Part shown: positions 1 through 64,000 of the stretch, one piece after another
How the letters are laid out: the number at the start of each line of letters is the position of its first letter
Numbering within the stretch: the stretch's first letter is position 1
Assembly: GCA_951812955.1 (NCBI GenBank)
Contig: OX638340.1
Span: 2,432,001 to 2,496,000 of the forward strand
Direction of reading: 5' to 3'
Source: an uncultured Gemmatimonadota bacterium
GTDB lineage: Bacteria > JAAXHH01
Length of the DNA stretch: 64,000 nucleotides
Translations under genes and position numbers: made by a program
The notes under the pieces: model-generated
Database searches by the model: none
Told to the model about the DNA's origin: nothing
Seen by the model: only the letters and a program-made list of their open reading frames with translations

Positions 1-1412
1 TCGACGAAGCGATAGTCCCTCCGGACCTCCCGTACCCACCATCCACCGCTGACCAGGTGTTCTGGGGGCGGACCGGGACCCGAAGGCGCCTGCCAGTGCA
101 CGGGCTGGCCTTCCAGGACGCGGGGACTGGCGTGGGCGCGCCGCACCAGGGAACGCACGGCGACGGGCCGGGGACTGGCCGCTGCGAGCTTGCCGAAGGG
201 CCGCCACGCGAAACGGGCCTCCGGCAGGTGCGCCGAGGCCAACCGGGCCGTGAGGACCGAATCGGGGCCGAACTCGGCGCGGACCCGCGCCAGGGCCCGC
301 ATGGCCGACCCGGTATCGCGGTCCGGATTCTCCTGCAGCAGGTTCAGTTTATCGGCGGTGACGCCCACGGCCTCCACCTCGAGGGCCAACTCCACCGGGG
401 GAAAGGGGAAGGAGACCGTTTCCAGATGCAGAACCACCAGCTCCAGCAGGATCTTCGCGTCCAGCGTCGGTTCGGCCGCCTGGACCCGGCAGCGGTGCCG
501 CGTTCCGTTCTCCTGCCGGAACGCCATCTGGAGGGCGGCGGCCGCCTGGTATCTTTCACCCGCGGCCTTCAGCAGGGGCGCCAGCAGTTGGGACACCCGG
601 AACAGGAGGCCCCGGGCATCGGACTCGTTATCGTCCAGTTCCATCCGGGCCTGGAGCGGTTCGGGAAGCGCCCGGGGCTGGAGGGGCAGGGGGCGGTCAC
701 CCGTCGCGAAGCGGTAGAGTTCCCTCGCCTGCTCGCCGAGATGCCGGGCGATACGCTCCCCGGGAAGCGCTAGGAAGTCCCCCACGGTATGCACGGCCAG
801 CTTGTCCAGCCGCTCCCGCAGTTTCGGCTCGAGTTGCAGGTGCACCAGCCCCACCTTGCGGTATTCGGCTTCCTCGGCTTCCACGGACGGGAGTACGATT
901 ACCCCGTTCCTCGCTCTGGCGACGGCATAGGCGCCGAAACGGCCGAAACCGACCACGACGCTCGCCGAAAACTCCAGCGCGGTGAGGGCGGCGTGCATCT
1001 GTCCGGCCCAGTCCTCCAGCGACACGTAGAGCCAGTCCAGCCCCCCCGCGTCCACCCAGAAGATCCCCGGTTCCTCCCCGCTCGGTTCCACCCGGGGGCT
1101 GAAGCGATCCAGCGCGCCGTGGACCTGCCGGACTGCGGCCCCGACCTCCTCCTCCGAAACCGTCCCGGCGCACAGGCAGCGATCCAGGGAGAGGGCCGCG
1201 GCGTACCGCATGCCCGGCCGGATCCCGCCCCGGACGGCCGCGTCGTTGAGCCACAGGATGGGGCTCAGGGGTTTTTCTTCCTCTACCACCACCACCGGTC
1301 TCTCCCGCCACTGCGGATGGCTCCGCAGCAGGAGCTGCAGCGGCAGCGCCCGAATGTTAATGCAGGCCGTCCGGCCCGCGGCAGATTTCGGTGTGGCGCC
1401 AGCCCGGTCCAT
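1..1412 (-). CDS. imuB: ImuB-like Y-family DNA polymerase (5' portion; ORF runs off the window start, so it is absent from the ORF track)
   Basis: Manual minus-strand translation from the ATG at 1412..1410 gives MDRAGATPKSAAGRTACINIRALPLQLLLRSHPQWRERPVVVVEEEKPLSPILWLNDAAVRGGIRPGMRYAAAALSLDRCLCAGTVSEEEVGAAVRQVHGALDRFSPRVEPSGEEPGIFWVDAGGLDWLYVSLEDWAGQMHAALTALEFSASVVVGFGRFGAYAVARARN... with no stop down to at least ~nt 800. The N-terminal pattern (LPLxxLL...VVVVEE...PILWLNDAA...GIRPGMRxAAA) matches ImuB proteins. It sits downstream of lexA-imuA and overlaps the imuA 3' end by ~55 nt. Confidence 0.6.
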   Translation of the reverse strand, partial: MDRAGATPKSAAGRTACINIRALPLQLLLRSHPQWRERPVVVVEEEKPLSPILWLNDAAVRGGIRPGMRYAAALSLDRCLCAGTVSEEEVGAAVRQVHGALDRFSPRVEPSGEEPGIFWVDAGGLDWLYVSLEDWAGQMHAALTALEFSASVVVGFGRFGAYAVARARNGVIVLPSVEAEEAEYRKVGLVHLQLEPKLRERLDKLAVHTVGDFLALPGERIARHLGEQARELYRFATGDRPLPLQPRALPEPLQARMELDDNESDARGLLFRVSQLLAPLLKAAGERYQAAAALQMAFRQENGTRHRCRVQAAEPTLDAKILLELVVLHLETVSFPFPPVELALEVEAVGVTADKLNLLQENPDRDTGSAMRALARVRAEFGPDSVLTARLASAHLPEARFAWRPFGKLAAASPRPVAVRSLVRRAHASPRVLEGQPVHWQAPSGPGPPPEHLVSGGWWVREVRRDYRFV

Positions 1413-1992
1413 GACGTCTGTCCTTCAGGATTTCGATTTCACATTGAAAACGGTCCACCGCCAGGCGGCGGCAGGAGGTCTGGCCCCTCAGGGTGACCAT
1501 CGGCCCCAGCGAAGGCGCCTCCCGGGATTTGGCGGTCAGGCACAGCAGGGCGGCGTGGTGGTCCCGCGCCTGCCGGGCCAGGCGCACCTGCAGCGGCACG
1601 GGGACCCTGGAATCGGCGTGCAGGTCCATCACCACCAGCCCGAATCCACCCGATCGCAGGACCCGGTCCCCCGCCCGCGCCGCGGCCCGGGCGTCCGGTA
1701 CGCGGATGACCACCAGGGCGTCCAAGTCCACGCCGCTCTCCGCCGCGTCCGGCGCGAAGAAGGTGTCCGGCGTTGCCGTGATCCAGGCCGCCGGCTCGCC
1801 CTCGAGCTGGGCGTCCAGCACCAGCCGGAAGGCGGCCGTCAGCAGGGCGGCCCCGGGGACGGACGAGAGCTCGCAGAGCCGCCCGGCCAGCTGGGCCCGC
1901 GACCAGCACGGCTGCTCCTCCCGTTTCTTGACGGGCATACGCGTGAAATAGGGATCGAGATCCTGCAGATCCCGATCCCGCGGGGACGACAT
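1357..1992 (-). CDS. imuA: ImuA-like (SulA/RecA-fold) protein of the SOS mutagenesis cassette
   Basis: 211-aa ORF starting 11 nt after the lexA stop on the same strand. Family call is based on position in a lexA-imuA-imuB arrangement and a RecA/SulA-like P-loop-less fold family pattern (…VVMDLHADSRVPVPLQVRLARQAR…). Not a strong sequence call. Confidence 0.5.
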   Translation of the reverse strand: MSSPRDRDLQDLDPYFTRMPVKKREEQPCWSRAQLAGRLCELSSVPGAALLTAAFRLVLDAQLEGEPAAWITATPDTFFAPDAAESGVDLDALVVIRVPDARAAARAGDRVLRSGGFGLVVMDLHADSRVPVPLQVRLARQARDHHAALLCLTAKSREAPSLGPMVTLRGQTSCRRLAVDRFQCEIEILKDRRHGPGWRHTEICRGPDGLH

Positions 1993-2003
1993 AGTGGTTC
2001 CTT

Positions 2004-2618
2004 TTACTCAACGCTCCGCCGCACCTCGATGACCTTACCCAACAGCGAAAAAGGCGCTCCGTCCTCCCGGGGGATGATCGGACTGAAGGCCTCGTTCTCC
2101 GGATGCAGCTCGACACGGCCGTCCCGCTCCCGGTACCGCTTGACCGTCGCCTCGTCGCCCACCAGGGCCACCACGATGTCCCCCGGACTGGCCGTTGCCT
2201 GCCGACGCACGATCACGATGTCCCCCGGCAGGATGCCGGCATGAAGCATGCTCTCCCCCTCCACGGCCAGCGCGAAGAGCTCATCGTCGTCGAAACGCGT
2301 CTGCACCATGATGTATTCCGGCGGATCCTCCATGGCCTCGGTCAGTTCGCCCGCCTGTACGCGCCCCAGCATGGCGATCAACTGGGGCGGACGGGCCTTG
2401 CCGAACTCCGGCAGCCGGTAACCCCGAGACCTTCCGTCCACCTTGGCGAGCTTCCCCTCGGACACCAGCTTCTCCAGGTGCTGGCGGGCGGACTGGACCG
2501 CCCGGAACCCGAAGGCGCGCTGCACGTCCCGGGTCGTGGGCGGGATCCCGCTTAAGATCCGTTCCCGCACGAAATCGTAGATCTTCTCCCTGGTCTTTCC
2601 AGATGGCGTGTAGGCCAT
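2004..2618 (-). CDS. lexA: LexA repressor (S24 peptidase)
   Basis: MAYTPSGKTREKIYDFVRERILSGIPPTTRDVQRAFGFRAVQSARQHLEKLVSEGKL is a winged-HTH N-domain. The C-domain has the Ser/Lys dyad context (GESMLHAGILPGDIVIV…VKRY). The ATG is at 2618..2616; the 240-aa track ORF is an upstream extension. Confidence 0.9.
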   Translation of the reverse strand: MAYTPSGKTREKIYDFVRERILSGIPPTTRDVQRAFGFRAVQSARQHLEKLVSEGKLAKVDGRSRGYRLPEFGKARPPQLIAMLGRVQAGELTEAMEDPPEYIMVQTRFDDDELFALAVEGESMLHAGILPGDIVIVRRQATASPGDIVVALVGDEATVKRYRERDGRVELHPENEAFSPIIPREDGAPFSLLGKVIEVRRSVE

Positions 2619-2757
2619 GATGGTCTCCTCGGGGCCGGGCCGGTGAAAGGGGTTGATGGAAAGGACCAGCGCAACGGAGAAAAGGGCCGGCGCGAAGGGC
2701 CGATGAAACGTGCCGGGGCGCACCAAAACGCATCAACGAGCGCCTGAAAACCCATAA

Positions 2758-2775
2758 AACAGACATTTGTCTGTT
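2758..2775. promoter_or_regulatory. Inverted repeat AACAGACA-TT-TGTCTGTT (ACAG-N8-CTGT) in the lexA / DUF4143-ATPase divergent promoter; candidate LexA operator
   Basis: 8-bp perfect arms separated by 2 nt. It lies ~140 nt upstream of the lexA ATG and ~120 nt upstream of the divergent 2897 gene. It contains CTGT/ACAG tetramers as in CTGT-N8-ACAG SOS boxes, but in the opposite arrangement. Confidence 0.4.
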
Positions 2776-2896
2776 ATGTCAAGCGGTTTTTAGGAAAATT
2801 GGGGATTGGGAACGGGTGAGAACCATTTCACTAACCGCAAGTTCTTTTCAAAATTACAGCTTGCTTATTGATACAATTAACGTTAAATATATTAAT

Positions 2897-4057
2897 ATGA
2901 TGGCAGATTTTTACATTCCTCAAGCGCAACTCACCACACTCGCCCACCTGGTTACACCGGGCAAAGTCGTTGTGGTATACGGACCCAGAAGGGTGGGCAA
3001 GACCACGCTGATCAAGCGTTACATGCGAGAACACGACCCCGACGCCCTGCTCGTAACGGGGGAGGACATCGTGGTCAGGGAGTACCTCGAGAGTCAGTCC
3101 CTGGCCAAATTGACGTCCTTCGTCGGCCGTCGCCGTACACTGATCATCGACGAAGCTCAGCATATCCGGCAAATCGGGCTGAATCTCAAGCTGATCGCCG
3201 ACCACGTCGAAGGGCTTAAGATCATCACCACAGGCTCGTCCTCCTTCGACCTGGCCAATCAGACTGGCGAGCCCCTGACCGGCCGCAAGTATACCCTGCT
3301 GCTTCTGCCACTGGCCCAGTTGGAACTCCAGGAAACCGAATCCGCGCACCAGACACGAGCCCATCTCGAACTTCGGATGATTTACGGGTCGTATCCCGAA
3401 GTCGTCCTCATGGAGTCAAACGAAGACCGGCAACTCTATATCAAGGAACTGATCGCTTCCTATCTATTCAGGGACATACTCCAGCTGGAGGGCATACGCC
3501 ATGCGGACAAGCTGCTCAGGCTGCTGCAACTGGTCGCCTTCCAGATCGGACGCGAGGTATCGACTTCCGAACTGGGCACCCAGTTGGGCATGAAAGCGAA
3601 CACCGTGGATCGATATCTAGACTTACTTGAGAAATCCTATATCCTATACAGCCGCCGCGGGTTCAGCCGCAATCTGCGTAAGGAAATAACCAAGAGCCGA
3701 CGGTATTACTTCTACGACAACGGCATCAGGAACGGGTTGATCAACAACTTCAACCCACTTGCAATGCGGGATGACGCGGGGGAGTTGTGGGAAAGCTACA
3801 TCCTGGTGGAACGATTGAAGCACAACCTCTACAACGGACACCTGGCGGAAAGCTACTTCTGGCGTACATACGATCGCCAGGAAATCGACCTAGTTGAGGA
3901 GTGGGGAGGTCAACTACTTGCCACGGAAATGAAATGGACCGCCAGATCACACCGGGCGCCCGGCGCCTGGCGCAAGGCCTATCCCGAAAGTTCGTTCCAG
4001 GTTGTTCATCCTGAAAACTATCTCAGTTTTATTTCTGAATCACCGGCCGCACCCTAA
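2897..4057 (+). CDS. AAA-superfamily ATPase with C-terminal DUF4143 domain (COG1373-like)
   Basis: Walker A GPRRVGKTT, Walker B LIIDEAQ. The C-terminal region is typical of the ATPase+DUF4143 family. The start is placed at MMADF (2897) after an AT-rich promoter-like stretch. Confidence 0.7.
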   Translation: MMADFYIPQAQLTTLAHLVTPGKVVVVYGPRRVGKTTLIKRYMREHDPDALLVTGEDIVVREYLESQSLAKLTSFVGRRRTLIIDEAQHIRQIGLNLKLIADHVEGLKIITTGSSSFDLANQTGEPLTGRKYTLLLLPLAQLELQETESAHQTRAHLELRMIYGSYPEVVLMESNEDRQLYIKELIASYLFRDILQLEGIRHADKLLRLLQLVAFQIGREVSTSELGTQLGMKANTVDRYLDLLEKSYILYSRRGFSRNLRKEITKSRRYYFYDNGIRNGLINNFNPLAMRDDAGELWESYILVERLKHNLYNGHLAESYFWRTYDRQEIDLVEEWGGQLLATEMKWTARSHRAPGAWRKAYPESSFQVVHPENYLSFISESPAAP

Positions 4058-4077
4058 ACGAACAACAGATCCTTCGT

Positions 4078-4557
4078 TCAACCGGTCTGCGCAATGACCG
4101 TTTCCGGCTCGTGATCGACCGCGAAGTTCACGGACCTGGCGATAAAGCACATGGCATGGGCTTTTTCGTGCAGGCGCTCCGCGGTTTCCGCATCCCTCTC
4201 CGCCGTTATCGTAACACGCGGCCTGAGGGTCACGCGTCCGAACTGGCCCGAGCCGTCCGGATTCAGTTCCATCACGCCTTCCGCCTGGTCTTCGTAGGCC
4301 GTCACCACGACTTTGTTCACCGTGCAAAGATGCAGATACCAGAGCATGTGGCAGGCCGAAAGAGAAGCCAGCAGCATGTCCTCCGGATTATGGCGGGCAG
4401 CGTCGCCCAGGTAGCCAGGATCCGCGGAACCCTTGAGAACCGGCTTGCCCTTGCATGCGATGTCGTAATCACGCGTATAGCCCCTGTACGTGCTCGAACC
4501 GTTGCCCAGATTGCCCTTCCACACAACACCGACCTCGTACGTATGCTGCTTGTTCAT
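4078..4557 (-). CDS. osmC: OsmC/Ohr-family peroxiredoxin-like protein
   Basis: 159 aa. Has OsmC-like conserved Cys pairs (…LSACHML…, …HAMCFIARS…) and the family's size. Confidence 0.75.
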   Translation of the reverse strand: MNKQHTYEVGVVWKGNLGNGSSTYRGYTRDYDIACKGKPVLKGSADPGYLGDAARHNPEDMLLASLSACHMLWYLHLCTVNKVVVTAYEDQAEGVMELNPDGSGQFGRVTLRPRVTITAERDAETAERLHEKAHAMCFIARSVNFAVDHEPETVIAQTG

Positions 4558-4597
4558 GATGCCTCCAGGTTTCTAGTCAATTACGGTGCCTGAACTT

Positions 4598-4620
4598 AAC
4601 TGATCGGTACACGATCAGTT
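4598..4620. promoter_or_regulatory. Inverted repeat AACTGATC-N7-GATCAGTT upstream of osmC
   Basis: Perfect 8-bp arms seen in the AT-rich intergenic region ~40 nt upstream of the osmC start. Could be an operator for an OhrR/MarR-type regulator. Confidence 0.3.
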
Positions 4621-4796
4621 TCAATCGTAGTAACTCACCTGGTGCCATGCAACAGGTTAAAACCTGTGGTGCATCCGGTAGCCTTAAGACCGGGTTGGAT
4701 GTAACGGACAGAAAATTGGAAGAAACTTCTTGTTTGGTCAGATAATTACTTTAATTTTCTGACAATAATTGATACTGAGCATATCGCATATCACGG

Positions 4797-5429
4797 GTGT
4801 TTTCAATGAGCAGTATGGCCGCTAAAATCATGCGTCGGGTGTCCGCTCATCCCACCGGAAAGTGGGTTTGTACACCGAAGGATTTCCTGGACTTCGGGAG
4901 CAGGGAGGCCATTGACCAGGCTCTGTCGCGCCTGGCCAGATCCGATCGGCTGCGGCGCATAGGCCACGGCCTCTATGACAGGCCCAGGTTCAGCAACGTA
5001 CTGAGACGTCCTGCGCCGGTTGATCTGGATGCTGCAGTTAGCGCACTGGCAAGGAGGGACGGCGTTCAGATCCTGCCGGATGGCATGGCCTCTGCGAATC
5101 AGTTGGGACTCACGAACGCCGTACCGGCCAAAGTCAGCTTCGTAACAGATGGCTACTCCAGGACACTTAAAATTGAAGGAAGGACGGTCCGTTTTCGACA
5201 TGCGAGCCCGAGCGTTATGAAATGGGCCGGAAGACCGTCAGCTTCGGTGGTTCAGGCGTTGCGATGGCTTGGTCCCGCCGCGGCCGAGGACGCACGGGTC
5301 CTGTCGACCTTGAGCCGAACCCTCTCGGAAGAAGTGAAGGTCGATTTATTAAGAAACATACGCGATCTGCCGGGATGGGTATTGCCGCTGTTGCGAGAAA
5401 TAACCACTGAACATCACGACGCAATATGA
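4797..5429 (+). CDS. abiEi: AbiEi-family antitoxin/transcriptional regulator (type IV TA)
   Basis: The N-terminal region (…AIDQALSRLARSDRLRRIGHGLYDRP…) resembles AbiEi wHTH antitoxins. It is followed 7 nt later by an AbiEii-like ORF. Confidence 0.55.
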   Translation: MFSMSSMAAKIMRRVSAHPTGKWVCTPKDFLDFGSREAIDQALSRLARSDRLRRIGHGLYDRPRFSNVLRRPAPVDLDAAVSALARRDGVQILPDGMASANQLGLTNAVPAKVSFVTDGYSRTLKIEGRTVRFRHASPSVMKWAGRPSASVVQALRWLGPAAAEDARVLSTLSRTLSEEVKVDLLRNIRDLPGWVLPLLREITTEHHDAI

Positions 5430-5436
5430 AAATGGA

Positions 5437-6174
5437 TTGCGTATCTTTCCTCTCCCTTCCTGTCCAGGACAGACGGGACCTCTTCGAGTCAGCGGCAAAC
5501 TGAAAACCGCACTTTCGAGACGAATCGACGAGATCGTCGAAGGAGGTCTTGTCATTCCAGATGAAAGCGACGTCGACGGCCAGACGCTTCTCGTGGAGTA
5601 CCCTACACTTTACCCTGGAGACAGTGTCGCCTACGTGGCGCCACGGGTACGAATCGAGGCAGGGGCGAGATCGGCGCTGGATCCCAACCTGACCCGTACC
5701 ATCAAACCATTCATCGCGGATGAGGTGCGAGACTTGTCTTTGGCAGTGGAAAACATCCGCGTTATCGCACCAGATCGCACGCTCTGGGAGAAGCTGTTGA
5801 TCCTGCATGGGTTGTACTGCGGATATCGGGACGCACAGCGTCTACCGGCAGACAGAGATCGGATATCCCGCCACTACTACGATGTTGCCATGATAACGGA
5901 GACCGAGTCCGGCAGGGCCGCTCTATCCAACCTTGAATTGATGGATTCAGTTCGTAAACACAACCTTATTGCGTTTCGACAGGCCTGGAAGAAGTTCGAA
6001 GAGGCCGTACCTGGACGGGTGAAACTGGTTCCTCAGTTGGAACTGCACATGCTGATCGAGCGGGACTATGAAGCCATGCAGGACATGATCCTGGGTGACG
6101 TCCCGAATTTCAGATGGATCGTGGACCAATTGATGCATGCCGAAGCCATTGTCAATGGAACTACGAGAAGTTAA
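5437..6174 (+). CDS. abiEii: AbiEii/AbiGii-family nucleotidyltransferase toxin (DUF1814), TTG start, possibly N-terminally degenerate
   Basis: …IRVIAPDRTLWEKLLILHG… and …RHYYDVAMI… are typical DUF1814 C-terminal motifs. The ORF begins with TTG. The canonical N-terminal GGTAL-type motif is not obvious (GKLKTAL instead). Confidence 0.55.
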   Translation: MRIFPLPSCPGQTGPLRVSGKLKTALSRRIDEIVEGGLVIPDESDVDGQTLLVEYPTLYPGDSVAYVAPRVRIEAGARSALDPNLTRTIKPFIADEVRDLSLAVENIRVIAPDRTLWEKLLILHGLYCGYRDAQRLPADRDRISRHYYDVAMITETESGRAALSNLELMDSVRKHNLIAFRQAWKKFEEAVPGRVKLVPQLELHMLIERDYEAMQDMILGDVPNFRWIVDQLMHAEAIVNGTTRS

Positions 6175-6298
6175 CGTTCATGAATGCCAGGACGGCAGCA
6201 CTATCTCTAATTACACGTCATGATACCTTGACGGTCGTGCTCGATTTCGACGTCAGACAACACGAAGATCAGTCGGACCAATATGAAGGAGCTCCAAC

Positions 6299-6916
6299 AT
6301 GGCAACCCGGCGAGAACTTGCCTTTCCCGTCGAATCTCAGGAAGCCGCTGAACTCGCAATCGAAGATGACCGCACCGGTATCATCCTCGATCCGCTTCGC
6401 TGGCGTCTCCTTGAGATCCTGGGAGCGGGAAAGTCGGTGACGGAGATTTCTGAAGCGCTTGATGTTACGGACGCCCGGGTGCTGTACCACGTGCAGAGAC
6501 TGGCACAGACGGGAGTCGTGCATCTGGAGGATGATGCGGCGGCAGATCCCCGGGAATGGCGGTGTCTGCCCGCGGCGGCAGTGATTAGCGTACAGGAGGA
6601 GCAGGAGGCGGGCAGGTCATCCGGGCAGGAGGACAGACAGGCACAAGTGGCCGTCCCGGAGGCAGTGGCCGGCCAGTTTAACCAGGCTTTTCGCGAAGCG
6701 GCGGAAGGGATGTACGGACCGTCCTTCCAGATGTCCGTCAACCACAACCGCGCGCGGCTGTCAGAAGCCCAGGCCGCCGAATTCAACCGTAGGCTGCTTG
6801 CGCTCATCGAAGAGTACTTCCCTCCCGGAAAAGGAGACCGGTCGGGCGTCAAGTACGGTTTCCACGGCGTGCTAACACCGATCGATCTTCATCCGCTTGG
6901 GGATGCCGAGGGATAG
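6299..6916 (+). CDS. ArsR-family HTH transcriptional regulator with C-terminal extension
   Basis: …ILDPLRWRLLEILGAGKSVTEISEALDVTDARVLYHVQRLAQTGVV… is an ArsR/SmtB-type HTH. At 205 aa it is longer than the minimal ArsR. Confidence 0.6.
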   Translation: MATRRELAFPVESQEAAELAIEDDRTGIILDPLRWRLLEILGAGKSVTEISEALDVTDARVLYHVQRLAQTGVVHLEDDAAADPREWRCLPAAAVISVQEEQEAGRSSGQEDRQAQVAVPEAVAGQFNQAFREAAEGMYGPSFQMSVNHNRARLSEAQAAEFNRRLLALIEEYFPPGKGDRSGVKYGFHGVLTPIDLHPLGDAEG

Positions 6917-6988
6917 GTGTTCGCGGATATCACGAACGTCATCCGCTCGGAGATGCCGGGGGATAGAGAGGTGGGTATACCATAAGCA

Positions 6989-7219
6989 TCACCGGGGTCC
7001 GCGACCATCACCGCGGCCTGAGACGACGGACCACAAGAAGACCGCCATACCTGCCAGCACAAGCACGGCCCCCAGGCAAAGGAACAAAGTCATCGAGACC
7101 GGATGGATCCAGAACAGGGTCGCCACTTCCACGACGAGGCCAACCGCAATCAACAAGCCCGCAATGTAAAGCCGGCCGGCGAATCCAGTTCGACCACCGG
7201 ACCGGAGGGATTCATGCAT
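6989..7219 (-). CDS. Small two-TM membrane protein (hypothetical), last gene of the cytochrome operon
   Basis: An ATG (MHESL…) lies 5 nt after the NrfH-like stop. It has two hydrophobic helices (LYIAGLLIAVGLVVEV…, LFLCLGAVLVLAGMAVFLW). Confidence 0.3.
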   Translation of the reverse strand: MHESLRSGGRTGFAGRLYIAGLLIAVGLVVEVATLFWIHPVSMTLFLCLGAVLVLAGMAVFLWSVVSGRGDGRGPR

Positions 7220-7224
7220 ATCGC

Positions 7225-7852
7225 TCACTCTCCCGCCGCCGGTTCCCATTTGCCAAAACGATCCAGCTTGTCCACCTCATGCACCAGGTTGTGGCACATC
7301 ACGCATGATCTGGTACCGTTGAGCATTTCTCGCAGATAGGGCCGGTGGTCCGGATGCTCCTCGTACGAGCGCGCGCCTGCGTGACATTCGAGGCAGGCCG
7401 TGTTTTCGTAGGGCTCGTACAGCGCGACGGGTTCGGACCACGTCCCCCAGACGTTGTGCCATACGTGCCGCACGCCCCGGATCTTGTCGTCCACGTCCCC
7501 GAACATCGTGTAGTCCGAATGGCAGACGTAGCAGGCATAGTCCGCGGGGATCCGCTTATTCTGGAAATGGGCGGCCGGCAGAAACCGGCCGTCGTCGATA
7601 TACAGGCTTTCCAGGAAGGGTTGGTTGACGTGGCAGGAGACGCAGAACTCGGTCGACTTGGCTTGCTCGTAGTGCTGCACGGTTCCCACCGAGCAGCGCC
7701 ACGCCGGGCAGCAGTAGAAACGTGAAGAACGCGAAGATCATGCCGCCGGCCGAGGCGGTAAGATCGGGCCGCCGCAGGACTACCGCGATCATGGCCAGCG
7801 TAATGGCCGCCAGGACGATCAGGGTGATGGTAAATCCGGTCATTCCGGCCAC
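7225..7852 (-). CDS. NapC/NirT/NrfH-family membrane tetraheme cytochrome c, split into two overlapping ORFs (probable frameshift near 7690-7705)
   Basis: ORF 7556..7852 encodes an N-terminal hydrophobic anchor (MTGFTITLIVLAAITLAMIAVVL…MIFAFFTFLLLPG). ORF 7225..7689 (GTG start, no signal peptide) has four CxxCH motifs (CVSCH, CYVCH, CLECH, CVMCH) in 150 aa. Family members are a single polypeptide of TM helix plus tetraheme domain. Confidence 0.6.
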
Positions 7853-8106
7853 TCAGTTCGACTCCTGTCCCCGGTCGCTATGGCTGCTTCGGTCGGCTCT
7901 ATTGTTCAGGCCGCCGACACTGCTCCGGCCACTTACTCCGCCGAACCGCGCCGGCCGGCTTCCTCACGAAGGTCCCGGGAGAGCGCCCTGATCTCGGCCA
8001 GGTCCTGCACCATCTCGCTCCAGCCGTACCACAGCGCATAGTCGGGATTGTTATGGAAGGTCCCCTGGAATGCCCGCATGCGATGTTCCAGGTGCATCCT
8101 GAAGAG

Positions 8107-9315
8107 TCACTGTTCGATCCTCGAAGGCGCGTCGTGAAACGCCAGCAGGTCGGGATAGTCGTATGCGTAATGTTCCGGCCGGACCAGTACCCCGTCCCGG
8201 TACAGCGCGGAGACGATGCGGATGGCCTCGGCCAGGAGGCGGTCGGTCTCGCGGATCATCTCATCGCCCTTTGCGAGTTCCGCCCGCACGAGGTTTTCCG
8301 AATGGCACTGCTCGCAGATGCCGGTCATGCGGTCGCGCTCCCGCTGCCAGTCCTCCTGGGTCAGCCGGGCCACGTCGGCCTGCCTGACCACATCCAGTCG
8401 CGGGGTGGGGTTGCCGTCCGGGTCCAGCACGCCAAGTGCCTGGAGGATCGTTGCCCGGTCCTCCGCCCACTGCGGGTCTTCCGGCATGGGAAGTCGGACG
8501 GCCAGGAAACCCCAGGCGGTCCGGACGCCGTGATCTCCCTCGGGCATGTGGCAGGTCTGGCACGTAGGCGCCTGGGCATGCTCGGGCAGCGTGCCGTTCT
8601 GCTTGAGCAGATGCCGCACGCCATGCTTGGAGGACGAGTACATTTCCCACTGGGGATGATCGAACCCCATGTGGCACGTCCTGCACGCCTGGGGCTCCCG
8701 GGCCTCCTTCACAGAAAAGAGATGGCGGGTATGACATACGTCGCAGGACGACAGGCCGAAAAGCCCGTCCTGCGCCTTGATCGTCTTAATCTCCTCTTCG
8801 CTCTTGAGGCCGATGCGGTGGCATCCGCCGCAGCCCTTCATACCCTCAGTCAGGGCCATGGGCAGGAAGTGGGTCGTCGGCATGGCGTTCATGCTGGTCC
8901 AGGCAAGGGCGTGCTTGCCCCCCGCGAACTGTTCCACCTGGATCGGATGGCACGTGGCGCACACGTCCGGGGTCGCGACGCCGGCCAGGGCCACGTCCTC
9001 CTCCGTGCGGTGATCGCCGCCGTGACACATGACGCAGTCCACGCCGTTCGTGCTGTGGGTGCTGAGTTCCCAGTCAATTACGATGCCGGGCGTGGCATCC
9101 TGGTGGCAGGCCACGCAGTCGGACGTGGCCCGCGGTGGATCGGCGGAGGGACCGCAGGCGGCAAGGGACAGCAGGAAGAATGATACGATGAAGAAGGATA
9201 CGATGTTGTTAACAAGGATGGCACGGCATACGCGGTACCTGGTTTTAGCAAGGAAGCGACTCCTGGAAAGCAGAGACGTCAGACTACCGGATTGCCGGGC
9301 CATCTTGTACCTCAT
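8107..9315 (-). CDS. Octaheme c-type cytochrome lipoprotein (HAO/ONR/OTR-like multiheme family)
   Basis: Lipoprotein-type signal (…FFLLSLAACG). Eight CxxCH motifs (CVACH, CVMCH, CATCH, CGGCH, CDVCH, CRTCH, CQTCH, CEQCH) within ~340 residues. It sits immediately upstream of the NrfH-like quinol-dehydrogenase-type gene. Confidence 0.8.
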   Translation of the reverse strand: MRYKMARQSGSLTSLLSRSRFLAKTRYRVCRAILVNNIVSFFIVSFFLLSLAACGPSADPPRATSDCVACHQDATPGIVIDWELSTHSTNGVDCVMCHGGDHRTEEDVALAGVATPDVCATCHPIQVEQFAGGKHALAWTSMNAMPTTHFLPMALTEGMKGCGGCHRIGLKSEEEIKTIKAQDGLFGLSSCDVCHTRHLFSVKEAREPQACRTCHMGFDHPQWEMYSSSKHGVRHLLKQNGTLPEHAQAPTCQTCHMPEGDHGVRTAWGFLAVRLPMPEDPQWAEDRATILQALGVLDPDGNPTPRLDVVRQADVARLTQEDWQRERDRMTGICEQCHSENLVRAELAKGDEMIRETDRLLAEAIRIVSALYRDGVLVRPEHYAYDYPDLLAFHDAPSRIEQ

Positions 9316-9321
9316 GGAAGG

Positions 9322-9723
9322 TCACTGCCGGTTTTCAACGGCTTTCCGCCGCACCTCTTCACTCACCAGAACATCCGCGATGATTGCCACGATGTAGAAC
9401 TTGCCTTCCAACAGGTGCTCGTTGCTGAAAATGGGTTCCAGTTTTATCCATCTTCGAAGGTTCAGGTTCCCCCGGACCGTGTTGTATATAATGTCGTAAA
9501 ACTTCTGCGTGTCGTCAAACACCCAGGCTTCCGTGAAAATGATCCAGAACCCGATTTCTTCGGGAATGCCGTCCCAGTCGTTTGCCACCGCCCAGTTAAT
9601 CTCGATCGCCGGGTCGCTGTCGTACTTTATGGACTTCGATTCCGTGCCCATGACGATGCGGATTTGCAGATCCATATCGTTGATCTGGTTGAGCACGCCG
9701 TTCACGTCCTCGATAATTGCCAT
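9322..9723 (-). CDS. Hypothetical protein (acidic, AT-richer codon usage), first gene of the octaheme cytochrome operon
   Basis: 133-aa ORF ending 7 nt before the octaheme cytochrome start. Its GC is visibly lower than its neighbours. No recognisable motifs. Confidence 0.4.
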   Translation of the reverse strand: MAIIEDVNGVLNQINDMDLQIRIVMGTESKSIKYDSDPAIEINWAVANDWDGIPEEIGFWIIFTEAWVFDDTQKFYDIIYNTVRGNLNLRRWIKLEPIFSNEHLLEGKFYIVAIIADVLVSEEVRRKAVENRQ

Positions 9724-9880
9724 GTGCGCTCCTGGTGATGCGCTGGTTGTTGAATTGAATTCCAGTTGAAACCGAAGGTCGTTCGGACCCCGTAATCCTT
9801 TACTGCCGGCCTTGCAATCTAAAAAGTAAATCAGGTTGAGCAGAACCGGAAGGTAAACCGAAAGTTCGGATCCTCATCCA

Positions 9881-10495
9881 TCATGGCCCCTCCCAGGGCC
9901 GTATCCTCGGAAACCAGCGCGGCACGTTCGCCTTGTACAACCGGTAGGGTTCACCGAACCGGCGCTCGAGGCCCGGCTCCTCGTAGAACGGGAAGTAGAT
10001 CGCGCACACAACGAAGAACACGCACATCCAGGCCGCAAGGTGCCATGAGCCGAAGAGCAGGGCTTCGGCGCCGAGTATGAGCACCATACCCGAATTCATG
10101 GGGTTGCGCACGTGGCGATAAGGTCCGAGGACGACCAGCTTCTCGGGCGGAGCCCAGGGCGCTGGCGTGCCCTTCCCGACCCTGTCGAACAGCGCCATGG
10201 TCCAGGCGGCAAGGAACAGGCCGTCCACCGCCATCGCGACCCCGATCCAGAACCGGAACTGCGCGGGTTCCGCCGGTGACAGCGCGCCCGGCGAGTCTGA
10301 CGATATCCACAGTATCACGCCCGGAACGTAGACCGTAGCAGCTGCCGGAAGGAGAAGGACGGTCTTCGCAGTAGTCCATTTCACGCGGGACACCCCCTCG
10401 CACGGTCCATAGTGTCCATTTCGTACATTGGCGATTATTCCATTCGGCCGCTCAGCGACACCCATGACGAAGGGATAAAAACCGGTCCATGTCAA
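9881..10495 (-). CDS. Isoprenylcysteine carboxyl methyltransferase (ICMT)/phospholipid methyltransferase-family membrane protein
   Basis: The C-terminal motif …LVVLGPYRHVRNPMNSGMVL…EEPGLERRFGEPYRLYKANVPRWFP is the ICMT/PEMT signature. The true start is probably the internal GTG (VKWTTAKTVLLL…). Confidence 0.7.
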   Translation of the reverse strand: MTWTGFYPFVMGVAERPNGIIANVRNGHYGPCEGVSRVKWTTAKTVLLLPAAATVYVPGVILWISSDSPGALSPAEPAQFRFWIGVAMAVDGLFLAAWTMALFDRVGKGTPAPWAPPEKLVVLGPYRHVRNPMNSGMVLILGAEALLFGSWHLAAWMCVFFVVCAIYFPFYEEPGLERRFGEPYRLYKANVPRWFPRIRPWEGP

Positions 10496-10595
10496 GCGTT
10501 AGTAATTAAGTGACAAATCCCCCGGCCGGGACAAATGCGACAATTATATTGCACACGTTTGTTGTTCGTTATACTATACGAAATTCGAAACGATA

Positions 10596-10641
10596 TTTGA
10601 ACGAACCTATGAACTTGAACCCTGCGATTTGAACTGGAACC
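10596..10641. promoter_or_regulatory. Array of direct repeats TTGAAC(N0-2)GAACC x3 in the ICMT/M48 divergent promoter
   Basis: tttgaacgaacc / tgaacttgaacc / ttgaactggaacc read directly from the sequence, ~150 nt upstream of the M48 start at 10792. Confidence 0.3.
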
Positions 10642-10791
10642 TTGAGAATCCGCCGCGGATCTGTAGGGTCACTGCCAGGACCGGTAACCGCTTCGGTACG
10701 GATACGCGACAATCCCGCAGAATCGGACGGCGGATGCGGGACCGCGCCTTAACGGCCAAACCCGTTCCGACACACAGCCGGAGGATAAAGA

Positions 10792-11733
10792 ATGCATGGC
10801 GCCGAGAACGATATTCCATTTGAAGGCGAGGGGACTCATACAGGCGGGCCGGACCGGGCTGTTGACGATACGATCCGGCTGAACTGGCGCGAGAAGCTGG
10901 TTGAAGTCGGCCTGATGATGGTAATGTTCACGTGCGGTATGCTGATCGGAATGTTCGTCATCATAGCTTCTCTGCTTACCATGCGAAGTACATTCGAGCA
11001 GTTGGCCCCGGGATTCATGGAAGTAGGTTCGATTCCGCTCATCATTCTGGTCGTCGTGGCCGTGATCGTCGGGAATATCTGTTCGTTCAGCTGCGCTCCC
11101 TACCTCATACGTCTCTTCTTTCGGGGCTACGAGTTGAAGGACGAGCGGATCGACCGCGCTTTGGATCACCTGATTTCCGTGACCGGGATGGAAATCAGGG
11201 CCGAACGGATCTACGCCATAAAGGGCAGGACGGCCAACGCCGTCGTGGCCGGCCTCTTCCGGAAGGGTCAGTACATCTTCTTTACCAACAGGCTTCTGGA
11301 GAGAATGAGAGAAGGAGAGATCATGGCGATCCTGGCGCACGAACTGGCCCATGTGCGGCACCGGCACATGCCGAGGATGATGCTGGGCATCGTGCTATGG
11401 ACCCTCGGCATCCAGGTATTCTTCTGGCTGATTGGCTTCCAGGTTTACTTCGAATCGATCGAAGAATCCTGGAAAATGTGGGTGTATGGCGGAATAAATG
11501 CCTTGAACTTCTACCTGCTTGTTTTCCTCGTTCTGTTCCCGCAGTCGAGGCGTCACGAATACGAGGCGGATGAGGCCGCCGCCCGGTGGGTGGGCATAAG
11601 CCAGTACAAGCAGGCCCTTTACCGGTTGCATCAATTGAATGACCAACTGAAACCACCGAGGAAGATCCTGTCGAAGCTAAGTACCCATCCGACGCTTCAG
11701 CAGAGGCTGGAGCGGGTGGGGAATCTGGAATAA
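10792..11733 (+). CDS. M48-family (Ste24/HtpX-type) zinc metalloprotease, copy A
   Basis: Two N-terminal TM helices, then HELAHVRHRH (HExxH), two more TM helices, and a downstream EYEADE third zinc ligand. ~55% identical over its length to the 16245..17192 protein. Confidence 0.8.
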   Translation: MHGAENDIPFEGEGTHTGGPDRAVDDTIRLNWREKLVEVGLMMVMFTCGMLIGMFVIIASLLTMRSTFEQLAPGFMEVGSIPLIILVVVAVIVGNICSFSCAPYLIRLFFRGYELKDERIDRALDHLISVTGMEIRAERIYAIKGRTANAVVAGLFRKGQYIFFTNRLLERMREGEIMAILAHELAHVRHRHMPRMMLGIVLWTLGIQVFFWLIGFQVYFESIEESWKMWVYGGINALNFYLLVFLVLFPQSRRHEYEADEAAARWVGISQYKQALYRLHQLNDQLKPPRKILSKLSTHPTLQQRLERVGNLE

Positions 11734-11799
11734 CGTGTGACTGGTGTTTCAGCGTGCTATCCGCGTTTGTAAGGAAGGTTACAGGACGTGTATACGGAC

Positions 11800-13023
11800 T
11801 CACTCCATGTTCATCGCATCCACCGGGCTCAGCTGCGAAGCCTTCAAGGCGGGATATATTCCGGCACATAGACCTATTGCCAGTGAGATCGCCAGCGACA
11901 AGAGGATATTGGAAACCGACGTACCAGTCGTGAAAGTGAGATCCAACACCTGATTCAATACGAACGAGAAAACCGATCCAAGGCCCAGTCCCAGCAATAT
12001 CCCCAGTAACCCCCCTAAAGCACTGATACCTATGGCTTCCAGCGTGAATTGATTCACGATATCGACGTGTCTGGCTCCTACTGACTTCCTAATACCTATT
12101 TCCCGCCTTCGTTCCGTTACGGAGACCAGCATCATATTCATGATCCCGATTCCACCCACCATCAGTGAGATGCCCGCCACGGCGGCAATCGCCGACTTAA
12201 CGGCGTTAATCACACCTCCTATCTGGTCCATTGCGTTTTTTCCGCTGACTATGTCAAATCCGGGCGCATCACCATGGATTGTCTTCAAGGCTGCCTCAAT
12301 GTCATCCACCGCAATTTCCATGACACTCGAATCCACTACCTTGATGGTCAAAAGGTCGAAGCCTTCATGGCCAAGCATCCTTTTCTGGACCGTCGTTATC
12401 GGAACGAAGACCCGGTTGCCCCAACTTTCATTGAAAACAATCTTTGGCTTCATGACGCCGATCACGGCAAATCTCTGACCATTCAGTTTCACTTCCTTGC
12501 CGACCGGATTGGTATCGTCAAACAATCTAGCGGCCAGTTCATCGCCCAGTACACATACTTTTCGCCAGCGCTTGACGTCGCGGTCGGTAATGAATCGACC
12601 CGTGGAAACCGACCACTGGTACATCTCCGGAAATGAAGGCGTCGTGCCGTACAACATCCCTCCATGCGACGTTTTTGCGAATCTGAGATCTACATTCAAT
12701 GTCGCGGCGGGGACCAATTGGCGCACGGCGCTCGATCTTCTCCCGATTTCCAGCATATCCTGCCAGACAAGATGCTCGTAATCGGATACAGGCATCCAAC
12801 TTCCTTCCCTATTTTCGTATCTCGATGGACTCACCCACACCATGGAGCCGCCACGTACGGATTCGAATTCATCCATCACCATGTCGTGAAGCCCCTCTCC
12901 AATCACGATGATGCCTGTTACAGCGCCAATGCCGACCGCAATCCCCAGCAGCGTCAGGACCGAACGCAGCCTGTAGTGAACGAGATTGGTAAACACCGTG
13001 TGGACATGGTGCGCTAAAGACAT
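11800..13023 (-). CDS. MacB/FtsX-type ABC transporter permease (YknZ-like), no fused or adjacent ATPase
   Basis: N-terminal TM1 ([18 protein letters not shown]), a large periplasmic domain, and three C-terminal TM helices with the FtsX motif region (…[14 protein letters not shown]…). No Walker motifs. Confidence 0.8.
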
Positions 13024-13045
13024 AGACGACAGGGTCCGTAGAGGA

Positions 13046-14260
13046 CTATTGGTGTTTCGATTTCAGCGCGATATGAACCGCTCTTGCATCCGCTGCGATG
13101 TGTGCTCCAGGTTCGATACCGGACAGAATCTCCACATATTCAGTCGATTCAATTCCGATCTCGACCATGGTGGATTCCAGGTATTCTTCCGGACATTTCG
13201 ACATACCAGGGTCCATCGAAGTACAACGATAAACCACGTACGGCTTGCCGGGCACCGACCCAGTAGATGCTGTTTCCTTCTGTTCAGTGGCTATACCTAC
13301 GTAATCACCCATTTCCATGACCGAAGATGCAGGCGCAAGCAGCGAGCCTTCATTCTTCTCCAACACGATGTCGATATCGCAGGACATTCCCTGCTGCAAA
13401 TCCAGCGATGGATTCGATATCACGATTTCGGCATCGAACGTTACAAGCGCACTCCCGGGTTTCCGCACACCGATAGGCGCCAACCGCTCAACATGCCCGC
13501 TGTACAATGTGTCCGGGTAGGCATCGACACGAATCCGTACTTCCTGTCCAGGCCTGACCCTGCCTGCGTCAATTTCCCCAATGGCCGATTTGACGATCAT
13601 TCTGTCCGGATCGCCAATATGAAACATCTCCGTACCGCCGGTATACGAGGAGGTGCCCGATGCTACGACCTCGCCCGTTTCCACCATGCGGGCAACGACG
13701 ATGCCGTTCAAGGGAGACAGGATCCTCACGGCATCATGCGTTCTGTTGGAATCCACCTCAACATTAACCTTCAGTTCAAGTATTTTGAGTTCGAGTTCCG
13801 CCATGTTGAGATTATGATTGGCCTTGGTTTTTTCAATCCTTGCCTTGTCGAATTCCGCAGACGATATCAGGGATCTCTCATGTAATTCACGCTTTCTTTT
13901 AAAGGAGATCTCTTGTTCTGACAGATCTATTCGAGCGCCTTCAACTCTGGCGCGCTGCCGGGACAACTGAAGGGACTGAGACGGATCCGGCTCTATCACG
14001 GCAAGGACATCCCCCTTTGATACCGTATCCCCTACATCGGCGTGAATATGCCTGATTTCCCCGGATATGGTGGGTTTGACCATGACGGTCCTGACAAACT
14101 GGATCGTACCTGTCTCCACCAGGATATCGGAGATCGTTCCATGTTGAACCTGGAGTATTGGGAACGAGGCAACCCGGACCGTGGAACTGTAAACAAAGTA
14201 CAGTAGAACGGCTACGAGAATGCATGCCGATACGCAGACAATGACTATGCGTTTTTTCAT
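13046..14260 (-). CDS. HlyD/MacA-type periplasmic adaptor (membrane fusion protein, YknX-like)
   Basis: N-terminal anchor [22 protein letters not shown], a coiled-coil segment ([19 protein letters not shown]…[12 protein letters not shown]), and barrel/lipoyl motifs (…VKPTISGEI…[13 protein letters not shown]). Confidence 0.8.
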
Positions 14261-14281
14261 GTCAGCGGTGATTTCCAGGAA

Positions 14282-15013
14282 TTACACGTAAACGGTACCA
14301 AGGTTCTCCATGGTCCTGCGAATGACAATCCACATGCACCACACTAGTCCCAACGCGAACCATGTGAGTATAACCGATCCCTGGAAAGTCCGTGCAAGAC
14401 CCAACCCCAGCAGGTAAAGAAACCAAATACCGAAAAAGTCGACACCTGTAAGGAACAGGCCCGGGAGGGTTTCGAGGTCTGCATCGTCGAGCAACACACC
14501 AGGATGGATAGCCGGATCTAGCGACCCCCAAAGCAGAACCAGCGTGGTTTTGACGACTGTTTCGGGTACGAGGACAAGCAAGGCGTAGCCGGTAATCGGC
14601 AGAACCTTGTTGTACGGCAGGAGCTTACCGAAGATCAATTCTCCGCTGTGTTTCCCTACAACCGACCACGCGACAAGCATAAGGCAGACGCTGGCCGGCA
14701 TGATTAAAAGACCGGCGAGTTGCCTATGGTCGAATTTCGAAGCCTCGCGCAGGATAATAGATTGCTGAAACATACTGAGATTCGAATAGGACTGGAGTTC
14801 CATTTCGATCAACGCCCGTTCCGTATCCAGCGCAACCGGCAAAGTTACTATCCCGGCGATCAGTACGACCGACACGATAACGATCAGAATCAGGATCGAC
14901 TCAGAGGCGGACTGTTCAGTTTCAAGATCCGCAAATGCCCTCCCGGGACTGTAATAGACTCGTAGCCATCGCCTGGCATATCTTCCCATATCTATTGACG
15001 CGCTCAAGGACAT
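14282..15013 (-). CDS. Yip1-domain family membrane protein (YknW-like)
   Basis: The N-terminal …RVYYSPGRAFADLE… followed by 5 hydrophobic helices is the bacterial Yip1-domain pattern. It sits directly upstream of the HlyD and FtsX genes, as in B. subtilis yknWXYZ. Confidence 0.55.
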   Translation of the reverse strand: MSLSASIDMGRYARRWLRVYYSPGRAFADLETEQSASESILILIVIVSVVLIAGIVTLPVALDTERALIEMELQSYSNLSMFQQSIILREASKFDHRQLAGLLIMPASVCLMLVAWSVVGKHSGELIFGKLLPYNKVLPITGYALLVLVPETVVKTTLVLLWGSLDPAIHPGVLLDDADLETLPGLFLTGVDFFGIWFLYLLGLGLARTFQGSVILTWFALGLVWCMWIVIRRTMENLGTVYV

Positions 15014-16224
15014 AGATCTCCCATGATGACCAGATGGTAGTAGCTGTGTCCGCCACCGGACCAGAATGGACTATTCCAGGGCCAGAACCTCCACCAGATT
15101 GGTTTGGAACGGGTATATGCACCTTGGCGAAAACTCTCCAGGAAGGTACTGATGTGATGTACCGTGCTCGTGGAAAGATGCCTGCCGACTCTCTTGGGAT
15201 GGGATTCCACGCCGAGGTAAGAACGAATCATAAGGCTGTGTTCATCGATTGGAAGCGCATCGACATTCTCGACGTACCAATTGAACACGTAGTAGAAGTG
15301 GTTTATGAGGAAGTACTCAACGTTAGAAACATAGAAAACGGAAATGCTCGAGTCGTGGGCTTCAGCGTAAGAACCGATGGCCCTCAACGTCTTCTCGCCC
15401 GCGAAGTTTCCCACGACGGGAATGATCAGGTTCCTGTGATGCAGGCGCTTCACGAACCTGAATGTATCTTCGGTAAACAAGAAACTGGCGAATTCTCCCT
15501 CCACAGTCGTACCTGTCATCAGGTCTTTGAACGAAGGATAGGATAACCCGTTGCCCAGTCGTGTTTCAGCGTATGTAATCGAAAGCTGTTTTTCGTAAAA
15601 CGATCGGTATATGTAGCGCATCCTGTCGAGATCGTACCGATCTTTGATCCCATACATGCCTACTTCCCGACTGAGCCGCCTCCAATTCTGTTTAAAAAAC
15701 AGTGAGTCGGCCGTGGTCGACGATTCGATGTATTCCAGGACTTCCGTAACGGAAGCGGTTTTATCCGGTAATCCGTTCAAAGCCAATCCGACTTCCCGGT
15801 TATGTCTACTGAACAGCAGCATCAGGAAGGATGTCCGGTCCCGGGCCAGGGTAAAAAGGGCTTTGTAGAGGAGATGCTGAAGCAGGTTTTCACGTCGGAT
15901 GTCGACGACAAATGCGATTTCCGGTCTCGTAGCAGCGATGTAGGAGAAGTTCTGTTCCGTACCGACGCCGATATAGACGCCGCCGCGTTTTCCCAGTTCG
16001 ATTACGGTCGGGACAACGTGCAGGTAGGACGATTCATTGGAAACGAAGTTGTCGCCGGGAAAGTGACCGGGATCTTCGGAGAACGCAGTCATGATCCTGG
16101 CGAATTCGGACAGCGCAAGGGAGTCCGGCAACGCCCCGTAAGATGGGAAGCGCAGGTCAGTCAGCGCGCCGATGGTCAGTAGCAGTATGACAACTCGAAT
16201 CAACTTCATCGGTTTTACATCCAT
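15004..16224 (-). CDS. Secreted protein of unknown function
   Basis: Signal peptide MKLIRVVILLLTIGALT. 406 aa, no motifs I can assign. Translationally coupled (overlap) to the Yip1 gene. Confidence 0.5.
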   Translation of the reverse strand: MDVKPMKLIRVVILLLTIGALTDLRFPSYGALPDSLALSEFARIMTAFSEDPGHFPGDNFVSNESSYLHVVPTVIELGKRGGVYIGVGTEQNFSYIAATRPEIAFVVDIRRENLLQHLLYKALFTLARDRTSFLMLLFSRHNREVGLALNGLPDKTASVTEVLEYIESSTTADSLFFKQNWRRLSREVGMYGIKDRYDLDRMRYIYRSFYEKQLSITYAETRLGNGLSYPSFKDLMTGTTVEGEFASFLFTEDTFRFVKRLHHRNLIIPVVGNFAGEKTLRAIGSYAEAHDSSISVFYVSNVEYFLINHFYYVFNWYVENVDALPIDEHSLMIRSYLGVESHPKRVGRHLSTSTVHHISTFLESFRQGAYTRSKPIWWRFWPWNSPFWSGGGHSYYHLVIMGDLCP

Positions 16225-16244
16225 TCCATCTGCATTTGGTTCGT

Positions 16245-17192
16245 CTATTGCGCGTCCAACCTTGACACGCGGTCGAGACGGTTCTGCATCGTGGGGTGGG
16301 TCAGAAGTACTCTAACAAATCTCGGTGGTGGCTTTAAATTGTCATTGACTTGATGAAGACGGTAGAGCGCCCGTTTGTATTGCTCCGTGCCCACCCATTT
16401 TGCCGCCGTAGCATCTGCTTCGTATTCGTTACGCCTCGATAGCGGGTAAATGACCAGAAACATGAGAAGCCACACGTTCACGGCATTTAAAAGCCCGTAC
16501 GTCCACATTTTAAAAGACTCATCCATTGCATCGACATATGCACTGAAATCTAGCAGATACAGGAAAGCCTGCATCCCGCAGACCCACATAAATGTAGCCA
16601 ACTGCATCTTGGGAAGATGCCTGTGACGAACATGGGCCAATTCGTGGGCGAATATTGCCAAAATCTCCTCTTCGTTCGCTTTCGCCAGAAGTTTGTCCGT
16701 AAAGAAGATGTACCTGTTTTTGCGGAAAAGCCCAGTTACCATCGCGTTGGCAGTCCTGCTCTTGATGGTGTACAGGGTTTCTGCCGCAATGTTCATATCG
16801 ACGGACGATATCAGCTTCCCGACTGACCGATCCAGGCGATCGTCCCGTAACTCGTATCCACGGAAGATGAGACGTATCAGATATGGAGAACACAACCATG
16901 CACAGGCGTTCCCTACGGTTGCCGACAGGATGACCAGCAACACAATCGTTAAGGAACCTTGGTCCAATAGACCCGGAACTCCCTGAACAATCATGTCATC
17001 CGCGGTTAACAGAATGCTTAAGAACACGAATACCGCGATCAATATGCCCACCAGGGTCACACTCATGTTCAACCCGATTTCGACCAGTCTGTCGCGCCAG
17101 GTCAACCGGATTGGTTCATCTTTAATCGATGAAGCGCCGCCGGCTACTTCATTTATACGGTGTGTAGGTTCGACCATTATTTCCTTCTTCAA
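16245..17192 (-). CDS. M48-family (Ste24/HtpX-type) zinc metalloprotease, copy B
   Basis: HELAHVRHRH and NEYEAD motifs. Same topology as copy A and clearly paralogous to it (RLTWRDRLVEIGL…PYLIRLIFRGYELRDDRLDR…). Confidence 0.8.
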   Translation of the reverse strand: MKKEIMVEPTHRINEVAGGASSIKDEPIRLTWRDRLVEIGLNMSVTLVGILIAVFVFLSILLTADDMIVQGVPGLLDQGSLTIVLLVILSATVGNACAWLCSPYLIRLIFRGYELRDDRLDRSVGKLISSVDMNIAAETLYTIKSRTANAMVTGLFRKNRYIFFTDKLLAKANEEEILAIFAHELAHVRHRHLPKMQLATFMWVCGMQAFLYLLDFSAYVDAMDESFKMWTYGLLNAVNVWLLMFLVIYPLSRRNEYEADATAAKWVGTEQYKRALYRLHQVNDNLKPPPRFVRVLLTHPTMQNRLDRVSRLDAQ

Positions 17193-17199
17193 ATCAGCG

Positions 17200-17850
17200 T
17201 TATGACATAACGGCTTGTACCAGGCCGTTTAGCGCGACGTATGCCAGGATCACGCCGACTGCTTTGAACCTGGGCATCAAGCAGACCCTGTGCACCGCTT
17301 CGATGGCAAAAGCGACCACCAGGGTCAAAGCAATATACCGACCGTATCGAATCCACTTAAGCAACCCGATATCCTGCATCTTCGTGATCTCGCCGGGCAA
17401 TTGATCGATCGTGGCCAGGTTCGACAGTCCGACATAGACCATCTGGTCTGAAAACGCAAGCATGAGAACGACCGCCATGATCGAATACACTGTAACCGGG
17501 GTGTATGCGACACCCAGCCATCCAAACAGCGCGCGATGACGACGTCTACTGTTCAATAGCGCAACAACGATCATTACAAACAGCCAACCGAACACGAAAA
17601 TCACGATTTCGCCCAATGTGACGCCCAATATCATGGTTATGAACATAACTGAGAATAACTGTGCATATGTTTCGGTAAGATGATCCGGTATTTGTCCTGC
17701 AACTGACCTGAAAGTCAGAAAAAGTACGATCCCGTTCATAAGCAAGTATATGACAAACATGCCGATGCCCGTCGAGAGCGGTTCGGTTACACTGATTGAT
17801 ACCAGCCTGTCGGATGCCCTGCGTGGAATTTCCATTTTCTGTCCGTTCAA
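17200..17850 (-). CDS. Polytopic membrane protein (possibly Yip1-like), hypothetical
   Basis: 216 aa with 5-6 hydrophobic helices. It follows the SpoIIM-like gene with a 4-nt overlap. Confidence 0.45.
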   Translation of the reverse strand: MNGQKMEIPRRASDRLVSISVTEPLSTGIGMFVIYLLMNGIVLFLTFRSVAGQIPDHLTETYAQLFSVMFITMILGVTLGEIVIFVFGWLFVMIVVALLNSRRRHRALFGWLGVAYTPVTVYSIMAVVLMLAFSDQMVYVGLSNLATIDQLPGEITKMQDIGLLKWIRYGRYIALTLVVAFAIEAVHRVCLMPRFKAVGVILAYVALNGLVQAVMS

Positions 17851-18518
17851 TTGATTTTGTTCGCTATTTGTCCAGTGACAAAGGTTTCTATAATCGAAGC
17901 CACCGTGATCAGAAGGAATCCGGTGACGAGTCTGCGTACGTTCAAGGCCAACCTATCCGAATCTATGAGCCATGTATCGAACTTGAGTTTTTGGCAAAAG
18001 AGGACCAGACCTTCGCATCCCACAGCGCCGAAAAACACAAACCCCGCCAACTCAATCACGCCATGGGGTAGAATCAAAGCGGCTATGTGGTATATCGAAG
18101 CACCGGAATCAACCGCAGAAAGCGTAGACCATGCCACGATAGTTCCTGTCCAGCCCAATATCACAACACTGACCAATCCAAAGGACAGAAGGCCCAATAG
18201 TATTTTCATGGAAACGAGGAAATTGTTGCCAATAATGAAACGCCATTCATCCCCACCGTCCAAAAAGGGACGTGAATCCAGCATGAGGGTGGAGCTACCC
18301 GGATCTGTTGGTTTATTCTCAATCATATCCAGGGGCATTGCCGCTCCAACACCCAAGCCGACGATGACAGAAGCAAAGGAAATTAAAATGGGTAGTTTGC
18401 TTGGTTTGCGCGTTGACATAGATCCCACACTAGGTATCATCCATAAATTCCGAGGAAAGGATGGAGGCCATTTTCGGCCTCCATCCATCGTACTTACCAG
18501 CTTGTTAAATTCCAGCAC
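17847..18518 (-). CDS. SpoIIM/DUF95-family integral membrane protein
   Basis: 223 aa with multiple TM helices. Its overall pattern resembles the stage II sporulation protein M / DUF95 family. Its start overlaps the 3' end of the peptide gene by 14 nt. Confidence 0.45.
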   Translation of the reverse strand: MLEFNKLVSTMDGGRKWPPSFPRNLWMIPSVGSMSTRKPSKLPILISFASVIVGLGVGAAMPLDMIENKPTDPGSSTLMLDSRPFLDGGDEWRFIIGNNFLVSMKILLGLLSFGLVSVVILGWTGTIVAWSTLSAVDSGASIYHIAALILPHGVIELAGFVFFGAVGCEGLVLFCQKLKFDTWLIDSDRLALNVRRLVTGFLLITVASIIETFVTGQIANKIN

Positions 18519-18789
18519 CTATAAACACGGCGCCAACACCGGTTCCAATGCCAACGCTGGCCACGAGACCATAGCCGGCTGCTGTCAGCCAACCAATTGT
18601 TCCACCACCAGCCAATCCACCCAGTGCAACACCGCCAACCAGGGACGCATTGGAACCCCACAAGCAGTAAGCGAGGTTCGGCGACGCTGCGATGCCCGGT
18701 GTTTCAGCCAGCGGCGAACTGGCCGTTGAGTTGACGCTCGCGCCTGCGATCAGGGCGAACATGAACACTGAGAGAATGAGTTTTTTCAT
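18505..18789 (-). CDS. 94-aa secreted Gly/Ala-rich hydrophobic peptide precursor (bacteriocin-like / glycine-zipper-like)
   Basis: The ATG at 18789..18787 has a GAGGGG SD 9 nt upstream. Sequence: MKKLILSVFMFALIAGASVNS|TASSPLAETPGIAASPNLAYCLWGSNASLVGGVALGGLAGGGTIGWLTAAGYGLVASVGIGTGVGAVFIGAGI. It has a Sec-type signal, then a ~73-aa uncharged segment with repeated GxxxG motifs. Confidence 0.55.
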   Translation of the reverse strand: MKKLILSVFMFALIAGASVNSTASSPLAETPGIAASPNLAYCLWGSNASLVGGVALGGLAGGGTIGWLTAAGYGLVASVGIGTGVGAVFIGAGI

Positions 18790-19114
18790 AATGATTTGTT
18801 CCCCTCGATTTTGGTATATATCGAACCAATGTGGTTTATCCTTCGAAAGACTCTGTAATGCCGTTAACCTCCTTTCCTCTCTCAAATTAGATTCCATCCG
18901 CCGTTCTCATTCGATGCGACGTCATTCTCTGCCCAGGTACCAGGAAACTCGGTTGCAGGTCTCGGAATGCGCAGTTCCGAGAGAAAGCGTCGATCTCTTA
19001 ACGGGGACTCGACCTAATGTTAAAACTGAATCCAGTAACTGTGACCGCAGCGATCTATCACAATTAGTCTCCGTGAATCCCCGGTTCTCGTAGACAATCT
19101 CTATTTCCTGCAAT

Positions 19115-19143
19115 AAAAAAGCCCGGCGATCGTACCGCCGGGC
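19115..19143 (-). terminator. Rho-independent terminator after the large secreted-protein gene
   Basis: The minus-strand RNA folds as GCCCGGCG-GUACGAU-CGCCGGGC followed by UUUUUU. It lies between the 19275 gene end and the peptide-operon promoter region. Confidence 0.6.
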
Positions 19144-19274
19144 GTTCACATATCCCATTCGCATTCCGATAAACCCAGTATTTTACCTCATCCCCTCCTT
19201 AGCCTCAATCTCGTCTCGTATTCTTTTTAAATCGCTGGATATTGTCTTACAGACTACGGCAGGATTCTTCTTTA

Positions 19275-21884
19275 CTACTCCCCGTCCCCATCCCCCACCG
19301 CATCCAGCAGCGCTTCCCGCGTCATGCCATCGGGAGGCGTGTTTAGGCCCGATTCCTCGCCCGGGTCGGCGACGAGCCAGATGCCGCGCTCGAGGGCGTA
19401 GCCATCTCGTTCGGAGGCCTTTTGGAGGAGTTCCTGCAGGTCTTCGCCATCCATCAGGCCCAGCAGCCCGACGGGGATCACCCGGGCGGAGATTCCCCTT
19501 TCGCGCAGGAAGCCCGCGTACCAGTCGGGAGGACGTTCATAGGAGAACACGAGAAAGGGGCGTTCCGGCGTGCCGGCGCCCCGCCAGAATCCCAGGCGAT
19601 ACCAGTCCGGCCGCAGGGAGCGGACGAAGGCGCCGTGGCGCAGCCGGGGATTGATTTCGTCCATGGACTGCCGGTACAGCGTGCCGAGGCGCTCCGCGTT
19701 GGCTTCCTGGAGCTGGATATAGGTCTCGAGGTATCCCGACTTGAGCAGCCACTCGAACCGGTCTTCCCGGTCCAGTCCCATGAGCGACCTGAATTCGTCG
19801 CCGTGGTACAGACCGTTCCGGACGAGATGCCGGATGAAGTACCGGAAATGCAGGTCGTCGAAGACGTCGGTCGCGGCATAGGCGTGCCGCGGACGCGTGA
19901 TATGGGGATCCCAGTCGTGCACGATGGCCTGCGGGGCCCCCTGGAGGCGGCTGTGCCGGGCGATGGCGCGGGCCGGCTCAAAGAGGTGGCGGTTCAGGTA
20001 TGCCATGTCGAGCCGGGAAGGCAGGTCGACGTCCTCCCCGCGGGCGTTCAGGGCGGCTGCGTAGTCGCCGGTGATCTCGCGCTCGCGAGGGGCGCTGACG
20101 CCGGCGTACCAGGCCGTCGGTGTGCCGCCCACGCGGCTGAGGATGGGCATGGCCCACGATTCGAAACGCACGTCGCCCGTCACCGCCGCGCCCCCGGTGT
20201 AACTGGCAGCCGGCGCCACGGTCCAAAGGAAGTCCATCCCGAGGCCGGGCAACGTTCCGGCGAGTTCGGACACGTGTTCATGCCGGCGGGCGATGAAATC
20301 CCAGACGCCTCGAAGCGGTACGGCATCCGTCGTGCCGGTAGAGAGGCCGGCGTCTGCCGAGTCGCCGGGACTGGGGCGGGCTTCGGCGTCCACGCTGGCG
20401 TCTGAGCCGGAACCCGGACCAGCGCCCAGCTCTGCACTTGAACCTGTGCCGGCTCCGGAACCCGTGCCGTCGCCTGTGCCCGCGCCGTCGCCTGTGCCCG
20501 CGCCGGGTCCGTCATCCGGACCGGACGCCGCGCTGCTGAGCACCCGGACCCGTTCGGGCGCCGCCGTCCTTATGGATACGTTGTTGAGGGAGAAATCCGG
20601 TTTCCGGTTGCCGGGCATCTGGGCCGTGGCATAGTCGTGTTCGGGAGACCAGTCTCCGGGGGAATCGACCAGCGCGCGGACGTAGCTCGCGAGTCCGTCC
20701 ATAAAATCATCCAGTCCTTCGAGATCGGCTTCCCGGGGGCGGATGCCCAGGGGCGGCAAGGGCCGGTCGAGCCCGGATAGCACCTGGCGGTCAACGGCAA
20801 GGACGAATCCCTCGTTCAGCCGGCCGGTCCGTCCCGCGGCCGCTACCGCCATGCGGCCGAAGGTCTCCTCGTCGCCTCGCATGGTTTCCAGGTCTTCGGC
20901 CGACCCGATCTCTTCCCGGATCTCCCGGTCGGCGAAAGCGGCGGCGATGATCTCCACCGGAACGCCCACCAGCGCGTATTCGGATCCCCAGCGGTTTCCG
21001 GACATGCGCACGGTCAGCGTGTCCTTCGCATCTGAAACGCCTTCCACCCTGCCCTTGAATCTCGCCGCGGTCCAGTCCACCGGCACGAGCCGATCCCGGT
21101 TCCGGTACTGCAGGCTGGTCCGCAGCTCCTGGTCGCCGCGCAGCAGCAGTTCGACGTCTTCTCCCGCAATCGCGTCCGCGGGGGAGATACGCAAGGTACG
21201 CCGGACTACGCGGTATTCGGGTTCGGGTTCGGGTGCGGGTTCCGGTTCGATCTCCTCTCCAGGGTCCGGCGCTTGAGGTTCCACGAGCAGCGGCTCGGCA
21301 CCGTCGCCCACGAGCAGCCGGGTGCCGGCGCGGGCGGCCACGCTGCCGTCCATGCCCCGCCCGACCGGGTGGCCGTCGGCAATTTCGAAATAGACCACGG
21401 GGTTCAGGACTGGACTGGTTTCGTGGTCGGCGTTCAGCGCGTGCAGGTTGATGTTCAGACGGGCCAAGATCTCGTTGAACTGATACCGGTCGTGGACGCC
21501 GGGATTGACCTTCCTCCGCTCGCTGTAGGGCCCGTCGGAGGGCATCGCCAGCACGAGCACTTTACCCCGCGACACGAAGTTGATGACCAGGTCCACTTCC
21601 TGGATGCTCATGCCCGGATCGCCGCCGCCCAGAAGCACGATGGCGTCGTAGTCCCGGGCGTCCCGTTCGACCATGGCCGGATAATACGGCCGGTAGTCGA
21701 CGTCGAACCCCGCTTCCGAGAACGCCTGTATCATCCCGGTGTGCTCTTCCGGATAGGCCATGGCGTATTCGACGACGAGCAGGCGGGGATCGCCGTTCGG
21801 CCCGGCGGACGGCTCCTGCCTCGCGCTTGCGGAGTAATTGGGCGCCAGGAATACAATCAGGCAGACAATCAGTTTGATTCGCAT
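19275..21884 (-). CDS. Large secreted protein of unknown function with Gly/Thr/Asp-rich repeat linker
   Basis: Signal peptide MRIKLIVCLIVFLAPNYSASA. 869 aa. The internal low-complexity repeat is GAGTGDGAGTGDGTGSGAGTGS. High GC. Confidence 0.6.
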   Translation of the reverse strand: MRIKLIVCLIVFLAPNYSASARQEPSAGPNGDPRLLVVEYAMAYPEEHTGMIQAFSEAGFDVDYRPYYPAMVERDARDYDAIVLLGGGDPGMSIQEVDLVINFVSRGKVLVLAMPSDGPYSERRKVNPGVHDRYQFNEILARLNINLHALNADHETSPVLNPVVYFEIADGHPVGRGMDGSVAARAGTRLLVGDGAEPLLVEPQAPDPGEEIEPEPAPEPEPEYRVVRRTLRISPADAIAGEDVELLLRGDQELRTSLQYRNRDRLVPVDWTAARFKGRVEGVSDAKDTLTVRMSGNRWGSEYALVGVPVEIIAAAFADREIREEIGSAEDLETMRGDEETFGRMAVAAAGRTGRLNEGFVLAVDRQVLSGLDRPLPPLGIRPREADLEGLDDFMDGLASYVRALVDSPGDWSPEHDYATAQMPGNRKPDFSLNNVSIRTAAPERVRVLSSAASGPDDGPGAGTGDGAGTGDGTGSGAGTGSSAELGAGPGSGSDASVDAEARPSPGDSADAGLSTGTTDAVPLRGVWDFIARRHEHVSELAGTLPGLGMDFLWTVAPAASYTGGAAVTGDVRFESWAMPILSRVGGTPTAWYAGVSAPREREITGDYAAALNARGEDVDLPSRLDMAYLNRHLFEPARAIARHSRLQGAPQAIVHDWDPHITRPRHAYAATDVFDDLHFRYFIRHLVRNGLYHGDEFRSLMGLDREDRFEWLLKSGYLETYIQLQEANAERLGTLYRQSMDEINPRLRHGAFVRSLRPDWYRLGFWRGAGTPERPFLVFSYERPPDWYAGFLRERGISARVIPVGLLGLMDGEDLQELLQKASERDGYALERGIWLVADPGEESGLNTPPDGMTREALLDAVGDGDGE

Positions 21885-22296
21885 GGCATTCGGATCCGGG
21901 GAGATGATATCGACCGACTTACCATATTATAACCATGCGACCTCGATCACAAGCCGATAAACGGCGAAACGCCCGGCAATAACAGGCCATGCTTGCCACC
22001 ATGGTCTCTTGATCGAAGGATACCGGGCGAACGGGTGTCTGTGCGGCGGACGGCTACGTTAGCGGTTACGTTAAAAGTAAACTGCAGACAGGGCAAAATA
22101 TCAGATTTTTAGTGACAAACGTGTGTAATGGTTTCGTTATTTGGAGACTAATACGCGTTTTTTCGCCTTTACAGCGGGATTTCGCGATTTCAAGCGCGCT
22201 TGCGGAAGATCCGCTGCGGAATCGTTCGGCCCGGAGGCTTAATCCGCACCCGGGACGGAATGAACGCGTGGTGGACATCCAGGGGAGGGCAGATAG

Positions 22297-24681
22297 TTGA
22301 GTGCTCGCGACGATCCGGTACCGGAGATACAGGCGTTGCGCGCACGCAACGACGCGCTCAACGCGGCGATCCTGCGTATCAACGCAAGCCTGGACCTCGA
22401 AAACGTCCTCAGGGAGGTCGTGGAGAGTGCCAGGGCGCTCACCGGTGCCCGCTTCGGCGCCATCACCACCATCGACGAGACCGGCGTTCTCCAGGACTTC
22501 GTCTCCTCCGGTCTTACCGAAGAGGATCATCGGCGCATGGTGGACTGGCCGGAAGGGCCGCAACTCTTCGAACACTTCCGCGACCTGCCGGGACCGCTGC
22601 GGCTCGCGGACATGTCCGAATACGTGCGCAAAATCGGTTTTTCGGCTGACCGACTGCCGAACGTCCGTTCCTTCCTGGGTACGCCGATGCGTCTTGGTGG
22701 CGAGCACGTAGGCAGCTTCTACCTGGTCGAAACGGCAGGCGGCGAGGAGTTCACGAATGAGGACGAGGAGGCCCTTGTACTGTTCGCTTCACAGGCGGCC
22801 GTCGCGATTGCCAATGCGCGTGCGCACCGTATCGAGCAGCGTACCAGGGCCGACCTCGAAGCGCTGGTCGAGACCTCTCCGGTGGGCGTCGTGGTGTTCG
22901 ATGCCGTGGCGGGCAGGCGGGTGTCATTCAACCGGGAGGCGAAGCGGATCGTGGAGCACCTGCGCATACCGGGCCGATCCTATGAAGCCATACTCGAGGT
23001 GGCGACCTGCCGCTTCGCCGACGGACGCGAAGTCGCGCTGGACCAGCTCTCGCTGTCCCGTGTGCTCAGTGGTTCCGTGACGGTGAAGGCCGAGGAGATC
23101 GTGCTTTCCACACCCGATGGGCGCAGTGTGACGATGCTCGTAAACGCCACCACGATCCGCGGCGAGGACGGCGCGGTTGCGTCGGTGGTGGTCACCATGC
23201 AGGACCTGGCGCCGCTGCAGGAACTGGACCGGACGCGGGCCGAGTTTCTCAGCATGGTGAGCCACGAACTGCGCGCGCCGCTGACTTCCATCAAGGGGTC
23301 GGCGACGACGGTGTTGAACGCCTCACGGGAACTGGACCCGGCCGAAGTCCGCCAGTTCTTCCGTATCATCGATGAACAGGCCAATCTCATGGACAGCCTG
23401 ATCGGCGATCTGCTCGATGCGGGACGCATCGATACGGGCAGTTTGTCTGTCTCCCCCGAACCCTCCGACGTCGGCGCCCTGGTGGACCAGGCCCGCAACA
23501 CTTTCCTGTCCGGAGGCGTCAGACACGACGTACTCATCGACCTGCCGCCCGATCTGCCCCCGGTTCTCGCCGACAGGAAACGCATCGGGCAGGTGCTGAA
23601 CAACCTGCTGTCCAACGCCGCACGCCACTCGGCGGCGACAACGCCCATCCGGATCTCGGCCGAACGGGACGGCGTATACGTCGCGCTCACCGTTTCCGAC
23701 GAGGGCCGGGGCATAGCGCCGAAACTTCTCGGACGGTTGTTTCGCAAGTACGGGCGCACCGAAGAAGACGCAGGCGTGACCGGAGGCCTGGGGCTGGTCA
23801 TCTGCAAGGGGCTGGTCGAGGCACATGGCGGGCGCATACGGGCCGAAAGCCCGGGCATGGGGAAGGGCACGCGCTTCGTCTTCACGATACCTGTTGCGGC
23901 AAAGGGCGGCGAAGACGCAGCGGACGGCGATGCCCGCCAGTCCTCGGGCATACCTTCCGAAGGCCGCCAGCCGACGCCTGTCCTCGTTGTGGACGACGAT
24001 CCACAGACCCTGCGTTACGTGCACGACATTCTCGCCGATTCGGGCTACTCCGCACTGGTCACGGCCGAACACAGGGATATTTCGAAAATCATCGAAGCGG
24101 AGAAGCCCAAACTGGTTCTGCTCGACCTCATGCTGCCCGAAACCGACGGGATCGAACTCATGCAGACTATTCCCGAGCTTGCCATCCTGCCGGTAATCTT
24201 CATCTCGGGCTATGGACGCGACGAGACGATTGCAAGGGCGCTGGAAGCCGGCGCCGAGGACTATATCGTCAAGCCCTTCTCACCGACCGAGCTCACCGCA
24301 CGGATCGGAGCCATCCTCCGCCGACGGGCCAATCCGGAACGCTTCGTGCTCGGCGAGCTGGCCATCGACTACGACCGCCGCGAGGTCGAAATCGCGGGTC
24401 GGCCGGTGCCGCTTACGGCGACAGAGTACGAGGTGTTGCGTGTGCTTTCGCTCTGCGTGGGGCGAATCGCTACCTACGACGCCTTGCTGCGTGAGATCTG
24501 GGGCAGGCGCGGCTTCGGCGACGCGAGACTCGTACGGGCCATCGTCAAGCGTCTTCGGAGGAAGCTCGGCGACGACGCGAACAATCCGTCCTACATCGCC
24601 AACGTGCGCGGCCTTGGCTACCGCCTGATCCGGCCGGCCGGAACGGGGGAATCGGGCGGACCGGGTGGACAGGGCGGATAG
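22297..24681 (+). CDS. Hybrid sensor histidine kinase / response regulator with C-terminal OmpR-PhoB winged-helix DNA-binding domain (GAF-PAS-HisKA-HATPase-REC-trans_reg_C)
   Basis: TTG start with a GGGGAGGG SD. GAF-like N-domain, H-box SHELRAPLTSIKG, G-boxes (…GGLGLVICKGLVEAHGGRI…), REC domain (VLVVDDDPQTLRYV…LVLLDLMLPETDG…), and a C-terminal …LTATEYEVLRVL…YIANVRGLGYRL winged helix. Confidence 0.85.
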   Translation: MSARDDPVPEIQALRARNDALNAAILRINASLDLENVLREVVESARALTGARFGAITTIDETGVLQDFVSSGLTEEDHRRMVDWPEGPQLFEHFRDLPGPLRLADMSEYVRKIGFSADRLPNVRSFLGTPMRLGGEHVGSFYLVETAGGEEFTNEDEEALVLFASQAAVAIANARAHRIEQRTRADLEALVETSPVGVVVFDAVAGRRVSFNREAKRIVEHLRIPGRSYEAILEVATCRFADGREVALDQLSLSRVLSGSVTVKAEEIVLSTPDGRSVTMLVNATTIRGEDGAVASVVVTMQDLAPLQELDRTRAEFLSMVSHELRAPLTSIKGSATTVLNASRELDPAEVRQFFRIIDEQANLMDSLIGDLLDAGRIDTGSLSVSPEPSDVGALVDQARNTFLSGGVRHDVLIDLPPDLPPVLADRKRIGQVLNNLLSNAARHSAATTPIRISAERDGVYVALTVSDEGRGIAPKLLGRLFRKYGRTEEDAGVTGGLGLVICKGLVEAHGGRIRAESPGMGKGTRFVFTIPVAAKGGEDAADGDARQSSGIPSEGRQPTPVLVVDDDPQTLRYVHDILADSGYSALVTAEHRDISKIIEAEKPKLVLLDLMLPETDGIELMQTIPELAILPVIFISGYGRDETIARALEAGAEDYIVKPFSPTELTARIGAILRRRANPERFVLGELAIDYDRREVEIAGRPVPLTATEYEVLRVLSLCVGRIATYDALLREIWGRRGFGDARLVRAIVKRLRRKLGDDANNPSYIANVRGLGYRLIRPAGTGESGGPGGQGG

Positions 24682-24737
24682 GGCGGATAGGGCGGAGCGA
24701 GCGGACACGGCGACGCTTAGACGGTTCTCCAGGTTCC

Positions 24738-25745
24738 TCACACCACCGCGAGCCGCTCCAGCAGGTCGACGCAGCGGTTTGAGTAGCCCCACTCGTTATC
24801 GTACCAGCCGCAGATCTTGACGAGGCCGTCGTCGATGATCATGGTCAGCTCGGAGTCGAAGATGCAGGAGGCGGGGTTGTGCACGATGTCGACGGAGACG
24901 ATGGGGTCTTCGCAGTACTCGAGGATGCCGTGGAGGGGGCCCTTCGCGGCCGCCGCGAAGGCGGCGTTGACTTCGTCGGCTGTGGGCACACGTTCGACCT
25001 GGGCAACGAAGTCGGTGAGGGATCCGTCGGGGACGGGCACGCGGACGGCCATGCCGTTGAGACGGCCGTTCAGCGCGGGGATCACCTCGCCGATTGCCTT
25101 GGCCGCGCCGGTGCTTGTGGGGATCATGGACAGTGCGGCCGACCGGGCCCTACGGGGGTCCTTGTGGGCGAAGTCGATGATCTGCTGGTCGCTGGTATAG
25201 GCGTGGACCGTGGTCATGGAACCGCGGACGACGCCGAAGTTGTCGTGCAGCACAGATGCCATGGGAGCGAGGCAGTTGGTGGTGCAGGAGGCGTTGGAGA
25301 TCACCCGGTGCGAATCGTTCAGGATCCCGTCGTTCACGCCCATGACGATAGTGGCGTCCACGTTGGTTGCCGGCGCGGAGATCAGCACCTTCTTCGCACC
25401 GGCGGAAAGGTGCGCCGACGCCTGTTCGCCGTCGGTGAAGATGCCCGTGGATTCCACCACGAGGTCGACGCCGCGGTCGCCCCAGGGCAGATCCGCAGGA
25501 TTCCGTTCGGAGACGATCTCGATCGTGTTTCCGTTCACCGCGAGTCCGCCGTTCACGGCTTCAACCGGATGGTCGTACCGGCCGTGGACGGAGTCGAATT
25601 TCAACAGGTGCGCCAGCGTGGCGTTGTCGGTGAGGTCGTTGATGGCGACCACGTCGAAGCCGCCGCGGTCCGTCATGGCGCGGAAGACCATGCGGCCGAT
25701 GCGGCCGAACCCGTTGATGCCGACTCTGATACCCATGGTACGCAT
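24738..25745 (-). CDS. gap: Type I glyceraldehyde-3-phosphate dehydrogenase
   Basis: [13 protein letters not shown]-binding motif and the active-site [12 protein letters not shown]. Confidence 0.9.
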
Positions 25746-25865
25746 GCCTCCAAAAGTTTCGGGAAACCGTCCCGTGCTACCGGGGCCGATTTCCCTTTTT
25801 CAATTCCGGCTTCGGCCGGTTCGATGTCTATGCTTTCGTCCGCCTGCCGCGTGTTGCGCGCGCCG

Positions 25866-28637
25866 CTATGCTCCGGACTTCAGCAGGCCGCGCAGCACGT
25901 ACTGCAAAATGCCTCCGTGGCGGTAGTATTCCACCTCGACCGGCGTGTCGATGCGCGTGATGGTGTCGAAATTCTTTACCTTACCGTCGTCTGACGTCAC
26001 GCGGACACGGACGCGCTGTCGGGGCGCGATGCCGCCCTCGATCCCCTCGATGTCGTAGGTCTCAAAGCCGGTCAGGCCGAGTGAATCGGCGCTCTCCCCT
26101 TCCTCGAACTGGAGGGGCAGGATGCCCATGCCGATGAGATTGCTGCGGTGGATGCGCTCGTAGCTCTCCACGATGACGGCCCGGACGCCGAGGAGGTTGG
26201 GTCCCTTGGCGGCCCAGTCCCGGGACGAACCGGATCCGTACTCCTTGCCGGCGATGACGACCAGGGGCGTGCCGGACGCGCGGTATCCCATGGCGGCGTC
26301 GTAGATGGCGACCGGCTCGGTGTCGGGCGAAGTTTTTGTCCAGCCGCCCTCAGTTCCCGGCGCCAGGCGGTTACGCAACCGGATGTTGGCGAAGGTGCCC
26401 CGCATCATGACTTCGTGATTGCCCCGCCGCGCGCCGTACGAATTGAAGTCCTTCGGCGCGACGCCGCGCTCGACCAGGTATCGGCCCGAGGGACTGTCGG
26501 CCTGGATCGAACCGGCCGGCGAGATGTGGTCCGTCGTGACGGAATCGCCGAGCACCGCCAGTACGCGGGCGCCCCGTATATCCGAGATATCGCCTGGTTC
26601 CATCTGCATGCCGTCGAAGTAGGGCGGAAGCTTCACGTAGGTGGAAGCGTCGTCCCAGGCATAGGACTCGTCCCGGGTCGCGGCCAGTTCCGCCCAGCGG
26701 TCGTCCCCCGTGAAGACGTCGGCGTAGATGGACTGGAACATCTCCCGGCGCACCGAGACGCGCACGGCCTCACGGACTTCATCCGGCGTCGGCCAGATGT
26801 CGCGCAGATATACATCGTCACCCTTCGGGTCGGTACCAATAGGCTCGGTGTACAGGTCCACGTCCATGCGCCCGGCGATCGCGTAGGCGACCACCAGCGG
26901 CGGCGAGGCCAGGTAATTGGCCTTGACGATGGGATTCACGCGGCCTTCGAAATTGCGGTTTCCACTCAGCACGGCGGCCGCGACGAGCTTCGACTCCCGC
27001 ACCGCGTCTCCGATGGGGGCGGGTACGGGCCCGCTGTTACCGATGCACGTCGTGCAGCCGTAGCCCACGACGTGGAACCGGAGCTGCTCCAGGTAGGAGA
27101 GGAGGCCCATGTCTTCCAGGTACCGGGTCACGACCTGCGATCCCGGCGCGAGGCTGGTCTTCACCCAGGGCCGGGTGGACAGGCCCCGTTCGACGGCTTT
27201 CCTCGCCAGTACCCCGGCGGCCGCGAGGACGGCCGGATTGGACGTATTCGTGCAGCTGGTAATCGCGGCGATCACGACCGATCCGTGTCCCACTTCGAAG
27301 GACGATCCGTCCATATCGACGGCCGCTTTCTTCGTCAGCGTGCCCAGATCGCCAGGTGTGTGCCCGTTGCCGTCCACCCACTGGTCGACGGTATCATCGG
27401 ACAGGCCCGGGTTCTCGTCGGACAGCATAGAGGCCAGTTCCCTCCGGAAGGAAGGTTTCATACTGGACAGCGACACGCGGTCCTGGGGCCTGCGCGGCCC
27501 AGCCATGCTCGGTTCCACGGAGCCCAGGTCGAGATCCAATGCGTCAGCGAAATGGGGATCGGGTGAATCGGAAGTGCGGAACAGGCCCTGCGCTTTCGTG
27601 TATGCCTCCACCAGGGCGATCTCCTCACGTCCGCGACCGGTCAGTTCCATGTAGGTCAGCGTCTCGCCGTCGATGGGGAAGAACCCTACAGTGGCCCCGT
27701 ATTCGGGCGCCATGTTGGCGATCGTGGCCCGGTCGGGCAGAGAGAGGCTGTCCAGGCCCGGACCGTAGAATTCGACGAACTTGCCGACGACGCCGTGAGC
27801 CCGGAGCATCTGAGTTACCGTAAGGACCAGGTCCGTGGCCGTGGCCCCGGCCGGCAGCGCTCCCGTCATCTTGAACCCCACCACGGACGGGATGAGCATG
27901 GATACCGGCTGTCCCAGCATCGCCGCTTCCGCCTCGATGCCGCCGACGCCCCAGCCGACGACGCCGAGTCCGTTGATCATGGTCGTATGGGAGTCAGTGC
28001 CCACCAGCGTGTCGGGATAGGCGATCGTTCCACCGTCGCGCTCCCGGACGAAGACAACCTTGGCCAGGTACTCGAGGTTGACCTGGTGCACGATGCCCGT
28101 GCCGGGCGGGACGACGCGGAAGTTGTCGAAGGCCCGCTGTCCCCACTTCAGGAAGAGATACCGCTCCTGGTTGCGGTCGAATTCGCGGTCCACGTTGGCC
28201 GCGAAGGCCCGGCGGGTTCCGAACTCGTCCACCTGGACGGAGTGGTCGATGACCAGGTCCACATCCTGCAGGGGATTGATGCGGTCGGCCGCGCCGCCCA
28301 GTTTTCCTATGGCGTCCCGCATGGCCGCCAGGTCGACGACGGCCGGCACGCCCGTGAAGTCCTGCATCAGGACCCGCGCGGGCCGGAAGGCGATCTCCCG
28401 TTCAGATGTTCCGGCTCCCACGCTCTCCACGACGGCGGCCACATCTTCGGCGGAGACCACCACGCCGTCTTCGTGTCGCAGCAGGTTTTCCACCATGACT
28501 TTGAGGGAAAAGGGCAGGCGGGAAATGTCACCGACGCCGCCCTCCATGGCCCGCGTAAGCGAATAGTAGGTGCTGGTGCTTCCGCCCGTGCTCAATTCGG
28601 CGCGGGCACCGAAGCTGTCCTGGTGTCTCGTGGTCAT
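25866..28637 (-). CDS. acnA: Aconitate hydratase A
   Basis: …[35 protein letters not shown]…[30 protein letters not shown]… is AcnA/IRP-family. The start is placed at MTTRHQ (ATG 28637..28635). Confidence 0.9.
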
Positions 28638-28908
28638 GCGCAACTCCGTCTTGCCCGTTCGCACTGGACGGTCGTGAAAGTGATTCTGTGGCTGGACCGA
28701 CCGGTTGCGCCTGTGGGGCGTAGATCCCTGCGGGACGGGCGAAATGGTCGTTTTCTCAAGAAAAAGCAACGTAAGAGCAAATCAGAAGGATGTCAAGCAC
28801 AAACCATCAGCGTAATAGGTACGGATACCTTGACAAACGGGGGTTCCCGGCCTACCATCATAGCGCTTCGAATCGTCGAATAACCCCGATTCCCGGAAGG
28901 GAGAAACA

Positions 28909-29787
28909 ATGCCGGCTACAGGCACGACGCTCCGCGTTCTCGCCCGTGTGGCAGGCCGGCTGTACCGCGACCTTCCCCGGGTCGGCGTGTTATGCCTGGC
29001 GCTCGCCCTGACATTGGACGCCGCAGCAGGGTCCTGGCGTTTCGCCGCGCCGCAACAGCGGCTGTTCCGTCCGCTCCTGGCCGACCCGACCGAGGCGCGG
29101 TTAGCCGTCACAACGAATCTCAACAACCGGCTGAACGGCAATATCGGAGCTTCCTGGGAGGCAGCGGACTATACATGGGACGCAGCGGGCCTGCTGCGAT
29201 TCCGGACAGGGATCCACGCCGGCGTCTTCTCGAAACTTCGCTGGTCCGGTACGACCTTCCCTCTCGAAACCGCGGACTACCTGGTCGGATTTCACGCTGA
29301 CCTGGGCAACGACGGGATGACGGGCCGATTCGAGTACGCCCACGTAAGCGCCCACCTGGCCGACGGGTACGACGGACCGGAACGCGCCTTCACCTACAGC
29401 CGGGAGTACTTCACGCTGTATGGATCCTACGCGCGGGAAGCGCGCCGGGGAACCATGATCGGAAGCGTACGGGTCTATGGAAGCTTTCGGTGGTCGAACC
29501 ACGCCATCCCGGACGTGCGCCGATGGCGGGTCCAGGGCGGTGCGGAACTGGTCTCCGGTCCACTCGCGGGCGGGGCAACCCGCGCCTATCTCGCCGGCGA
29601 CCTGCGAGTTTTCCGGGACGGGGACGTAGCAATAAACCCCACAGTACAGGCAGGATTACTATTTCACAATGAGGCGAACAGGGGCCTACGCATCGCCCTG
29701 GTCTACCACGGGGGACGCAGCGAACACGGACAGTTTCACCACCTGGAAGACAACTACGGCGGCGTCGGACTGTTCTTCGACCTGTAA
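28909..29787 (+). CDS. Putative outer-membrane beta-barrel protein (DUF1207-like), hypothetical
   Basis: Signal-like N-terminus, alternating aromatic/hydrophobic beta-strand pattern, and a C-terminal …GGVGLFFDL aromatic terminus. Confidence 0.4.
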   Translation: MPATGTTLRVLARVAGRLYRDLPRVGVLCLALALTLDAAAGSWRFAAPQQRLFRPLLADPTEARLAVTTNLNNRLNGNIGASWEAADYTWDAAGLLRFRTGIHAGVFSKLRWSGTTFPLETADYLVGFHADLGNDGMTGRFEYAHVSAHLADGYDGPERAFTYSREYFTLYGSYAREARRGTMIGSVRVYGSFRWSNHAIPDVRRWRVQGGAELVSGPLAGGATRAYLAGDLRVFRDGDVAINPTVQAGLLFHNEANRGLRIALVYHGGRSEHGQFHHLEDNYGGVGLFFDL

Positions 29788-29790
29788 AAG

Positions 29791-29900
29791 CTGCACGGGA
29801 GTGGATTCGCACGGCGGAAGCCGCGTGCTGCACGGGAGTGGATTCGCACGGCAGAGACCGCGTGCTGTGCGGGAGAAGAAGCCGCGTGCTGCGCGGGAAA
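29791..29900. repeat. Tandem ~37-bp direct repeats (2 near-identical copies plus degenerate copies), each with a small palindrome CGTGC-T-GCACG
   Basis: ctgcacgggagtggattcgcacggcggaagccgcgtg / ctgcacgggagtggattcgcacggcagagaccgcgtg / ctgtgcgggagaagaagccgcgtg / ctgcgcggg… read directly from the intergenic region before thrC. Confidence 0.6.
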
Positions 29901-29949
29901 CCTGCACGGGAGAGCGGAACGTCCCGCCGCGTCGGAAACCCAAGCGAAA

Positions 29950-31143
29950 GTGACGATCATGAGCTTTCTCATCGACCTGGAATGCAGCGACTGCGGTAAA
30001 CGGCTGACGTCGGACGAGTTGCAGAACCTGTGTCCGGACTGCGCCAGGCCGCTTCTGGCAAGGTACGACACGGACGGTGCGGCCGAAGCGCTGACCCTGG
30101 AAACTCTGGCGGTACGAGAACCCAATATGTGGCGCTATCGCGAGATGCTTCCGGTACGCGACGAATCGGCCATCGTCACCCTGAGCGAGGGCGGCACGCC
30201 GCTGATCCACGCCCGGCGCCTGGGTGATCGCCTGGGCATGGACGGGCTATACATCAAGGATGAGTCCGTCAATCCTACCGGTTCATTCAAGGCGCGGGGC
30301 CTGTCCATGGCCGTGTCCCGCGCCCTTGAACTGGGGGCCGAGTCCCTGGCCATCCCGTCCGCCGGCAACGCGGCGGGGGCCCTCTCGGCCTACGGCGCCA
30401 AAGCCGGCATCCCCGTGTACGTGTTCATGCCCCGGGACACGCCCCGTCCCTTCATAGTCGAGTGCCGGGCCCACGGCGCGGCGGTGGAACTCGTCGATGG
30501 ACTGATTACGGACTGCGGCAAACTGGTGGCCGCCCGGAAGGACGCGGAAGGGTGGTTCGACGTGTCCACCCTGAAGGAACCTTACCGGGTGGAAGGCAAG
30601 AAGACCATGGGATACGAACTTGCGGAACAGTGCGGATGGGTGCTACCGGACGCGATCCTCTACCCCGCGGGGGGCGGGACTGGACTCATCGGCATGTGGA
30701 AGGCCTTCTCAGAGATGGAGGCCCTCGGATGGATCGGACCGGAGCGGCCCCGCATGATCGCGGTGCAGGCCGCCGGGTGCCAGCCCATCGTCCGCGCCTG
30801 GGAACAGCAATGGCCCGACGCCCCGGAATGGGAGAATGCCCGCACACTCGCCAGCGGACTGCGCGTGCCCGCCGCGGTGGGCGACAAGCTGATGCTGGCC
30901 GCGATCCGTGAGAGCGGCGGCGACGCAGTGGCCGTACCCGACGGCGACATGGTGAAAGGCGTGCGGGAGATCGGGACCTGCGAGGGCATCTTCGCGGCGC
31001 CCGAAGGCGGCGCCGTGCTGGCCGGACTGCGGAAAATGATCGCGCTGGGACGCATCGACCGGGCCGACCGGGTCGTGCTCTTCAACACGGGGAGCGGGCA
31101 CAAGTACGTGGACAACCTGGCGGAGTTGCATGAAGGAGCTTAG
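29950..31143 (+). CDS. thrC: Threonine synthase (PLP-dependent, N-terminal zinc-ribbon type)
   Basis: N-terminal CSDCG…CPDCA zinc ribbon. PLP-lysine motif NPTGSFKARG. Glycine-rich PLP loop AGGGTG. Confidence 0.8.
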   Translation: MTIMSFLIDLECSDCGKRLTSDELQNLCPDCARPLLARYDTDGAAEALTLETLAVREPNMWRYREMLPVRDESAIVTLSEGGTPLIHARRLGDRLGMDGLYIKDESVNPTGSFKARGLSMAVSRALELGAESLAIPSAGNAAGALSAYGAKAGIPVYVFMPRDTPRPFIVECRAHGAAVELVDGLITDCGKLVAARKDAEGWFDVSTLKEPYRVEGKKTMGYELAEQCGWVLPDAILYPAGGGTGLIGMWKAFSEMEALGWIGPERPRMIAVQAAGCQPIVRAWEQQWPDAPEWENARTLASGLRVPAAVGDKLMLAAIRESGGDAVAVPDGDMVKGVREIGTCEGIFAAPEGGAVLAGLRKMIALGRIDRADRVVLFNTGSGHKYVDNLAELHEGA

Positions 31144-31373
31144 CTATACGTAACGGATGTATGAGACCTTGTTTCATTGTCGGATTCGAGATTATGAGTT
31201 GCGCTCCGACTGTTATTTAAGACTTGCCAAATTGTGTCTGGAAGCATGAGGCGCAACCTTGAATCATGACCTGTTTCCGTTGACCATGAGGACGAACGGC
31301 GTCATATTCTTCGATAGAGGACGGAGCAGAATGGCCGGATTTACCGATCCACTCTTTCGAAGGGAAGATTGCC

Positions 31374-31667
31374 ATGAAAGTCAGGGTTACTGTTGTAATA
31401 GAACCTGATGGCGAGCAGTTTCATGCATACTGTCCTGCTTTGCCCGGTATCCATATCAATGGTTCTACGGTCGAGGAAGCCTGTGAACGGACCATACCTG
31501 CGATAGAATGGTATCTGGACTCTTTGGATGAGCAAGGCGACCCTATTCCCGTGGGGCCGGATCTGGATATCGAAGTGAATAAAGAAATCGTCGACCTCCT
31601 TTCAAAACCTTCCGATTCAACGGTCCAGAGCGTTGAGGTCCCATGGCCGTCAGCCGTTCCTCGTTAG
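31374..31667 (+). CDS. hicB: HicB-family antitoxin (UPF0150)
   Basis: MKVRVTVVIEPDGEQFHAYCPALPGIHINGSTVEEACERTIPAIEWYL is the HicB N-terminal RNase H-like fold signature. Lower-GC locus. Confidence 0.7.
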   Translation: MKVRVTVVIEPDGEQFHAYCPALPGIHINGSTVEEACERTIPAIEWYLDSLDEQGDPIPVGPDLDIEVNKEIVDLLSKPSDSTVQSVEVPWPSAVPR

Positions 31668-31909
31668 AGCAACTCAAATCCAGAACCTCCGCCGATTTTA
31701 TACGCGCTCTTAAACGGGACGATTGGGAAGAATTGACGAACAGAGGTGCAACACGGCCATTCACCAAAACCAACGCTTCAGGTAAACGGCTTCGAGTAGT
31801 AATACATTATCACCCCAAAAACACCTATGGGCCCAAACTCCTGAAGTCACTGATGGAAGATACAGGTTGGACGGACGGTGATCTGAGACGACTTAAACTG
31901 ATCAGATAG
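31643..31909 (+). CDS. hicA: HicA-family mRNA interferase toxin
   Basis: 88-aa basic protein (…RGATRPFTKTNASGKRLRVVIHYHP…) in the HicA/YcfA dsRBD-like family. It overlaps hicB by 25 nt, in reversed order relative to canonical hicA-hicB. Confidence 0.65.
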   Translation: MAVSRSSLEQLKSRTSADFIRALKRDDWEELTNRGATRPFTKTNASGKRLRVVIHYHPKNTYGPKLLKSLMEDTGWTDGDLRRLKLIR

Positions 31910-31946
31910 TCATTCGGGCCAATTCCAACACATCCTTAAATAACCA

Positions 31947-33200
31947 ATGCGAAGATACGTCCTTTCCGTCACCGCACTGCTCCTCCTTTCCGCGCCTTCG
32001 GCCAGCGCCCAGAAGATGCTGATCTTCATGGACCTGGAACAGCAGGACCATCTCAAGGCCTACGGCATAGCCTTTCAGGCGCTGGAGCAGGGCTATACCG
32101 TTGAATGGCTGCTGAACTACCGCGGCGGATCCTTTATCATGGACCCCACGGCGGACCGGGTGCGGGCCTGTTACCTGCGCGGCGTGAGCTTCAAGGTGAT
32201 CGACGGCGCGGAACTGTTCCGGATCTACGCCCACATCGACGAGAATAATATGGACCGGGTCCTGCTCGAAAAAGCGCCCGGTATCGCCGTGTACACCCGG
32301 CCGGACCAACGGCCGTGGGACGACGCCGTGACCATGGCGCTCGAGTACGCGGAGGTGCCCTACGAGACGATCTTCGACGAGGAGGTCCTGACCGGCGCCT
32401 TGAAGGAATACGACTGGCTGCACCTGCACCACGAGGATTTCACCGGGCAGTACAGCAAGTTCTACAGCTATCACCGCATGCCCTGGTACCAGCAACAGCA
32501 GGCGACCGACGAAACACTGGCAAGGATCCTGGGGTATCCGACGGTAGCGGAGGCCAAGAAGGCCGTGGCGCAGGGCATCAGGTCCTACGTGGGAAACGGC
32601 GGGTTTATCTTCGCCATGTGCGCGGCGACGGAAACCCTGGAGATCGCGCTGGCGTCGGCACACACCGACATCGTGGCGCAGGAGTACGACCATACGCCTG
32701 TCGATCCCGATGCCCAGTCCAAGCTGGACTTCGGCCAGACGTTCGCCTTCGAGAACTTCACGCTGCAACTGAACCCGCTCGTCGGTTCCTTCTCCAACAT
32801 CGACGTGAACCAGGTCAACGCCGGCAAGGTGCCGACCGGCCCCTTCACCCTCTTCGATTTCTCCGCCAAGTACGACCCGGTTCCCACCATGCTTACCCAG
32901 AACCACGTGAATTACATCGCCGGGTTCTACGGCCTGTCCACGTCCTTTCACCGCGACGTGCTCAAGCGTACCGTGGTCGTCCTCGCCGAGGAAGCCGGAA
33001 CCGATCACGTCAAGTATCTCCACGGCAACTACGGACAGGGGACTTTCACCTTCTACGGAGGACACGATCCGGAGGACGAAGAGCACCTGGTGGGCGATCC
33101 GCCGACCGATCTCTCCCTCCACAAGAACTCCCCGGGCTACCGGCTCATCCTGAACAACGTCCTATTCCCCGCGGCTAAGAAGAAAAAGCGTAAAACCTGA
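31947..33200 (+). CDS. Secreted protein of unknown function with polybasic C-terminal tail
   Basis: Signal peptide MRRYVLSVTALLLLSAPSASA. 417 aa. Ends …PAAKKKKRKT. Confidence 0.5.
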   Translation: MRRYVLSVTALLLLSAPSASAQKMLIFMDLEQQDHLKAYGIAFQALEQGYTVEWLLNYRGGSFIMDPTADRVRACYLRGVSFKVIDGAELFRIYAHIDENNMDRVLLEKAPGIAVYTRPDQRPWDDAVTMALEYAEVPYETIFDEEVLTGALKEYDWLHLHHEDFTGQYSKFYSYHRMPWYQQQQATDETLARILGYPTVAEAKKAVAQGIRSYVGNGGFIFAMCAATETLEIALASAHTDIVAQEYDHTPVDPDAQSKLDFGQTFAFENFTLQLNPLVGSFSNIDVNQVNAGKVPTGPFTLFDFSAKYDPVPTMLTQNHVNYIAGFYGLSTSFHRDVLKRTVVVLAEEAGTDHVKYLHGNYGQGTFTFYGGHDPEDEEHLVGDPPTDLSLHKNSPGYRLILNNVLFPAAKKKKRKT

Positions 33201-33220
33201 CGGCAGATCCCGTGAAAAAT

Positions 33221-33249
33221 CAAAAACACTTGCCGGTCTGCGCCGTGTC
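33221..33249 (+). promoter_or_regulatory. Near-consensus sigma70 promoter (TTGCCG-N17-TATAAT) driving a ~290-nt leader before ecfT
   Basis: cacTTGCCGgtctgcgccgtgtcgagTATAATgtt read directly. The predicted TSS is ~33256 and the ecfT start codon is at 33538. Confidence 0.5.
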
Positions 33250-33537
33250 GAGTATAATGTTTGTTACCTCACACAGGTTTCCAGCAAAGTCATTTTAAAA
33301 GAACCTTTGCTATAAAATAGGGAATCCTGCTCCGGGTATCGATGGCATGCCTCACCAGATTGGAGGACGTCAGAACTGCCCGGGGGGACAACCACTGTTC
33401 CGAACAGGTTCTCCTAAAAATACTTATGCTCGCCTGTGTGGGGTATTTTATTGCCCGGACGCGAAAGCACGGTGTGACGTTCCAGTCCATGCTCACGCCA
33501 CCTTCCGGTAAGTAAGCTACGATATAAGAATCCCCCC

Positions 33538-34359
33538 ATGCTCCAGAACCTGACGCTGGGACAGTACTATCCCGGCGAGTCTTCCATACACCGCCTGGAC
33601 CCGCGCACCAAGCTTTGCGGCGCCCTGGCGCTGATGGCGGTGCTGATCTGGGTAAAGACCCTGCCGCTGTTCTTTTTCATGCTGGCCGCGATCGCGGTCC
33701 TGGTCCGGATCTCCGGCGTTCCGCTCCGCCTGCCCCTGAACAACCTGAAGGCCTTCCGGCTGATCCTGATCATCACCTTCGCCGCCCACGCCTGCTTCAC
33801 GCCGGGTGAAGCGGTAATTATCGCGGGATACACCGTGCCGGGTCCCAGCTGGGAGGGGATGTTTCAGGGCGTGGTTTTCTCCCTGCGCCTGATGGTCATC
33901 ATGCTGATCGCGGCGCTCCTGATGCTGACCACGGCGCCGCTGGACATATCGGATGGTATAGAGCGGCTGCTCAAACCCCTTGAACGATTCGGGCTGCCGG
34001 CCCATGAACTGGCCATGATGATGGTCATCGCCCTGCGGTTCATCCCCACGCTGGTGGAGGAAGCCGATCGCCTGCAGAAGGCCCAGGCCGCACGGGGCGC
34101 CGACTTCACCGGCAATCCCATCCGGCGCGTAAGGAAAATGACGGCTCTGCTGGTGCCGCTCATGCTTTCGGCCTTCCGTCGGGCCGAAGACCTGGCCGTC
34201 GCCATGGAGTCCCGATGCTACCGGGGCGGTACCGGACGCACCCAGTTCCGCGTCATGGCCCTTGCCCGAAACGATTACGTGGCCATCGCCGCCGTGACGA
34301 CCCTGCTCTTCCTCAGCGCGGCCGCCAACAGTCTCGAGCACATCGGCGGCCTGTTCTGA
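33538..34359 (+). CDS. ecfT: Energy-coupling factor transporter transmembrane component EcfT (CbiQ family)
   Basis: MLQNLTLGQYYPGESSIHRLDPRTKL… and the ARGA coupling-helix motifs (…LQKAQAARGADFTGNP…) are typical EcfT/CbiQ. No ecfA or S-component genes are adjacent. Confidence 0.8.
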   Translation: MLQNLTLGQYYPGESSIHRLDPRTKLCGALALMAVLIWVKTLPLFFFMLAAIAVLVRISGVPLRLPLNNLKAFRLILIITFAAHACFTPGEAVIIAGYTVPGPSWEGMFQGVVFSLRLMVIMLIAALLMLTTAPLDISDGIERLLKPLERFGLPAHELAMMMVIALRFIPTLVEEADRLQKAQAARGADFTGNPIRRVRKMTALLVPLMLSAFRRAEDLAVAMESRCYRGGTGRTQFRVMALARNDYVAIAAVTTLLFLSAAANSLEHIGGLF

Positions 34360-34390
34360 TCCGCTTCCATCCCAAACACGCCTCACCGTC

Positions 34391-35137
34391 ATGCGCACCC
34401 TGGTCCTGAAGATCGAATACGACGGCACCGGCTTCCTCGGCTGGCAGCTCCAGCCCGAAGGCCGCACCGTGCAGGGCGTCCTGGAGGAGGCGATGCGCAC
34501 CATTCTGCAGGCCGACCTCCGCGTGACCGCGGCCGGGCGTACAGACGCCGGCGTGCACGCCACCGGCCAGGTCGTCCACTTCAGGACGGATTCGGTCATG
34601 ATGGTGGATCGGCTGAAGAAAGGGTTGAACGGCGTCCTGCCTCCGGACGTGCGCGTCCTGGAGGCTACGCAGGCGGCCGATGATTTCCACGCCCGGTTCA
34701 GCGCGGTGGGACGCCGGTACGCCTATCGGATCATCCGGCGCCCGAGCGCTTTGCGCCGGCACCATGCCTGGCACGTAGCCTACCCGCTGGACGTCGACAC
34801 CATGCGCCGGGCCTGTGTTCCCCTGGTAGGCCAGCACGACTTCACGTCTTTCTGCCAGGCCACTTCGACGGCCGACGGCACGGAATGCGAGGTGCGGGAA
34901 CTGGACTGGATCGAAGAGAAGGACGAAATCCGCCTGCATATCGAGGCGAACCGTTTCCTCCACCACATGGTGCGGACCATCGTGGGCACGGCCGTGGACA
35001 TCGGCCGGGGCCGCTGGACGGAAAGCGTCATGTGGGATATGCTGAAGGCGAAAGACCGCCGGGTGGCGGGGCCAAATGCACCGGCCCATGGGCTCTGCCT
35101 GGAGGCGGTGCGCTATCCTCGCGAATTCGGGATCTGA
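34391..35137 (+). CDS. truA: tRNA pseudouridine(38-40) synthase
   Basis: MRTLVLKIEYDGTGFLGWQLQP…AAGRTDAGVHATGQVVHF, with the catalytic Asp in the RTDAGVHA motif. Confidence 0.9.
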   Translation: MRTLVLKIEYDGTGFLGWQLQPEGRTVQGVLEEAMRTILQADLRVTAAGRTDAGVHATGQVVHFRTDSVMMVDRLKKGLNGVLPPDVRVLEATQAADDFHARFSAVGRRYAYRIIRRPSALRRHHAWHVAYPLDVDTMRRACVPLVGQHDFTSFCQATSTADGTECEVRELDWIEEKDEIRLHIEANRFLHHMVRTIVGTAVDIGRGRWTESVMWDMLKAKDRRVAGPNAPAHGLCLEAVRYPREFGI

Positions 35138-35156
35138 GGCCGAACAAATCCGGTGA

Positions 35157-35924
35157 TCAAGCCCCGCCGCCGCGACGATCCACGTACGCGTCGATCTCGT
35201 CGCATACCTTGTGCAATACGGCGATGTCTCGCTGTTCCAGCCTCAGGCTCCGTCGGAGGACGCGGCGGATAGACCGCAGGAAGGTCTCCTCACTCGGAAG
35301 GGACGTGAAACCGAGCCGGAGCAGCGTCTCGTGGACGCGGTGGGTAACGCGTTCCACTTCACTGTTTCCGGCAAGGCTTACCTCGGAGACCGGTGGCGCC
35401 TCTCCTCCGGTACGAAAAAGCTCGTACGCGCAGACCATGACCGACTGGGCGAGGTTCAGGGACGGATAGGTCATCGCCGCGGGGATCCGGGCGATGGCGT
35501 TGCAGCGTTGCAGTTCATCGTTCAGCAGGCCGCGGTCTTCCCGCCCGAAGAGGATTCCGGCGGGCTGGTTCCGCGCCACGGCGGTAAGTTCGGCGCAGGC
35601 CTGGTCGATGGGTTGGATGGGATTCATCCAGATGCCGCGCGTGCGGTTGGTCGTGCCGACGACAAGGGCGAGGTCTTTCACCCCATCGTCCAGCGTCGGG
35701 ACTACGCGGGCGTTATCCAGGATCTCCCCGGCGCCGTGGGCCATCCAGCGGGCCTCAGCCTCCTGGCGGAATTCGACCGGGTTGATCAGGACGAGGCGGG
35801 AAAGCCCCATGGTCGTCATGGCCCGGGCGACGGCCCCTATGTTGCCGGGCACCTTCGGTTCTACGAGTACGATGTGAATGCGCGAGAAATAGTCCGGCGC
35901 GATGCTTTCCGTTCGATCAGCCAT
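35157..35924 (-). CDS. trmJ: SpoU/TrmH-family tRNA 2'-O-methyltransferase (TrmJ-like)
   Basis: …IHIVLVEPKVPGNIGAVARAMTTMG…LVVGTTNRTRG…ILFGREDRGL…SLNLAQSVMVCAYEL are SPOUT motifs. The start is placed at MADRTE. Confidence 0.7.
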   Translation of the reverse strand: MADRTESIAPDYFSRIHIVLVEPKVPGNIGAVARAMTTMGLSRLVLINPVEFRQEAEARWMAHGAGEILDNARVVPTLDDGVKDLALVVGTTNRTRGIWMNPIQPIDQACAELTAVARNQPAGILFGREDRGLLNDELQRCNAIARIPAAMTYPSLNLAQSVMVCAYELFRTGGEAPPVSEVSLAGNSEVERVTHRVHETLLRLGFTSLPSEETFLRSIRRVLRRSLRLEQRDIAVLHKVCDEIDAYVDRRGGGA

Positions 35925-36097
35925 TGGTATTTCCAGGTCTGTCGGGCCTTGACTGAACAACGCAGCCGTCCTCATGAGCATGGGACGGCTGGAAAATAAC
36001 GTAAATTGCTAAATGCAGGCTGGAGCGTGGCACGCGATGCAGGCCGAAACAGGGCACGCGGCACGCGATACGGAATGGACGCGGCTCACGCCCGTTC

Positions 36098-36253
36098 CTA
36101 TTCCTTCGCTTCCAGCGCTTCCACGGCGGCCTTGAGTTCAGCGATCTCGGCCTCCAGCTTCTTTTCACGGCCTGCGATTGTGAAGAGGTACACGAACAGC
36201 CCGATCCAAATCAGCGTGTATGCGGAAAACAAGTACCAGAAGTTCTGATCCAC
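36098..36253 (-). CDS. ccmD: Heme exporter protein CcmD (small single-TM protein), GTG start
   Basis: Manual translation gives VDQNFWYLFSAYTLIWIGLFVYLFTIAGREKKLEAEIAELKAAVEALEAKE (51 aa). It lies directly downstream of ccmC and was not in the ORF track (below the size cut-off). Confidence 0.5.
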   Translation of the reverse strand: MDQNFWYLFSAYTLIWIGLFVYLFTIAGREKKLEAEIAELKAAVEALEAKE

Positions 36254-36376
36254 GGTTCAAACACTCCTTTCAATGCTCAAGCCCCGGCGCATCGCCGACG
36301 GTCTCCTGAAGGCACAACTCAGCGGACTGACCGACGGGTTTCCACGCGCCCGGTCAAACCGGCGGAAAGACTTGAA

Positions 36377-37105
36377 TCAAACGCCTACGCTGCCGGGATG
36401 CCGGTGCTCCACGCGCTCCCGCAGGTCCTCGGCCTCGTCGCGCAGGCGCTCCAGCGCCATACGCCGGCCCATGAGGTAGAAGAAGAGCAGGGTGAAGACG
36501 ACCGCCGACACACCCAGCGCGATGCGCATGTCGACTTCCATGCCCGCTCCCAGGCCCTCTTCCGTCATGACCAGGGAGTCGGGGTGCAGGCCCCGCCACC
36601 ACATGGTCGCGAAATGGATGAAGGGGATATCGATCGTGCCGAGGATGCCCAGTACCGCGAGGAAGGTCTTCACCTGCGGCATGTCGTCGCCGTACACGCG
36701 CAGCATCAGGTAGGCTACGTAGATGAGCCAGAGAATCATGGAGAAGGTGAGCCGGGGGTCCCAGGTCCACCACGTTCCCCACACCGGCTTGCCCCAGATC
36801 GGACCGGTGATCATCACGAAGCAGCAGAAAACGAAACCGATCTCAGCGGCGCTGTAGGCCACGATGTCCCACTTCCGCTCCCGCAGCCACAGGTAGATGA
36901 CGCTCGAAACGCCCACCAGGACAAAGGCGAACTCCGCGATCCAGGCGGATGCTACGTGGAAATACATGATCCGCTGCACGTCGCCCATGACCCGCTCCCG
37001 GGGCGCCCAGATCAGCGAAAGGTACAGCGTGGCGACCAGTCCCAGGAGGCAGATGAGGCCGAAGGGGGTGATGCGCAGGCGGGCGGCTATTCCAGCCATT
37101 TTCAT
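36377..37105 (-). CDS. ccmC: Heme exporter protein CcmC
   Basis: WGTWWTWDPRLT tryptophan-rich WWD motif. Polytopic membrane protein. Confidence 0.85.
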   Translation of the reverse strand: MKMAGIAARLRITPFGLICLLGLVATLYLSLIWAPRERVMGDVQRIMYFHVASAWIAEFAFVLVGVSSVIYLWLRERKWDIVAYSAAEIGFVFCCFVMITGPIWGKPVWGTWWTWDPRLTFSMILWLIYVAYLMLRVYGDDMPQVKTFLAVLGILGTIDIPFIHFATMWWRGLHPDSLVMTEEGLGAGMEVDMRIALGVSAVVFTLLFFYLMGRRMALERLRDEAEDLRERVEHRHPGSVGV

Positions 37106-37782
37106 TCCTCCATAATGTACTCGAACAGCATGACGGACGCGACCAGGAATACGACCGTGAACACCGAAAGCAGCCTGATCCAGTTGGCCATGTCCTGCCA
37201 GTCGCCTCCTTCGAAGGTGGTCCGCGTCGTTTCCACCAGCGCGATCAGGACGGGCGAGGCTACGGGCAGCAGCAAGACCGGCAGCATGACGTCCCGCATG
37301 CGCGTGTTGACGGCCACGGCGGCGAAAAGGGTGGCGACGGACGAGAATCCAACCGTTCCCAGAAAGAATATCACCAACAGTTTAGACAGATGGGGCAGGA
37401 TTGTCATGTTGAAAAACAGGACGAACAGCGGAAGCATCGCCAGCTGGACCAGGCCGATGAGCGTGACGTTGCCTAGCAACTTGCCCAGGAATATGGATCC
37501 GCGGTCGATGGGCGCGAGGAGCAGTCCATCGAGTGTTCCCCGGTCTTTTTCCGGCGAGAAGGACCGGCTGGCGCTCAACATGCCTGCGAAGGCGAAGGCT
37601 ACCCAGATCATGCCGGGCACCACGCGCTGCACCACGTCCGCCCCCGCGTTGAAGGCGAAGTTGAAGATGACCACGACGATCAGCGAAAAGACGAACATGG
37701 TCACGACCCGCTCGCGGGTCCGGTATTCAACGACCATGTCCTTGCGGTAGATCTGCCATGACTGGGCGAGTAAGGATCTCAT
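37102..37782 (-). CDS. ccmB: Heme exporter permease CcmB
   Basis: 226-aa six-TM protein between ccmA and ccmC. 4-nt overlap with ccmC. Confidence 0.75.
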   Translation of the reverse strand: MRSLLAQSWQIYRKDMVVEYRTRERVVTMFVFSLIVVVIFNFAFNAGADVVQRVVPGMIWVAFAFAGMLSASRSFSPEKDRGTLDGLLLAPIDRGSIFLGKLLGNVTLIGLVQLAMLPLFVLFFNMTILPHLSKLLVIFFLGTVGFSSVATLFAAVAVNTRMRDVMLPVLLLPVASPVLIALVETTRTTFEGGDWQDMANWIRLLSVFTVVFLVASVMLFEYIMEE

Positions 37783-37912
37783 GGGTTGCGGCTTCTCACG
37801 TTTCGTATCATCACCGGGTGATCCGGGCCGGAGCGCGCCGGTATGGGTTCCGGGCCGTAGAGCGAGTTCCGGGCCGTAGAGCGCCGGGCCACGGACCGTT
37901 TACCGGCCGATC

Positions 37913-38623
37913 CTACACAGCGTGGTCCCGGTAAGCCTGTTCGAAATCTACCCTGGACAGGTCGCGTGTCCCGGCTTCGAAAACCAGACGACCCCGGTTC
38001 AGGATGGCGACGCGGTCGGCGGATTCCAGTCCGCGGGCCAGATCGTGGGTCACCAGGAGGATCGTCTTGTTCCGAGCGGTCAGGATCGTTTTCAGCATGA
38101 CCAGCGCGTCCTGGTCCAGCCCCGAGTAGGGTTCGTCGAGTAGCAGGACGTCCGGGTCGTGCAGCAAGGCGCGGGCCAGCGCCACCCGCTGGCGCATGCC
38201 GCGCGAAAGCGTGCGCACCGGACTCCCCGCCCTGGCATCCATGCCCACCGTGCGCAGCAGCGCTTCGATCCGCTCCTCGCCGTTTTTGATTCCGTACAGT
38301 TTTCCGTAGAACCGCATGTTCTCCCGTACGGTCAATTCGTCGTAGAGATAGGTCTGGTAGGACAGCACGCCGATCCGTTCTCCCAGGGACTCGTCGCGGT
38401 CCCCGGTGATTTCGTCTCCGTCCAGCAACACCTGGCCACGGGACGGACGCACGAGCCCGGCGATGACGCCCAGGAGGGTCGATTTGCCCGCGCCGTTGGG
38501 ACCGAACAGCGCCAGGAAGGATCCCGGCGCTACTTCCATGTCCACCCGGTGCAGTGCCCGGAAGCGGCCATAGGTCTTGGTCAACTGGCGGATGCTGATG
38601 CCGGGCGCGGATCGATCACCCAT
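37913..38623 (-). CDS. ccmA: Heme exporter ATP-binding protein CcmA
   Basis: Walker A GPNGAGKST, signature LSRGMRQRVALARALL, Walker B VLLLDEP. The start is placed at MGDRSAP. Confidence 0.8.
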   Translation of the reverse strand: MGDRSAPGISIRQLTKTYGRFRALHRVDMEVAPGSFLALFGPNGAGKSTLLGVIAGLVRPSRGQVLLDGDEITGDRDESLGERIGVLSYQTYLYDELTVRENMRFYGKLYGIKNGEERIEALLRTVGMDARAGSPVRTLSRGMRQRVALARALLHDPDVLLLDEPYSGLDQDALVMLKTILTARNKTILLVTHDLARGLESADRVAILNRGRLVFEAGTRDLSRVDFEQAYRDHAV

Positions 38624-39803
38624 CTCCGCTCCCGGGTTGGCGCAGGCGGAGCGCCCTGGCTTTAAGGCTGTCACGACGTGCGCGATAGGCGTCCTCGCCA
38701 AGTCCTCCAGCCTCAAACTGGTCGTCCAACGTGGCCAGGGCCTGGATGATCGCGGCATACTTGCGCTCGTCTTCCGGCGAGAGATCGGCAGTGGCCGGGG
38801 GTTCGTCCGCCTGTTCGGGCTTGACGCGGATGCCCACGACGAGCCCGGCGGCGACGATGAGCACCACGAATCCCAGCATGCTCCACTTCATGACGTCCTG
38901 CCAGGCCAGTATGCGGGGAAAGGCGACCTCCACCGACATGCCCCGCCCCACGCCCACGCGGTTCGACAGCAGCAGGTATTCGTCTTCGGCGATCTGCTGC
39001 ACGCCGTCGTTGGTCAGGTTGGTGGCCGTCACGGTCTCACTGCTGGGTGAAACCAGTACCTGGACGCGGGCTACGCCATAGTCCATCTGCCGCGTGAACC
39101 GGTGATCGATGGATGCCCTGTCCAAGTCGTAGGCGTACACGATCCGGGCGACCCCGGGGGAAATGGGCGCCGAGAAAACCAGGCCGCGGTCGGTGTGCTG
39201 AAGCCCGTCCACCATCGGCTGAAGTCCAAAGGCTTCGGCGGGGAGGGTGTAGACAAGTCCCATCCCCAAGCTGGGCGGCGGCGCGAAGGTCAGGTTTCCC
39301 CGGTTCTCCACGACGATAATTTCCGTGATGGTCAGTACATCGGGATTGGCTTCGACGACCAGGTGGACCGCGCTGTGGACCAGGGCGCTCTCATCCGTCG
39401 TGATGTCGTACACCTGGAGCGGGACTTCCTGCCGTCCGGCGCCCGGTTCAAGGGGAATATGGCCTGTCAGGTAGGGCATCTCCAGGTACCGGGTGGCGAC
39501 CACATAGTGAGAGCCGTCAGCCGCCAGTCCGGTGAATTCGTACCGGCCATCGCGATCGGTGACCACCCTTGCCAGGGTTGCGTCCGGACCCTCTTCGCTG
39601 CTGTGATTCAGCAGGACCACCTCGTGTCCGGCCATCGGCAGGCCGGTGGTACCGTTTACGACGGTGAGGCCGATGCTGCCCGTTTCCTGGGCCTGCGCGG
39701 GTCGGGCTGGCCAGAACCCGCAGACCGTCAGGGAGACAAGGGCCACCAGGGCCGCATAATAAACAAAAAGCCCCGAAGGGCTGGCGTGAAGTTGATGTTT
39801 CAT
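38616..39803 (-). CDS. Secreted protein with carboxypeptidase-regulatory-like (CarbopepD_reg) beta-sandwich domain and C-terminal TM anchor; hypothetical
   Basis: Signal peptide …ALVSLTVCGFWPARPAQAQ. The segment …GLTVVNGTTGLPMAGHEVVLLNH…VVTDRDGRYEFTGL is CarbopepD_reg-like. TM helix WSMLGFVVLIVAAGLVVGI near the C-terminus. Embedded between ccmE and ccmA. Confidence 0.45.
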   Translation of the reverse strand: MKHQLHASPSGLFVYYAALVALVSLTVCGFWPARPAQAQETGSIGLTVVNGTTGLPMAGHEVVLLNHSSEEGPDATLARVVTDRDGRYEFTGLAADGSHYVVATRYLEMPYLTGHIPLEPGAGRQEVPLQVYDITTDESALVHSAVHLVVEANPDVLTITEIIVVENRGNLTFAPPPSLGMGLVYTLPAEAFGLQPMVDGLQHTDRGLVFSAPISPGVARIVYAYDLDRASIDHRFTRQMDYGVARVQVLVSPSSETVTATNLTNDGVQQIAEDEYLLLSNRVGVGRGMSVEVAFPRILAWQDVMKWSMLGFVVLIVAAGLVVGIRVKPEQADEPPATADLSPEDERKYAAIIQALATLDDQFEAGGLGEDAYRARRDSLKARALRLRQPGSGDG

Positions 39804-39807
39804 GGGA

Positions 39808-40434
39808 TCAGTTCGAGATCAGTATAGTGCCGCACTGCGCACAGAATTTAGCTGTGGCGGGGTTTTCCGTTCCGCAGCCTTCGCACGTTATGCGCGTCAG
39901 CGAAGCGCCACACTCGATGCAGAATTTCGCGGATTCCTCGTTGACTGTACCGCAGCCACCGCATGACTGGCCACTCACGGGCTGCACGGGCTGAGCGGGC
40001 TGCACGGGCTGCACGGGCTGAGCGGGCCGCTTCTCGGAGTTCTTAGTTGCTTCAACGGGCGCTTCAACGACGGCCGCCCCGGGTTCCCTGCGGCGGCGGA
40101 TCTCCAGCACCGCCTCTTCGATCTGTTCCTCTACAGGCAGATCGCTGCCGGCGGTCCGGTCCAGTTCGTCCAGCACGTCGGAGGCTTCATTCATGTACTC
40201 CTGCCGGAGCGCTTCATGATCCTCGGCGGCCAGCTTGCCCATGCTGTAATCGATGTTCAACTCGCGGATGGACGAATAGATGAAGTCCTTCTTCTTCTGC
40301 AGGTCGTCCCGTCGGGCCAAGGCGGCCCACGCGGACCGGGCGGACCAGGGGCGGCGGTCCGATCTTTCCAGCATTGGACTTATCATGTAGGCGAGTACGC
40401 CCAGTGCGAGCAGTCCGCACGCAAGCAGTGTCAT
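39808..40434 (-). CDS. Membrane-anchored protein with PVQ repeats and C-terminal double zinc ribbon; hypothetical
   Basis: N-terminal TM (LLACGLLALGVLAYMI), then PAQPVQPVQPAQPVQPV, then CGGCGTVNEESAKFCIECG and CEGCGTENPATAKFCAQCG (two CxxC…CxxC ribbons). Confidence 0.5.
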   Translation of the reverse strand: MTLLACGLLALGVLAYMISPMLERSDRRPWSARSAWAALARRDDLQKKKDFIYSSIRELNIDYSMGKLAAEDHEALRQEYMNEASDVLDELDRTAGSDLPVEEQIEEAVLEIRRRREPGAAVVEAPVEATKNSEKRPAQPVQPVQPAQPVQPVSGQSCGGCGTVNEESAKFCIECGASLTRITCEGCGTENPATAKFCAQCGTILISN

Positions 40435-40488
40435 AGTCCGGACCGGCTCCCCTCGTACGCGCGCCGGCCAGACCGGTGCGACGGCTGG

Positions 40489-40962
40489 TCAGGACCGGGG
40501 AAGCGGTTCCGGCGACTTAGGCTCGGTCTGCTCATACTGACCGTATCCCCCCTCGGCCTCGTACTTGGACGGACACTTGGCGTACAGTGTATGGGCGTTG
40601 AAGGTCCCATCCCGGGCGTATTCGCCCTCCACGACCACTTCGGAATCGTCCCTGAACGTGTCGGGGACTACGCCGGTGTATACGACGGGGGCCTCGACAC
40701 CGCCCTCGCGGGCAATGAAACGGATGCGCATGGAGCCCACGTCTCCGCGCTGGATCGATCCGTTCACGACCTTGCCGTGCAGACGCATATTCTCATCGTA
40801 ATCCACCTCGCCGGTTTCTACGGCGGCCTTCAGTTCACTCACCGTCAGGTAGTACATGGTCGCATCGGTCGCTCCGGTATAGATCAGGTAGCCGATGGCG
40901 GCGATCACCAGTCCGAAGCCCACCAGGAATTTACGTTGCTTCTTCCGCTTGCGGTTTTCCAT
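40489..40962 (-). CDS. ccmE: Cytochrome c maturation heme chaperone CcmE, CxxxY variant
   Basis: N-terminal anchor KFLVGFGLVIAAIGYLIY followed by an OB-fold region. The C-terminal …FNAHTLYAKCPSKYEAE has C-P-S-K-Y where canonical CcmE has H-x-x-x-Y. Confidence 0.7.
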   Translation of the reverse strand: MENRKRKKQRKFLVGFGLVIAAIGYLIYTGATDATMYYLTVSELKAAVETGEVDYDENMRLHGKVVNGSIQRGDVGSMRIRFIAREGGVEAPVVYTGVVPDTFRDDSEVVVEGEYARDGTFNAHTLYAKCPSKYEAEGGYGQYEQTEPKSPEPLPRS

Positions 40963-41266
40963 AGCTTTTCTCCATGAATGCCCTGTCCTGCGCGACCTCC
41001 GCAATATAGGCGATACGCCCGGTTCCGGCAAGCACTATTTGACCCGAAGAAGGCGCATGCAACTGCCCGTGAGCAGGGGTATTCGGGGCGAAAACACCCG
41101 CTTCTCGCACAGGCGCGCGCGCAGGCGAATGTGCTTGACACCCACCCTGGCCACGCCTACCTTACGCCGGAGTTAACCCCGAAATGAATCTCGACCAGGG
41201 ATCGTGACGCCTGCCCCGTAAAATCCTGATATCGCGCCCCGTTTCGTCTTACTCTTCAGGAGCATC

Positions 41267-42184
41267 ATGACCGCTTTCACGTCTGCCCACGATGTCATCC
41301 AGCGCTTCGAAGCCCAGGACTATATCTGCGGTCCCGACCTGGCTACGCCCGTCTTCCTCATGGAACGGCTCGAAAAGCCGTTGCTGGTCGAGGGGCCGCC
41401 GGGCGTGGGGAAGACGGAGATCGCCAAGATGCTGGCCGACGCGCTGGGACGCCGCCTGATCCGCCTGCAGTGCTACGAGGGACTGGACGAATCCAAAGCG
41501 CTCTATGAATGGGAATACACCAAGCAGCTGCTGTATACGCAGATGCTCAAGGACCGCATCGGCGAACTGTTGAAACAGACGGAAACGCTCGGCAACGCGG
41601 TGGAAGCGCTCAACCGGGAGGACAGCGCATTCTTCTCCAGGCAATTCCTGCTCCCGCGGCCCCTGCTGGAGGCGATTCTCGCGCCGGAACCCGTCGTCCT
41701 CCTGGTCGACGAGATAGACCGGTCGGACGATGAGTTCGAAAGCTTCCTCCTCGAGGTGCTGAGCGACTTCCAGGTCAGCATCCCGGAACTCGGCACGCTG
41801 ACCGCGGCGCAGCGCCCCCTCGTGGTGCTGACGAGTAACGCCAACCGGAACCTGTCCGAGGCGCTGAGACGGCGGTGCCTGTATCTCTACATCAATTACC
41901 CCACTCTCGAGCAGGAGGTCCGGATCGTCCTATGCAAGACGCCGGGCATCGACGAGGACCTGGCGAACCAGGTCGTCCGGTTCGTCCAGAAAATCAGAAC
42001 GCTCAACATGCGCAAGCCCCCGAGCATCGCCGAAACGATCGACTGGGCGCTGGCGCTGGTGGTCCTGAACGCGCGGCACCTTTCGCGAGACACCCTTTCC
42101 AGCTCGCTGAACGTCCTGATGAAGGACCGCGAGGATATCGAACGGATCATGCGGGACGGCTACCATGATCAAGCGGCTGGTTGA
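41267..42184 (+). CDS. MoxR/CoxD-like AAA+ ATPase
   Basis: Walker A GPPGVGKTE, Walker B VLLVDEIDR. Followed by a VWA partner gene with a 20-nt overlap. Confidence 0.8.
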   Translation: MTAFTSAHDVIQRFEAQDYICGPDLATPVFLMERLEKPLLVEGPPGVGKTEIAKMLADALGRRLIRLQCYEGLDESKALYEWEYTKQLLYTQMLKDRIGELLKQTETLGNAVEALNREDSAFFSRQFLLPRPLLEAILAPEPVVLLVDEIDRSDDEFESFLLEVLSDFQVSIPELGTLTAAQRPLVVLTSNANRNLSEALRRRCLYLYINYPTLEQEVRIVLCKTPGIDEDLANQVVRFVQKIRTLNMRKPPSIAETIDWALALVVLNARHLSRDTLSSSLNVLMKDREDIERIMRDGYHDQAAG

Positions 42185-43370
42185 GTTCGCCAGGACACTG
42201 AGACAATCCGGAGTGCGCGTTTCCATGGCCGAGACCCTGGACGCCGCCGAGGTGTTGCGGCACGCGCCGGTCACCGAACGGCCGGCCTTCAAGGCGTCCC
42301 TGCGGACCACCCTGGTAAAGTCCCACGAGGACATCCCCGCCTTCGACGAGGCCTTCGAACGGTTTTTCCTCGTCCAGGTGGGTGGGGAGACCGAGGGTCC
42401 GCCCGACGGCCATCCCGACCTCGACGACATCCACGATGACGGGGAACAGGACATCCGGCGTTTCCAGGACGAGCAGGGAGAGGCCATGGCCGGGGAAGGG
42501 GAAGGGGAGCCCGCGGACGGCGACGAACCAGATGAATTGGAAGGTGAACTGGAGCGGATGCTCGCCCGCGTGCAGGTGGGTGAACAGGCGTCCGATGCGG
42601 TCACCGAGTCCGGCGCACAGCCGAACCAGCAGGCGGAAGACGTCGATCTCTACCAGGAACTGCCGCCGGGCGACGTCGATAACCTGTACGAGGCGGTGGA
42701 GGAACTCGCCCGGAATCTCGTGACGCGCAAATCGCTGCGATTCAGGAAATCGCGCCACGGCCGGGTCGATATCAAGAAGACGATCCAGCGGAGTTTTCGC
42801 ACGGGCAACCTGCCCTTTCACATCATCTACAAGCACCGCAAGATCAAGAAGAACGAACTGGTCGTGCTGTGCGACGTATCGGGATCGGTCTGGGAGGTCG
42901 CCCGGTTCTTCATCAAGCTGGTCCACGAGATGCAAAACCAGTTCAGCCGGGCCCGCAGTTTTCTATTCGTGGACCGGATCAACGAGGTGACGGACGAGTT
43001 CGACAGCAGGCCCTTCGAAGATACAGTCGAGAACCTGAAGGACGACCATGCCCTTAATTTCTTCGGACTGAGCGATTTCGGCAGGGCCTTCTACCAGTTC
43101 CACGACGAACACCTCCTTTCCCTCTCTGGGAACACGGTGCTCGTCATCCTTGGCGACGCGCGGACGAACTGGTTCGATCCCCAGGACTGGGTACTTGGAG
43201 AATTGAACACAAGGGTGCACCAGACGATCTGGCTGAACCCGGAACCTGTGCAGTACTGGGACACCGACGACTCCGTCATGTCCAAATACAGCCCGCACTG
43301 CGATCACGTGCTGGAATGCCGGAATCTGGTCCAACTTAAGGAGATCGGCGAACTGATCCTCAGGGCCTGA
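42165..43370 (+). CDS. VWA-domain protein (CoxE-like partner of MoxR ATPase)
   Basis: A C-terminal VWA domain with MIDAS-like DVSGS (…VVLCDVSGSVWEV…). The N-terminal region is typical of CoxE-like proteins. Confidence 0.65.
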   Translation: MIKRLVEFARTLRQSGVRVSMAETLDAAEVLRHAPVTERPAFKASLRTTLVKSHEDIPAFDEAFERFFLVQVGGETEGPPDGHPDLDDIHDDGEQDIRRFQDEQGEAMAGEGEGEPADGDEPDELEGELERMLARVQVGEQASDAVTESGAQPNQQAEDVDLYQELPPGDVDNLYEAVEELARNLVTRKSLRFRKSRHGRVDIKKTIQRSFRTGNLPFHIIYKHRKIKKNELVVLCDVSGSVWEVARFFIKLVHEMQNQFSRARSFLFVDRINEVTDEFDSRPFEDTVENLKDDHALNFFGLSDFGRAFYQFHDEHLLSLSGNTVLVILGDARTNWFDPQDWVLGELNTRVHQTIWLNPEPVQYWDTDDSVMSKYSPHCDHVLECRNLVQLKEIGELILRA

Positions 43371-43386
43371 CACCGATCGGACGGGT

Positions 43387-44172
43387 ATGATGACACGTTT
43401 TAAAAACATGAATTGCGTCGTCCTTGCGGCGCTTTGCTGCCTGCTCGGCGTGGCGCTGTGGACGAATCGCGGCGCCGGTGATTCGGGCCACGACCTCTTC
43501 CTGCGCAACGACTTCACCTTTGGCCGGGTAGTATACCAGAATTTCGGGGGCTTCTACCGGGGTTTCGGTTTCGGGCGGTGGTCGGTGGATTTCCCGTCTG
43601 CGGATTCCAACGTGATCCGCGCCCTGCGGGCCACCACTTCTCTCAAGATCAACGAACCGCAATCCGTGGAACTTACCGATCCCGAACTGTTCGATATTCC
43701 CTTTCTGTATATCCTGGAAGTCGGATCCCTGCAGTTCAGTCCGGAGGAAGTGGACGCCCTGCGGGAGTACCTATTGCGCGGGGGGTTCCTTCTGGTGGAC
43801 GACTTCCACGGTTCGCGGCAGTGGGCGGTCTGGGAATCGCAGATCAAGCGGGTGTTTCCCGGGCGGGACATCGAGGAGATACCGGCCGACCACCCGATCC
43901 TGCACTGTTACTATGATTTCGACACCTACCCCCTGGTGCCCGGGATCGCGGCGCTGTGGAACATGAACCACTACGAAAGGGACGGCGCCCTGTACGGCCA
44001 CAGGCTGCGGGGGATATTCGACGACGGCGGAAGGCTCATGGTGCTGATGAACTGGAACGCAGACCTGGGCGACGGCTGGGAACACGCGGCCGATCCCGGG
44101 TATCCGCGGGAGTTTTCCGTAACCGCCTACCGCCTGGCCGTCAATTACGCCATCTACGCGATGACGCATTGA
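43387..44172 (+). CDS. DUF4159-domain secreted protein
   Basis: Signal peptide, then …DFPSADSNVIRALRATTSLKINEP…FLYILEVGSLQFSPEEVDALREYLLRGGFLLVDDFHG… DUF4159 commonly accompanies MoxR/VWA pairs. Confidence 0.5.
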   Translation: MMTRFKNMNCVVLAALCCLLGVALWTNRGAGDSGHDLFLRNDFTFGRVVYQNFGGFYRGFGFGRWSVDFPSADSNVIRALRATTSLKINEPQSVELTDPELFDIPFLYILEVGSLQFSPEEVDALREYLLRGGFLLVDDFHGSRQWAVWESQIKRVFPGRDIEEIPADHPILHCYYDFDTYPLVPGIAALWNMNHYERDGALYGHRLRGIFDDGGRLMVLMNWNADLGDGWEHAADPGYPREFSVTAYRLAVNYAIYAMTH

Positions 44173-44236
44173 TCCAGCCGGCAGGGATCTCCCCGGACCC
44201 GTCGAGTACCCGCGGTCTCATTCTTTATTCGTTGAA

Positions 44237-45289
44237 TCAATCGGCGGAGGACAGCTGCCTGAGCGCGGAGGTCATCACTTCGACGGACCGGAGATACTCG
44301 TCCAGTACGATGTGCTCGTCCGGCGTATGGTCCAGTCTTGAGTCTCCCGGACCGTAGGCCGCGATCGGGCACCCCCATGCCGGGCCGAGGATGCACATGT
44401 CCGACGTGCCCGTCTTCTTCTTGAAGGTGGGCCGGCCCCCAGCCTGCCGGATGGCCCGCAACAGCGAACGGATCATCGGGGTGTTCTTCGGCGCGACGAT
44501 TCCTACCAGCCGCCGGTCGCATTCGATCTCCGCGGGACCCGCCTGTTCCTTCACGAAGCCGATCAGGCCGTCTATGTCGTATTCCGGCGGCACGCGCATC
44601 GAGAAATAGGCGTCCACGCCTTCGGCCAATCCATGGTCGTAGGTATTGAATCGCCGCATTTCGAGCCGGGGAGACTCGAATTCGCTTTCGGTGGCGTGGG
44701 ATGCTGCGCGGGACCGCAGAGCGTTGTAAAGATCTACGGCCCGGTCCCCCGCCCGCCGATGGTCGCCGGCGTGATGGGCGTTGGGCTGTTCGAGCCGGTA
44801 GTCGAAACCTACGAAACCCTTGTACCCGATGGTGATGCTGTCCCAGCCGCTCGGCTCGCCGATGAATACGTAGCCCGGCCGCATGCGGTCCACCAGGTGG
44901 AAGGCGCCCTTCGACGTGGGGCACTCCTCTTCCACGGCGCCGACCAGGGTGATCCGGCCGTTTTCGAGTTCCGTCAAACGGGAAAGGGCGGCGGCGAAGG
45001 CGGCCAGTGGGCCCTTGGCGTCCACGGCGCCCCGGCCGTATAGGCGGCCGCTTTCTTCGCGTATCGGAACGACGCCCGGTACGGTGTCGATATGCCCGAC
45101 CAGTGCGATATGCGGTTCGCCGCGGCCGACTTCGCCCACGGCGTTTCCCGCCTCGTCCACGTGGGCACGGATCCCCCTCCGTTCCATCCACTCGATCAGG
45201 TAGGAGACCGCCTCGCTCTCCTGCGTTGAGGGACTGAACCGCTCGATAAGGCCCCGCAGCAGCGCGACGTCGTCGCGGGCGTCGCTCAT
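44237..45289 (-). CDS. lysK: M20-family hydrolase, [LysW]-lysine/ornithine hydrolase (LysK/ArgE-like)
   Basis: ATG at 45289..45287 overlapping the lysJ stop (ATGA). 350 aa. M20 metal ligands in …ALVGHIDTVP…GRGAVDAKG… The longer 566-aa track ORF is an upstream out-of-context extension. Confidence 0.7.
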   Translation of the reverse strand: MSDARDDVALLRGLIERFSPSTQESEAVSYLIEWMERRGIRAHVDEAGNAVGEVGRGEPHIALVGHIDTVPGVVPIREESGRLYGRGAVDAKGPLAAFAAALSRLTELENGRITLVGAVEEECPTSKGAFHLVDRMRPGYVFIGEPSGWDSITIGYKGFVGFDYRLEQPNAHHAGDHRRAGDRAVDLYNALRSRAASHATESEFESPRLEMRRFNTYDHGLAEGVDAYFSMRVPPEYDIDGLIGFVKEQAGPAEIECDRRLVGIVAPKNTPMIRSLLRAIRQAGGRPTFKKKTGTSDMCILGPAWGCPIAAYGPGDSRLDHTPDEHIVLDEYLRSVEVMTSALRQLSSAD

Positions 45290-46554
45290 TTCCCCTCCCG
45301 GGCCGCGGTTCGGCCGCGGCCGGCGCGACGCCGATCCCGGCTGTTTCCTTCCCCGCGTCCCGGGCCGGACCGGCCGGACGACGGGTTTTCTCCAAGGGCG
45401 TCCAGTGCTTCGTGCGTTGCCGCCACAACCTGGTCGATTTCCTCCGTGGAGATCGACAGCGGCGGCAGGAACCGCAGCACGGTATTGCCCGCGGGCAGGG
45501 CTAGTACACCCCGTTCCATGAGCCCGCGCAGTACGGGCGTGACCCGGCTCTTCAGCTCGACGCCGATGATCAGGCCCATGCCCCGTATCTCCCGTACGGC
45601 GGGGTGGGCCAACGCCGCGAGGCCTTCCCGGAAATACCCGCCGGCCTCCCTGGCGTTCTCGACAAGGCCTTCCTCGTCCAGCACACGCAGAGTCGCCAGC
45701 CCCGCCGCGCAGATCACCGGGCTGCCGCCGAAGGTGTTTCCGTGGGACATGGACGGGACGCCCTGGACCGCGTCCCCGCAGAGCGCCGCGCCGACGGGGA
45801 GCCCTCCGGCCATGGCCTTGGCCAGGCAGAGGATGTCCGGCCGTATACCGTGGTGCTCGCAGGCAAACATGGCGCCCGTTCTGCCGAACCCGGTCTGCAC
45901 CTCGTCCACGATGAACAAAGCGCCCCGTTCCCTGCAAAGGGCCTCTACCCGCTTCAGGTACCCACCGTCGGCCACACGCACGCCGCCCTCTCCCTGCACG
46001 ACCTCGAGGATGACCGCGGCGGTCTCCTCGCCGATGGCTTCTTCCATGGCGGCGGGATCATTGTATCTGACGTGGGAGAATCCGGGCACGAGGGGTTCAA
46101 AGGGGGCGCGATACTTGGGGTTCCACGTCGCGCTCAATGCGCCGAAGGTGCGTCCGTGGAATCCGCGCTGGGCCGCGATCACGCCGGTTTTTCCCGTGAC
46201 GGCCCGGGCGAATTTCAACGCCGCTTCCACCGCCTCCGTACCGGAGTTGCACAGGAACAGCCGGTCGAGCCCCGCCGGGGCCGCCTCGACCAGGGCCGCG
46301 CCCAGTTCCGCACGCACATCGTTGTAGAAGGAGTCCGGGCATATCGTGAGGCGGTTCACCTGCCGCGTGACCGCTTCGGCCACGGCCGGGTGGCTGTGGC
46401 CAATGTTGGCCGTGCCGATCCCGCCGATGCAGTCGATGTATTCCTTACCGGCGGCGTCCCATACACGCGTGCCGCGGCCGCGGACGATCACCGCGTCGCG
46501 TTTCGGCAGGATGCCCATGGAAACGCCATTTTCCATTGTCTGGTAGTCTGTCAT
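45286..46554 (-). CDS. lysJ: Class III PLP aminotransferase, acetylornithine/[LysW]-aminoadipate semialdehyde aminotransferase (LysJ/ArgD)
   Basis: …LCNSGTEAVEAALKFAR…IVDEVQTGFGRTG…, with the PLP-lysine context in …LCLAKAMAGGLPVGA…. Confidence 0.85.
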   Translation of the reverse strand: MTDYQTMENGVSMGILPKRDAVIVRGRGTRVWDAAGKEYIDCIGGIGTANIGHSHPAVAEAVTRQVNRLTICPDSFYNDVRAELGAALVEAAPAGLDRLFLCNSGTEAVEAALKFARAVTGKTGVIAAQRGFHGRTFGALSATWNPKYRAPFEPLVPGFSHVRYNDPAAMEEAIGEETAAVILEVVQGEGGVRVADGGYLKRVEALCRERGALFIVDEVQTGFGRTGAMFACEHHGIRPDILCLAKAMAGGLPVGAALCGDAVQGVPSMSHGNTFGGSPVICAAGLATLRVLDEEGLVENAREAGGYFREGLAALAHPAVREIRGMGLIIGVELKSRVTPVLRGLMERGVLALPAGNTVLRFLPPLSISTEEIDQVVAATHEALDALGENPSSGRSGPGRGEGNSRDRRRAGRGRTAAREGK

Positions 46555-46576
46555 GTTCCCCGTACTCCTGTTTTCG

Positions 46577-47374
46577 TTACCCGATTACCGTGCCCTGTCC
46601 ACGCAGCGCAGCCGTGACGGGTCCGGGTATCCTCCCGTCGCCCAGGATCACCTTTCCCACCCCGACTTCCAGCGCCTCTTTCGCGCCGAGCAGCTTCTTC
46701 TTCATGCGGTCCCGGGCGTGGGTCGCGATCGCCTCGTCTATGTCCTCACGGGCGAGGCGGGGGATCAGCGTGTCTTCGTCCTCGGCGTCCTCGAGGAATC
46801 CAGGCGTGTTGGAAAGGATGACCAGCCTGTCCGCCCCGAGGGCGTCGGCGATCACGGCGGCCGCCCGGTCGCCGTCCACGTTGATGATCTCCCCCTCGTA
46901 GCTGATGGCCGGCGGCGTGATGACCGGCAGGTAACCCTGGTCCAGCAATGAGGTCAGCAGCGGTACGTTCGCCTTCTCGACCCGGCCTGTGTAATCGTTT
47001 CTCAGGACCTTCTTCCGGCCGTCCTCCACGATCCGGAGGGTGGGTTTCCGCCTGCCCTCGAGGAGGCGACCGTCGACCCCGCTCAGTCCTACGGCGTTGG
47101 CGCCGAGCTGCTGCAGTTTCTCCACGATGCGCTTGTTTCGCTTGCCGCAATACACCATGTTGAAGATATCCAGCGTCTCCGGATCGGTATATCGGCTCGT
47201 GTACCCGGAGGGCGACGTGACCATGCGGGGCGGCTTGCCCAGTTGTGTCGATACGGTGTTCAATTCGTCGGAACCGCCGTGCACCAGCACCAGCGGTTCG
47301 GTCTGCCGCGCGATGTCCTCCAGTACGTAGTCCAGGTTGATGCCCCTGCTGCCTCCGGTCTTCACCACGATCAT
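46577..47374 (-). CDS. lysZ: Short amino-acid-kinase-family carboxylate kinase, [LysW]-aminoadipate/glutamate kinase (LysZ/ArgB)
   Basis: MIVVKTGGSRG… begins the AAK fold. At 265 aa it is the short archaeal/Thermus-type kinase. Its start overlaps the hisS stop by 4 nt. Confidence 0.7.
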   Translation of the reverse strand: MIVVKTGGSRGINLDYVLEDIARQTEPLVLVHGGSDELNTVSTQLGKPPRMVTSPSGYTSRYTDPETLDIFNMVYCGKRNKRIVEKLQQLGANAVGLSGVDGRLLEGRRKPTLRIVEDGRKKVLRNDYTGRVEKANVPLLTSLLDQGYLPVITPPAISYEGEIINVDGDRAAAVIADALGADRLVILSNTPGFLEDAEDEDTLIPRLAREDIDEAIATHARDRMKKKLLGAKEALEVGVGKVILGDGRIPGPVTAALRGQGTVIG

Positions 47375-48636
47375 GCCGTGCCGCCTCCCTTAACCGCGTC
47401 CAGCACCTCCCACCTGGGAAGGGCCGTCTGCGTACTGTCCGCCATGCGCCGTACCATGACGACGCCGTTTTTCACCTCTTCTTCGCCGATGATCAGGGTG
47501 TATGCGGCACCGATCCGGTCGGCCTGCTTCATCTGGGCCTTCAGGCTGCGGTCCTCCCACAGGGCCGCCGCGCCCACGCCGGCCGAGCGAAGTTCCTGTG
47601 CCAGGACCACGGCGGCGTCCTTGGCCTCGGCGCCGAGATAGGCAACGAACACGGCAGGTTTCGGCACTTCCGGGGGTTCGATCCCCTCCTGCTTCATCGT
47701 GAGGATGATGCGCTCTATGCCCGACGCGAAGCCGATAGCCGGCGTTTCGGGTCCGCCCACCATTCCGATCAGTCCGTCGTACCGCCCGCCCCCGCACACC
47801 GCGTTCTGCGCGCCGATGCCCTCTGCCCAGACCTCGAACACCGTCTTCGTATAGTAGTCGAGTCCCCGCACCATGCGGTGGTTGACCTCGTAAGGGCGGC
47901 CCAGGGCGTCCAGGTACGACCTCAGCTGGACGAAGTGGTCATTGCATGCACCGCACAGGGATTTCGCGATCCGCGGCGCCCCCTCCGCTATCTTCCCGCA
48001 GGATTCCCGCTTGCAATCCAGAAGCCGCAGCGGGTTCTCGCCATAGCGGCGCCGGCAATCATCGCAGATCCCGTCCAGGTGCTGTTCGTACCAAGCCTTC
48101 AGCGTAGCGATGTATCCAGGCCGGCAAGCGGGACACCCCGTACTGTTCACCTGGAAGGACAGCCCCTTGATGCCGACGGCTTCGTAGATCTGCCAGGCGA
48201 CCTGCATCACCTCGAGGTCGATGGCCGGGTCCTGGCTGCCCAGTACCTCCACGTCGACCTGGTAGAACTGGCGGTATCTTCCCGCCTGCGGACGTTCGTA
48301 CCGGAAAGCCGGACCGATCGTATAGAGTCTCAGGGGCTGGGGCCTGCCATGGAGCTTGCGCTCGGCGTAGGCTCGGCAGATCCCCGCCGTGAATTCGGGC
48401 CGCAGCGTCATGCGCTCGTCACTCCGGTCGCGGAAGGTGTACATCTCCTTCTCCACGATGTCCGTGGTCTCGCCGACGCCCCGCTCGAAGAGGCCGGTCT
48501 GCTCGAAGACGGGCACGTCGATCCGCTCGTAGCCGTACAGTTCGCAGACCTGCCGGGTCATCTCGGTCACGAACCGCCAGTAGGCCTGGTCCTCCGGCAG
48601 GATGTCGTAGGTGCCTCTCGGTGCCTGGAATTTCAT
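47371..48636 (-). CDS. hisS: Histidine--tRNA ligase
   Basis: MKFQAPRGTYDILPEDQAYWRFVTE… class II aaRS motifs. Embedded between lysY and lysZ on the same strand. Confidence 0.85.
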   Translation of the reverse strand: MKFQAPRGTYDILPEDQAYWRFVTEMTRQVCELYGYERIDVPVFEQTGLFERGVGETTDIVEKEMYTFRDRSDERMTLRPEFTAGICRAYAERKLHGRPQPLRLYTIGPAFRYERPQAGRYRQFYQVDVEVLGSQDPAIDLEVMQVAWQIYEAVGIKGLSFQVNSTGCPACRPGYIATLKAWYEQHLDGICDDCRRRYGENPLRLLDCKRESCGKIAEGAPRIAKSLCGACNDHFVQLRSYLDALGRPYEVNHRMVRGLDYYTKTVFEVWAEGIGAQNAVCGGGRYDGLIGMVGGPETPAIGFASGIERIILTMKQEGIEPPEVPKPAVFVAYLGAEAKDAAVVLAQELRSAGVGAAALWEDRSLKAQMKQADRIGAAYTLIIGEEEVKNGVVMVRRMADSTQTALPRWEVLDAVKGGGTA

Positions 48637-48668
48637 TTTGGTCTTCCTATACCGGTCTATACCGGTTC

Positions 48669-49712
48669 CTATACCGGATGCAGGCCCGGAAACTCGAGGC
48701 CCGTCCGTTCGTCCCACCCGTACATGATGTTGAGCGCCTGAACGGCCTGGCCGGCCGCGCCCTTGACCAGGTTGTCCAGCGCCCCCATGACCACGACGCG
48801 GTCGCTGTGCTCGTCCCGTTCGAACCCGACGTCGCAGAAGTTGGTGCCCGACAGGAACTTCGGATCGGGATAGCGGAACACGCCCTGCCGCTCCTTGATG
48901 ATGCGGATGAAGGGCTCCCGTCCATAGGCCTCCCGGTAGATACTCCAGATTTCCCGTTCTGACAGGCCGTCGTTCACGAAGGCGTGGGTCGTCATCAGGA
49001 TGCCGCGCACCAGTTCGATGGCCGTCGCGGAGAAATGGACCTGCGGCGCCTGTCCCCCGAAAGTCAGTTCCTGCACGATCTCTGCCGTATGGCGATGACC
49101 CGTAGGCTTGAAAGAGCGCACCGCGCCGCTTCGGTCGGGGTGGTGGGTGGACCGGTCGGCCCGGTTACCGGCAGCGGAGGACCCGATCTTGCCCTCCATG
49201 TAGAGACGCGAGGGGTCCACCGCGCCAGCCCGCACCAGGGGCGCCAGCGACAGGATCGCCGTGGCGGCCAGGCAACCGGTGCACGCGACGTGCTCGGCGT
49301 CCCGTATCTCGTCACGGTACAGTTCGGCCAGGCCGTACACGAAGCGGTCCAGCATCTCCGGGTGCGCGTGCTCGTGCCCGTACCACGTGGGATAGTCCGC
49401 CGCGTTCCGCAGGCGGAAGTCCGCGCTCAGGTCGATGATGCGGCCGCCCAGGCCCGAAAAGGCGTCCCATCGTTTCATGGCCTCCCCGTGGGGCAGGCAC
49501 AGGCACAATACGTCGCAGGGCTCCAGGTCGGCCATGGCGCTGAATTTCAGGTCCGTGACTCTGCGGAGGTTGGGATGGGCGCGTCCGACGGGCTTGCCGG
49601 CCTGCGATTCCGACGTCACCTGATGGATTTCTATTTCGGGGTGGAAGAGCAGCAGCCGAAGCAGTTCGCCGCCGCCGTACCCGGACGCTCCTGCGATCGA
49701 CACCTTGATCAT
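48669..49712 (-). CDS. lysY: N-acetyl-gamma-glutamyl-phosphate / [LysW]-aminoadipyl-phosphate reductase (LysY/ArgC)
   Basis: [21 protein letters not shown] Rossmann motif. Active-site Cys in …[12 protein letters not shown]…. Confidence 0.8.
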
Positions 49713-50548
49713 GATCGGGCCACCTTTACCAGGTAGTCTATGATGCGCCCGGGAATGTCCACACCCGTTGGCCGGACGCTGTTACGGAATTCCATGGTGT
49801 AGTTCACCTCGTTGACCAGGATCCCCTCGGGAGATTCAAGCAGGTCGACCGCCACCACGCCGCCGCCCACCGCTTCCGCCGCGCGGGAGGACAGCGTCCC
49901 CACGTCCCCGTCGATGGGACAGTCCGCGGTCGTTCCCCCCAGGGCTGTGTTGGTCTTCCAGTGATCCGAATAGCGGTAGACGGCGCAGATGGTTTCGCCG
50001 TCGACCACGAAGGACCGGATATCCCGCCCGGGCTTCTCCACGTACTCCTGGATATAGAACACGGAGTGGTGATAGGACCCCAGGACCTCCTTGTGCTCCA
50101 GCACCGCTTCCGCCGCGTGGCGGTCGTTGATGCGGGCGATCAGCCGTCCCCACGATCCGATGGGCGGCTTGAGTACGACGGGGTAACCCATGGTTTCCAT
50201 CACCTCCAGCGCCGCTTCCGCCGTGAAGGCCACGCGCGCCTTCGGCGTCGGTACGCCGTGATCCACCAGCGCCATGGTCGTCAGGAACTTGTTCCCGCAC
50301 ACGCGGGCCACGTCGTAGGTGTTAACCGTCCTGATACCGCTGGCGTTCAGCATCTTGAGCGAGTAGAGCGCCCTGGAGTGGTTGACGCACCGCTCCAGGA
50401 TGACGTCGTGGTCGTACCGGTGGTTCTCCAGGTCGAAGATGATGCGCCGGTCGTCCATCCGGTCGAAGGCGACGCCCCGTTTCGCAGCCGCCTCGAAGAG
50501 CATCTTCTGTTCCGTGGATACAATGGAAAGTAGCATGCCGATCTTCAC
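49709..50548 (-). CDS. lysX: RimK/LysX-family ATP-grasp ligase (LysX or ArgX), paralog 2
   Basis: GTG at 50548..50546 overlapping the upstream stop (GTGA); alternatively the ATG at 50536. [26 protein letters not shown]… ATP-grasp RimK-like motifs. The 510-aa track ORF is an upstream extension. Confidence 0.7.
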
Positions 50549-51399
50549 GATGCCCTGCCTCCCTTCGTCACCGTATCCGCTACGTAGTCCATGATTTTGC
50601 CCGGTATATTGACCCCGGTGGCGTCCGACGCGTCGGAAAGGCCGGACGGCGGGCCCATCTCCTGCACGTACCAGGCGTCCTTCGTGCGGACCATGTCCAC
50701 CACCGCGACGCCGCCGCCAATGGCCTCGACGGCAGAGACCGCCAGGCCGTTCAACTCCTCCGTTACGGGTTCGTTCTCCATCAGGCCGCCGGCGGCGATG
50801 GTCCCGATCCAGTGATGGGTCAGCACCGACACGGCGGCCACCGTCTCGCCACCCACCACGTACGCCCGTATGTCGTGACCAGGCGCATCGATATGTTTCT
50901 GCATGAAGAAGATGGAATGGTGATAAGCGCCGAGTATGCGTTTGTGCTCCAGGACCGTCGCCGCCGTATACTTGTCTCCTATGCGGGAAACGAGCTGGTC
51001 CTCGGGGCCCTCCGCGGGTCTCAATACGACCGGGTATCCCATGTCTTCCATTGCCTTGAGCGCCGAGTCCGGCGTATAGGCCAGGCGCATGTCCGGAACC
51101 GGGACGCCCCTCTCCCGCAACGCCAGGGTCGTCAGCAGCCGGTTTCCGTAGGTCTCCACCACGGACTGCCGATTCACCGTGGGTATGCCCCAGTGGTCGA
51201 ACACGGAGAGCGCGTATACGGCCCGGTGGTGATCGACGCACCGTTCCAGGACCACGTCCAGGTCCATGTGCCGGCGGTCGAGTTCGAAGACCTGCCGGGA
51301 ATTGTCGATCGTCGTCACGTCGAAACCGCGCAGACCCGCTTCGGCGATCAGCCGCTTTTCGTCCTTTCGGATCCGAGACAGCACAATGCCCATTTCCAT
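50545..51399 (-). CDS. RimK/LysX-family ATP-grasp ligase (LysX or ArgX), paralog 1
   Basis: [28 protein letters not shown]… Same fold and length (284 aa) as paralog 2, clearly related but diverged. Confidence 0.7.
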
Positions 51400-51430
51400 G
51401 GTTCCCGCACCTTCTTCCTGGTCATGCCAT

Positions 51431-51481
51431 ACAAAAAAAGGAGCCGGCCTCTTCGCTCAATCGGAAGAGGAACCTGGCTCC
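51431..51481 (-). terminator. Strong intrinsic terminator/attenuator between lysW and the first lysX paralog
   Basis: The minus-strand RNA folds as GGAGCCAGGUUCCUCUUC-CGAUUGAGC-GAAGAGGCCGGCUCC (about 15 bp GC-rich stem) followed by UUUUUUU. It lies 30 nt upstream of the lysX-paralog start codon. Confidence 0.55.
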
Positions 51482-51641
51482 TGTCAGTTCCCTTGGTCCG
51501 GTTATGCCCCGTAGGGGATCAACACGGACCGCGATGAGCGAACGAACGCAAATCACAATCATGGTATCCATGTTTATGTTTCATTCGTTTATTCATCGCC
51601 GTTTCCTGTTCTCGTTTGAACCCGCAATGCGGGTGAGGGGC

Positions 51642-51806
51642 CTATTCTCCCCAGTCTTCTTCTTCTTCCGGCGCCAACTCCAATTCCAGCGGACTGACGC
51701 TGATTACCTCGAGCTCCGCGCCGCATTCTTCACACTCCAGGATTTCGCCTTCAACGACATCATCGTCCACGTTGACAGCGGCGCCACACTCCGGGCAGGT
51801 TCCCAT
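51642..51806 (-). CDS. lysW: Amino-group carrier protein LysW
   Basis: MGTCPECGAAVNVDDDVVEGEILECEECGAELEVISVSPLELELAPEEEEDWGE is 54 aa. It has a CxxC-N17-CxxC zinc ribbon and the acidic EDWGE C-terminus that is the conjugation site in LysW proteins. Confidence 0.8.
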   Translation of the reverse strand: MGTCPECGAAVNVDDDVVEGEILECEECGAELEVISVSPLELELAPEEEEDWGE

Positions 51807-51940
51807 GATATCCCCCGAATTACCTGGACATAGCCCAGTACTGAAACCCATTCCAGGGTCCTTTTACCCCATCGGGAAGGGCCCCGGTCCATGCTGGAAC
51901 GGTCGAAATATATGGCGCGGTTAAACCGTGTCAAGCGCTT

Positions 51941-54439
51941 TTATGAAGGATTTTCGTCCGTCTCCCCGGTGGATTCGTCCGCTGCGGCCGACGCCGATTC
52001 GTCATCTTCCTCGCCGGGCGTAATCCTGGACACGTCGATCACCCGGTCCCCCTCGTCGAGGTTGATGAGCCGGACACCCTGGGTATTCCGGCCGATGGGT
52101 CGCAGGTCGCGGACAGGCAGGCGTATGATGAGGCCTTTCGTGGTGATAATCATCAGTTCGTCTTCGTCGGAGACGGCGTGAATCGACACGACGGGACCGT
52201 TGCGTTCGCTGGTGCGTATGTTGCTCACGCCCTTGCTGTGCCGGCGGGTCAGCCGGTAGCTCGCGATGTCCGTCCGCTTACCGTAGCCGTTTTCCGTCAC
52301 GGAAAGCAGCGTGGTGTCCCGTCCGGACGCCAGCATGCCCACGACCCGGTCGTCTTCGCCGAGGCGAATGCCACGCACTCCCTGTGCGCCGCGGCCCATC
52401 GTCCGGACATCGCTCTCGTGAAAACGGACGGCCTGGCCATTCCGGCTGGCGATGACGATGTCGTTGCCTCCATCGGTAAGCAGGGCCTCGATGAGGGCGT
52501 CGCCCTCGAGGATGTTCAGTGCAACGATGCCGTTCCGGCGGGGATTCCCATAAGCGGAAAGAACGGTCTTCTTCACGAGACCACCCCGCGTAACCATCAT
52601 GATGTAGTGGTCGTCGTCGAACGTCCTGATCGGCAGGAAGGCCGCAATACTCTCGCCCTGGCCGAGCTGCAGCAGGTTGACCACGGCCTTGCCACGGGCC
52701 GTGCGTCCGGCTTCGGGGATCTCCCACACCTTGAGCCAGTAACACTTACCTCGGTTCGTGAAGAACAGGATATAGGAATGGGTCGAGGCGGAGAAGAGGT
52801 GCTCCACGAAGTCCTCTTCACGGGTCTTCATGCCGGTGATCCCCTTGCCGCCGCGGTTCTGGCTGCGATAGGTGTCCATGGGCAGGCGCTTGACGTAGCC
52901 GGCGTGGGAGATGGTGATGACCATTTCCTCGTCGGCGATCAGGTCCTCGATGCTGAGATCGCCTTCGATGTCGATCAACTCGGTCCGTCTTTCATCGCCG
53001 TAGCGTTCCTTCAGGTCGAGCATCTCTTCCTTGATGATCTGCATCCGGCGATCCAGGCGTGAGAGGATATCCCGGAAATCGGCGATCCGGGCGACCAGTT
53101 CGTTGTATTCTTCCTCGAGCTTGTCCCTTTCCAGTCCGGTCAGGCGCTGCAGGCGCATGTCCAGGATGGCCTCGACCTGGGCACGGGACAGTCCGAACTC
53201 GTCCACCAGGATCTCCATGGCCTCCTCGCCGGTACGCGACCCGCGGAGGATTTCGATCACGCGGTCCACGTTGTCCAGCGCGATGCGCAGACCTTCCACG
53301 ATGTGGGCCCGTTGCTCGGCCTTCTCGAGGTCGAAGGTGGTCCGGCGCACCAGCACCTCGTGACGGTGGTCGATGAAGTGCTGAATGCATTCCTTGATGT
53401 TCAGGACGCGGGGACGTCCGTCCACGAGCGCCAGCATGGTGACGCCGATGGTGGTCTCGAGCGACGTCATCTTGAAGAGGTGGTTCAGTACGATTGTGCC
53501 CGGGATATCCCGCCGCACGTCGATGGCGATGCGCAGACCCGACCGGTCGGACTCGTCCCGTATATCGGTAATGCCCAGTATCTGCTTTTCACGGACGAGG
53601 TCGGCGATCTTCTCGATCAGGCTGGCCTTGTTGACCTTGTACGGGATTTCCGTGATGACGATGGTTTCCTTCTCGCTTTGCTCATGAAGCTCGATCTCCG
53701 TGCGGGCGCGCACCTTGATCTTGCCGCGGCCGGTGTGGAAATACTCTTTAATCGCGTTGCGGCCGTATATGATCGCGCCGGTGGCAAGATCGGGACCCTG
53801 GATGTGTCCGGCGATCTCATCGATCGTGATTTCCGGGTTCTCGATCACCGCCACCATCCCATCCACCACCTCGCTGAGGTTATGGGAAGGCAGGTTGGAT
53901 GCCATGCCCACGCCAATACCGAGCGACCCGTTGCAAAGCAGGTTGGGGAACTTGCCCGGAAGCACCGTCGGCTCGTCTTTCGACTCGTCGTAGTTGGGCA
54001 TGAAATCGACGGTGTTCTTGTCGATATCCTCCATCATCTCGATGGCCAGGCGGGACATCCTCGATTCGGTGTACCGCATGGCGCCCGGGGGATCGCCGTC
54101 TATGGAACCGAAATTCCCCTGTCCGAAGACCATGGGGTAACGCATGCTGAACGGCTGGGCCATCCGCGCGAGGGTGTCGTATACGGCCAGGTCTCCGTGG
54201 GGATGGTAATCACCGATCGTCTGGCCGACGATCTTGGCGCATTTCCGCGTGGGCCGTCCCGGTGTGAGGTTCAGGTCGCGCATCGCCACGAGTATGCGTC
54301 GCTGGGACGGTTTGAACCCGTCGCGGACGTCCGGAATCGCCCGTGACAGATTCACACTCATGGAGAAGTCGAGATAGGAACTCTTCATCTCGTCTTCGAT
54401 GAAGATGGGCTGAATATTGTCGTGTTGTTCTACCGCCAT
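51941..54439 (-). CDS. gyrA: DNA gyrase subunit A
   Basis: …LSRAIPDVRDGFKPSQRRILVAMRDL…AMRYTESRMS (active-site Tyr context). 832 aa. Confidence 0.95.
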   Translation of the reverse strand: MAVEQHDNIQPIFIEDEMKSSYLDFSMSVNLSRAIPDVRDGFKPSQRRILVAMRDLNLTPGRPTRKCAKIVGQTIGDYHPHGDLAVYDTLARMAQPFSMRYPMVFGQGNFGSIDGDPPGAMRYTESRMSRLAIEMMEDIDKNTVDFMPNYDESKDEPTVLPGKFPNLLCNGSLGIGVGMASNLPSHNLSEVVDGMVAVIENPEITIDEIAGHIQGPDLATGAIIYGRNAIKEYFHTGRGKIKVRARTEIELHEQSEKETIVITEIPYKVNKASLIEKIADLVREKQILGITDIRDESDRSGLRIAIDVRRDIPGTIVLNHLFKMTSLETTIGVTMLALVDGRPRVLNIKECIQHFIDHRHEVLVRRTTFDLEKAEQRAHIVEGLRIALDNVDRVIEILRGSRTGEEAMEILVDEFGLSRAQVEAILDMRLQRLTGLERDKLEEEYNELVARIADFRDILSRLDRRMQIIKEEMLDLKERYGDERRTELIDIEGDLSIEDLIADEEMVITISHAGYVKRLPMDTYRSQNRGGKGITGMKTREEDFVEHLFSASTHSYILFFTNRGKCYWLKVWEIPEAGRTARGKAVVNLLQLGQGESIAAFLPIRTFDDDHYIMMVTRGGLVKKTVLSAYGNPRRNGIVALNILEGDALIEALLTDGGNDIVIASRNGQAVRFHESDVRTMGRGAQGVRGIRLGEDDRVVGMLASGRDTTLLSVTENGYGKRTDIASYRLTRRHSKGVSNIRTSERNGPVVSIHAVSDEDELMIITTKGLIIRLPVRDLRPIGRNTQGVRLINLDEGDRVIDVSRITPGEEDDESASAAADESTGETDENPS

Positions 54440-54495
54440 GCTTTCCCCTTGAACTTGTTATCCCGCGTTCCGGGCGTGCCAGGCAAGCGCCGGTA

Positions 54496-57185
<2,690 letters not shown>

Positions 57186-57194
57186 GCCCGAGTC

Positions 57195-58304
57195 TCAGTC
57201 ATAAGGCGTCACCGCGCCTTCGTGGACGCGGAAACGGGTAATCCCGCGCCGGTAGTCCCCGATATCGCTTTCTTTGGCCGTCGTAATGAAGGTCTGGCCG
57301 TACGTGGGAACCATTTCCATCAGGCGGCCCGTCCTGGCAGCGTCGATCTCCGCGAAGATGTCATCGAGAAGCAGCAGCGGGGGGGCCTGCAACTGGCGCC
57401 AGAGAAAGCGGGCTTCCGCCAGCTTCAGGGCCGTCGCCGCCGTCTTGTGCTGCCCCTGCGATCCAAATGTCTGCAGCGACACCCCGTTCATCCGGATGGA
57501 CAGGTCGTCCCGGTGCGGCCCCACCTCCGTCATGCCCCGCGCCCGTTCCCGGGACGCGGCACGGTCCAGCGCCTCCTCGAAGGCGGCCTCGATATCGGCC
57601 AGGGCCTCGAAATCGAAGGATGGCGCATAGCCGATCTCCAGTCGCTCCGCGTCTTCACTGACGGAGGCGTGAATACCCGACGCTTCATCCTTCAGGTCCG
57701 CGATCACTTCCACCCGTTTCCTCATGATGCGGCTGCCAAGCTCGACAAGCGGCACGTTCCATACTTCGAGGTCTCCCATCCTTCCCGGGTTCTCCTGTAA
57801 CGCACGCAAGGCCTCGTTGCGTTGGCGGACCACCCGTCTGTACTCCTGCAGGGCGGAAAGATACGCCGCGTTGGACTGCGAGATCGCAATGTCCAGAAAA
57901 CGCCGGCGTGAACTCGGCGAGCCCTGGACGAGCCTCCGGTCGTCCGGTGAAATCACCACGGCTGCCAGGATGCCGTACAGATCCGACAGGTTCCGCCGGG
58001 GAGACTCGTTTACGAATACCTTCTTTCCCGCCTGGCGGGCGTACCTGATCTGCACCTCGACCTCCCTGCCCTCCGCCGACCGCCCCGTTCCCTGTATCAG
58101 GAAATGGTCCGATCCCATGCGCACGAGATCCCGGTCCTGTGACTCGCGGCAGGAACGGGCCACGCATAGGTAGTAAATCGCCTCCAGGAGGTTGGTCTTG
58201 CCCTGGCCGTTCGTTCCGATAAAAACATTTGTCTGTAAATCACAGGCCAGCGACAGGTCCGTGTAATTCCTGAAATGGCGGAGGTCCAGCCCTTGCAGGT
58301 GCAC
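57195..58304 (-). CDS. recF: DNA replication and repair protein RecF
   Basis: MHLQGLDLRHFRNY…GTNGQGKTNLLEAIYYL Walker A and an SMC-like signature. Confidence 0.9.
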   Translation of the reverse strand: MHLQGLDLRHFRNYTDLSLACDLQTNVFIGTNGQGKTNLLEAIYYLCVARSCRESQDRDLVRMGSDHFLIQGTGRSAEGREVEVQIRYARQAGKKVFVNESPRRNLSDLYGILAAVVISPDDRRLVQGSPSSRRRFLDIAISQSNAAYLSALQEYRRVVRQRNEALRALQENPGRMGDLEVWNVPLVELGSRIMRKRVEVIADLKDEASGIHASVSEDAERLEIGYAPSFDFEALADIEAAFEEALDRAASRERARGMTEVGPHRDDLSIRMNGVSLQTFGSQGQHKTAATALKLAEARFLWRQLQAPPLLLLDDIFAEIDAARTGRLMEMVPTYGQTFITTAKESDIGDYRRGITRFRVHEGAVTPYD

Positions 58305-58306
58305 CT

Positions 58307-59437
58307 TTAACTTTCCGGTTCGGTCGTTCTAAAGGGCATGATCAGGCACTGGTAGTCCTCGCCCTCCGCTTCTTCTTTGGAAGGGGTGATGATCCCCGCG
58401 CTGACGGGTGAATCGAGTTTGAAAACCACTTCGTCGCTCTCGATCCGTTCCACGACATCGAGCAGATACCGGAAGTCGTAGGTCGTATCCATGGCTTCAC
58501 CTTCGTATTCGGCCGGCACTTCCTCCCGGGCTTCTCCGCCGATGTCATGGCTGGACGAACTCAATTCGACGAACCCCGGCCGGAACGAATACCGAATCTG
58601 CCGGGTGGAGGGGTTGGACAGGACGGACACCCGACGGACGGCGCTTTCCAGTTCTTCGCGGTTCACCTTGACCACCTTGTCGTTCCCCGTGGGAATAACC
58701 CGTTCGTAATCCGGATAGGTCGCTTCGATCAGCCTGGCGAACAGCTGGGCGTTCTCGAGTTCGAAATGGACGTGGTTCTGGCCGATCGTGATGCGGGACG
58801 GCGTATCCGATTCTCCGATGAGGCGCGAGAGGTTGTTCAGCGCTTTTGGCGGCACGATGATCCCCTCCGTGCCCTCATCGGAAACATCACAGGGGAGGGT
58901 CGTCTTGGCCAGGCGGTGCCCATCGGTTGCCACCATCCGGACGGCGCCTCTGCCTATGCGCAGGAAAGCGCCCCACAGACTCGGGTGTATCTCGTCCTTC
59001 GATACCGCATACACTGTCTTGCGGATCAACCGCTGCAACGAAGACGCCGGCAGGGAAATGGTCTGATCCGAAGGCAGATCGGGCATCGCCGGGTACTCTT
59101 CCTTGCTGATGCCCACCAGGCGGAACACCCCCCTGTCGCACCTGACCGTCACCTTGACCCCGTCCACCTCGATATCCACGGGCGCATCTGGTAACTCGCG
59201 CACCATCTCCGCGAATTTCCTTCCGGGCACCGTGATAGAGCCTCCCTCCGTTATCTGGGCGGGTATCTTCGTCACGATGAATATATCCAGATCGGTGGCC
59301 CCTATCGTCAGGTGGCCATCTTCGGTCTCGAGCAGCAAGTTGGACAGGATGGGCAGGGTGGACTTCGGTGGGACGACATTCAGGACGGTCTGTATACCGC
59401 TCATCAGCGTGGAACTGGCCGGTATGGTGATCTTCAC
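58307..59437 (-). CDS. dnaN: DNA polymerase III beta sliding clamp
   Basis: VKITIPASSTLMSGIQTVLNVVPPKSTLPILSNLLLETEDGHLTIGATDLD… The start is placed at the GTG (VKITI); the track ORF has an upstream extension. Confidence 0.85.
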   Translation of the reverse strand: MKITIPASSTLMSGIQTVLNVVPPKSTLPILSNLLLETEDGHLTIGATDLDIFIVTKIPAQITEGGSITVPGRKFAEMVRELPDAPVDIEVDGVKVTVRCDRGVFRLVGISKEEYPAMPDLPSDQTISLPASSLQRLIRKTVYAVSKDEIHPSLWGAFLRIGRGAVRMVATDGHRLAKTTLPCDVSDEGTEGIIVPPKALNNLSRLIGESDTPSRITIGQNHVHFELENAQLFARLIEATYPDYERVIPTGNDKVVKVNREELESAVRRVSVLSNPSTRQIRYSFRPGFVELSSSSHDIGGEAREEVPAEYEGEAMDTTYDFRYLLDVVERIESDEVVFKLDSPVSAGIITPSKEEAEGEDYQCLIMPFRTTEPES

Positions 59438-59512
59438 AGAGGTACTCCTTTGGGCAATCGTCGCCGGTTGCCTTGTTCGATGCACTCGGCATGGAATGAA
59501 CAAAGGCCGCAA

Positions 59513-60180
59513 TTTGTACAGTAACCTTTTACCACTATTGAATATTATAAAGAAAACAGGAGGCAGTACGCAAGGGATTTGTGAGGCAAATCCTACTTCA
59601 TGTTGTATAACGGCGTGGGTAGTCCACTGAAAAAGTACAATATATTGTGTATATGTATTAATATAGTATGAGTATATAAGAAAGACATAATACTAATAAA
59701 GGATGTGGATATGTGCATAAGTGCGTCATATGGATGATAACCACCAATTAAATCAGTTAATTACGTAAAAAACACCATGTGGAAAAAGTAGCACCTAAAC
59801 AGATGTTTATCCACACTTATCCACACACTAAAGACCAGGTACGGCAAAAACACCCGTTTATACACATTGCATCGACAATTCCTATACCCTTATCCCCCGG
59901 GTTATCCACATTAAATACAGCCCCGAATGGGCCTGTTGCGTACATGAACTGACCCGCACCGCTACGTGGCCGTTCCGTCCGGATCGGAAGCCTATCCACA
60001 TCGAGGTCGGATTCCCGTAGTGGATAGGTGTGGAAACTTCGGAAACACAGCGAGTAAACTCTTGTCGGAGAGGAGGTTATGATAGTCTTATATTGTCAAC
60101 AAAATGTGGATAACCACCAACTTATCCACATCGTGGTGGGGGAATTGCCTGGTTGGAGAGGGTGTTGAACGGCAGGCGGG
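59513..60180. other. oriC: Chromosomal replication origin oriC (DnaA-box cluster plus AT-rich unwinding region)
   Basis: TTATCCACA-type boxes at ~59827, 59837, 59902, 59992 (CTATCCACA), 60020 (rc), 60105 (rc) and 60122, plus weaker ones (TGTGGATAT ~59704). An AT-rich stretch lies at 59580-59800. Located between dnaA and dnaN. Confidence 0.8.
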
Positions 60181-61542
<1,362 letters not shown>

Positions 61543-61806
61543 TGCGTATTACCTTGTGGACCGAAGGAAATGGAATGCCCGTGAACGGACCGGTGGAATC
61601 CCGGTCCGAAAACATACTCGTACGCTCGCATGTTACATGCTAAATTGTTGTAATTACTACATTTAAGGTGGTGTTTGGTACTACAACAAATCCACGGCAG
61701 GCGGAAACGTTGCGGGTAGTATCTGAACAATAGTATGTAACGCGAAGCGGGTGCTGTCAAGATTAATATCGAAAAGATTTGCGCCTTCTCGATTACCAAA
61801 AACAAC

Positions 61807-61835
61807 TTGACAAAATCGCGATCGCCCGGTATTAT
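61807..61835 (+). promoter_or_regulatory. sigma70-type promoter of rpmH (TTGACA-N17-TATTAT)
   Basis: cTTGACAaaatcgcgatcgcccggTATTATcg read directly, ~50 nt upstream of the rpmH ATG. Confidence 0.6.
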
Positions 61836-61884
61836 CGAGGGCTGTTATTTTTAAGAAAAAAGCAGGAAATACCGGGAGTAAACG

Positions 61885-62019
61885 ATGAAGCGGACCTTTC
61901 AACCGAGCAATCTCAAGCGGCACCGCAGGCACGGCTTTCGTCGAAGGATGAGCACCAAGGCGGGACGGCTGATTCTGAATCGCCGCCGCGCCAAGGGAAG
62001 GACCCGCGTTGCCGTTTAG
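61885..62019 (+). CDS. rpmH: 50S ribosomal protein L34
   Basis: Manual translation: [44 protein letters not shown] (44 aa). Not in the ORF track because of its size. Confidence 0.85.
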
Positions 62020-62051
62020 GCGCCGCCCGAGTGCGGCAGGACCGATGTGCC

Positions 62052-62423
62052 ATGGCCGCCGGTTCCCGACGTTTCCCCCAAGACGAACGCATGAGACACC
62101 GGTGGGAGTTCGAACGAGTCAGGAAGAGCGGGCAGACCGTCCGGGGACGTTCAATGATCCTGTCCCTGGCCCCCTGCCCGGACCGGCTTGAACGCCGGGT
62201 CGGATTCGTCGTGACCAGGCGCTACCGCGGAGCGGTCAAGCGTAATCTGGTCCGCCGGAGAATGCGAGAGATCTACCGGCTGAACAGAAGCCGTCTGAAG
62301 AGGGGGATGCATCTGGTGCTCATCGCCCGAAGTCCCGGGCAGGAAGCAACGTACCGCCAGATGAACGAAGAGTTCCTGTCCCTCTACCGTACCGCGGTGA
62401 CACGCATATGTGGAAAAGGCTGA
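62052..62423 (+). CDS. rnpA: Ribonuclease P protein component
   Basis: …[34 protein letters not shown]…[21 protein letters not shown]… basic RnpA pattern directly after rpmH. The start is taken at the ATG at 62052. Confidence 0.75.
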
Positions 62424-62662
62424 CCACGGCAATCACGACCACGCTCGTCTGGGGTGTCCGCGGATACCAACTCGCCGTATCCCCGCTCCTTCCGCCAAGT
62501 TGCAGGTTTACCCCCACCTGTTCAAAGTACGCCATCGAAGCGCTGGAACGAAAGGGCCCGTTCAACGGAACCTGGCTGGCCGTGCGAAGACTGCTGCGTT
62601 GCCATCCCTTTCACCCGGGCGGTTTCGATCCGGTTGATCGACCGGGTGAACCAGGTGGTTGA
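62408..62662 (+). CDS. yidD: Membrane protein insertion efficiency factor YidD
   Basis: …[54 protein letters not shown]… YidD signature. Overlaps the rnpA end. Confidence 0.8.
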
Positions 62663-62773
62663 GGTGGTAGAATCGAACCGGACGGCTGAAGCGGTTGAAG
62701 CGGCCCAGGCGGCTTAGGCGGACCACTCGATTAGCCGCAGGCCACGGCTTGAAACCCTGGAATCACATCGACA

Positions 62774-64000
62774 ATGGAAAAACGGGTACTCGGCGCATTC
62801 GGGCTCATCATACTGACCTGGATCGGTTATTACTACATTATATATCCCATGTACGCGCCCGATCTTCCTCCTCCGGTCGACCGGACGATTACGCAGGAGC
62901 AGCCGGGAGACTTTGCGACTGGGGATGGACCGGTGGGAGACTTTCCCGCTGGAGAGACCGAGGTACCGGCATTTGACGCCCCGGCGGACGCCGCAAGGCA
63001 GGAGCCGGTGCGGACGCCGTCCGCCCGTAACACATCCACCCCTCGACCCGAACAGGCCGCGGAAAGCTGGGACCGTTCGGAGCGCGTGCTGTATCTCCCC
63101 TCTGCCGAAAACGCCGCCGAACCCCGTGAAATTGTCGTAGAGAACCAGTACTACCGCGGTGTGATCAGCACGGTGGGAGGCGTCATAACCAGTTGGAAAC
63201 TAAAGGGATATAGAGGAATCGGCGGGGACGACGTGGAACTCATCCCACCCGATCGCGAAACCGGCCCCGATATCGTGCTCACCACGGAGCGGGGACCTCG
63301 CAGCACCCGCGCCCTTCGCTTCACCGCGGACCGCGACGCGGTCGTGCTGGGTCCCGGGCAGGCCTCGGGATCGCTCACGCTCACGGCCGATACGCCTGGA
63401 GGGCTCTCCGTTACCAAGGTATTCGTGATCAACCGGGACGACTACGCCGTGGACCTCCAGGTGAAGCTAAGCGGCGGGGAGAACCTGCTCCTGGGCAGCA
63501 AGTACTATCTCCGGTGGGGCGGCGGAATCAGCGTGACGGAGAAGGACTGGGACCAGGACCTTTACGCCTTTCGGGGTTTCGCTTCGCTCAACGACACGGT
63601 GATCGATGAAGACCTCGGTAGCGAGCTGGAAGACCCCAGGCCCGAGACCACGGGCGAGACCCACTGGGTCGGCGTCCGTAGCAAGTATTTCTTCACCGCC
63701 ATGGTGCCCGTGGACCGGAAGGCCAGGGGCTACCGGCTGAACGGCCGGCCCGTGCAGCGCCCGCAATACGACGACCGGCAGATCGCCGCGGAGCTGTCCA
63801 TGGGGCTTGCGTCTCCGCTTGTGGACAACTTCCTCCTCTACCTCGGACCGGTTCACTACGATACCCTGGAACAGTACGGATACGGCCTCGAGGGCGCCGT
63901 CGACCTCGGATGGGCGATCATTCAGCCCATCAGCCGGATCACGCTCATTTCGCTGGTCTGGCTGCACCAGTTCATTACCAATTACGGCGTCGTCATCATG
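62774..64000 (+). CDS. yidC: Membrane protein insertase YidC (3' end beyond window)
   Basis: Manual translation from the ATG at 62774: MEKRVLGAFGLIILTWIGYYYIIYPMY…, a long periplasmic domain, and ending …ITLISLVWLHQFITNYGVVIM at the window edge (start of the conserved YidC core). No stop codon before the window end, hence absent from the track. Confidence 0.8.
   Translation, partial: MEKRVLGAFGLIILTWIGYYYIIYPMYAPDLPPPVDRTITQEQPGDFATGDGPVGDFPAGETEVPAFDAPADAARQEPVRTPSARNTSTPRPEQAAESWDRSERVLYLPSAENAAEPREIVVENQYYRGVISTVGGVITSWKLKGYRGIGGDDVELIPPDRETGPDIVLTTERGPRSTRALRFTADRDAVVLGPGQASGSLTLTADTPGGLSVTKVFVINRDDYAVDLQVKLSGGENLLLGSKYYLRWGGGISVTEKDWDQDLYAFRGFASLNDTVIDEDLGSELEDPRPETTGETHWVGVRSKYFFTAMVPVDRKARGYRLNGRPVQRPQYDDRQIAAELSMGLASPLVDNFLLYLGPVHYDTLEQYGYGLEGAVDLGWAIIQPISRITLISLVWLHQFITNYGVVIM

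Follow-up and report, generated by a model that had tools for sequence, protein, structure and literature searches.

The minus-strand locus at positions 44237-51806 of the 64-kb stretch of DNA analysed here (the window) is, to judge from the families of its predicted proteins, a lysine biosynthesis operon of the α-aminoadipate type organised around the amino-group carrier protein LysW, with the gene order lysW-LigA-lysX(LigB)-lysY-hisS-lysZ-lysJ-lysK. We read it, with moderate confidence in the reading as a whole, as a LysW lysine operon that also contains a probably non-catalytic partner protein derived from LysX, LigA, and in which a leader and terminator would modulate read-through. The identity of the operon is assigned because LysW, LysX (LigB), LysZ, LysK, the ArgC-family LysY and HisRS exceed curated NCBIfam or Pfam cut-offs. 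The features, all on the minus strand (-) and given in the direction of transcription, are as follows.

51907..51934 (-): sigma-70-type promoter TTGACA-16-TATATT, 11/12 consensus positions, upstream of lysW and directly after the gyrA stop codon
51853..51890 (-): small hairpin in the lysW 5' UTR, RNAalifold consensus of 19 orthologous UTRs
51642-51806 (-): lysW, 54 aa zinc-ribbon amino-group carrier protein; TIGR01206 66.2 (cut-off 53.2)
51519..51596 (-): 25-codon small ORF MNKRMKHKHGYHDCDLRSFAHRGPC with AGGAAA upstream; candidate Lys/His-sensing leader peptide
51433..51481 (-): intrinsic-terminator-like hairpin (GGAGCCAGGUUCCUCUUC...GAAGAGGCCGGCUCC) plus U7 run, from sequence and MFE fold, ~30 nt before the LigA start
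50545-51399 (-): LigA (ligase 1), 284 aa; divergent LysX paralogue with a remodelled ATP-grasp active site
49709-50548 (-): LigB (ligase 2), 279 aa, GTG start; canonical LysX ([LysW]-aminoadipate ligase)
48669-49712 (-): lysY/argC-family reductase, 347 aa; TIGR01850 387.8 bits
48637-48668 (-): lysY-hisS spacer, with the lysY 3' end in three tandem copies (CCGGTATAG)
47371-48636 (-): hisS, full-length histidyl-tRNA synthetase, 421 aa; TIGR00442 491.9 (cut-off 286.75)
46577-47374 (-): lysZ, [LysW]-aminoadipate kinase, 265 aa; NF010659 388.3 bits (cut-off 223)
45286-46554 (-): lysJ/argD-family aminotransferase, 422 aa; NF042418 and TIGR00707 profiles
44237-45289 (-): lysK, [LysW]-lysine hydrolase (M20), 350 aa; NF003367 397.1 (cut-off 363)

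Composition and conservation of the operon

The carrier additionally matches the Pfam family PF21344 Zn_ribbon_LysW (1.4e-20), and its sequence contains the motifs CPECG...CEECG and a C-terminal EEEEDWGE. The aminotransferase scores 450.8 with the LysJ profile NF042418, below the cut-off of 700, and 444.9 with the argD subfamily profile TIGR00707, above the cut-off of 410; its C-terminal tail is rich in R and G and poorly conserved. Direct reading of the sequence shows that the LigA stop and LigB start overlap in GTGA, and that LigB with lysY and lysJ with lysK overlap in ATGA. All genes listed in the initial annotation were thus recovered in place with the start/stop overlaps described there, and its assignment of the locus to an α-aminoadipate-type LysW carrier operon is borne out by the NCBIfam and Pfam matches. 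That list did not include hisS, between lysY and lysZ, or the elements of the lysW-LigA spacer. On the basis of family membership, LigB (LysX) would attach aminoadipate to the Glu at the LysW C-terminus, after which LysZ, LysY, LysJ and LysK would carry out phosphorylation, reduction, transamination and the release of lysine, respectively. No arg, dap or AAA-forming genes were found within the 64-kb window.

The order of the eight genes is identical in 25 related loci from other metagenome-assembled genomes (MAGs), a recurrence which argues that the arrangement is not due to chance, and these loci contain no extra carrier or substrate-supplying gene; 54 loci of other phyla have a single LysX and lack hisS. 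The product of hisS, which occupies the same position in 25/25 of the related loci, has the Pfam domains tRNA-synt_His and HGTP_anticodon, matches S. aureus HisRS (1qe0) with 372 bits and retains motifs 2 and 3 intact, while its stop codon overlaps the lysZ start (ATGA). The spacer preceding it measures 10-14 nt in most relatives and is expanded in two of them (L003 and L006). The locus resembles the lysine pathway of Thermus thermophilus in having a carrier with a zinc ribbon and an EDWGE tail together with the same five enzyme families, but differs from it in the translationally coupled hisS inserted inside the operon and in the second LysX paralogue with its remodelled active site.

The two LysX-family paralogues

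By sequence criteria LigB is an orthodox LysX. It scores 338.2 with the LysX equivalog TIGR02144, above the cut-off of 275.6, matches T. thermophilus LysX (3vpd) with 301 bits and 54% identity, and has every ATP-grasp motif intact. Its specificity motif, F-V-T-NS, fits the LysX class in a published scheme in which LysX has F-I-T-NS and ArgX has I-Y-V-GF (PMC12998189), and its specificity is therefore predicted to be of LysX type, as in the Thermus enzyme. The initial annotation had placed both ligases in the LysX family rather than with RimK, and rightly so, for each carries the LysX_preATP_grasp domain and scores just 53-55 bits with the RimK equivalog PRK10446 (cut-off 331). That LigB alone might be bifunctional, like the LysX/ArgX of Thermococcus, so that the operon would serve both pathways whatever LigA does, appears very unlikely. 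The downstream enzymes of LysW type are promiscuous (PMC12998189), and LigB has K200/L205, comparable to R200/L205 of S. tokodaii ArgX and different from the I200/R205 of most bacterial LysX; yet this variant is not diagnostic, since K/R200 with L205 also occurs beside NS-type motifs in other family members, whereas the five-residue motif of LigB is strictly of LysX type and T. thermophilus LysX, with F-I-T-NS, shows just trace activity with Glu (PMC12998189).

LigA scores 235.7 with TIGR02144, below the LysX equivalog cut-off, and shares 55-99% identity with sequences P0001-P0038, dropping to <=50% for ordinary LysX. At 50% identity its family falls into a single cluster in a set of 1.84 billion representatives (549 bits, with 308 for the next match); it is confined to one MAG lineage variously labelled Gemmatimonadota, Latescibacterota or Zixiibacteriota, and is monophyletic with 100% bootstrap support, nested in bacterial LysX with 83% and on a stem branch 2-3 times longer. 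Five sites do not vary among LysX, ArgX and RimK (the last from E. coli and P. aeruginosa), but in LigA they show the changes K89R, K129R, R194V, N202T and N251G. The LysX-family motifs GSWGR and MEFxNS have become GPEDQ and SGLSDA, and R177, N248, E255, F256, N258 and S259 are changed as well; the LysX-family residues in question stay conserved in ~100 diverse representatives. As far as the sequence tells, both the ATP/Mg2+ site and the nucleophile site have been rebuilt, within a predicted fold that is still LysX-like (pTM 0.79, TM 0.73 to 3vpd), the AF2 model being of low confidence at residues 119-142 and 197-204. Because these conserved residues are replaced, we infer that LigA no longer catalyses canonical ATP-dependent ligation; a mechanistically altered but active ligase would be possible given that the K-to-R changes keep the charge and that half of the family retains the G-x-x-G loop (EGPxGQL).

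The presence of two paralogues had originally been taken to mean LysX plus ArgX, with LigA as a [LysW]-glutamate ligase of ArgX type and an operon that produces ornithine/arginine as well as lysine on LysW, after the manner of Sulfolobus, where LysX and ArgX reportedly work on a common LysW (as is said to have been found by Ouchi and colleagues in 2013). The presence of two LysX-family paralogues in one LysW-using organism is indeed common to both cases, and in the present locus the two genes stand in tandem. Some residues of LigA are also partly like those of bifunctional or ArgX types, since Y182 and A259 occur in bifunctional LysX/ArgX, including the T. kodakarensis enzyme (5k2m, Y-I-T-NA), and a hydrophobic residue 203 in ArgX (scheme of PMC12998189). 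Moreover, an added Glu ligase could suffice, since LysW-Glu derivatives are also substrates for the LysZ and LysY of Thermus (PMC12998189), and a KEGG-based survey of host-associated Gaopeijiales (Gemmatimonadota), an order to which the present MAG lineage might belong, inferred ornithine formation via the LysW-glutamate route, with the N-acetyl route in <20% of them (PMC11651109). Nevertheless, we consider this interpretation unlikely. The specificity motif of LigA, Y-V-I-DA, fits neither that of LysX nor the I-Y-V-GF of ArgX; the five invariant residues are gone along with GSWGR and MEFxNS, whereas Sulfolobus ArgX has all ATP-grasp catalytic residues and the T. kodakarensis enzyme keeps GSWGR, N202, N251 and MEFKNA. 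LigA joins S. tokodaii ArgX in 0/300 bootstraps, and among its PDB matches ArgX (3vpb) ranks no higher than fifth, with 122 bits vs 193 for Thermus LysX. The closest bacterial counterparts of the Sulfolobus pair lie instead in KSB1-type loci (L061, L066 and L068), the ArgX-like second ligases of which keep every catalytic motif. On this sequence and phylogenetic evidence, LigA is a lineage-specific paralogue derived from LysX and not an ArgX.

Purifying selection acts on LigA as strongly as it does on the true enzymes of the operon, with dN/dS of 0.113 compared with 0.106 for LigB, 0.112 for LysY and 0.110 for LysZ, a match which indicates that the gene is functional and not decaying. A decaying duplicate or gene-calling artefact, which might be suspected from the score below the LysX equivalog cut-off and from the NCBI name of its orthologues, just 'RimK family alpha-L-glutamate ligase', is scarcely credible and is refuted by the neighbour-like dN/dS and by the reading frame, which is uninterrupted and does not change in length across 25 genomes at identities of 59-100%; relatives also keep its 4-nt overlap with LigB. 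The same strong selection would suit an active, neofunctionalised ligase that attaches another amino acid to LysW or uses another acceptor or phosphoryl donor. At replaced pocket sites E130, G131, Q135, K168, V192, T194 and L254 are invariant within the family, so that the pocket may still do something, and E240R and E255G-F256L restore RimK-like states, giving '...SGL...'. We regard such new chemistry as quite unlikely, considering that the position of the Mg2+-ligand Asn, N251, varies among G, S, A and T and that of G136 alternates between D and G, which suggests relaxed constraint on the phosphoryl-transfer site, and that the conserved operon brings no additional carrier or substrate-supplying gene.

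LigA would probably have no catalytic role and instead partner LysX and/or LysW, for instance as a regulatory or scaffolding subunit. It would be translationally coupled to LysX and still has the DIR-motif Arg, R180, expected to contact the carrier C-terminus. A precedent for a catalytically dead partner of an active enzyme is HisZ, the HisRS paralogue that regulates HisG. Another is the hetero-oligomeric aminotransferase Ser4/Ser5, in which a catalytically dead paralogue partners the active enzyme (PMC11726168). LigA is similar to these in being a conserved tandem or co-expressed paralogue with catalytic residues lost, and a HisZ- or Ser4/Ser5-like partnership serves as our working model, by analogy and not by membership. 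The residue equivalent to R180 in T. kodakarensis LysX, R173, binds the C-terminus of LysW (PMC10375531).

Promoter, candidate leader ORF and terminator-like hairpin

The promoter-like sequence AAAAGCGCTTGACAC-N16-TATATT is kept upstream of lysW in 26/26 related loci. Transcription from it would meet a strong terminator 3' of lysW, as the structured lysW-LigA spacer of 242 nt holds a small ORF followed by the terminator-like hairpin and T7. The 25-codon length of the ORF and its KHKH string are kept in L001-L022, with a related KHKH ORF in L023; AARCAYAARCAY occurs once in the window vs 0.00 expected, and the RNA of the region is strongly structured (z = -5.3). The hairpin is kept in 23 orthologous spacers and survives every ribosome-constrained fold; the deep relatives L024-L026 have the terminator without the KHKH ORF. 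No promoter-like site was found between the terminator and LigA. The ORF, rich in alternating Lys and His codons, probably affects how far transcription continues into the seven genes that follow, and we hypothesise that their expression is coupled to the charging of Lys-tRNA and His-tRNA, which would suit the presence of hisS among lysine genes in one operon.

Multivalent leader-peptide attenuators control the thr, ilv and his operons of E. coli, and the Thermus lysine cluster is also under the control of a leader peptide with Lys codons. The present element is similar to the E. coli attenuators in its short ORF preceded by a Shine-Dalgarno sequence and enriched in codons that matter to the genes downstream, and in the intrinsic terminator that follows. 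It is unlike them in its position, behind the first gene of the operon and ahead of all the others, and in that constrained folds of the spacer yielded no mutually exclusive antiterminator helix, the pairing of arm with terminator being no better than with shuffled arms. The difference from Thermus lies in the alternating Lys and His codons and in the location, which is downstream of lysW and not at the 5' end. To our knowledge, there is no earlier description of a leader that combines Lys and His in the control of both an aminoacyl-tRNA synthetase gene and lysine enzymes.

The small hairpin in the lysW 5' UTR has 11 pairs, 3 of which show compensatory changes among the 19 orthologous UTRs (RNAalifold), weakly suggesting that it is conserved. 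The operon sits in the replication-origin region, just after gyrA.

Gene content and conservation of the lys operon

All the genes named in the initial annotation are found on the minus strand at 44237-51806, and the overlaps it reported can be read in the sequence, namely GTGA between ligase 1 and ligase 2 (hereafter LigA and LigB) and ATGA between lysJ and lysK; a further ATGA overlap is present between LigB and lysY. The identity of this locus as a lysine operon built on the LysW amino-group carrier, of the alpha-aminoadipate (AAA) type, is sound, the carrier, a LysX and the products of lysZ, lysY, lysJ and lysK all being recognized by their family models.

Genes of the lys operon, minus strand, in order of transcription
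lysW: 54 aa, TIGR01206 66.2 against a cut-off of 53.2, match to PF21344 (Zn_ribbon_LysW), CPECG/CEECG motifs and EEEEDWGE tail
LigA (50545-51399) and LigB (49709-50548): ATP-grasp genes of the LysX family (284 aa and 279 aa, respectively), from family profile scans
lysY: ArgC-family reductase (TIGR01850, 388)
hisS (47371-48636): complete histidyl-tRNA synthetase, 1.3 kb between lysY and lysZ
lysZ: short [LysW]-aminoadipate kinase (NF010659, 388 bits)
lysJ: ArgD-family aminotransferase (TIGR00707, 445)
lysK: [LysW]-lysine hydrolase (NF003367, 397 bits)

Because the LysJ-specific models score under their 700-bit cut-offs, LysJ is assigned at the subfamily level plus context. The hisS gene, which was missing from the initial list, encodes a protein that matches TIGR00442 (492 versus 287), PF13393 and the anticodon-binding domain PF03129, scores 372 bits to the HisRS of Staphylococcus aureus (1qe0) and has motifs 2 and 3 intact, with FRYERPQAGRYRQF and GGGRYDGL found as HisRS motifs; the HisZ model remained under its cut-off when tested on the same product. 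The stop codon of hisS overlaps the lysZ start (ATGA). Genes for homocitrate synthase, homoaconitase and HICDH, as well as dap and arg genes, were not found within the 64-kb window, the sole aconitase-family gene of which (25866-28781) encodes a 971-aa protein of the AcnA type.

We then scanned synteny with one genome per species, which returned 80 loci. The order lysW-LigA-LigB-lysY-hisS-lysZ-lysJ-lysK is present in 25 of the 26 loci having a close relative of LigA, usually after gyrA, while in the 26th (L026) the contig, 5.8 kb long, breaks off within LigB. The metagenome-assembled genomes (MAGs) with LigA are labelled Gemmatimonadota, Latescibacterota or Zixiibacteriota, and the window is near-identical in sequence to a contig (L001) of the MAG 'Gemmatimonadetes bacterium APA_bin_41'. 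The other 54 loci, from Anaerolineae, Planctomycetota, Ignavibacteriota, KSB1 and others, contain one LysX and no hisS. Both the double ligase and the hisS within the operon are confined to LigA-bearing loci and hence are derived traits common to one lineage. The system is a known one; what varies here is a LysX paralogue family with a remodelled active site, the inserted hisS and a candidate Lys/His leader.

Two other parts of the operon vary among relatives. The lysY-hisS spacer (48637-48668, minus strand) is built from the final 9 nt of lysY, including its stop codon, repeated three times in tandem, and measures 10-14 nt in most relatives but is much larger in others, with four copies in L003 and more than eight copies of a 26-nt unit in L006; it is a locally unstable repeat. 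Comparison across L001-L025 also shows a poorly conserved C-terminal extension of lysJ (45286-45400, minus strand), 30-45 aa long and rich in Arg, Gly and Glu. In most close relatives it reaches or enters the start of lysK, and others lack it; L021 has lysJ and lysK joined in a single ORF of 763 aa.

Contrasting properties of the two ligases

LysW pathways are a model for the divergence of lysine and arginine biosynthesis from a promiscuous ancestor, and automated annotation, like the initial annotation, takes two LysX-like genes as evidence for the dual synthesis of lysine and arginine. Both ligases belong to the LysX family and not to RimK, for they score 53-55 bits with the RimK equivalog model PRK10446 against a cut-off of 331, both contain the PF22626 LysX_preATP_grasp domain, and RimK forms the outgroup of the tree. 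Specificity for AAA or Glu is set by five positions defined by Nishiyama's group, which read F-I-T-NS in LysX, I-Y-V-GF in ArgX and Y-I-T-NA in bifunctional enzymes (PMC12998189), the ArgX motif being read at positions 182/192/203/258-259 of Thermus thermophilus LysX (Tt numbering, used hereafter). LigB has the LysX-type motif F-V-T-NS, retains every ATP-grasp motif intact, scores 338 with TIGR02144 (LysX equivalog cut-off, 275.6) and 301 bits to T. thermophilus LysX; by these sequence features, LigB is a LysX.

LigA shares 42% identity with LigB, scores 235.7 with TIGR02144, under the LysX cut-off, and displays the motif Y-V-I-DA, which does not match that of ArgX. Its family is internally 55-99% identical and 50% or less identical to ordinary LysX, constitutes a single cluster among 1.84 billion representatives at 50% identity (549 bits, the next match being 308) and is named by NCBI only as 'RimK family alpha-L-glutamate ligase'. 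Two other divergent LysX-like representatives considered as distant relatives of LigA, P0174 and P0182, were ruled out, having 35-37% identity to LigA and different arg-linked contexts. In neighbour-joining trees rooted on RimK, the LigA family is monophyletic (100%) and nested within bacterial LysX (83%), with a stem 2-3 times longer than LysX stems; LigA is seldom (2%) placed as sister to LigB from the same genome, and a tree of this kind does not resolve its sister group. LigA grouped with the ArgX of Sulfolobus tokodaii in 0 of 300 bootstraps, a result to be read with the caveat that the bacterial ArgX-like ligases of three KSB1-type loci (L061, L066 and L068) also arose independently.

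The active site of LigA deviates further. In a table of all alignment columns with 93% or greater conservation across 82 LysX/ArgX sequences, the LigA family shows changes at positions that are invariant also in the RimK of Escherichia coli and Pseudomonas aeruginosa (K89R, K129R/K, G136D/G, R194V, N202T/S/P and N251G/S) and at invariant positions of the LysX family (GSWGR to GP(E)(D/G)Q, R177H, N248Q, E255G, F256L, N258D/E and S259A). About 100 diverse representatives of the family keep the residues that are changed in LigA; in particular, K89, K129, GSWGR, R194, N202, N251 and E255 are all retained in S. tokodaii ArgX and in the LysX/ArgX of Thermococcus kodakarensis. From general knowledge of ATP-grasp enzymes, we take K89 and K129 to be the two phosphate-binding lysines and N251 a Mg2+ ligand. 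Conversely, LigA keeps D178, R180, D237, E249 and G206-G207, R180 being the counterpart of R173, by which T. kodakarensis LysX makes contact with the last residue of LysW (PMC10375531). These residue roles rest on cross-family invariance, one statement in the latter study (PMC10375531) and general ATP-grasp knowledge. Of note, the E170K change (IQEY to IQKY) was rejected as a defect of LigA, because K occupies this position in many canonical LysX of the FCB group; co-evolution of LigB with LigA through I200K/R205L was equally down-weighted, for the pair K/R200 and L205 occurs in many family members, including S. tokodaii ArgX.

Pairwise dN/dS of LigA (0.113) is close to that of LigB (0.106), LysY (0.112) and LysZ (0.110), and the 4-nt LigA/LigB overlap is conserved among relatives; on this basis LigA is not decaying. 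Its AlphaFold model adopts the LysX fold (pTM 0.79, TM 0.73 to the T. thermophilus LysX structure 3vpd), with low confidence in residues 119-142 of the central domain and in the 197-204 loop, the lid formed by residues 119-142 being too uncertain for judging ATP binding.

The proposal that the two paralogues represent LysX plus ArgX is consequently unsupported by the motif, the phylogeny and the active-site residues of LigA, though at the level of the whole pathway lysine and arginine may still both be made on LysW. The best supported interpretation is that LigA would derive from LysX and have rebuilt phosphoryl-transfer and nucleophile sites while still being functionally important. We favour a non-catalytic role in partnership with LysX and/or LysW, because of the translational coupling, the retained arginine for carrier contact and the variability of the former Mg2+ and loop positions; HisZ/HisG and Ser4/Ser5 are analogues of such a role. 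The alternative that LigA is an active, if unorthodox, Glu ligase, in line with the ArgX idea, retains some plausibility given that Thermus LysZ and LysY are promiscuous (PMC12998189), and that KEGG-style module calls infer a LysW-glutamate route in sponge-associated Gemmatimonadota, with the claim that host-associated Gaopeijiales use it (PMC11651109). However, neither study addresses LigA itself, and the second ligases of KSB1-type loci, unlike LigA, keep all catalytic motifs. LigA may also be an enzyme with a new substrate.

The presence in a lys operon of an extra LysX copy with a rebuilt active site indicates that paralogue counting can mislead. Were LigA a pseudoenzyme with a regulatory or scaffolding role, the metabolism that runs on carrier proteins would gain a further layer, and LigA would be the first pseudoenzyme partner described for amino-group carrier proteins; if it were instead an active Glu ligase lacking the canonical residues, the catalytic essentials of ATP-grasp enzymes would need revision.

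The lysW-LigA spacer and a candidate Lys/His leader

A structured spacer of 242 nt, overlooked in the initial annotation, separates lysW from LigA.

Regulatory features around lysW, minus strand
51907-51934: sigma-70-type promoter, TTGACA-16-TATATT (11/12 positions), just upstream of lysW
~51853-51890: small conserved hairpin in the lysW 5' UTR, three pairs with compensatory changes
51519-51596: conserved 25-codon ORF after lysW, AGGAAA 7-9 nt upstream, alternating Lys/His codons, consensus MSKRMKHKHGKHDCDLRSSAHRAPR
51433-51481: conserved intrinsic terminator-like hairpin, ~-20 kcal/mol, followed by U6-10

The promoter is conserved as AAAAGCGCTTGACAC-N16-TATATT upstream of lysW in all 26 related loci. 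The length of 25 codons and the KHKH string are kept in 22 loci, and KHKH is present also in the structurally different leader of L023 (23 loci); in the window this codon string occurs once versus 0.00 expected. Downstream of the ORF lie a variable hairpin with compensatory changes and then the strong hairpin with its U-run, ~30 nt before LigA. The latter was found by reading and folding the sequence, since the automated promoter/terminator scan missed its bulged stem with a 9-nt loop. The promoter scan found no promoter-like site 3' of the terminator, so that LigA and the genes down to lysK, hisS among them, should depend on read-through for their expression.

An Rfam scan of 43800-52300 (E<=1) returned no riboswitch or T-box. 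We propose that a bivalent Lys/His leader-peptide attenuator would govern the lys genes and hisS, an arrangement that fits the operon content. Such attenuation is presented as a hypothesis, because an ORF preceded by a Shine-Dalgarno sequence and a terminator were found while an antiterminator was not, and because the terminator, but not the leader ORF, is present in the deepest relatives. Indeed, folding constrained by the ribosome footprint kept the terminator and produced no antiterminator, and in RNAduplex comparisons of the leader arm with the terminator, 63-174 of 200 shuffled arms were equal or better.

The embedded hisS and the Lys/His leader together suggest a regulatory link between tRNA charging and the lys operon, which, if true, would be an unusual co-regulation of an aminoacyl-tRNA synthetase with the biosynthesis of a different amino acid. 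The combined scenario, in which a duplicate LysX turned into a conserved non-catalytic (or mechanistically re-invented) LysX/LysW subunit and the pathway came with hisS under a bivalent Lys/His leader after the carrier gene, is advanced tentatively, as a possibility that we would stop short of calling probable.

Other LysW clusters and genomic surroundings

The KSB1-type loci L061, L066 and L068 served as a positive control. Past lysW-(hcs)-lysX-lysY they encode a second ligase with intact catalytic motifs and ArgX-like residues (I at 182, small hydrophobic at 203, G/S at 258), its motif being I-A/S-A-G/S-C. To judge from their sequences, these loci are what a bacterial LysX plus ArgX pair looks like, and LigA differs from it. 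Many clusters of the FCB group carry a homocitrate-synthase-like gene between lysW and lysX; the loci listed with these other cluster types are L031, L050, L057, L058, L064, L068, L069 and L074, and such clusters are candidates for genuine dual Lys/Arg LysW systems in bacteria. Different again are metagenomic contigs L081/L082 (3081-8864), with argG-argH-lysW, a divergent LysX-like ligase (GTGGQL loop, N202 lost), an M20 peptidase and a second ligase, and L083, with argH-lysW and another divergent ligase. These are LysW clusters linked to arginine genes, and their non-canonical first ligases, at 35-37% identity, are not related to LigA.

The window includes the replication-origin region (54496-64000), where the plus strand encodes rnpA and yidC and the minus strand dnaA, dnaN, recF, DUF721, gyrB and gyrA; past gyrA, the lys operon comes as the next transcription unit. 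The window contains no tRNA genes. At its opposite end (3-2732, minus strand), a LexA-like repressor (Peptidase_S24 and LexA DNA-binding domains) adjoins an unannotated ORF and an IMS (ImuB/Y-family polymerase-like) gene, a set reminiscent of an SOS mutagenesis cassette, and the first 2 kb have a GC content of 0.70. At ~10800-18000, where GC content drops to 0.50-0.56 versus ~0.62 elsewhere, a group of ORFs on the minus strand may be an acquired island. Other genes include an AbiEii-type toxin gene (5404-6174, plus strand) and a pair for multihaem cytochromes c, NapC/NirT-like and seven-haem type (7225-9321, minus strand).

Follow-up and report, generated by a model that had tools for sequence, protein, structure and literature searches.

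A Probable Leader-Peptide Attenuator Between lysW and the Enzyme Genes of an Uncultured Bacterial Clade

In a LysW-type operon, the spacer that separates lysW from the enzyme genes probably carries a leader-peptide transcription attenuator, a ribosome-mediated switch sited between genes of the operon. The operon lies on the minus strand of the window, the whole 64,000-nucleotide stretch of DNA that was analyzed. Among sponge MAGs and marine metagenomes of an uncultured clade, we counted 35 distinct orthologous loci that have the element, in two divergent subfamilies. The enzymes and an embedded histidyl-tRNA synthetase (HisRS) would most likely be switched on only at a shortage of Lys, His or Arg. 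The mechanism class is known; new here are the intercistronic site behind a carrier gene, the mixed basic codons, a hairpin carrying the stop codon and a candidate antiterminator that targets the terminator loop.

To collect related loci, species-representative genomes were scanned with ligase 1, the first gene behind the terminator. This gave 20 MAGs, several of them sponge-derived, with 85-100% protein identity; their labels read Gemmatimonadetes or Latescibacterota. Look-ups of distant homologues and one metagenome scan extended the set to clade members down to 58% identity and to 68 outgroup loci (39-48%). Subfamily 1, the window's own, comprises 27 distinct sequences (the 20 species-level MAGs plus metagenome contigs) with ligases 75-100% identical. 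Subfamily 2 comprises eight sequences from deep-sea metagenomes, their ligases being 68-72% identical. The spacer between lysW and the ligase gene is 165-322 nt long in the clade versus a median of 5 nt in the outgroup (range -4 to 166, n = 43 loci with lysW before lysX). No convincing K-rich leader ORF was found in the 68 outgroup lysW/lysX loci. By this comparison the putative attenuator is a clade-specific insertion.

Along the minus strand, gyrB (56874..54496) and gyrA (54439..51941) are followed by a promoter, lysW, a 242-nt spacer and two ATP-grasp ligase genes. Behind the ligases come lysY/argC, hisS, lysZ and lysJ, with the operon ending at 45286. The operon promoter is a sigma-70-like site, TTGACA-16 nt-TATATT (51934..51907, minus strand), that matches the consensus at 11 of 12 positions. 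It lies directly 3' of the gyrA stop codon and was the sole promoter-like site in a scan of the minus strand from 45000 to 57000. Its elements CTTGACAC and ATATATT, spaced by 15-16 nt, are invariant in 20 orthologous loci and stand between variable flanks. The lysW gene (51806..51642, minus strand) encodes an amino-group carrier protein of 54 aa with the C-terminus EDWGE; it matches the Pfam profile PF21344 (Zn_ribbon_LysW, 1.4e-20) and TIGR01206 (score 66.2 against a cut-off of 53.2). The 5' UTR of lysW, about 95 nt within the region 51807-51934 of the minus strand, contains a conserved hairpin of the type GGCCUUCC-CGG-AAGGG..GAAAGGACC, which is deleted in three loci (L015, L023 and L027).

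The gene directly behind the terminator encodes an ATP-grasp ligase of the LysX/RimK family by Pfam (ligase 1, 51399..50545, minus strand). Its NCBIfam score of 235.7 is below the LysX equivalog cut-off of 275.6, so it may be a glutamate-specific, ArgX-type enzyme of a dual Lys/Arg LysW pathway. Ligase 2 (50548..49709, minus strand) scores 338.2, above the same cut-off, and is a LysX. Between lysY/argC and lysZ, 32 nt past lysY, the operon encodes a full-length histidyl-tRNA synthetase, hisS (47371-48636, minus strand; TIGR00442 score 491.9, cut-off 286.75). Wherever a clade locus is long enough to tell, hisS is inside the operon (36 of 36); in the outgroup this is so in none of 68 loci, which makes its recruitment into a biosynthetic operon a marker of the clade. 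In some distant clade members the spacer between lysY and hisS is about 190 nt long (L028:4122-4309, L029:6741-6937, L036:~5230-5480). These long spacers share a conserved hairpin motif, GCGAAUGGG...CCCRUUCGYAUCCAURGG, with small ORFs overlapping it, the one in L028 being Arg-rich (MNKQRRRQRMGRGRG...). No Rfam match was found in the lysY-hisS spacer, which may hold a second regulatory element ahead of hisS.

The whole lysW-ligase spacer of the window folds with -99.3 kcal/mol (z = -4.7), and none of 200 shuffles was as stable. The fold consists of four hairpins: a small one after lysW, hairpins A and B, and the terminator hairpin T. Hairpin A, formed by segments 1 and 2, spans 69 nt (51599..51531, minus strand; -28.2 kcal/mol, z = -5.6) and hairpin B follows at once (51530..51495, minus strand; -19.1 kcal/mol, z = -3.3). 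Next comes a linker, AAGGGAAC (51494..51487, minus strand), complementary to GUUCCU of the terminator 5' arm, with which it could form a helper helix (P3). Every one of the 27 subfamily-1 sequences retains hairpins A and B, the terminator, the U-run and the linker GGGAAC (one locus deviates in it). The regions upstream of the Shine-Dalgarno (SD) motif and downstream of the U-run are poorly conserved and variable in length. Hairpin B has two-sided, compensatory changes at 5 of its 14 pairs across the family. Hairpins A and T are almost invariant, and their pairing is neither supported nor contradicted by variation: the main helix of A is paired in 93.7% of cells over the 27 sequences, with almost no variation, and the stem of T in 94.6%. 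Searches of the whole window and five related loci against Rfam at gathering thresholds gave no match. At E <= 10, the region 51300-52100 gave only two chance snoRNA matches and no lysine riboswitch, T-box or His leader. The element belongs to no described Rfam family, be it His_leader, the Thr, Leu, Trp or Phe leaders, the lysine riboswitch or the T-box.

The small hairpin, CCCGCAUUGCGGG (51621..51633, minus strand; -9.3 kcal/mol, z = -3.8), stands right after the lysW stop codon. In the alignment, read by eye, its stem varies in sequence among loci and keeps its self-complementarity. It is an accessory feature, deleted in L013, L016, L018 and L023, and may be a stabilizer of the mRNA 3' end or a weak terminator.

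The first-pass annotation of this DNA had described a GC-rich hairpin of about 15 bp with a run of seven U residues between lysW and the ligase genes, and a 25-codon ORF with a good SD sequence before it. Both were borne out, at the positions and on the strand that it gave. The intrinsic terminator has a bipartite GC-rich stem of 16 pairs (51481..51440) followed by U7 (51439..51433) on the minus strand, with -25.4 kcal/mol and z = -3.5; one of 200 shuffles was as stable. It begins 160 nt past the lysW stop codon, and 33 nt separate the end of the U-run from the ligase ATG at 51399. A simple terminator scan missed it because its loop is longer than the scanner's 8-nt limit. This loop, CGAUUGAGCGAA (51463..51452), has nearly invariant bases in subfamily 1, a constraint that a plain terminator does not impose. 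We detected no promoter-like site in the 33 nt between the terminator and the ligase gene; with so short a distance and no such site, the downstream genes must be reached by read-through. In four loci, L010 (~2930-3000), L015, L018 and L023, two or three tandem units of about 19 nt lie between the terminator and the ligase ATG. Their sequence is ACGCGGGATATCCGAAAGG, or GCGGGCGAC in L023, and they lengthen the lysW-ligase spacer to 265-289 nt; the window is without them.

The leader ORF has 25 codons and a TGA stop (51596..51519, minus strand) and would encode the peptide MNKRMKHKHGYHDCDLRSFAHRGPC. Its SD sequence, AGGAAA (51607..51602, minus strand), ends 5 nt upstream of the ATG. A purine-rich GGA motif (GGAAA, GGAUA, GGAAG) stands 5-9 nt before the ATG in 25 of the 27 subfamily-1 loci, with varying neighboring bases; L027 and L031 have GAGAGA in its place. 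The ATG, the frame, the length of 25 codons and the stop column (TGA, TAA or TAG) are kept in all 27 sequences. Not one has an indel in the ORF, versus indels in the flanking hairpin B loop, linker and T loop. Four loci (L020, L022, L028 and L113) have an in-frame N-terminal extension of two codons. In the eight subfamily-2 sequences, the ATG, frame, length and stop position are likewise kept, along with an SD site. The ORF is thus conserved in orthologous loci of both subfamilies free of frameshifts, a test that the first-pass annotation had named for its attenuator proposal. This conservation and the rare codons of the ORF are indirect signs that the leader is translated. The leader ATG and codons 1-22 lie within hairpin A, and the last four codons and the stop codon in the 5' arm of hairpin B, two features absent from the first-pass annotation. 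Hairpin A is unusually stable (-28 kcal/mol) and occludes the ATG, which counts against the model: initiation would have to be co-transcriptional or coupled to termination at lysW.

We also examined the codons of the leader. In the window it has three Lys, four His and three Arg codons among its 25, including the block AAA CAT AAA CAT (51581..51570) and CGA for Arg at codon 4. All its Lys and His codons are the rare synonyms in nine neighboring genes, where AAA accounts for 19% of the codons for Lys and CAT for 22% of those for His; CGA makes up 5% of the Arg codons there. The consensus peptide of subfamily 1 is M[SN]KR[MIV]KHKH[GER]xH[DG]CDL[RLS][SL][SF][AV][HRQ][RH]xPx. Within it, codons K3, R4, K6, H7, K8, H9 and H12 have only synonymous changes. 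Over the whole leader, 15 of 39 variant alleles are synonymous versus 21% expected for random single changes. No other copy of the core AAACATAAACAT was found within the window. The Lys and His codons are few (three or four of each), alternate and form no runs, which counts against an attenuator.

Most of the RNA sequence of subfamily 2 departs from that of subfamily 1. Its ORF is enclosed by a long hairpin; a terminator of -31 kcal/mol and a U-run follow, and the leader peptide reads M[NI]RRxxFK[HQP]KH[IA][WG]..[HR]SSV.TVH[LS]. Both subfamilies have the Lys/His core AAACATAAACAT and the Arg codons, with K-x-K-H and R4 kept. At the RNA level they share the codon for Arg at position 4, UCG-UCN-GNU at codons 18-20, and an AAA-CAU-AAA-CAU block in which four loci have Q or P for H at one position. 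These shared features argue that the two subfamilies are diverged versions of one element. The Lys/His block AAACAUAAACAU is base-paired in subfamily 1, but in subfamily 2 it is part of an internal loop and unpaired; a coding meaning is therefore the simplest reading of its conservation. The leader codons, Lys, His and Arg, match the content of the operon, which encodes Lys/Arg enzymes of the LysW route and HisRS. The attenuator would sense Lys, and probably His and Arg as well.

A leader-peptide attenuator would also be expected to have mutually exclusive terminator and antiterminator folds, and on this point of the first-pass annotation the two subfamilies differ. In subfamily 2 an antiterminator hairpin that excludes the terminator is statistically supported by modelling. 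Located immediately upstream of the terminator, it would sequester 15 nt of the terminator 5' arm; its energy is -13.6 to -14.2 kcal/mol (z = -2.9 to -3.8), a value reached by no more than 1 of 200 shuffles. The stalled, truncated RNA has this hairpin as its consensus fold. A ribosome terminating at the leader stop codon would cover the 5' strand of the hairpin, which begins 9-13 nt past that codon. We dropped a long-range helix between the antiterminator strand and a segment upstream of the SD: perfect in L033, it was not conserved in the other subfamily-2 members.

For the window's own subfamily the predicted antiterminator, helix P1, has moderate support. P1 pairs the 3' end of segment 2, UUCGCUCAUCG (51542..51532, minus strand; codons 19-22), as its 5' strand with the terminator loop (51463..51452). 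The stalled state was modelled by masking the first 33 nt of the leader and cutting the transcript after the terminator loop. Its MFE structure is a three-way junction of P1, the persisting hairpin B and P3, the latter pairing the linker with GUUCCU. With the ribosome stalled on the nascent RNA, 25 of the 27 subfamily-1 sequences have P1 in their MFE structure; it is absent from all 27 in the free RNA, where segment 2 is locked in hairpin A, and with the ribosome at the stop codon. It is also part of the RNAalifold consensus, and the best upstream partner of the terminator loop is always the 3' end of segment 2. Pairing in P1 would also account for the near-invariance of the loop. The P1 duplex has -13.8 kcal/mol, a value equalled by 28 of 1000 dinucleotide shuffles (p ~0.03). 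In a control with shuffled segment 2 sequences, 113 of 400 trials gave as many pairs with the free 5' arm and loop of the terminator as the real sequence, or more, which is not significant. We accordingly do not rest P1 on the MFE structures by themselves.

Variation in P1 and P3 consists of one-sided G-U changes, with changes of bulged bases in P1 as well; no compensatory double changes were found in either helix. GGAAC in the linker is invariant except in one locus, and the P3 pairing is kept in 88% of cells. As a stand-alone antiterminator P3 was no better than shuffles (z = -0.1) and was rejected. At full length with segment 1 masked, the terminator fold is still the thermodynamically preferred one. 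A purely thermodynamic switch was rejected as well, the terminator remaining the MFE structure with the 5' half of the leader masked; the switch would have to rely on kinetic trapping, like the trp attenuator. Taken with the conserved ORF and the lack of a detectable downstream promoter, the alternative pairings support the earlier proposal of a leader attenuator. The sequences show the anatomy and its conservation, the covariation in hairpin B, the lack of a downstream promoter and the subfamily-2 antiterminator hairpin; translation of the leader, the identity of the sensed codons, the exact antiterminator of the window's subfamily and any response to starvation are inferred.

The proposed mechanism would work as follows. 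Transcription would start at the conserved promoter upstream of lysW and then pass through the leader ORF; with the promoter upstream of lysW and the gate behind it, lysW would always be expressed. In the absence of a ribosome, hairpin A would hold segment 2 away from the terminator, and on an untranslated leader the terminator would form. With charged tRNALys (and probably tRNAHis and tRNAArg) plentiful, the ribosome would reach the stop codon, cover the 3' end of segment 2 and melt hairpin B, and the terminator would fold. Had the ribosome already left, hairpin A would re-form and the terminator would again fold, ending transcription at the U-run. At a shortage of the amino acids, the ribosome would stall within the 5' arm of hairpin A, on the codons for K-R-x-K-H-K-H, and free segment 2. 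The freed segment could then pair with the terminator loop (P1), aided by pairing of the linker with the terminator 5' arm (P3), and block the terminator. Read-through into ligase 1, ligase 2, lysY, hisS, lysZ and lysJ would follow. The net effect would be constitutive LysW, with the enzymes and HisRS made on demand. We are doubtful about a more far-reaching version, in which one leader integrates the charging of the Lys, Arg and His tRNAs and gates both the Lys/Arg enzymes and hisS while LysW stays constitutive. If true, such a "basic amino acid" attenuator would have a stoichiometry split built in. Still more unusual would be a conserved peptide (HDCDL in subfamily 1) that acts by arrest and senses a metabolite.

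Three other explanations were weighed against ribosome-mediated attenuation. The terminator sits exactly behind lysW and is the thermodynamically favored fold in every state, and a terminator-like hairpin is found in three clade members (L029, L040 and L042) that have no Lys/His ORF. It could then be a constitutive, partly leaky terminator whose sole role is a large excess of LysW, a stoichiometric carrier, over the enzymes, with the ORF incidental. We consider this unlikely, as it leaves unexplained the invariant terminator loop and the significant antiterminator hairpin of subfamily 2. Nor does it explain why two subfamilies with otherwise different RNA sequences have both kept the SD, the ATG, the frame and length of the ORF and its Lys, His and Arg codons. 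A terminator that sets the ratio of lysW to the enzymes, which the first-pass annotation had offered as an alternative, is compatible with attenuation as a second consequence of the same arrangement.

The basic 25-residue peptide might instead act itself, either as a free micro-protein or by nascent-chain arrest, sensing a metabolite in the ribosome tunnel as TnaC and the fungal arginine attenuator peptide do. The constraint on its C-terminal half is confined to one subfamily: HDCDL is kept at the amino-acid level in subfamily 1, with three of four variant alleles synonymous, but this half is unconserved in subfamily 2 (IWDNT, AWNKI and similar), and what the subfamilies have in common is the basic codon core. 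Two synonymous HDCDL alleles (L024) do break RNA pairs of hairpin A, and synonymous variants are in excess overall. Against this, the peptide-level constraint is based on very few substitutions and no gene caller annotates the ORF, and a peptide that acts itself seems improbable to us. Direct control of the terminator by a riboswitch or a protein or tRNA binding site, with the ORF untranslated, would agree with the very stable and conserved fold, the real covariation in hairpin B and the occlusion of the leader ATG by hairpin A. Conservation of frame, length and stop codon, along with in-frame extensions, would not be expected of an untranslated RNA, and nothing resembling the lysine riboswitch, the T-box, the His leader or any other Rfam family was matched at E = 10. 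The conserved bases are mostly in helices and codons, and no conserved multi-helix junction or unpaired core like a ligand pocket stands out in the RNA. Such direct control is in our view very unlikely. Ribosome-mediated attenuation therefore remains the reading that we prefer.

To our knowledge, most documented leader-peptide attenuators are from Proteobacteria, some are from Actinobacteria and Thermus, and lysine-specific ones are rare. The lysine (alpha-aminoadipate/LysW) cluster of Thermus thermophilus reportedly has a leader-peptide attenuator. Like it, the element described here has a short ORF with Lys codons and then an intrinsic terminator gating LysW-type genes, with stalling leading to read-through. 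The Thermus element stands at the 5' end of its cluster, upstream of homocitrate synthase, and gates the whole cluster, whereas here the gate is behind lysW, which escapes it. Here Lys codons are also mixed with His and Arg codons, and the comparison concerns layout and logic.

Attenuators of this class control the enterobacterial trp, his, thr, leu, ilv and pheA operons and, with the pheM leader, pheST, an aminoacyl-tRNA synthetase operon. The proposed element resembles them in the SD and short regulatory ORF, the overlapping 1:2 hairpin, a predicted alternative pairing against the terminator and the U-run. It differs in being intercistronic, in its lack of an Rfam match and in the far greater stability of hairpin A (-28 kcal/mol). 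An extra hairpin, B, carries the stop codon, the codons alternate as K-H-K-H in place of runs, and the candidate antiterminator targets the terminator loop and not the 5' arm. Leaders that sense several amino acids are known from thr (Thr, Ile) and ilv (Ile, Leu, Val). As in pheST, a synthetase gene would be under a leader with its own cognate codons, and a link of the leader His codons to hisS would be an attractive parallel. The notion that hisS is the sole explanation for these codons is weakened by L029 and L040, which have hisS without a Lys/His leader.

The B. subtilis trp attenuator lies inside the aro supraoperon and is controlled by the TRAP protein. The element in the window is likewise sited between genes, with upstream genes expressed independently of the gate, but leader-peptide translation is proposed here in place of TRAP. 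In Streptomyces, attenuators are found upstream of trpS and leuS (PMC1262725). In Sulfolobus, the Lrp-type activator LysM controls lysWXJK (PMC3597687). That operon, too, is of the LysW type with lysine-responsive control, which is proposed here; unlike the present case, its control is by an archaeal, promoter-acting transcription factor and is not known to involve an RNA switch. A paper on a "lysW" riboswitch concerns an unrelated transporter gene of the same name and was set aside.

The host lineage is uncultured and largely sponge-associated or from the deep sea. Its operon design would separate a constitutive carrier from regulated enzymes, and the leader codons mirror an operon of Lys/Arg biosynthesis and hisS, offering a compact, testable case of operon content co-evolving with leader codon content. 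Adding the element to RNA family databases could improve the annotation of these MAGs.

The basal members of the clade, L029, L040 and L042, have hisS and a terminator-bearing spacer but not the Lys/His leader. Their spacers (3798-4000 in L029) are 165-203 nt long and different in sequence, with a terminator of the form GGGGAG...CUCCCC and a U-run, and share the motifs GCGAUACGA and CCCAUCGG. These spacers may be an older or an alternative control element.
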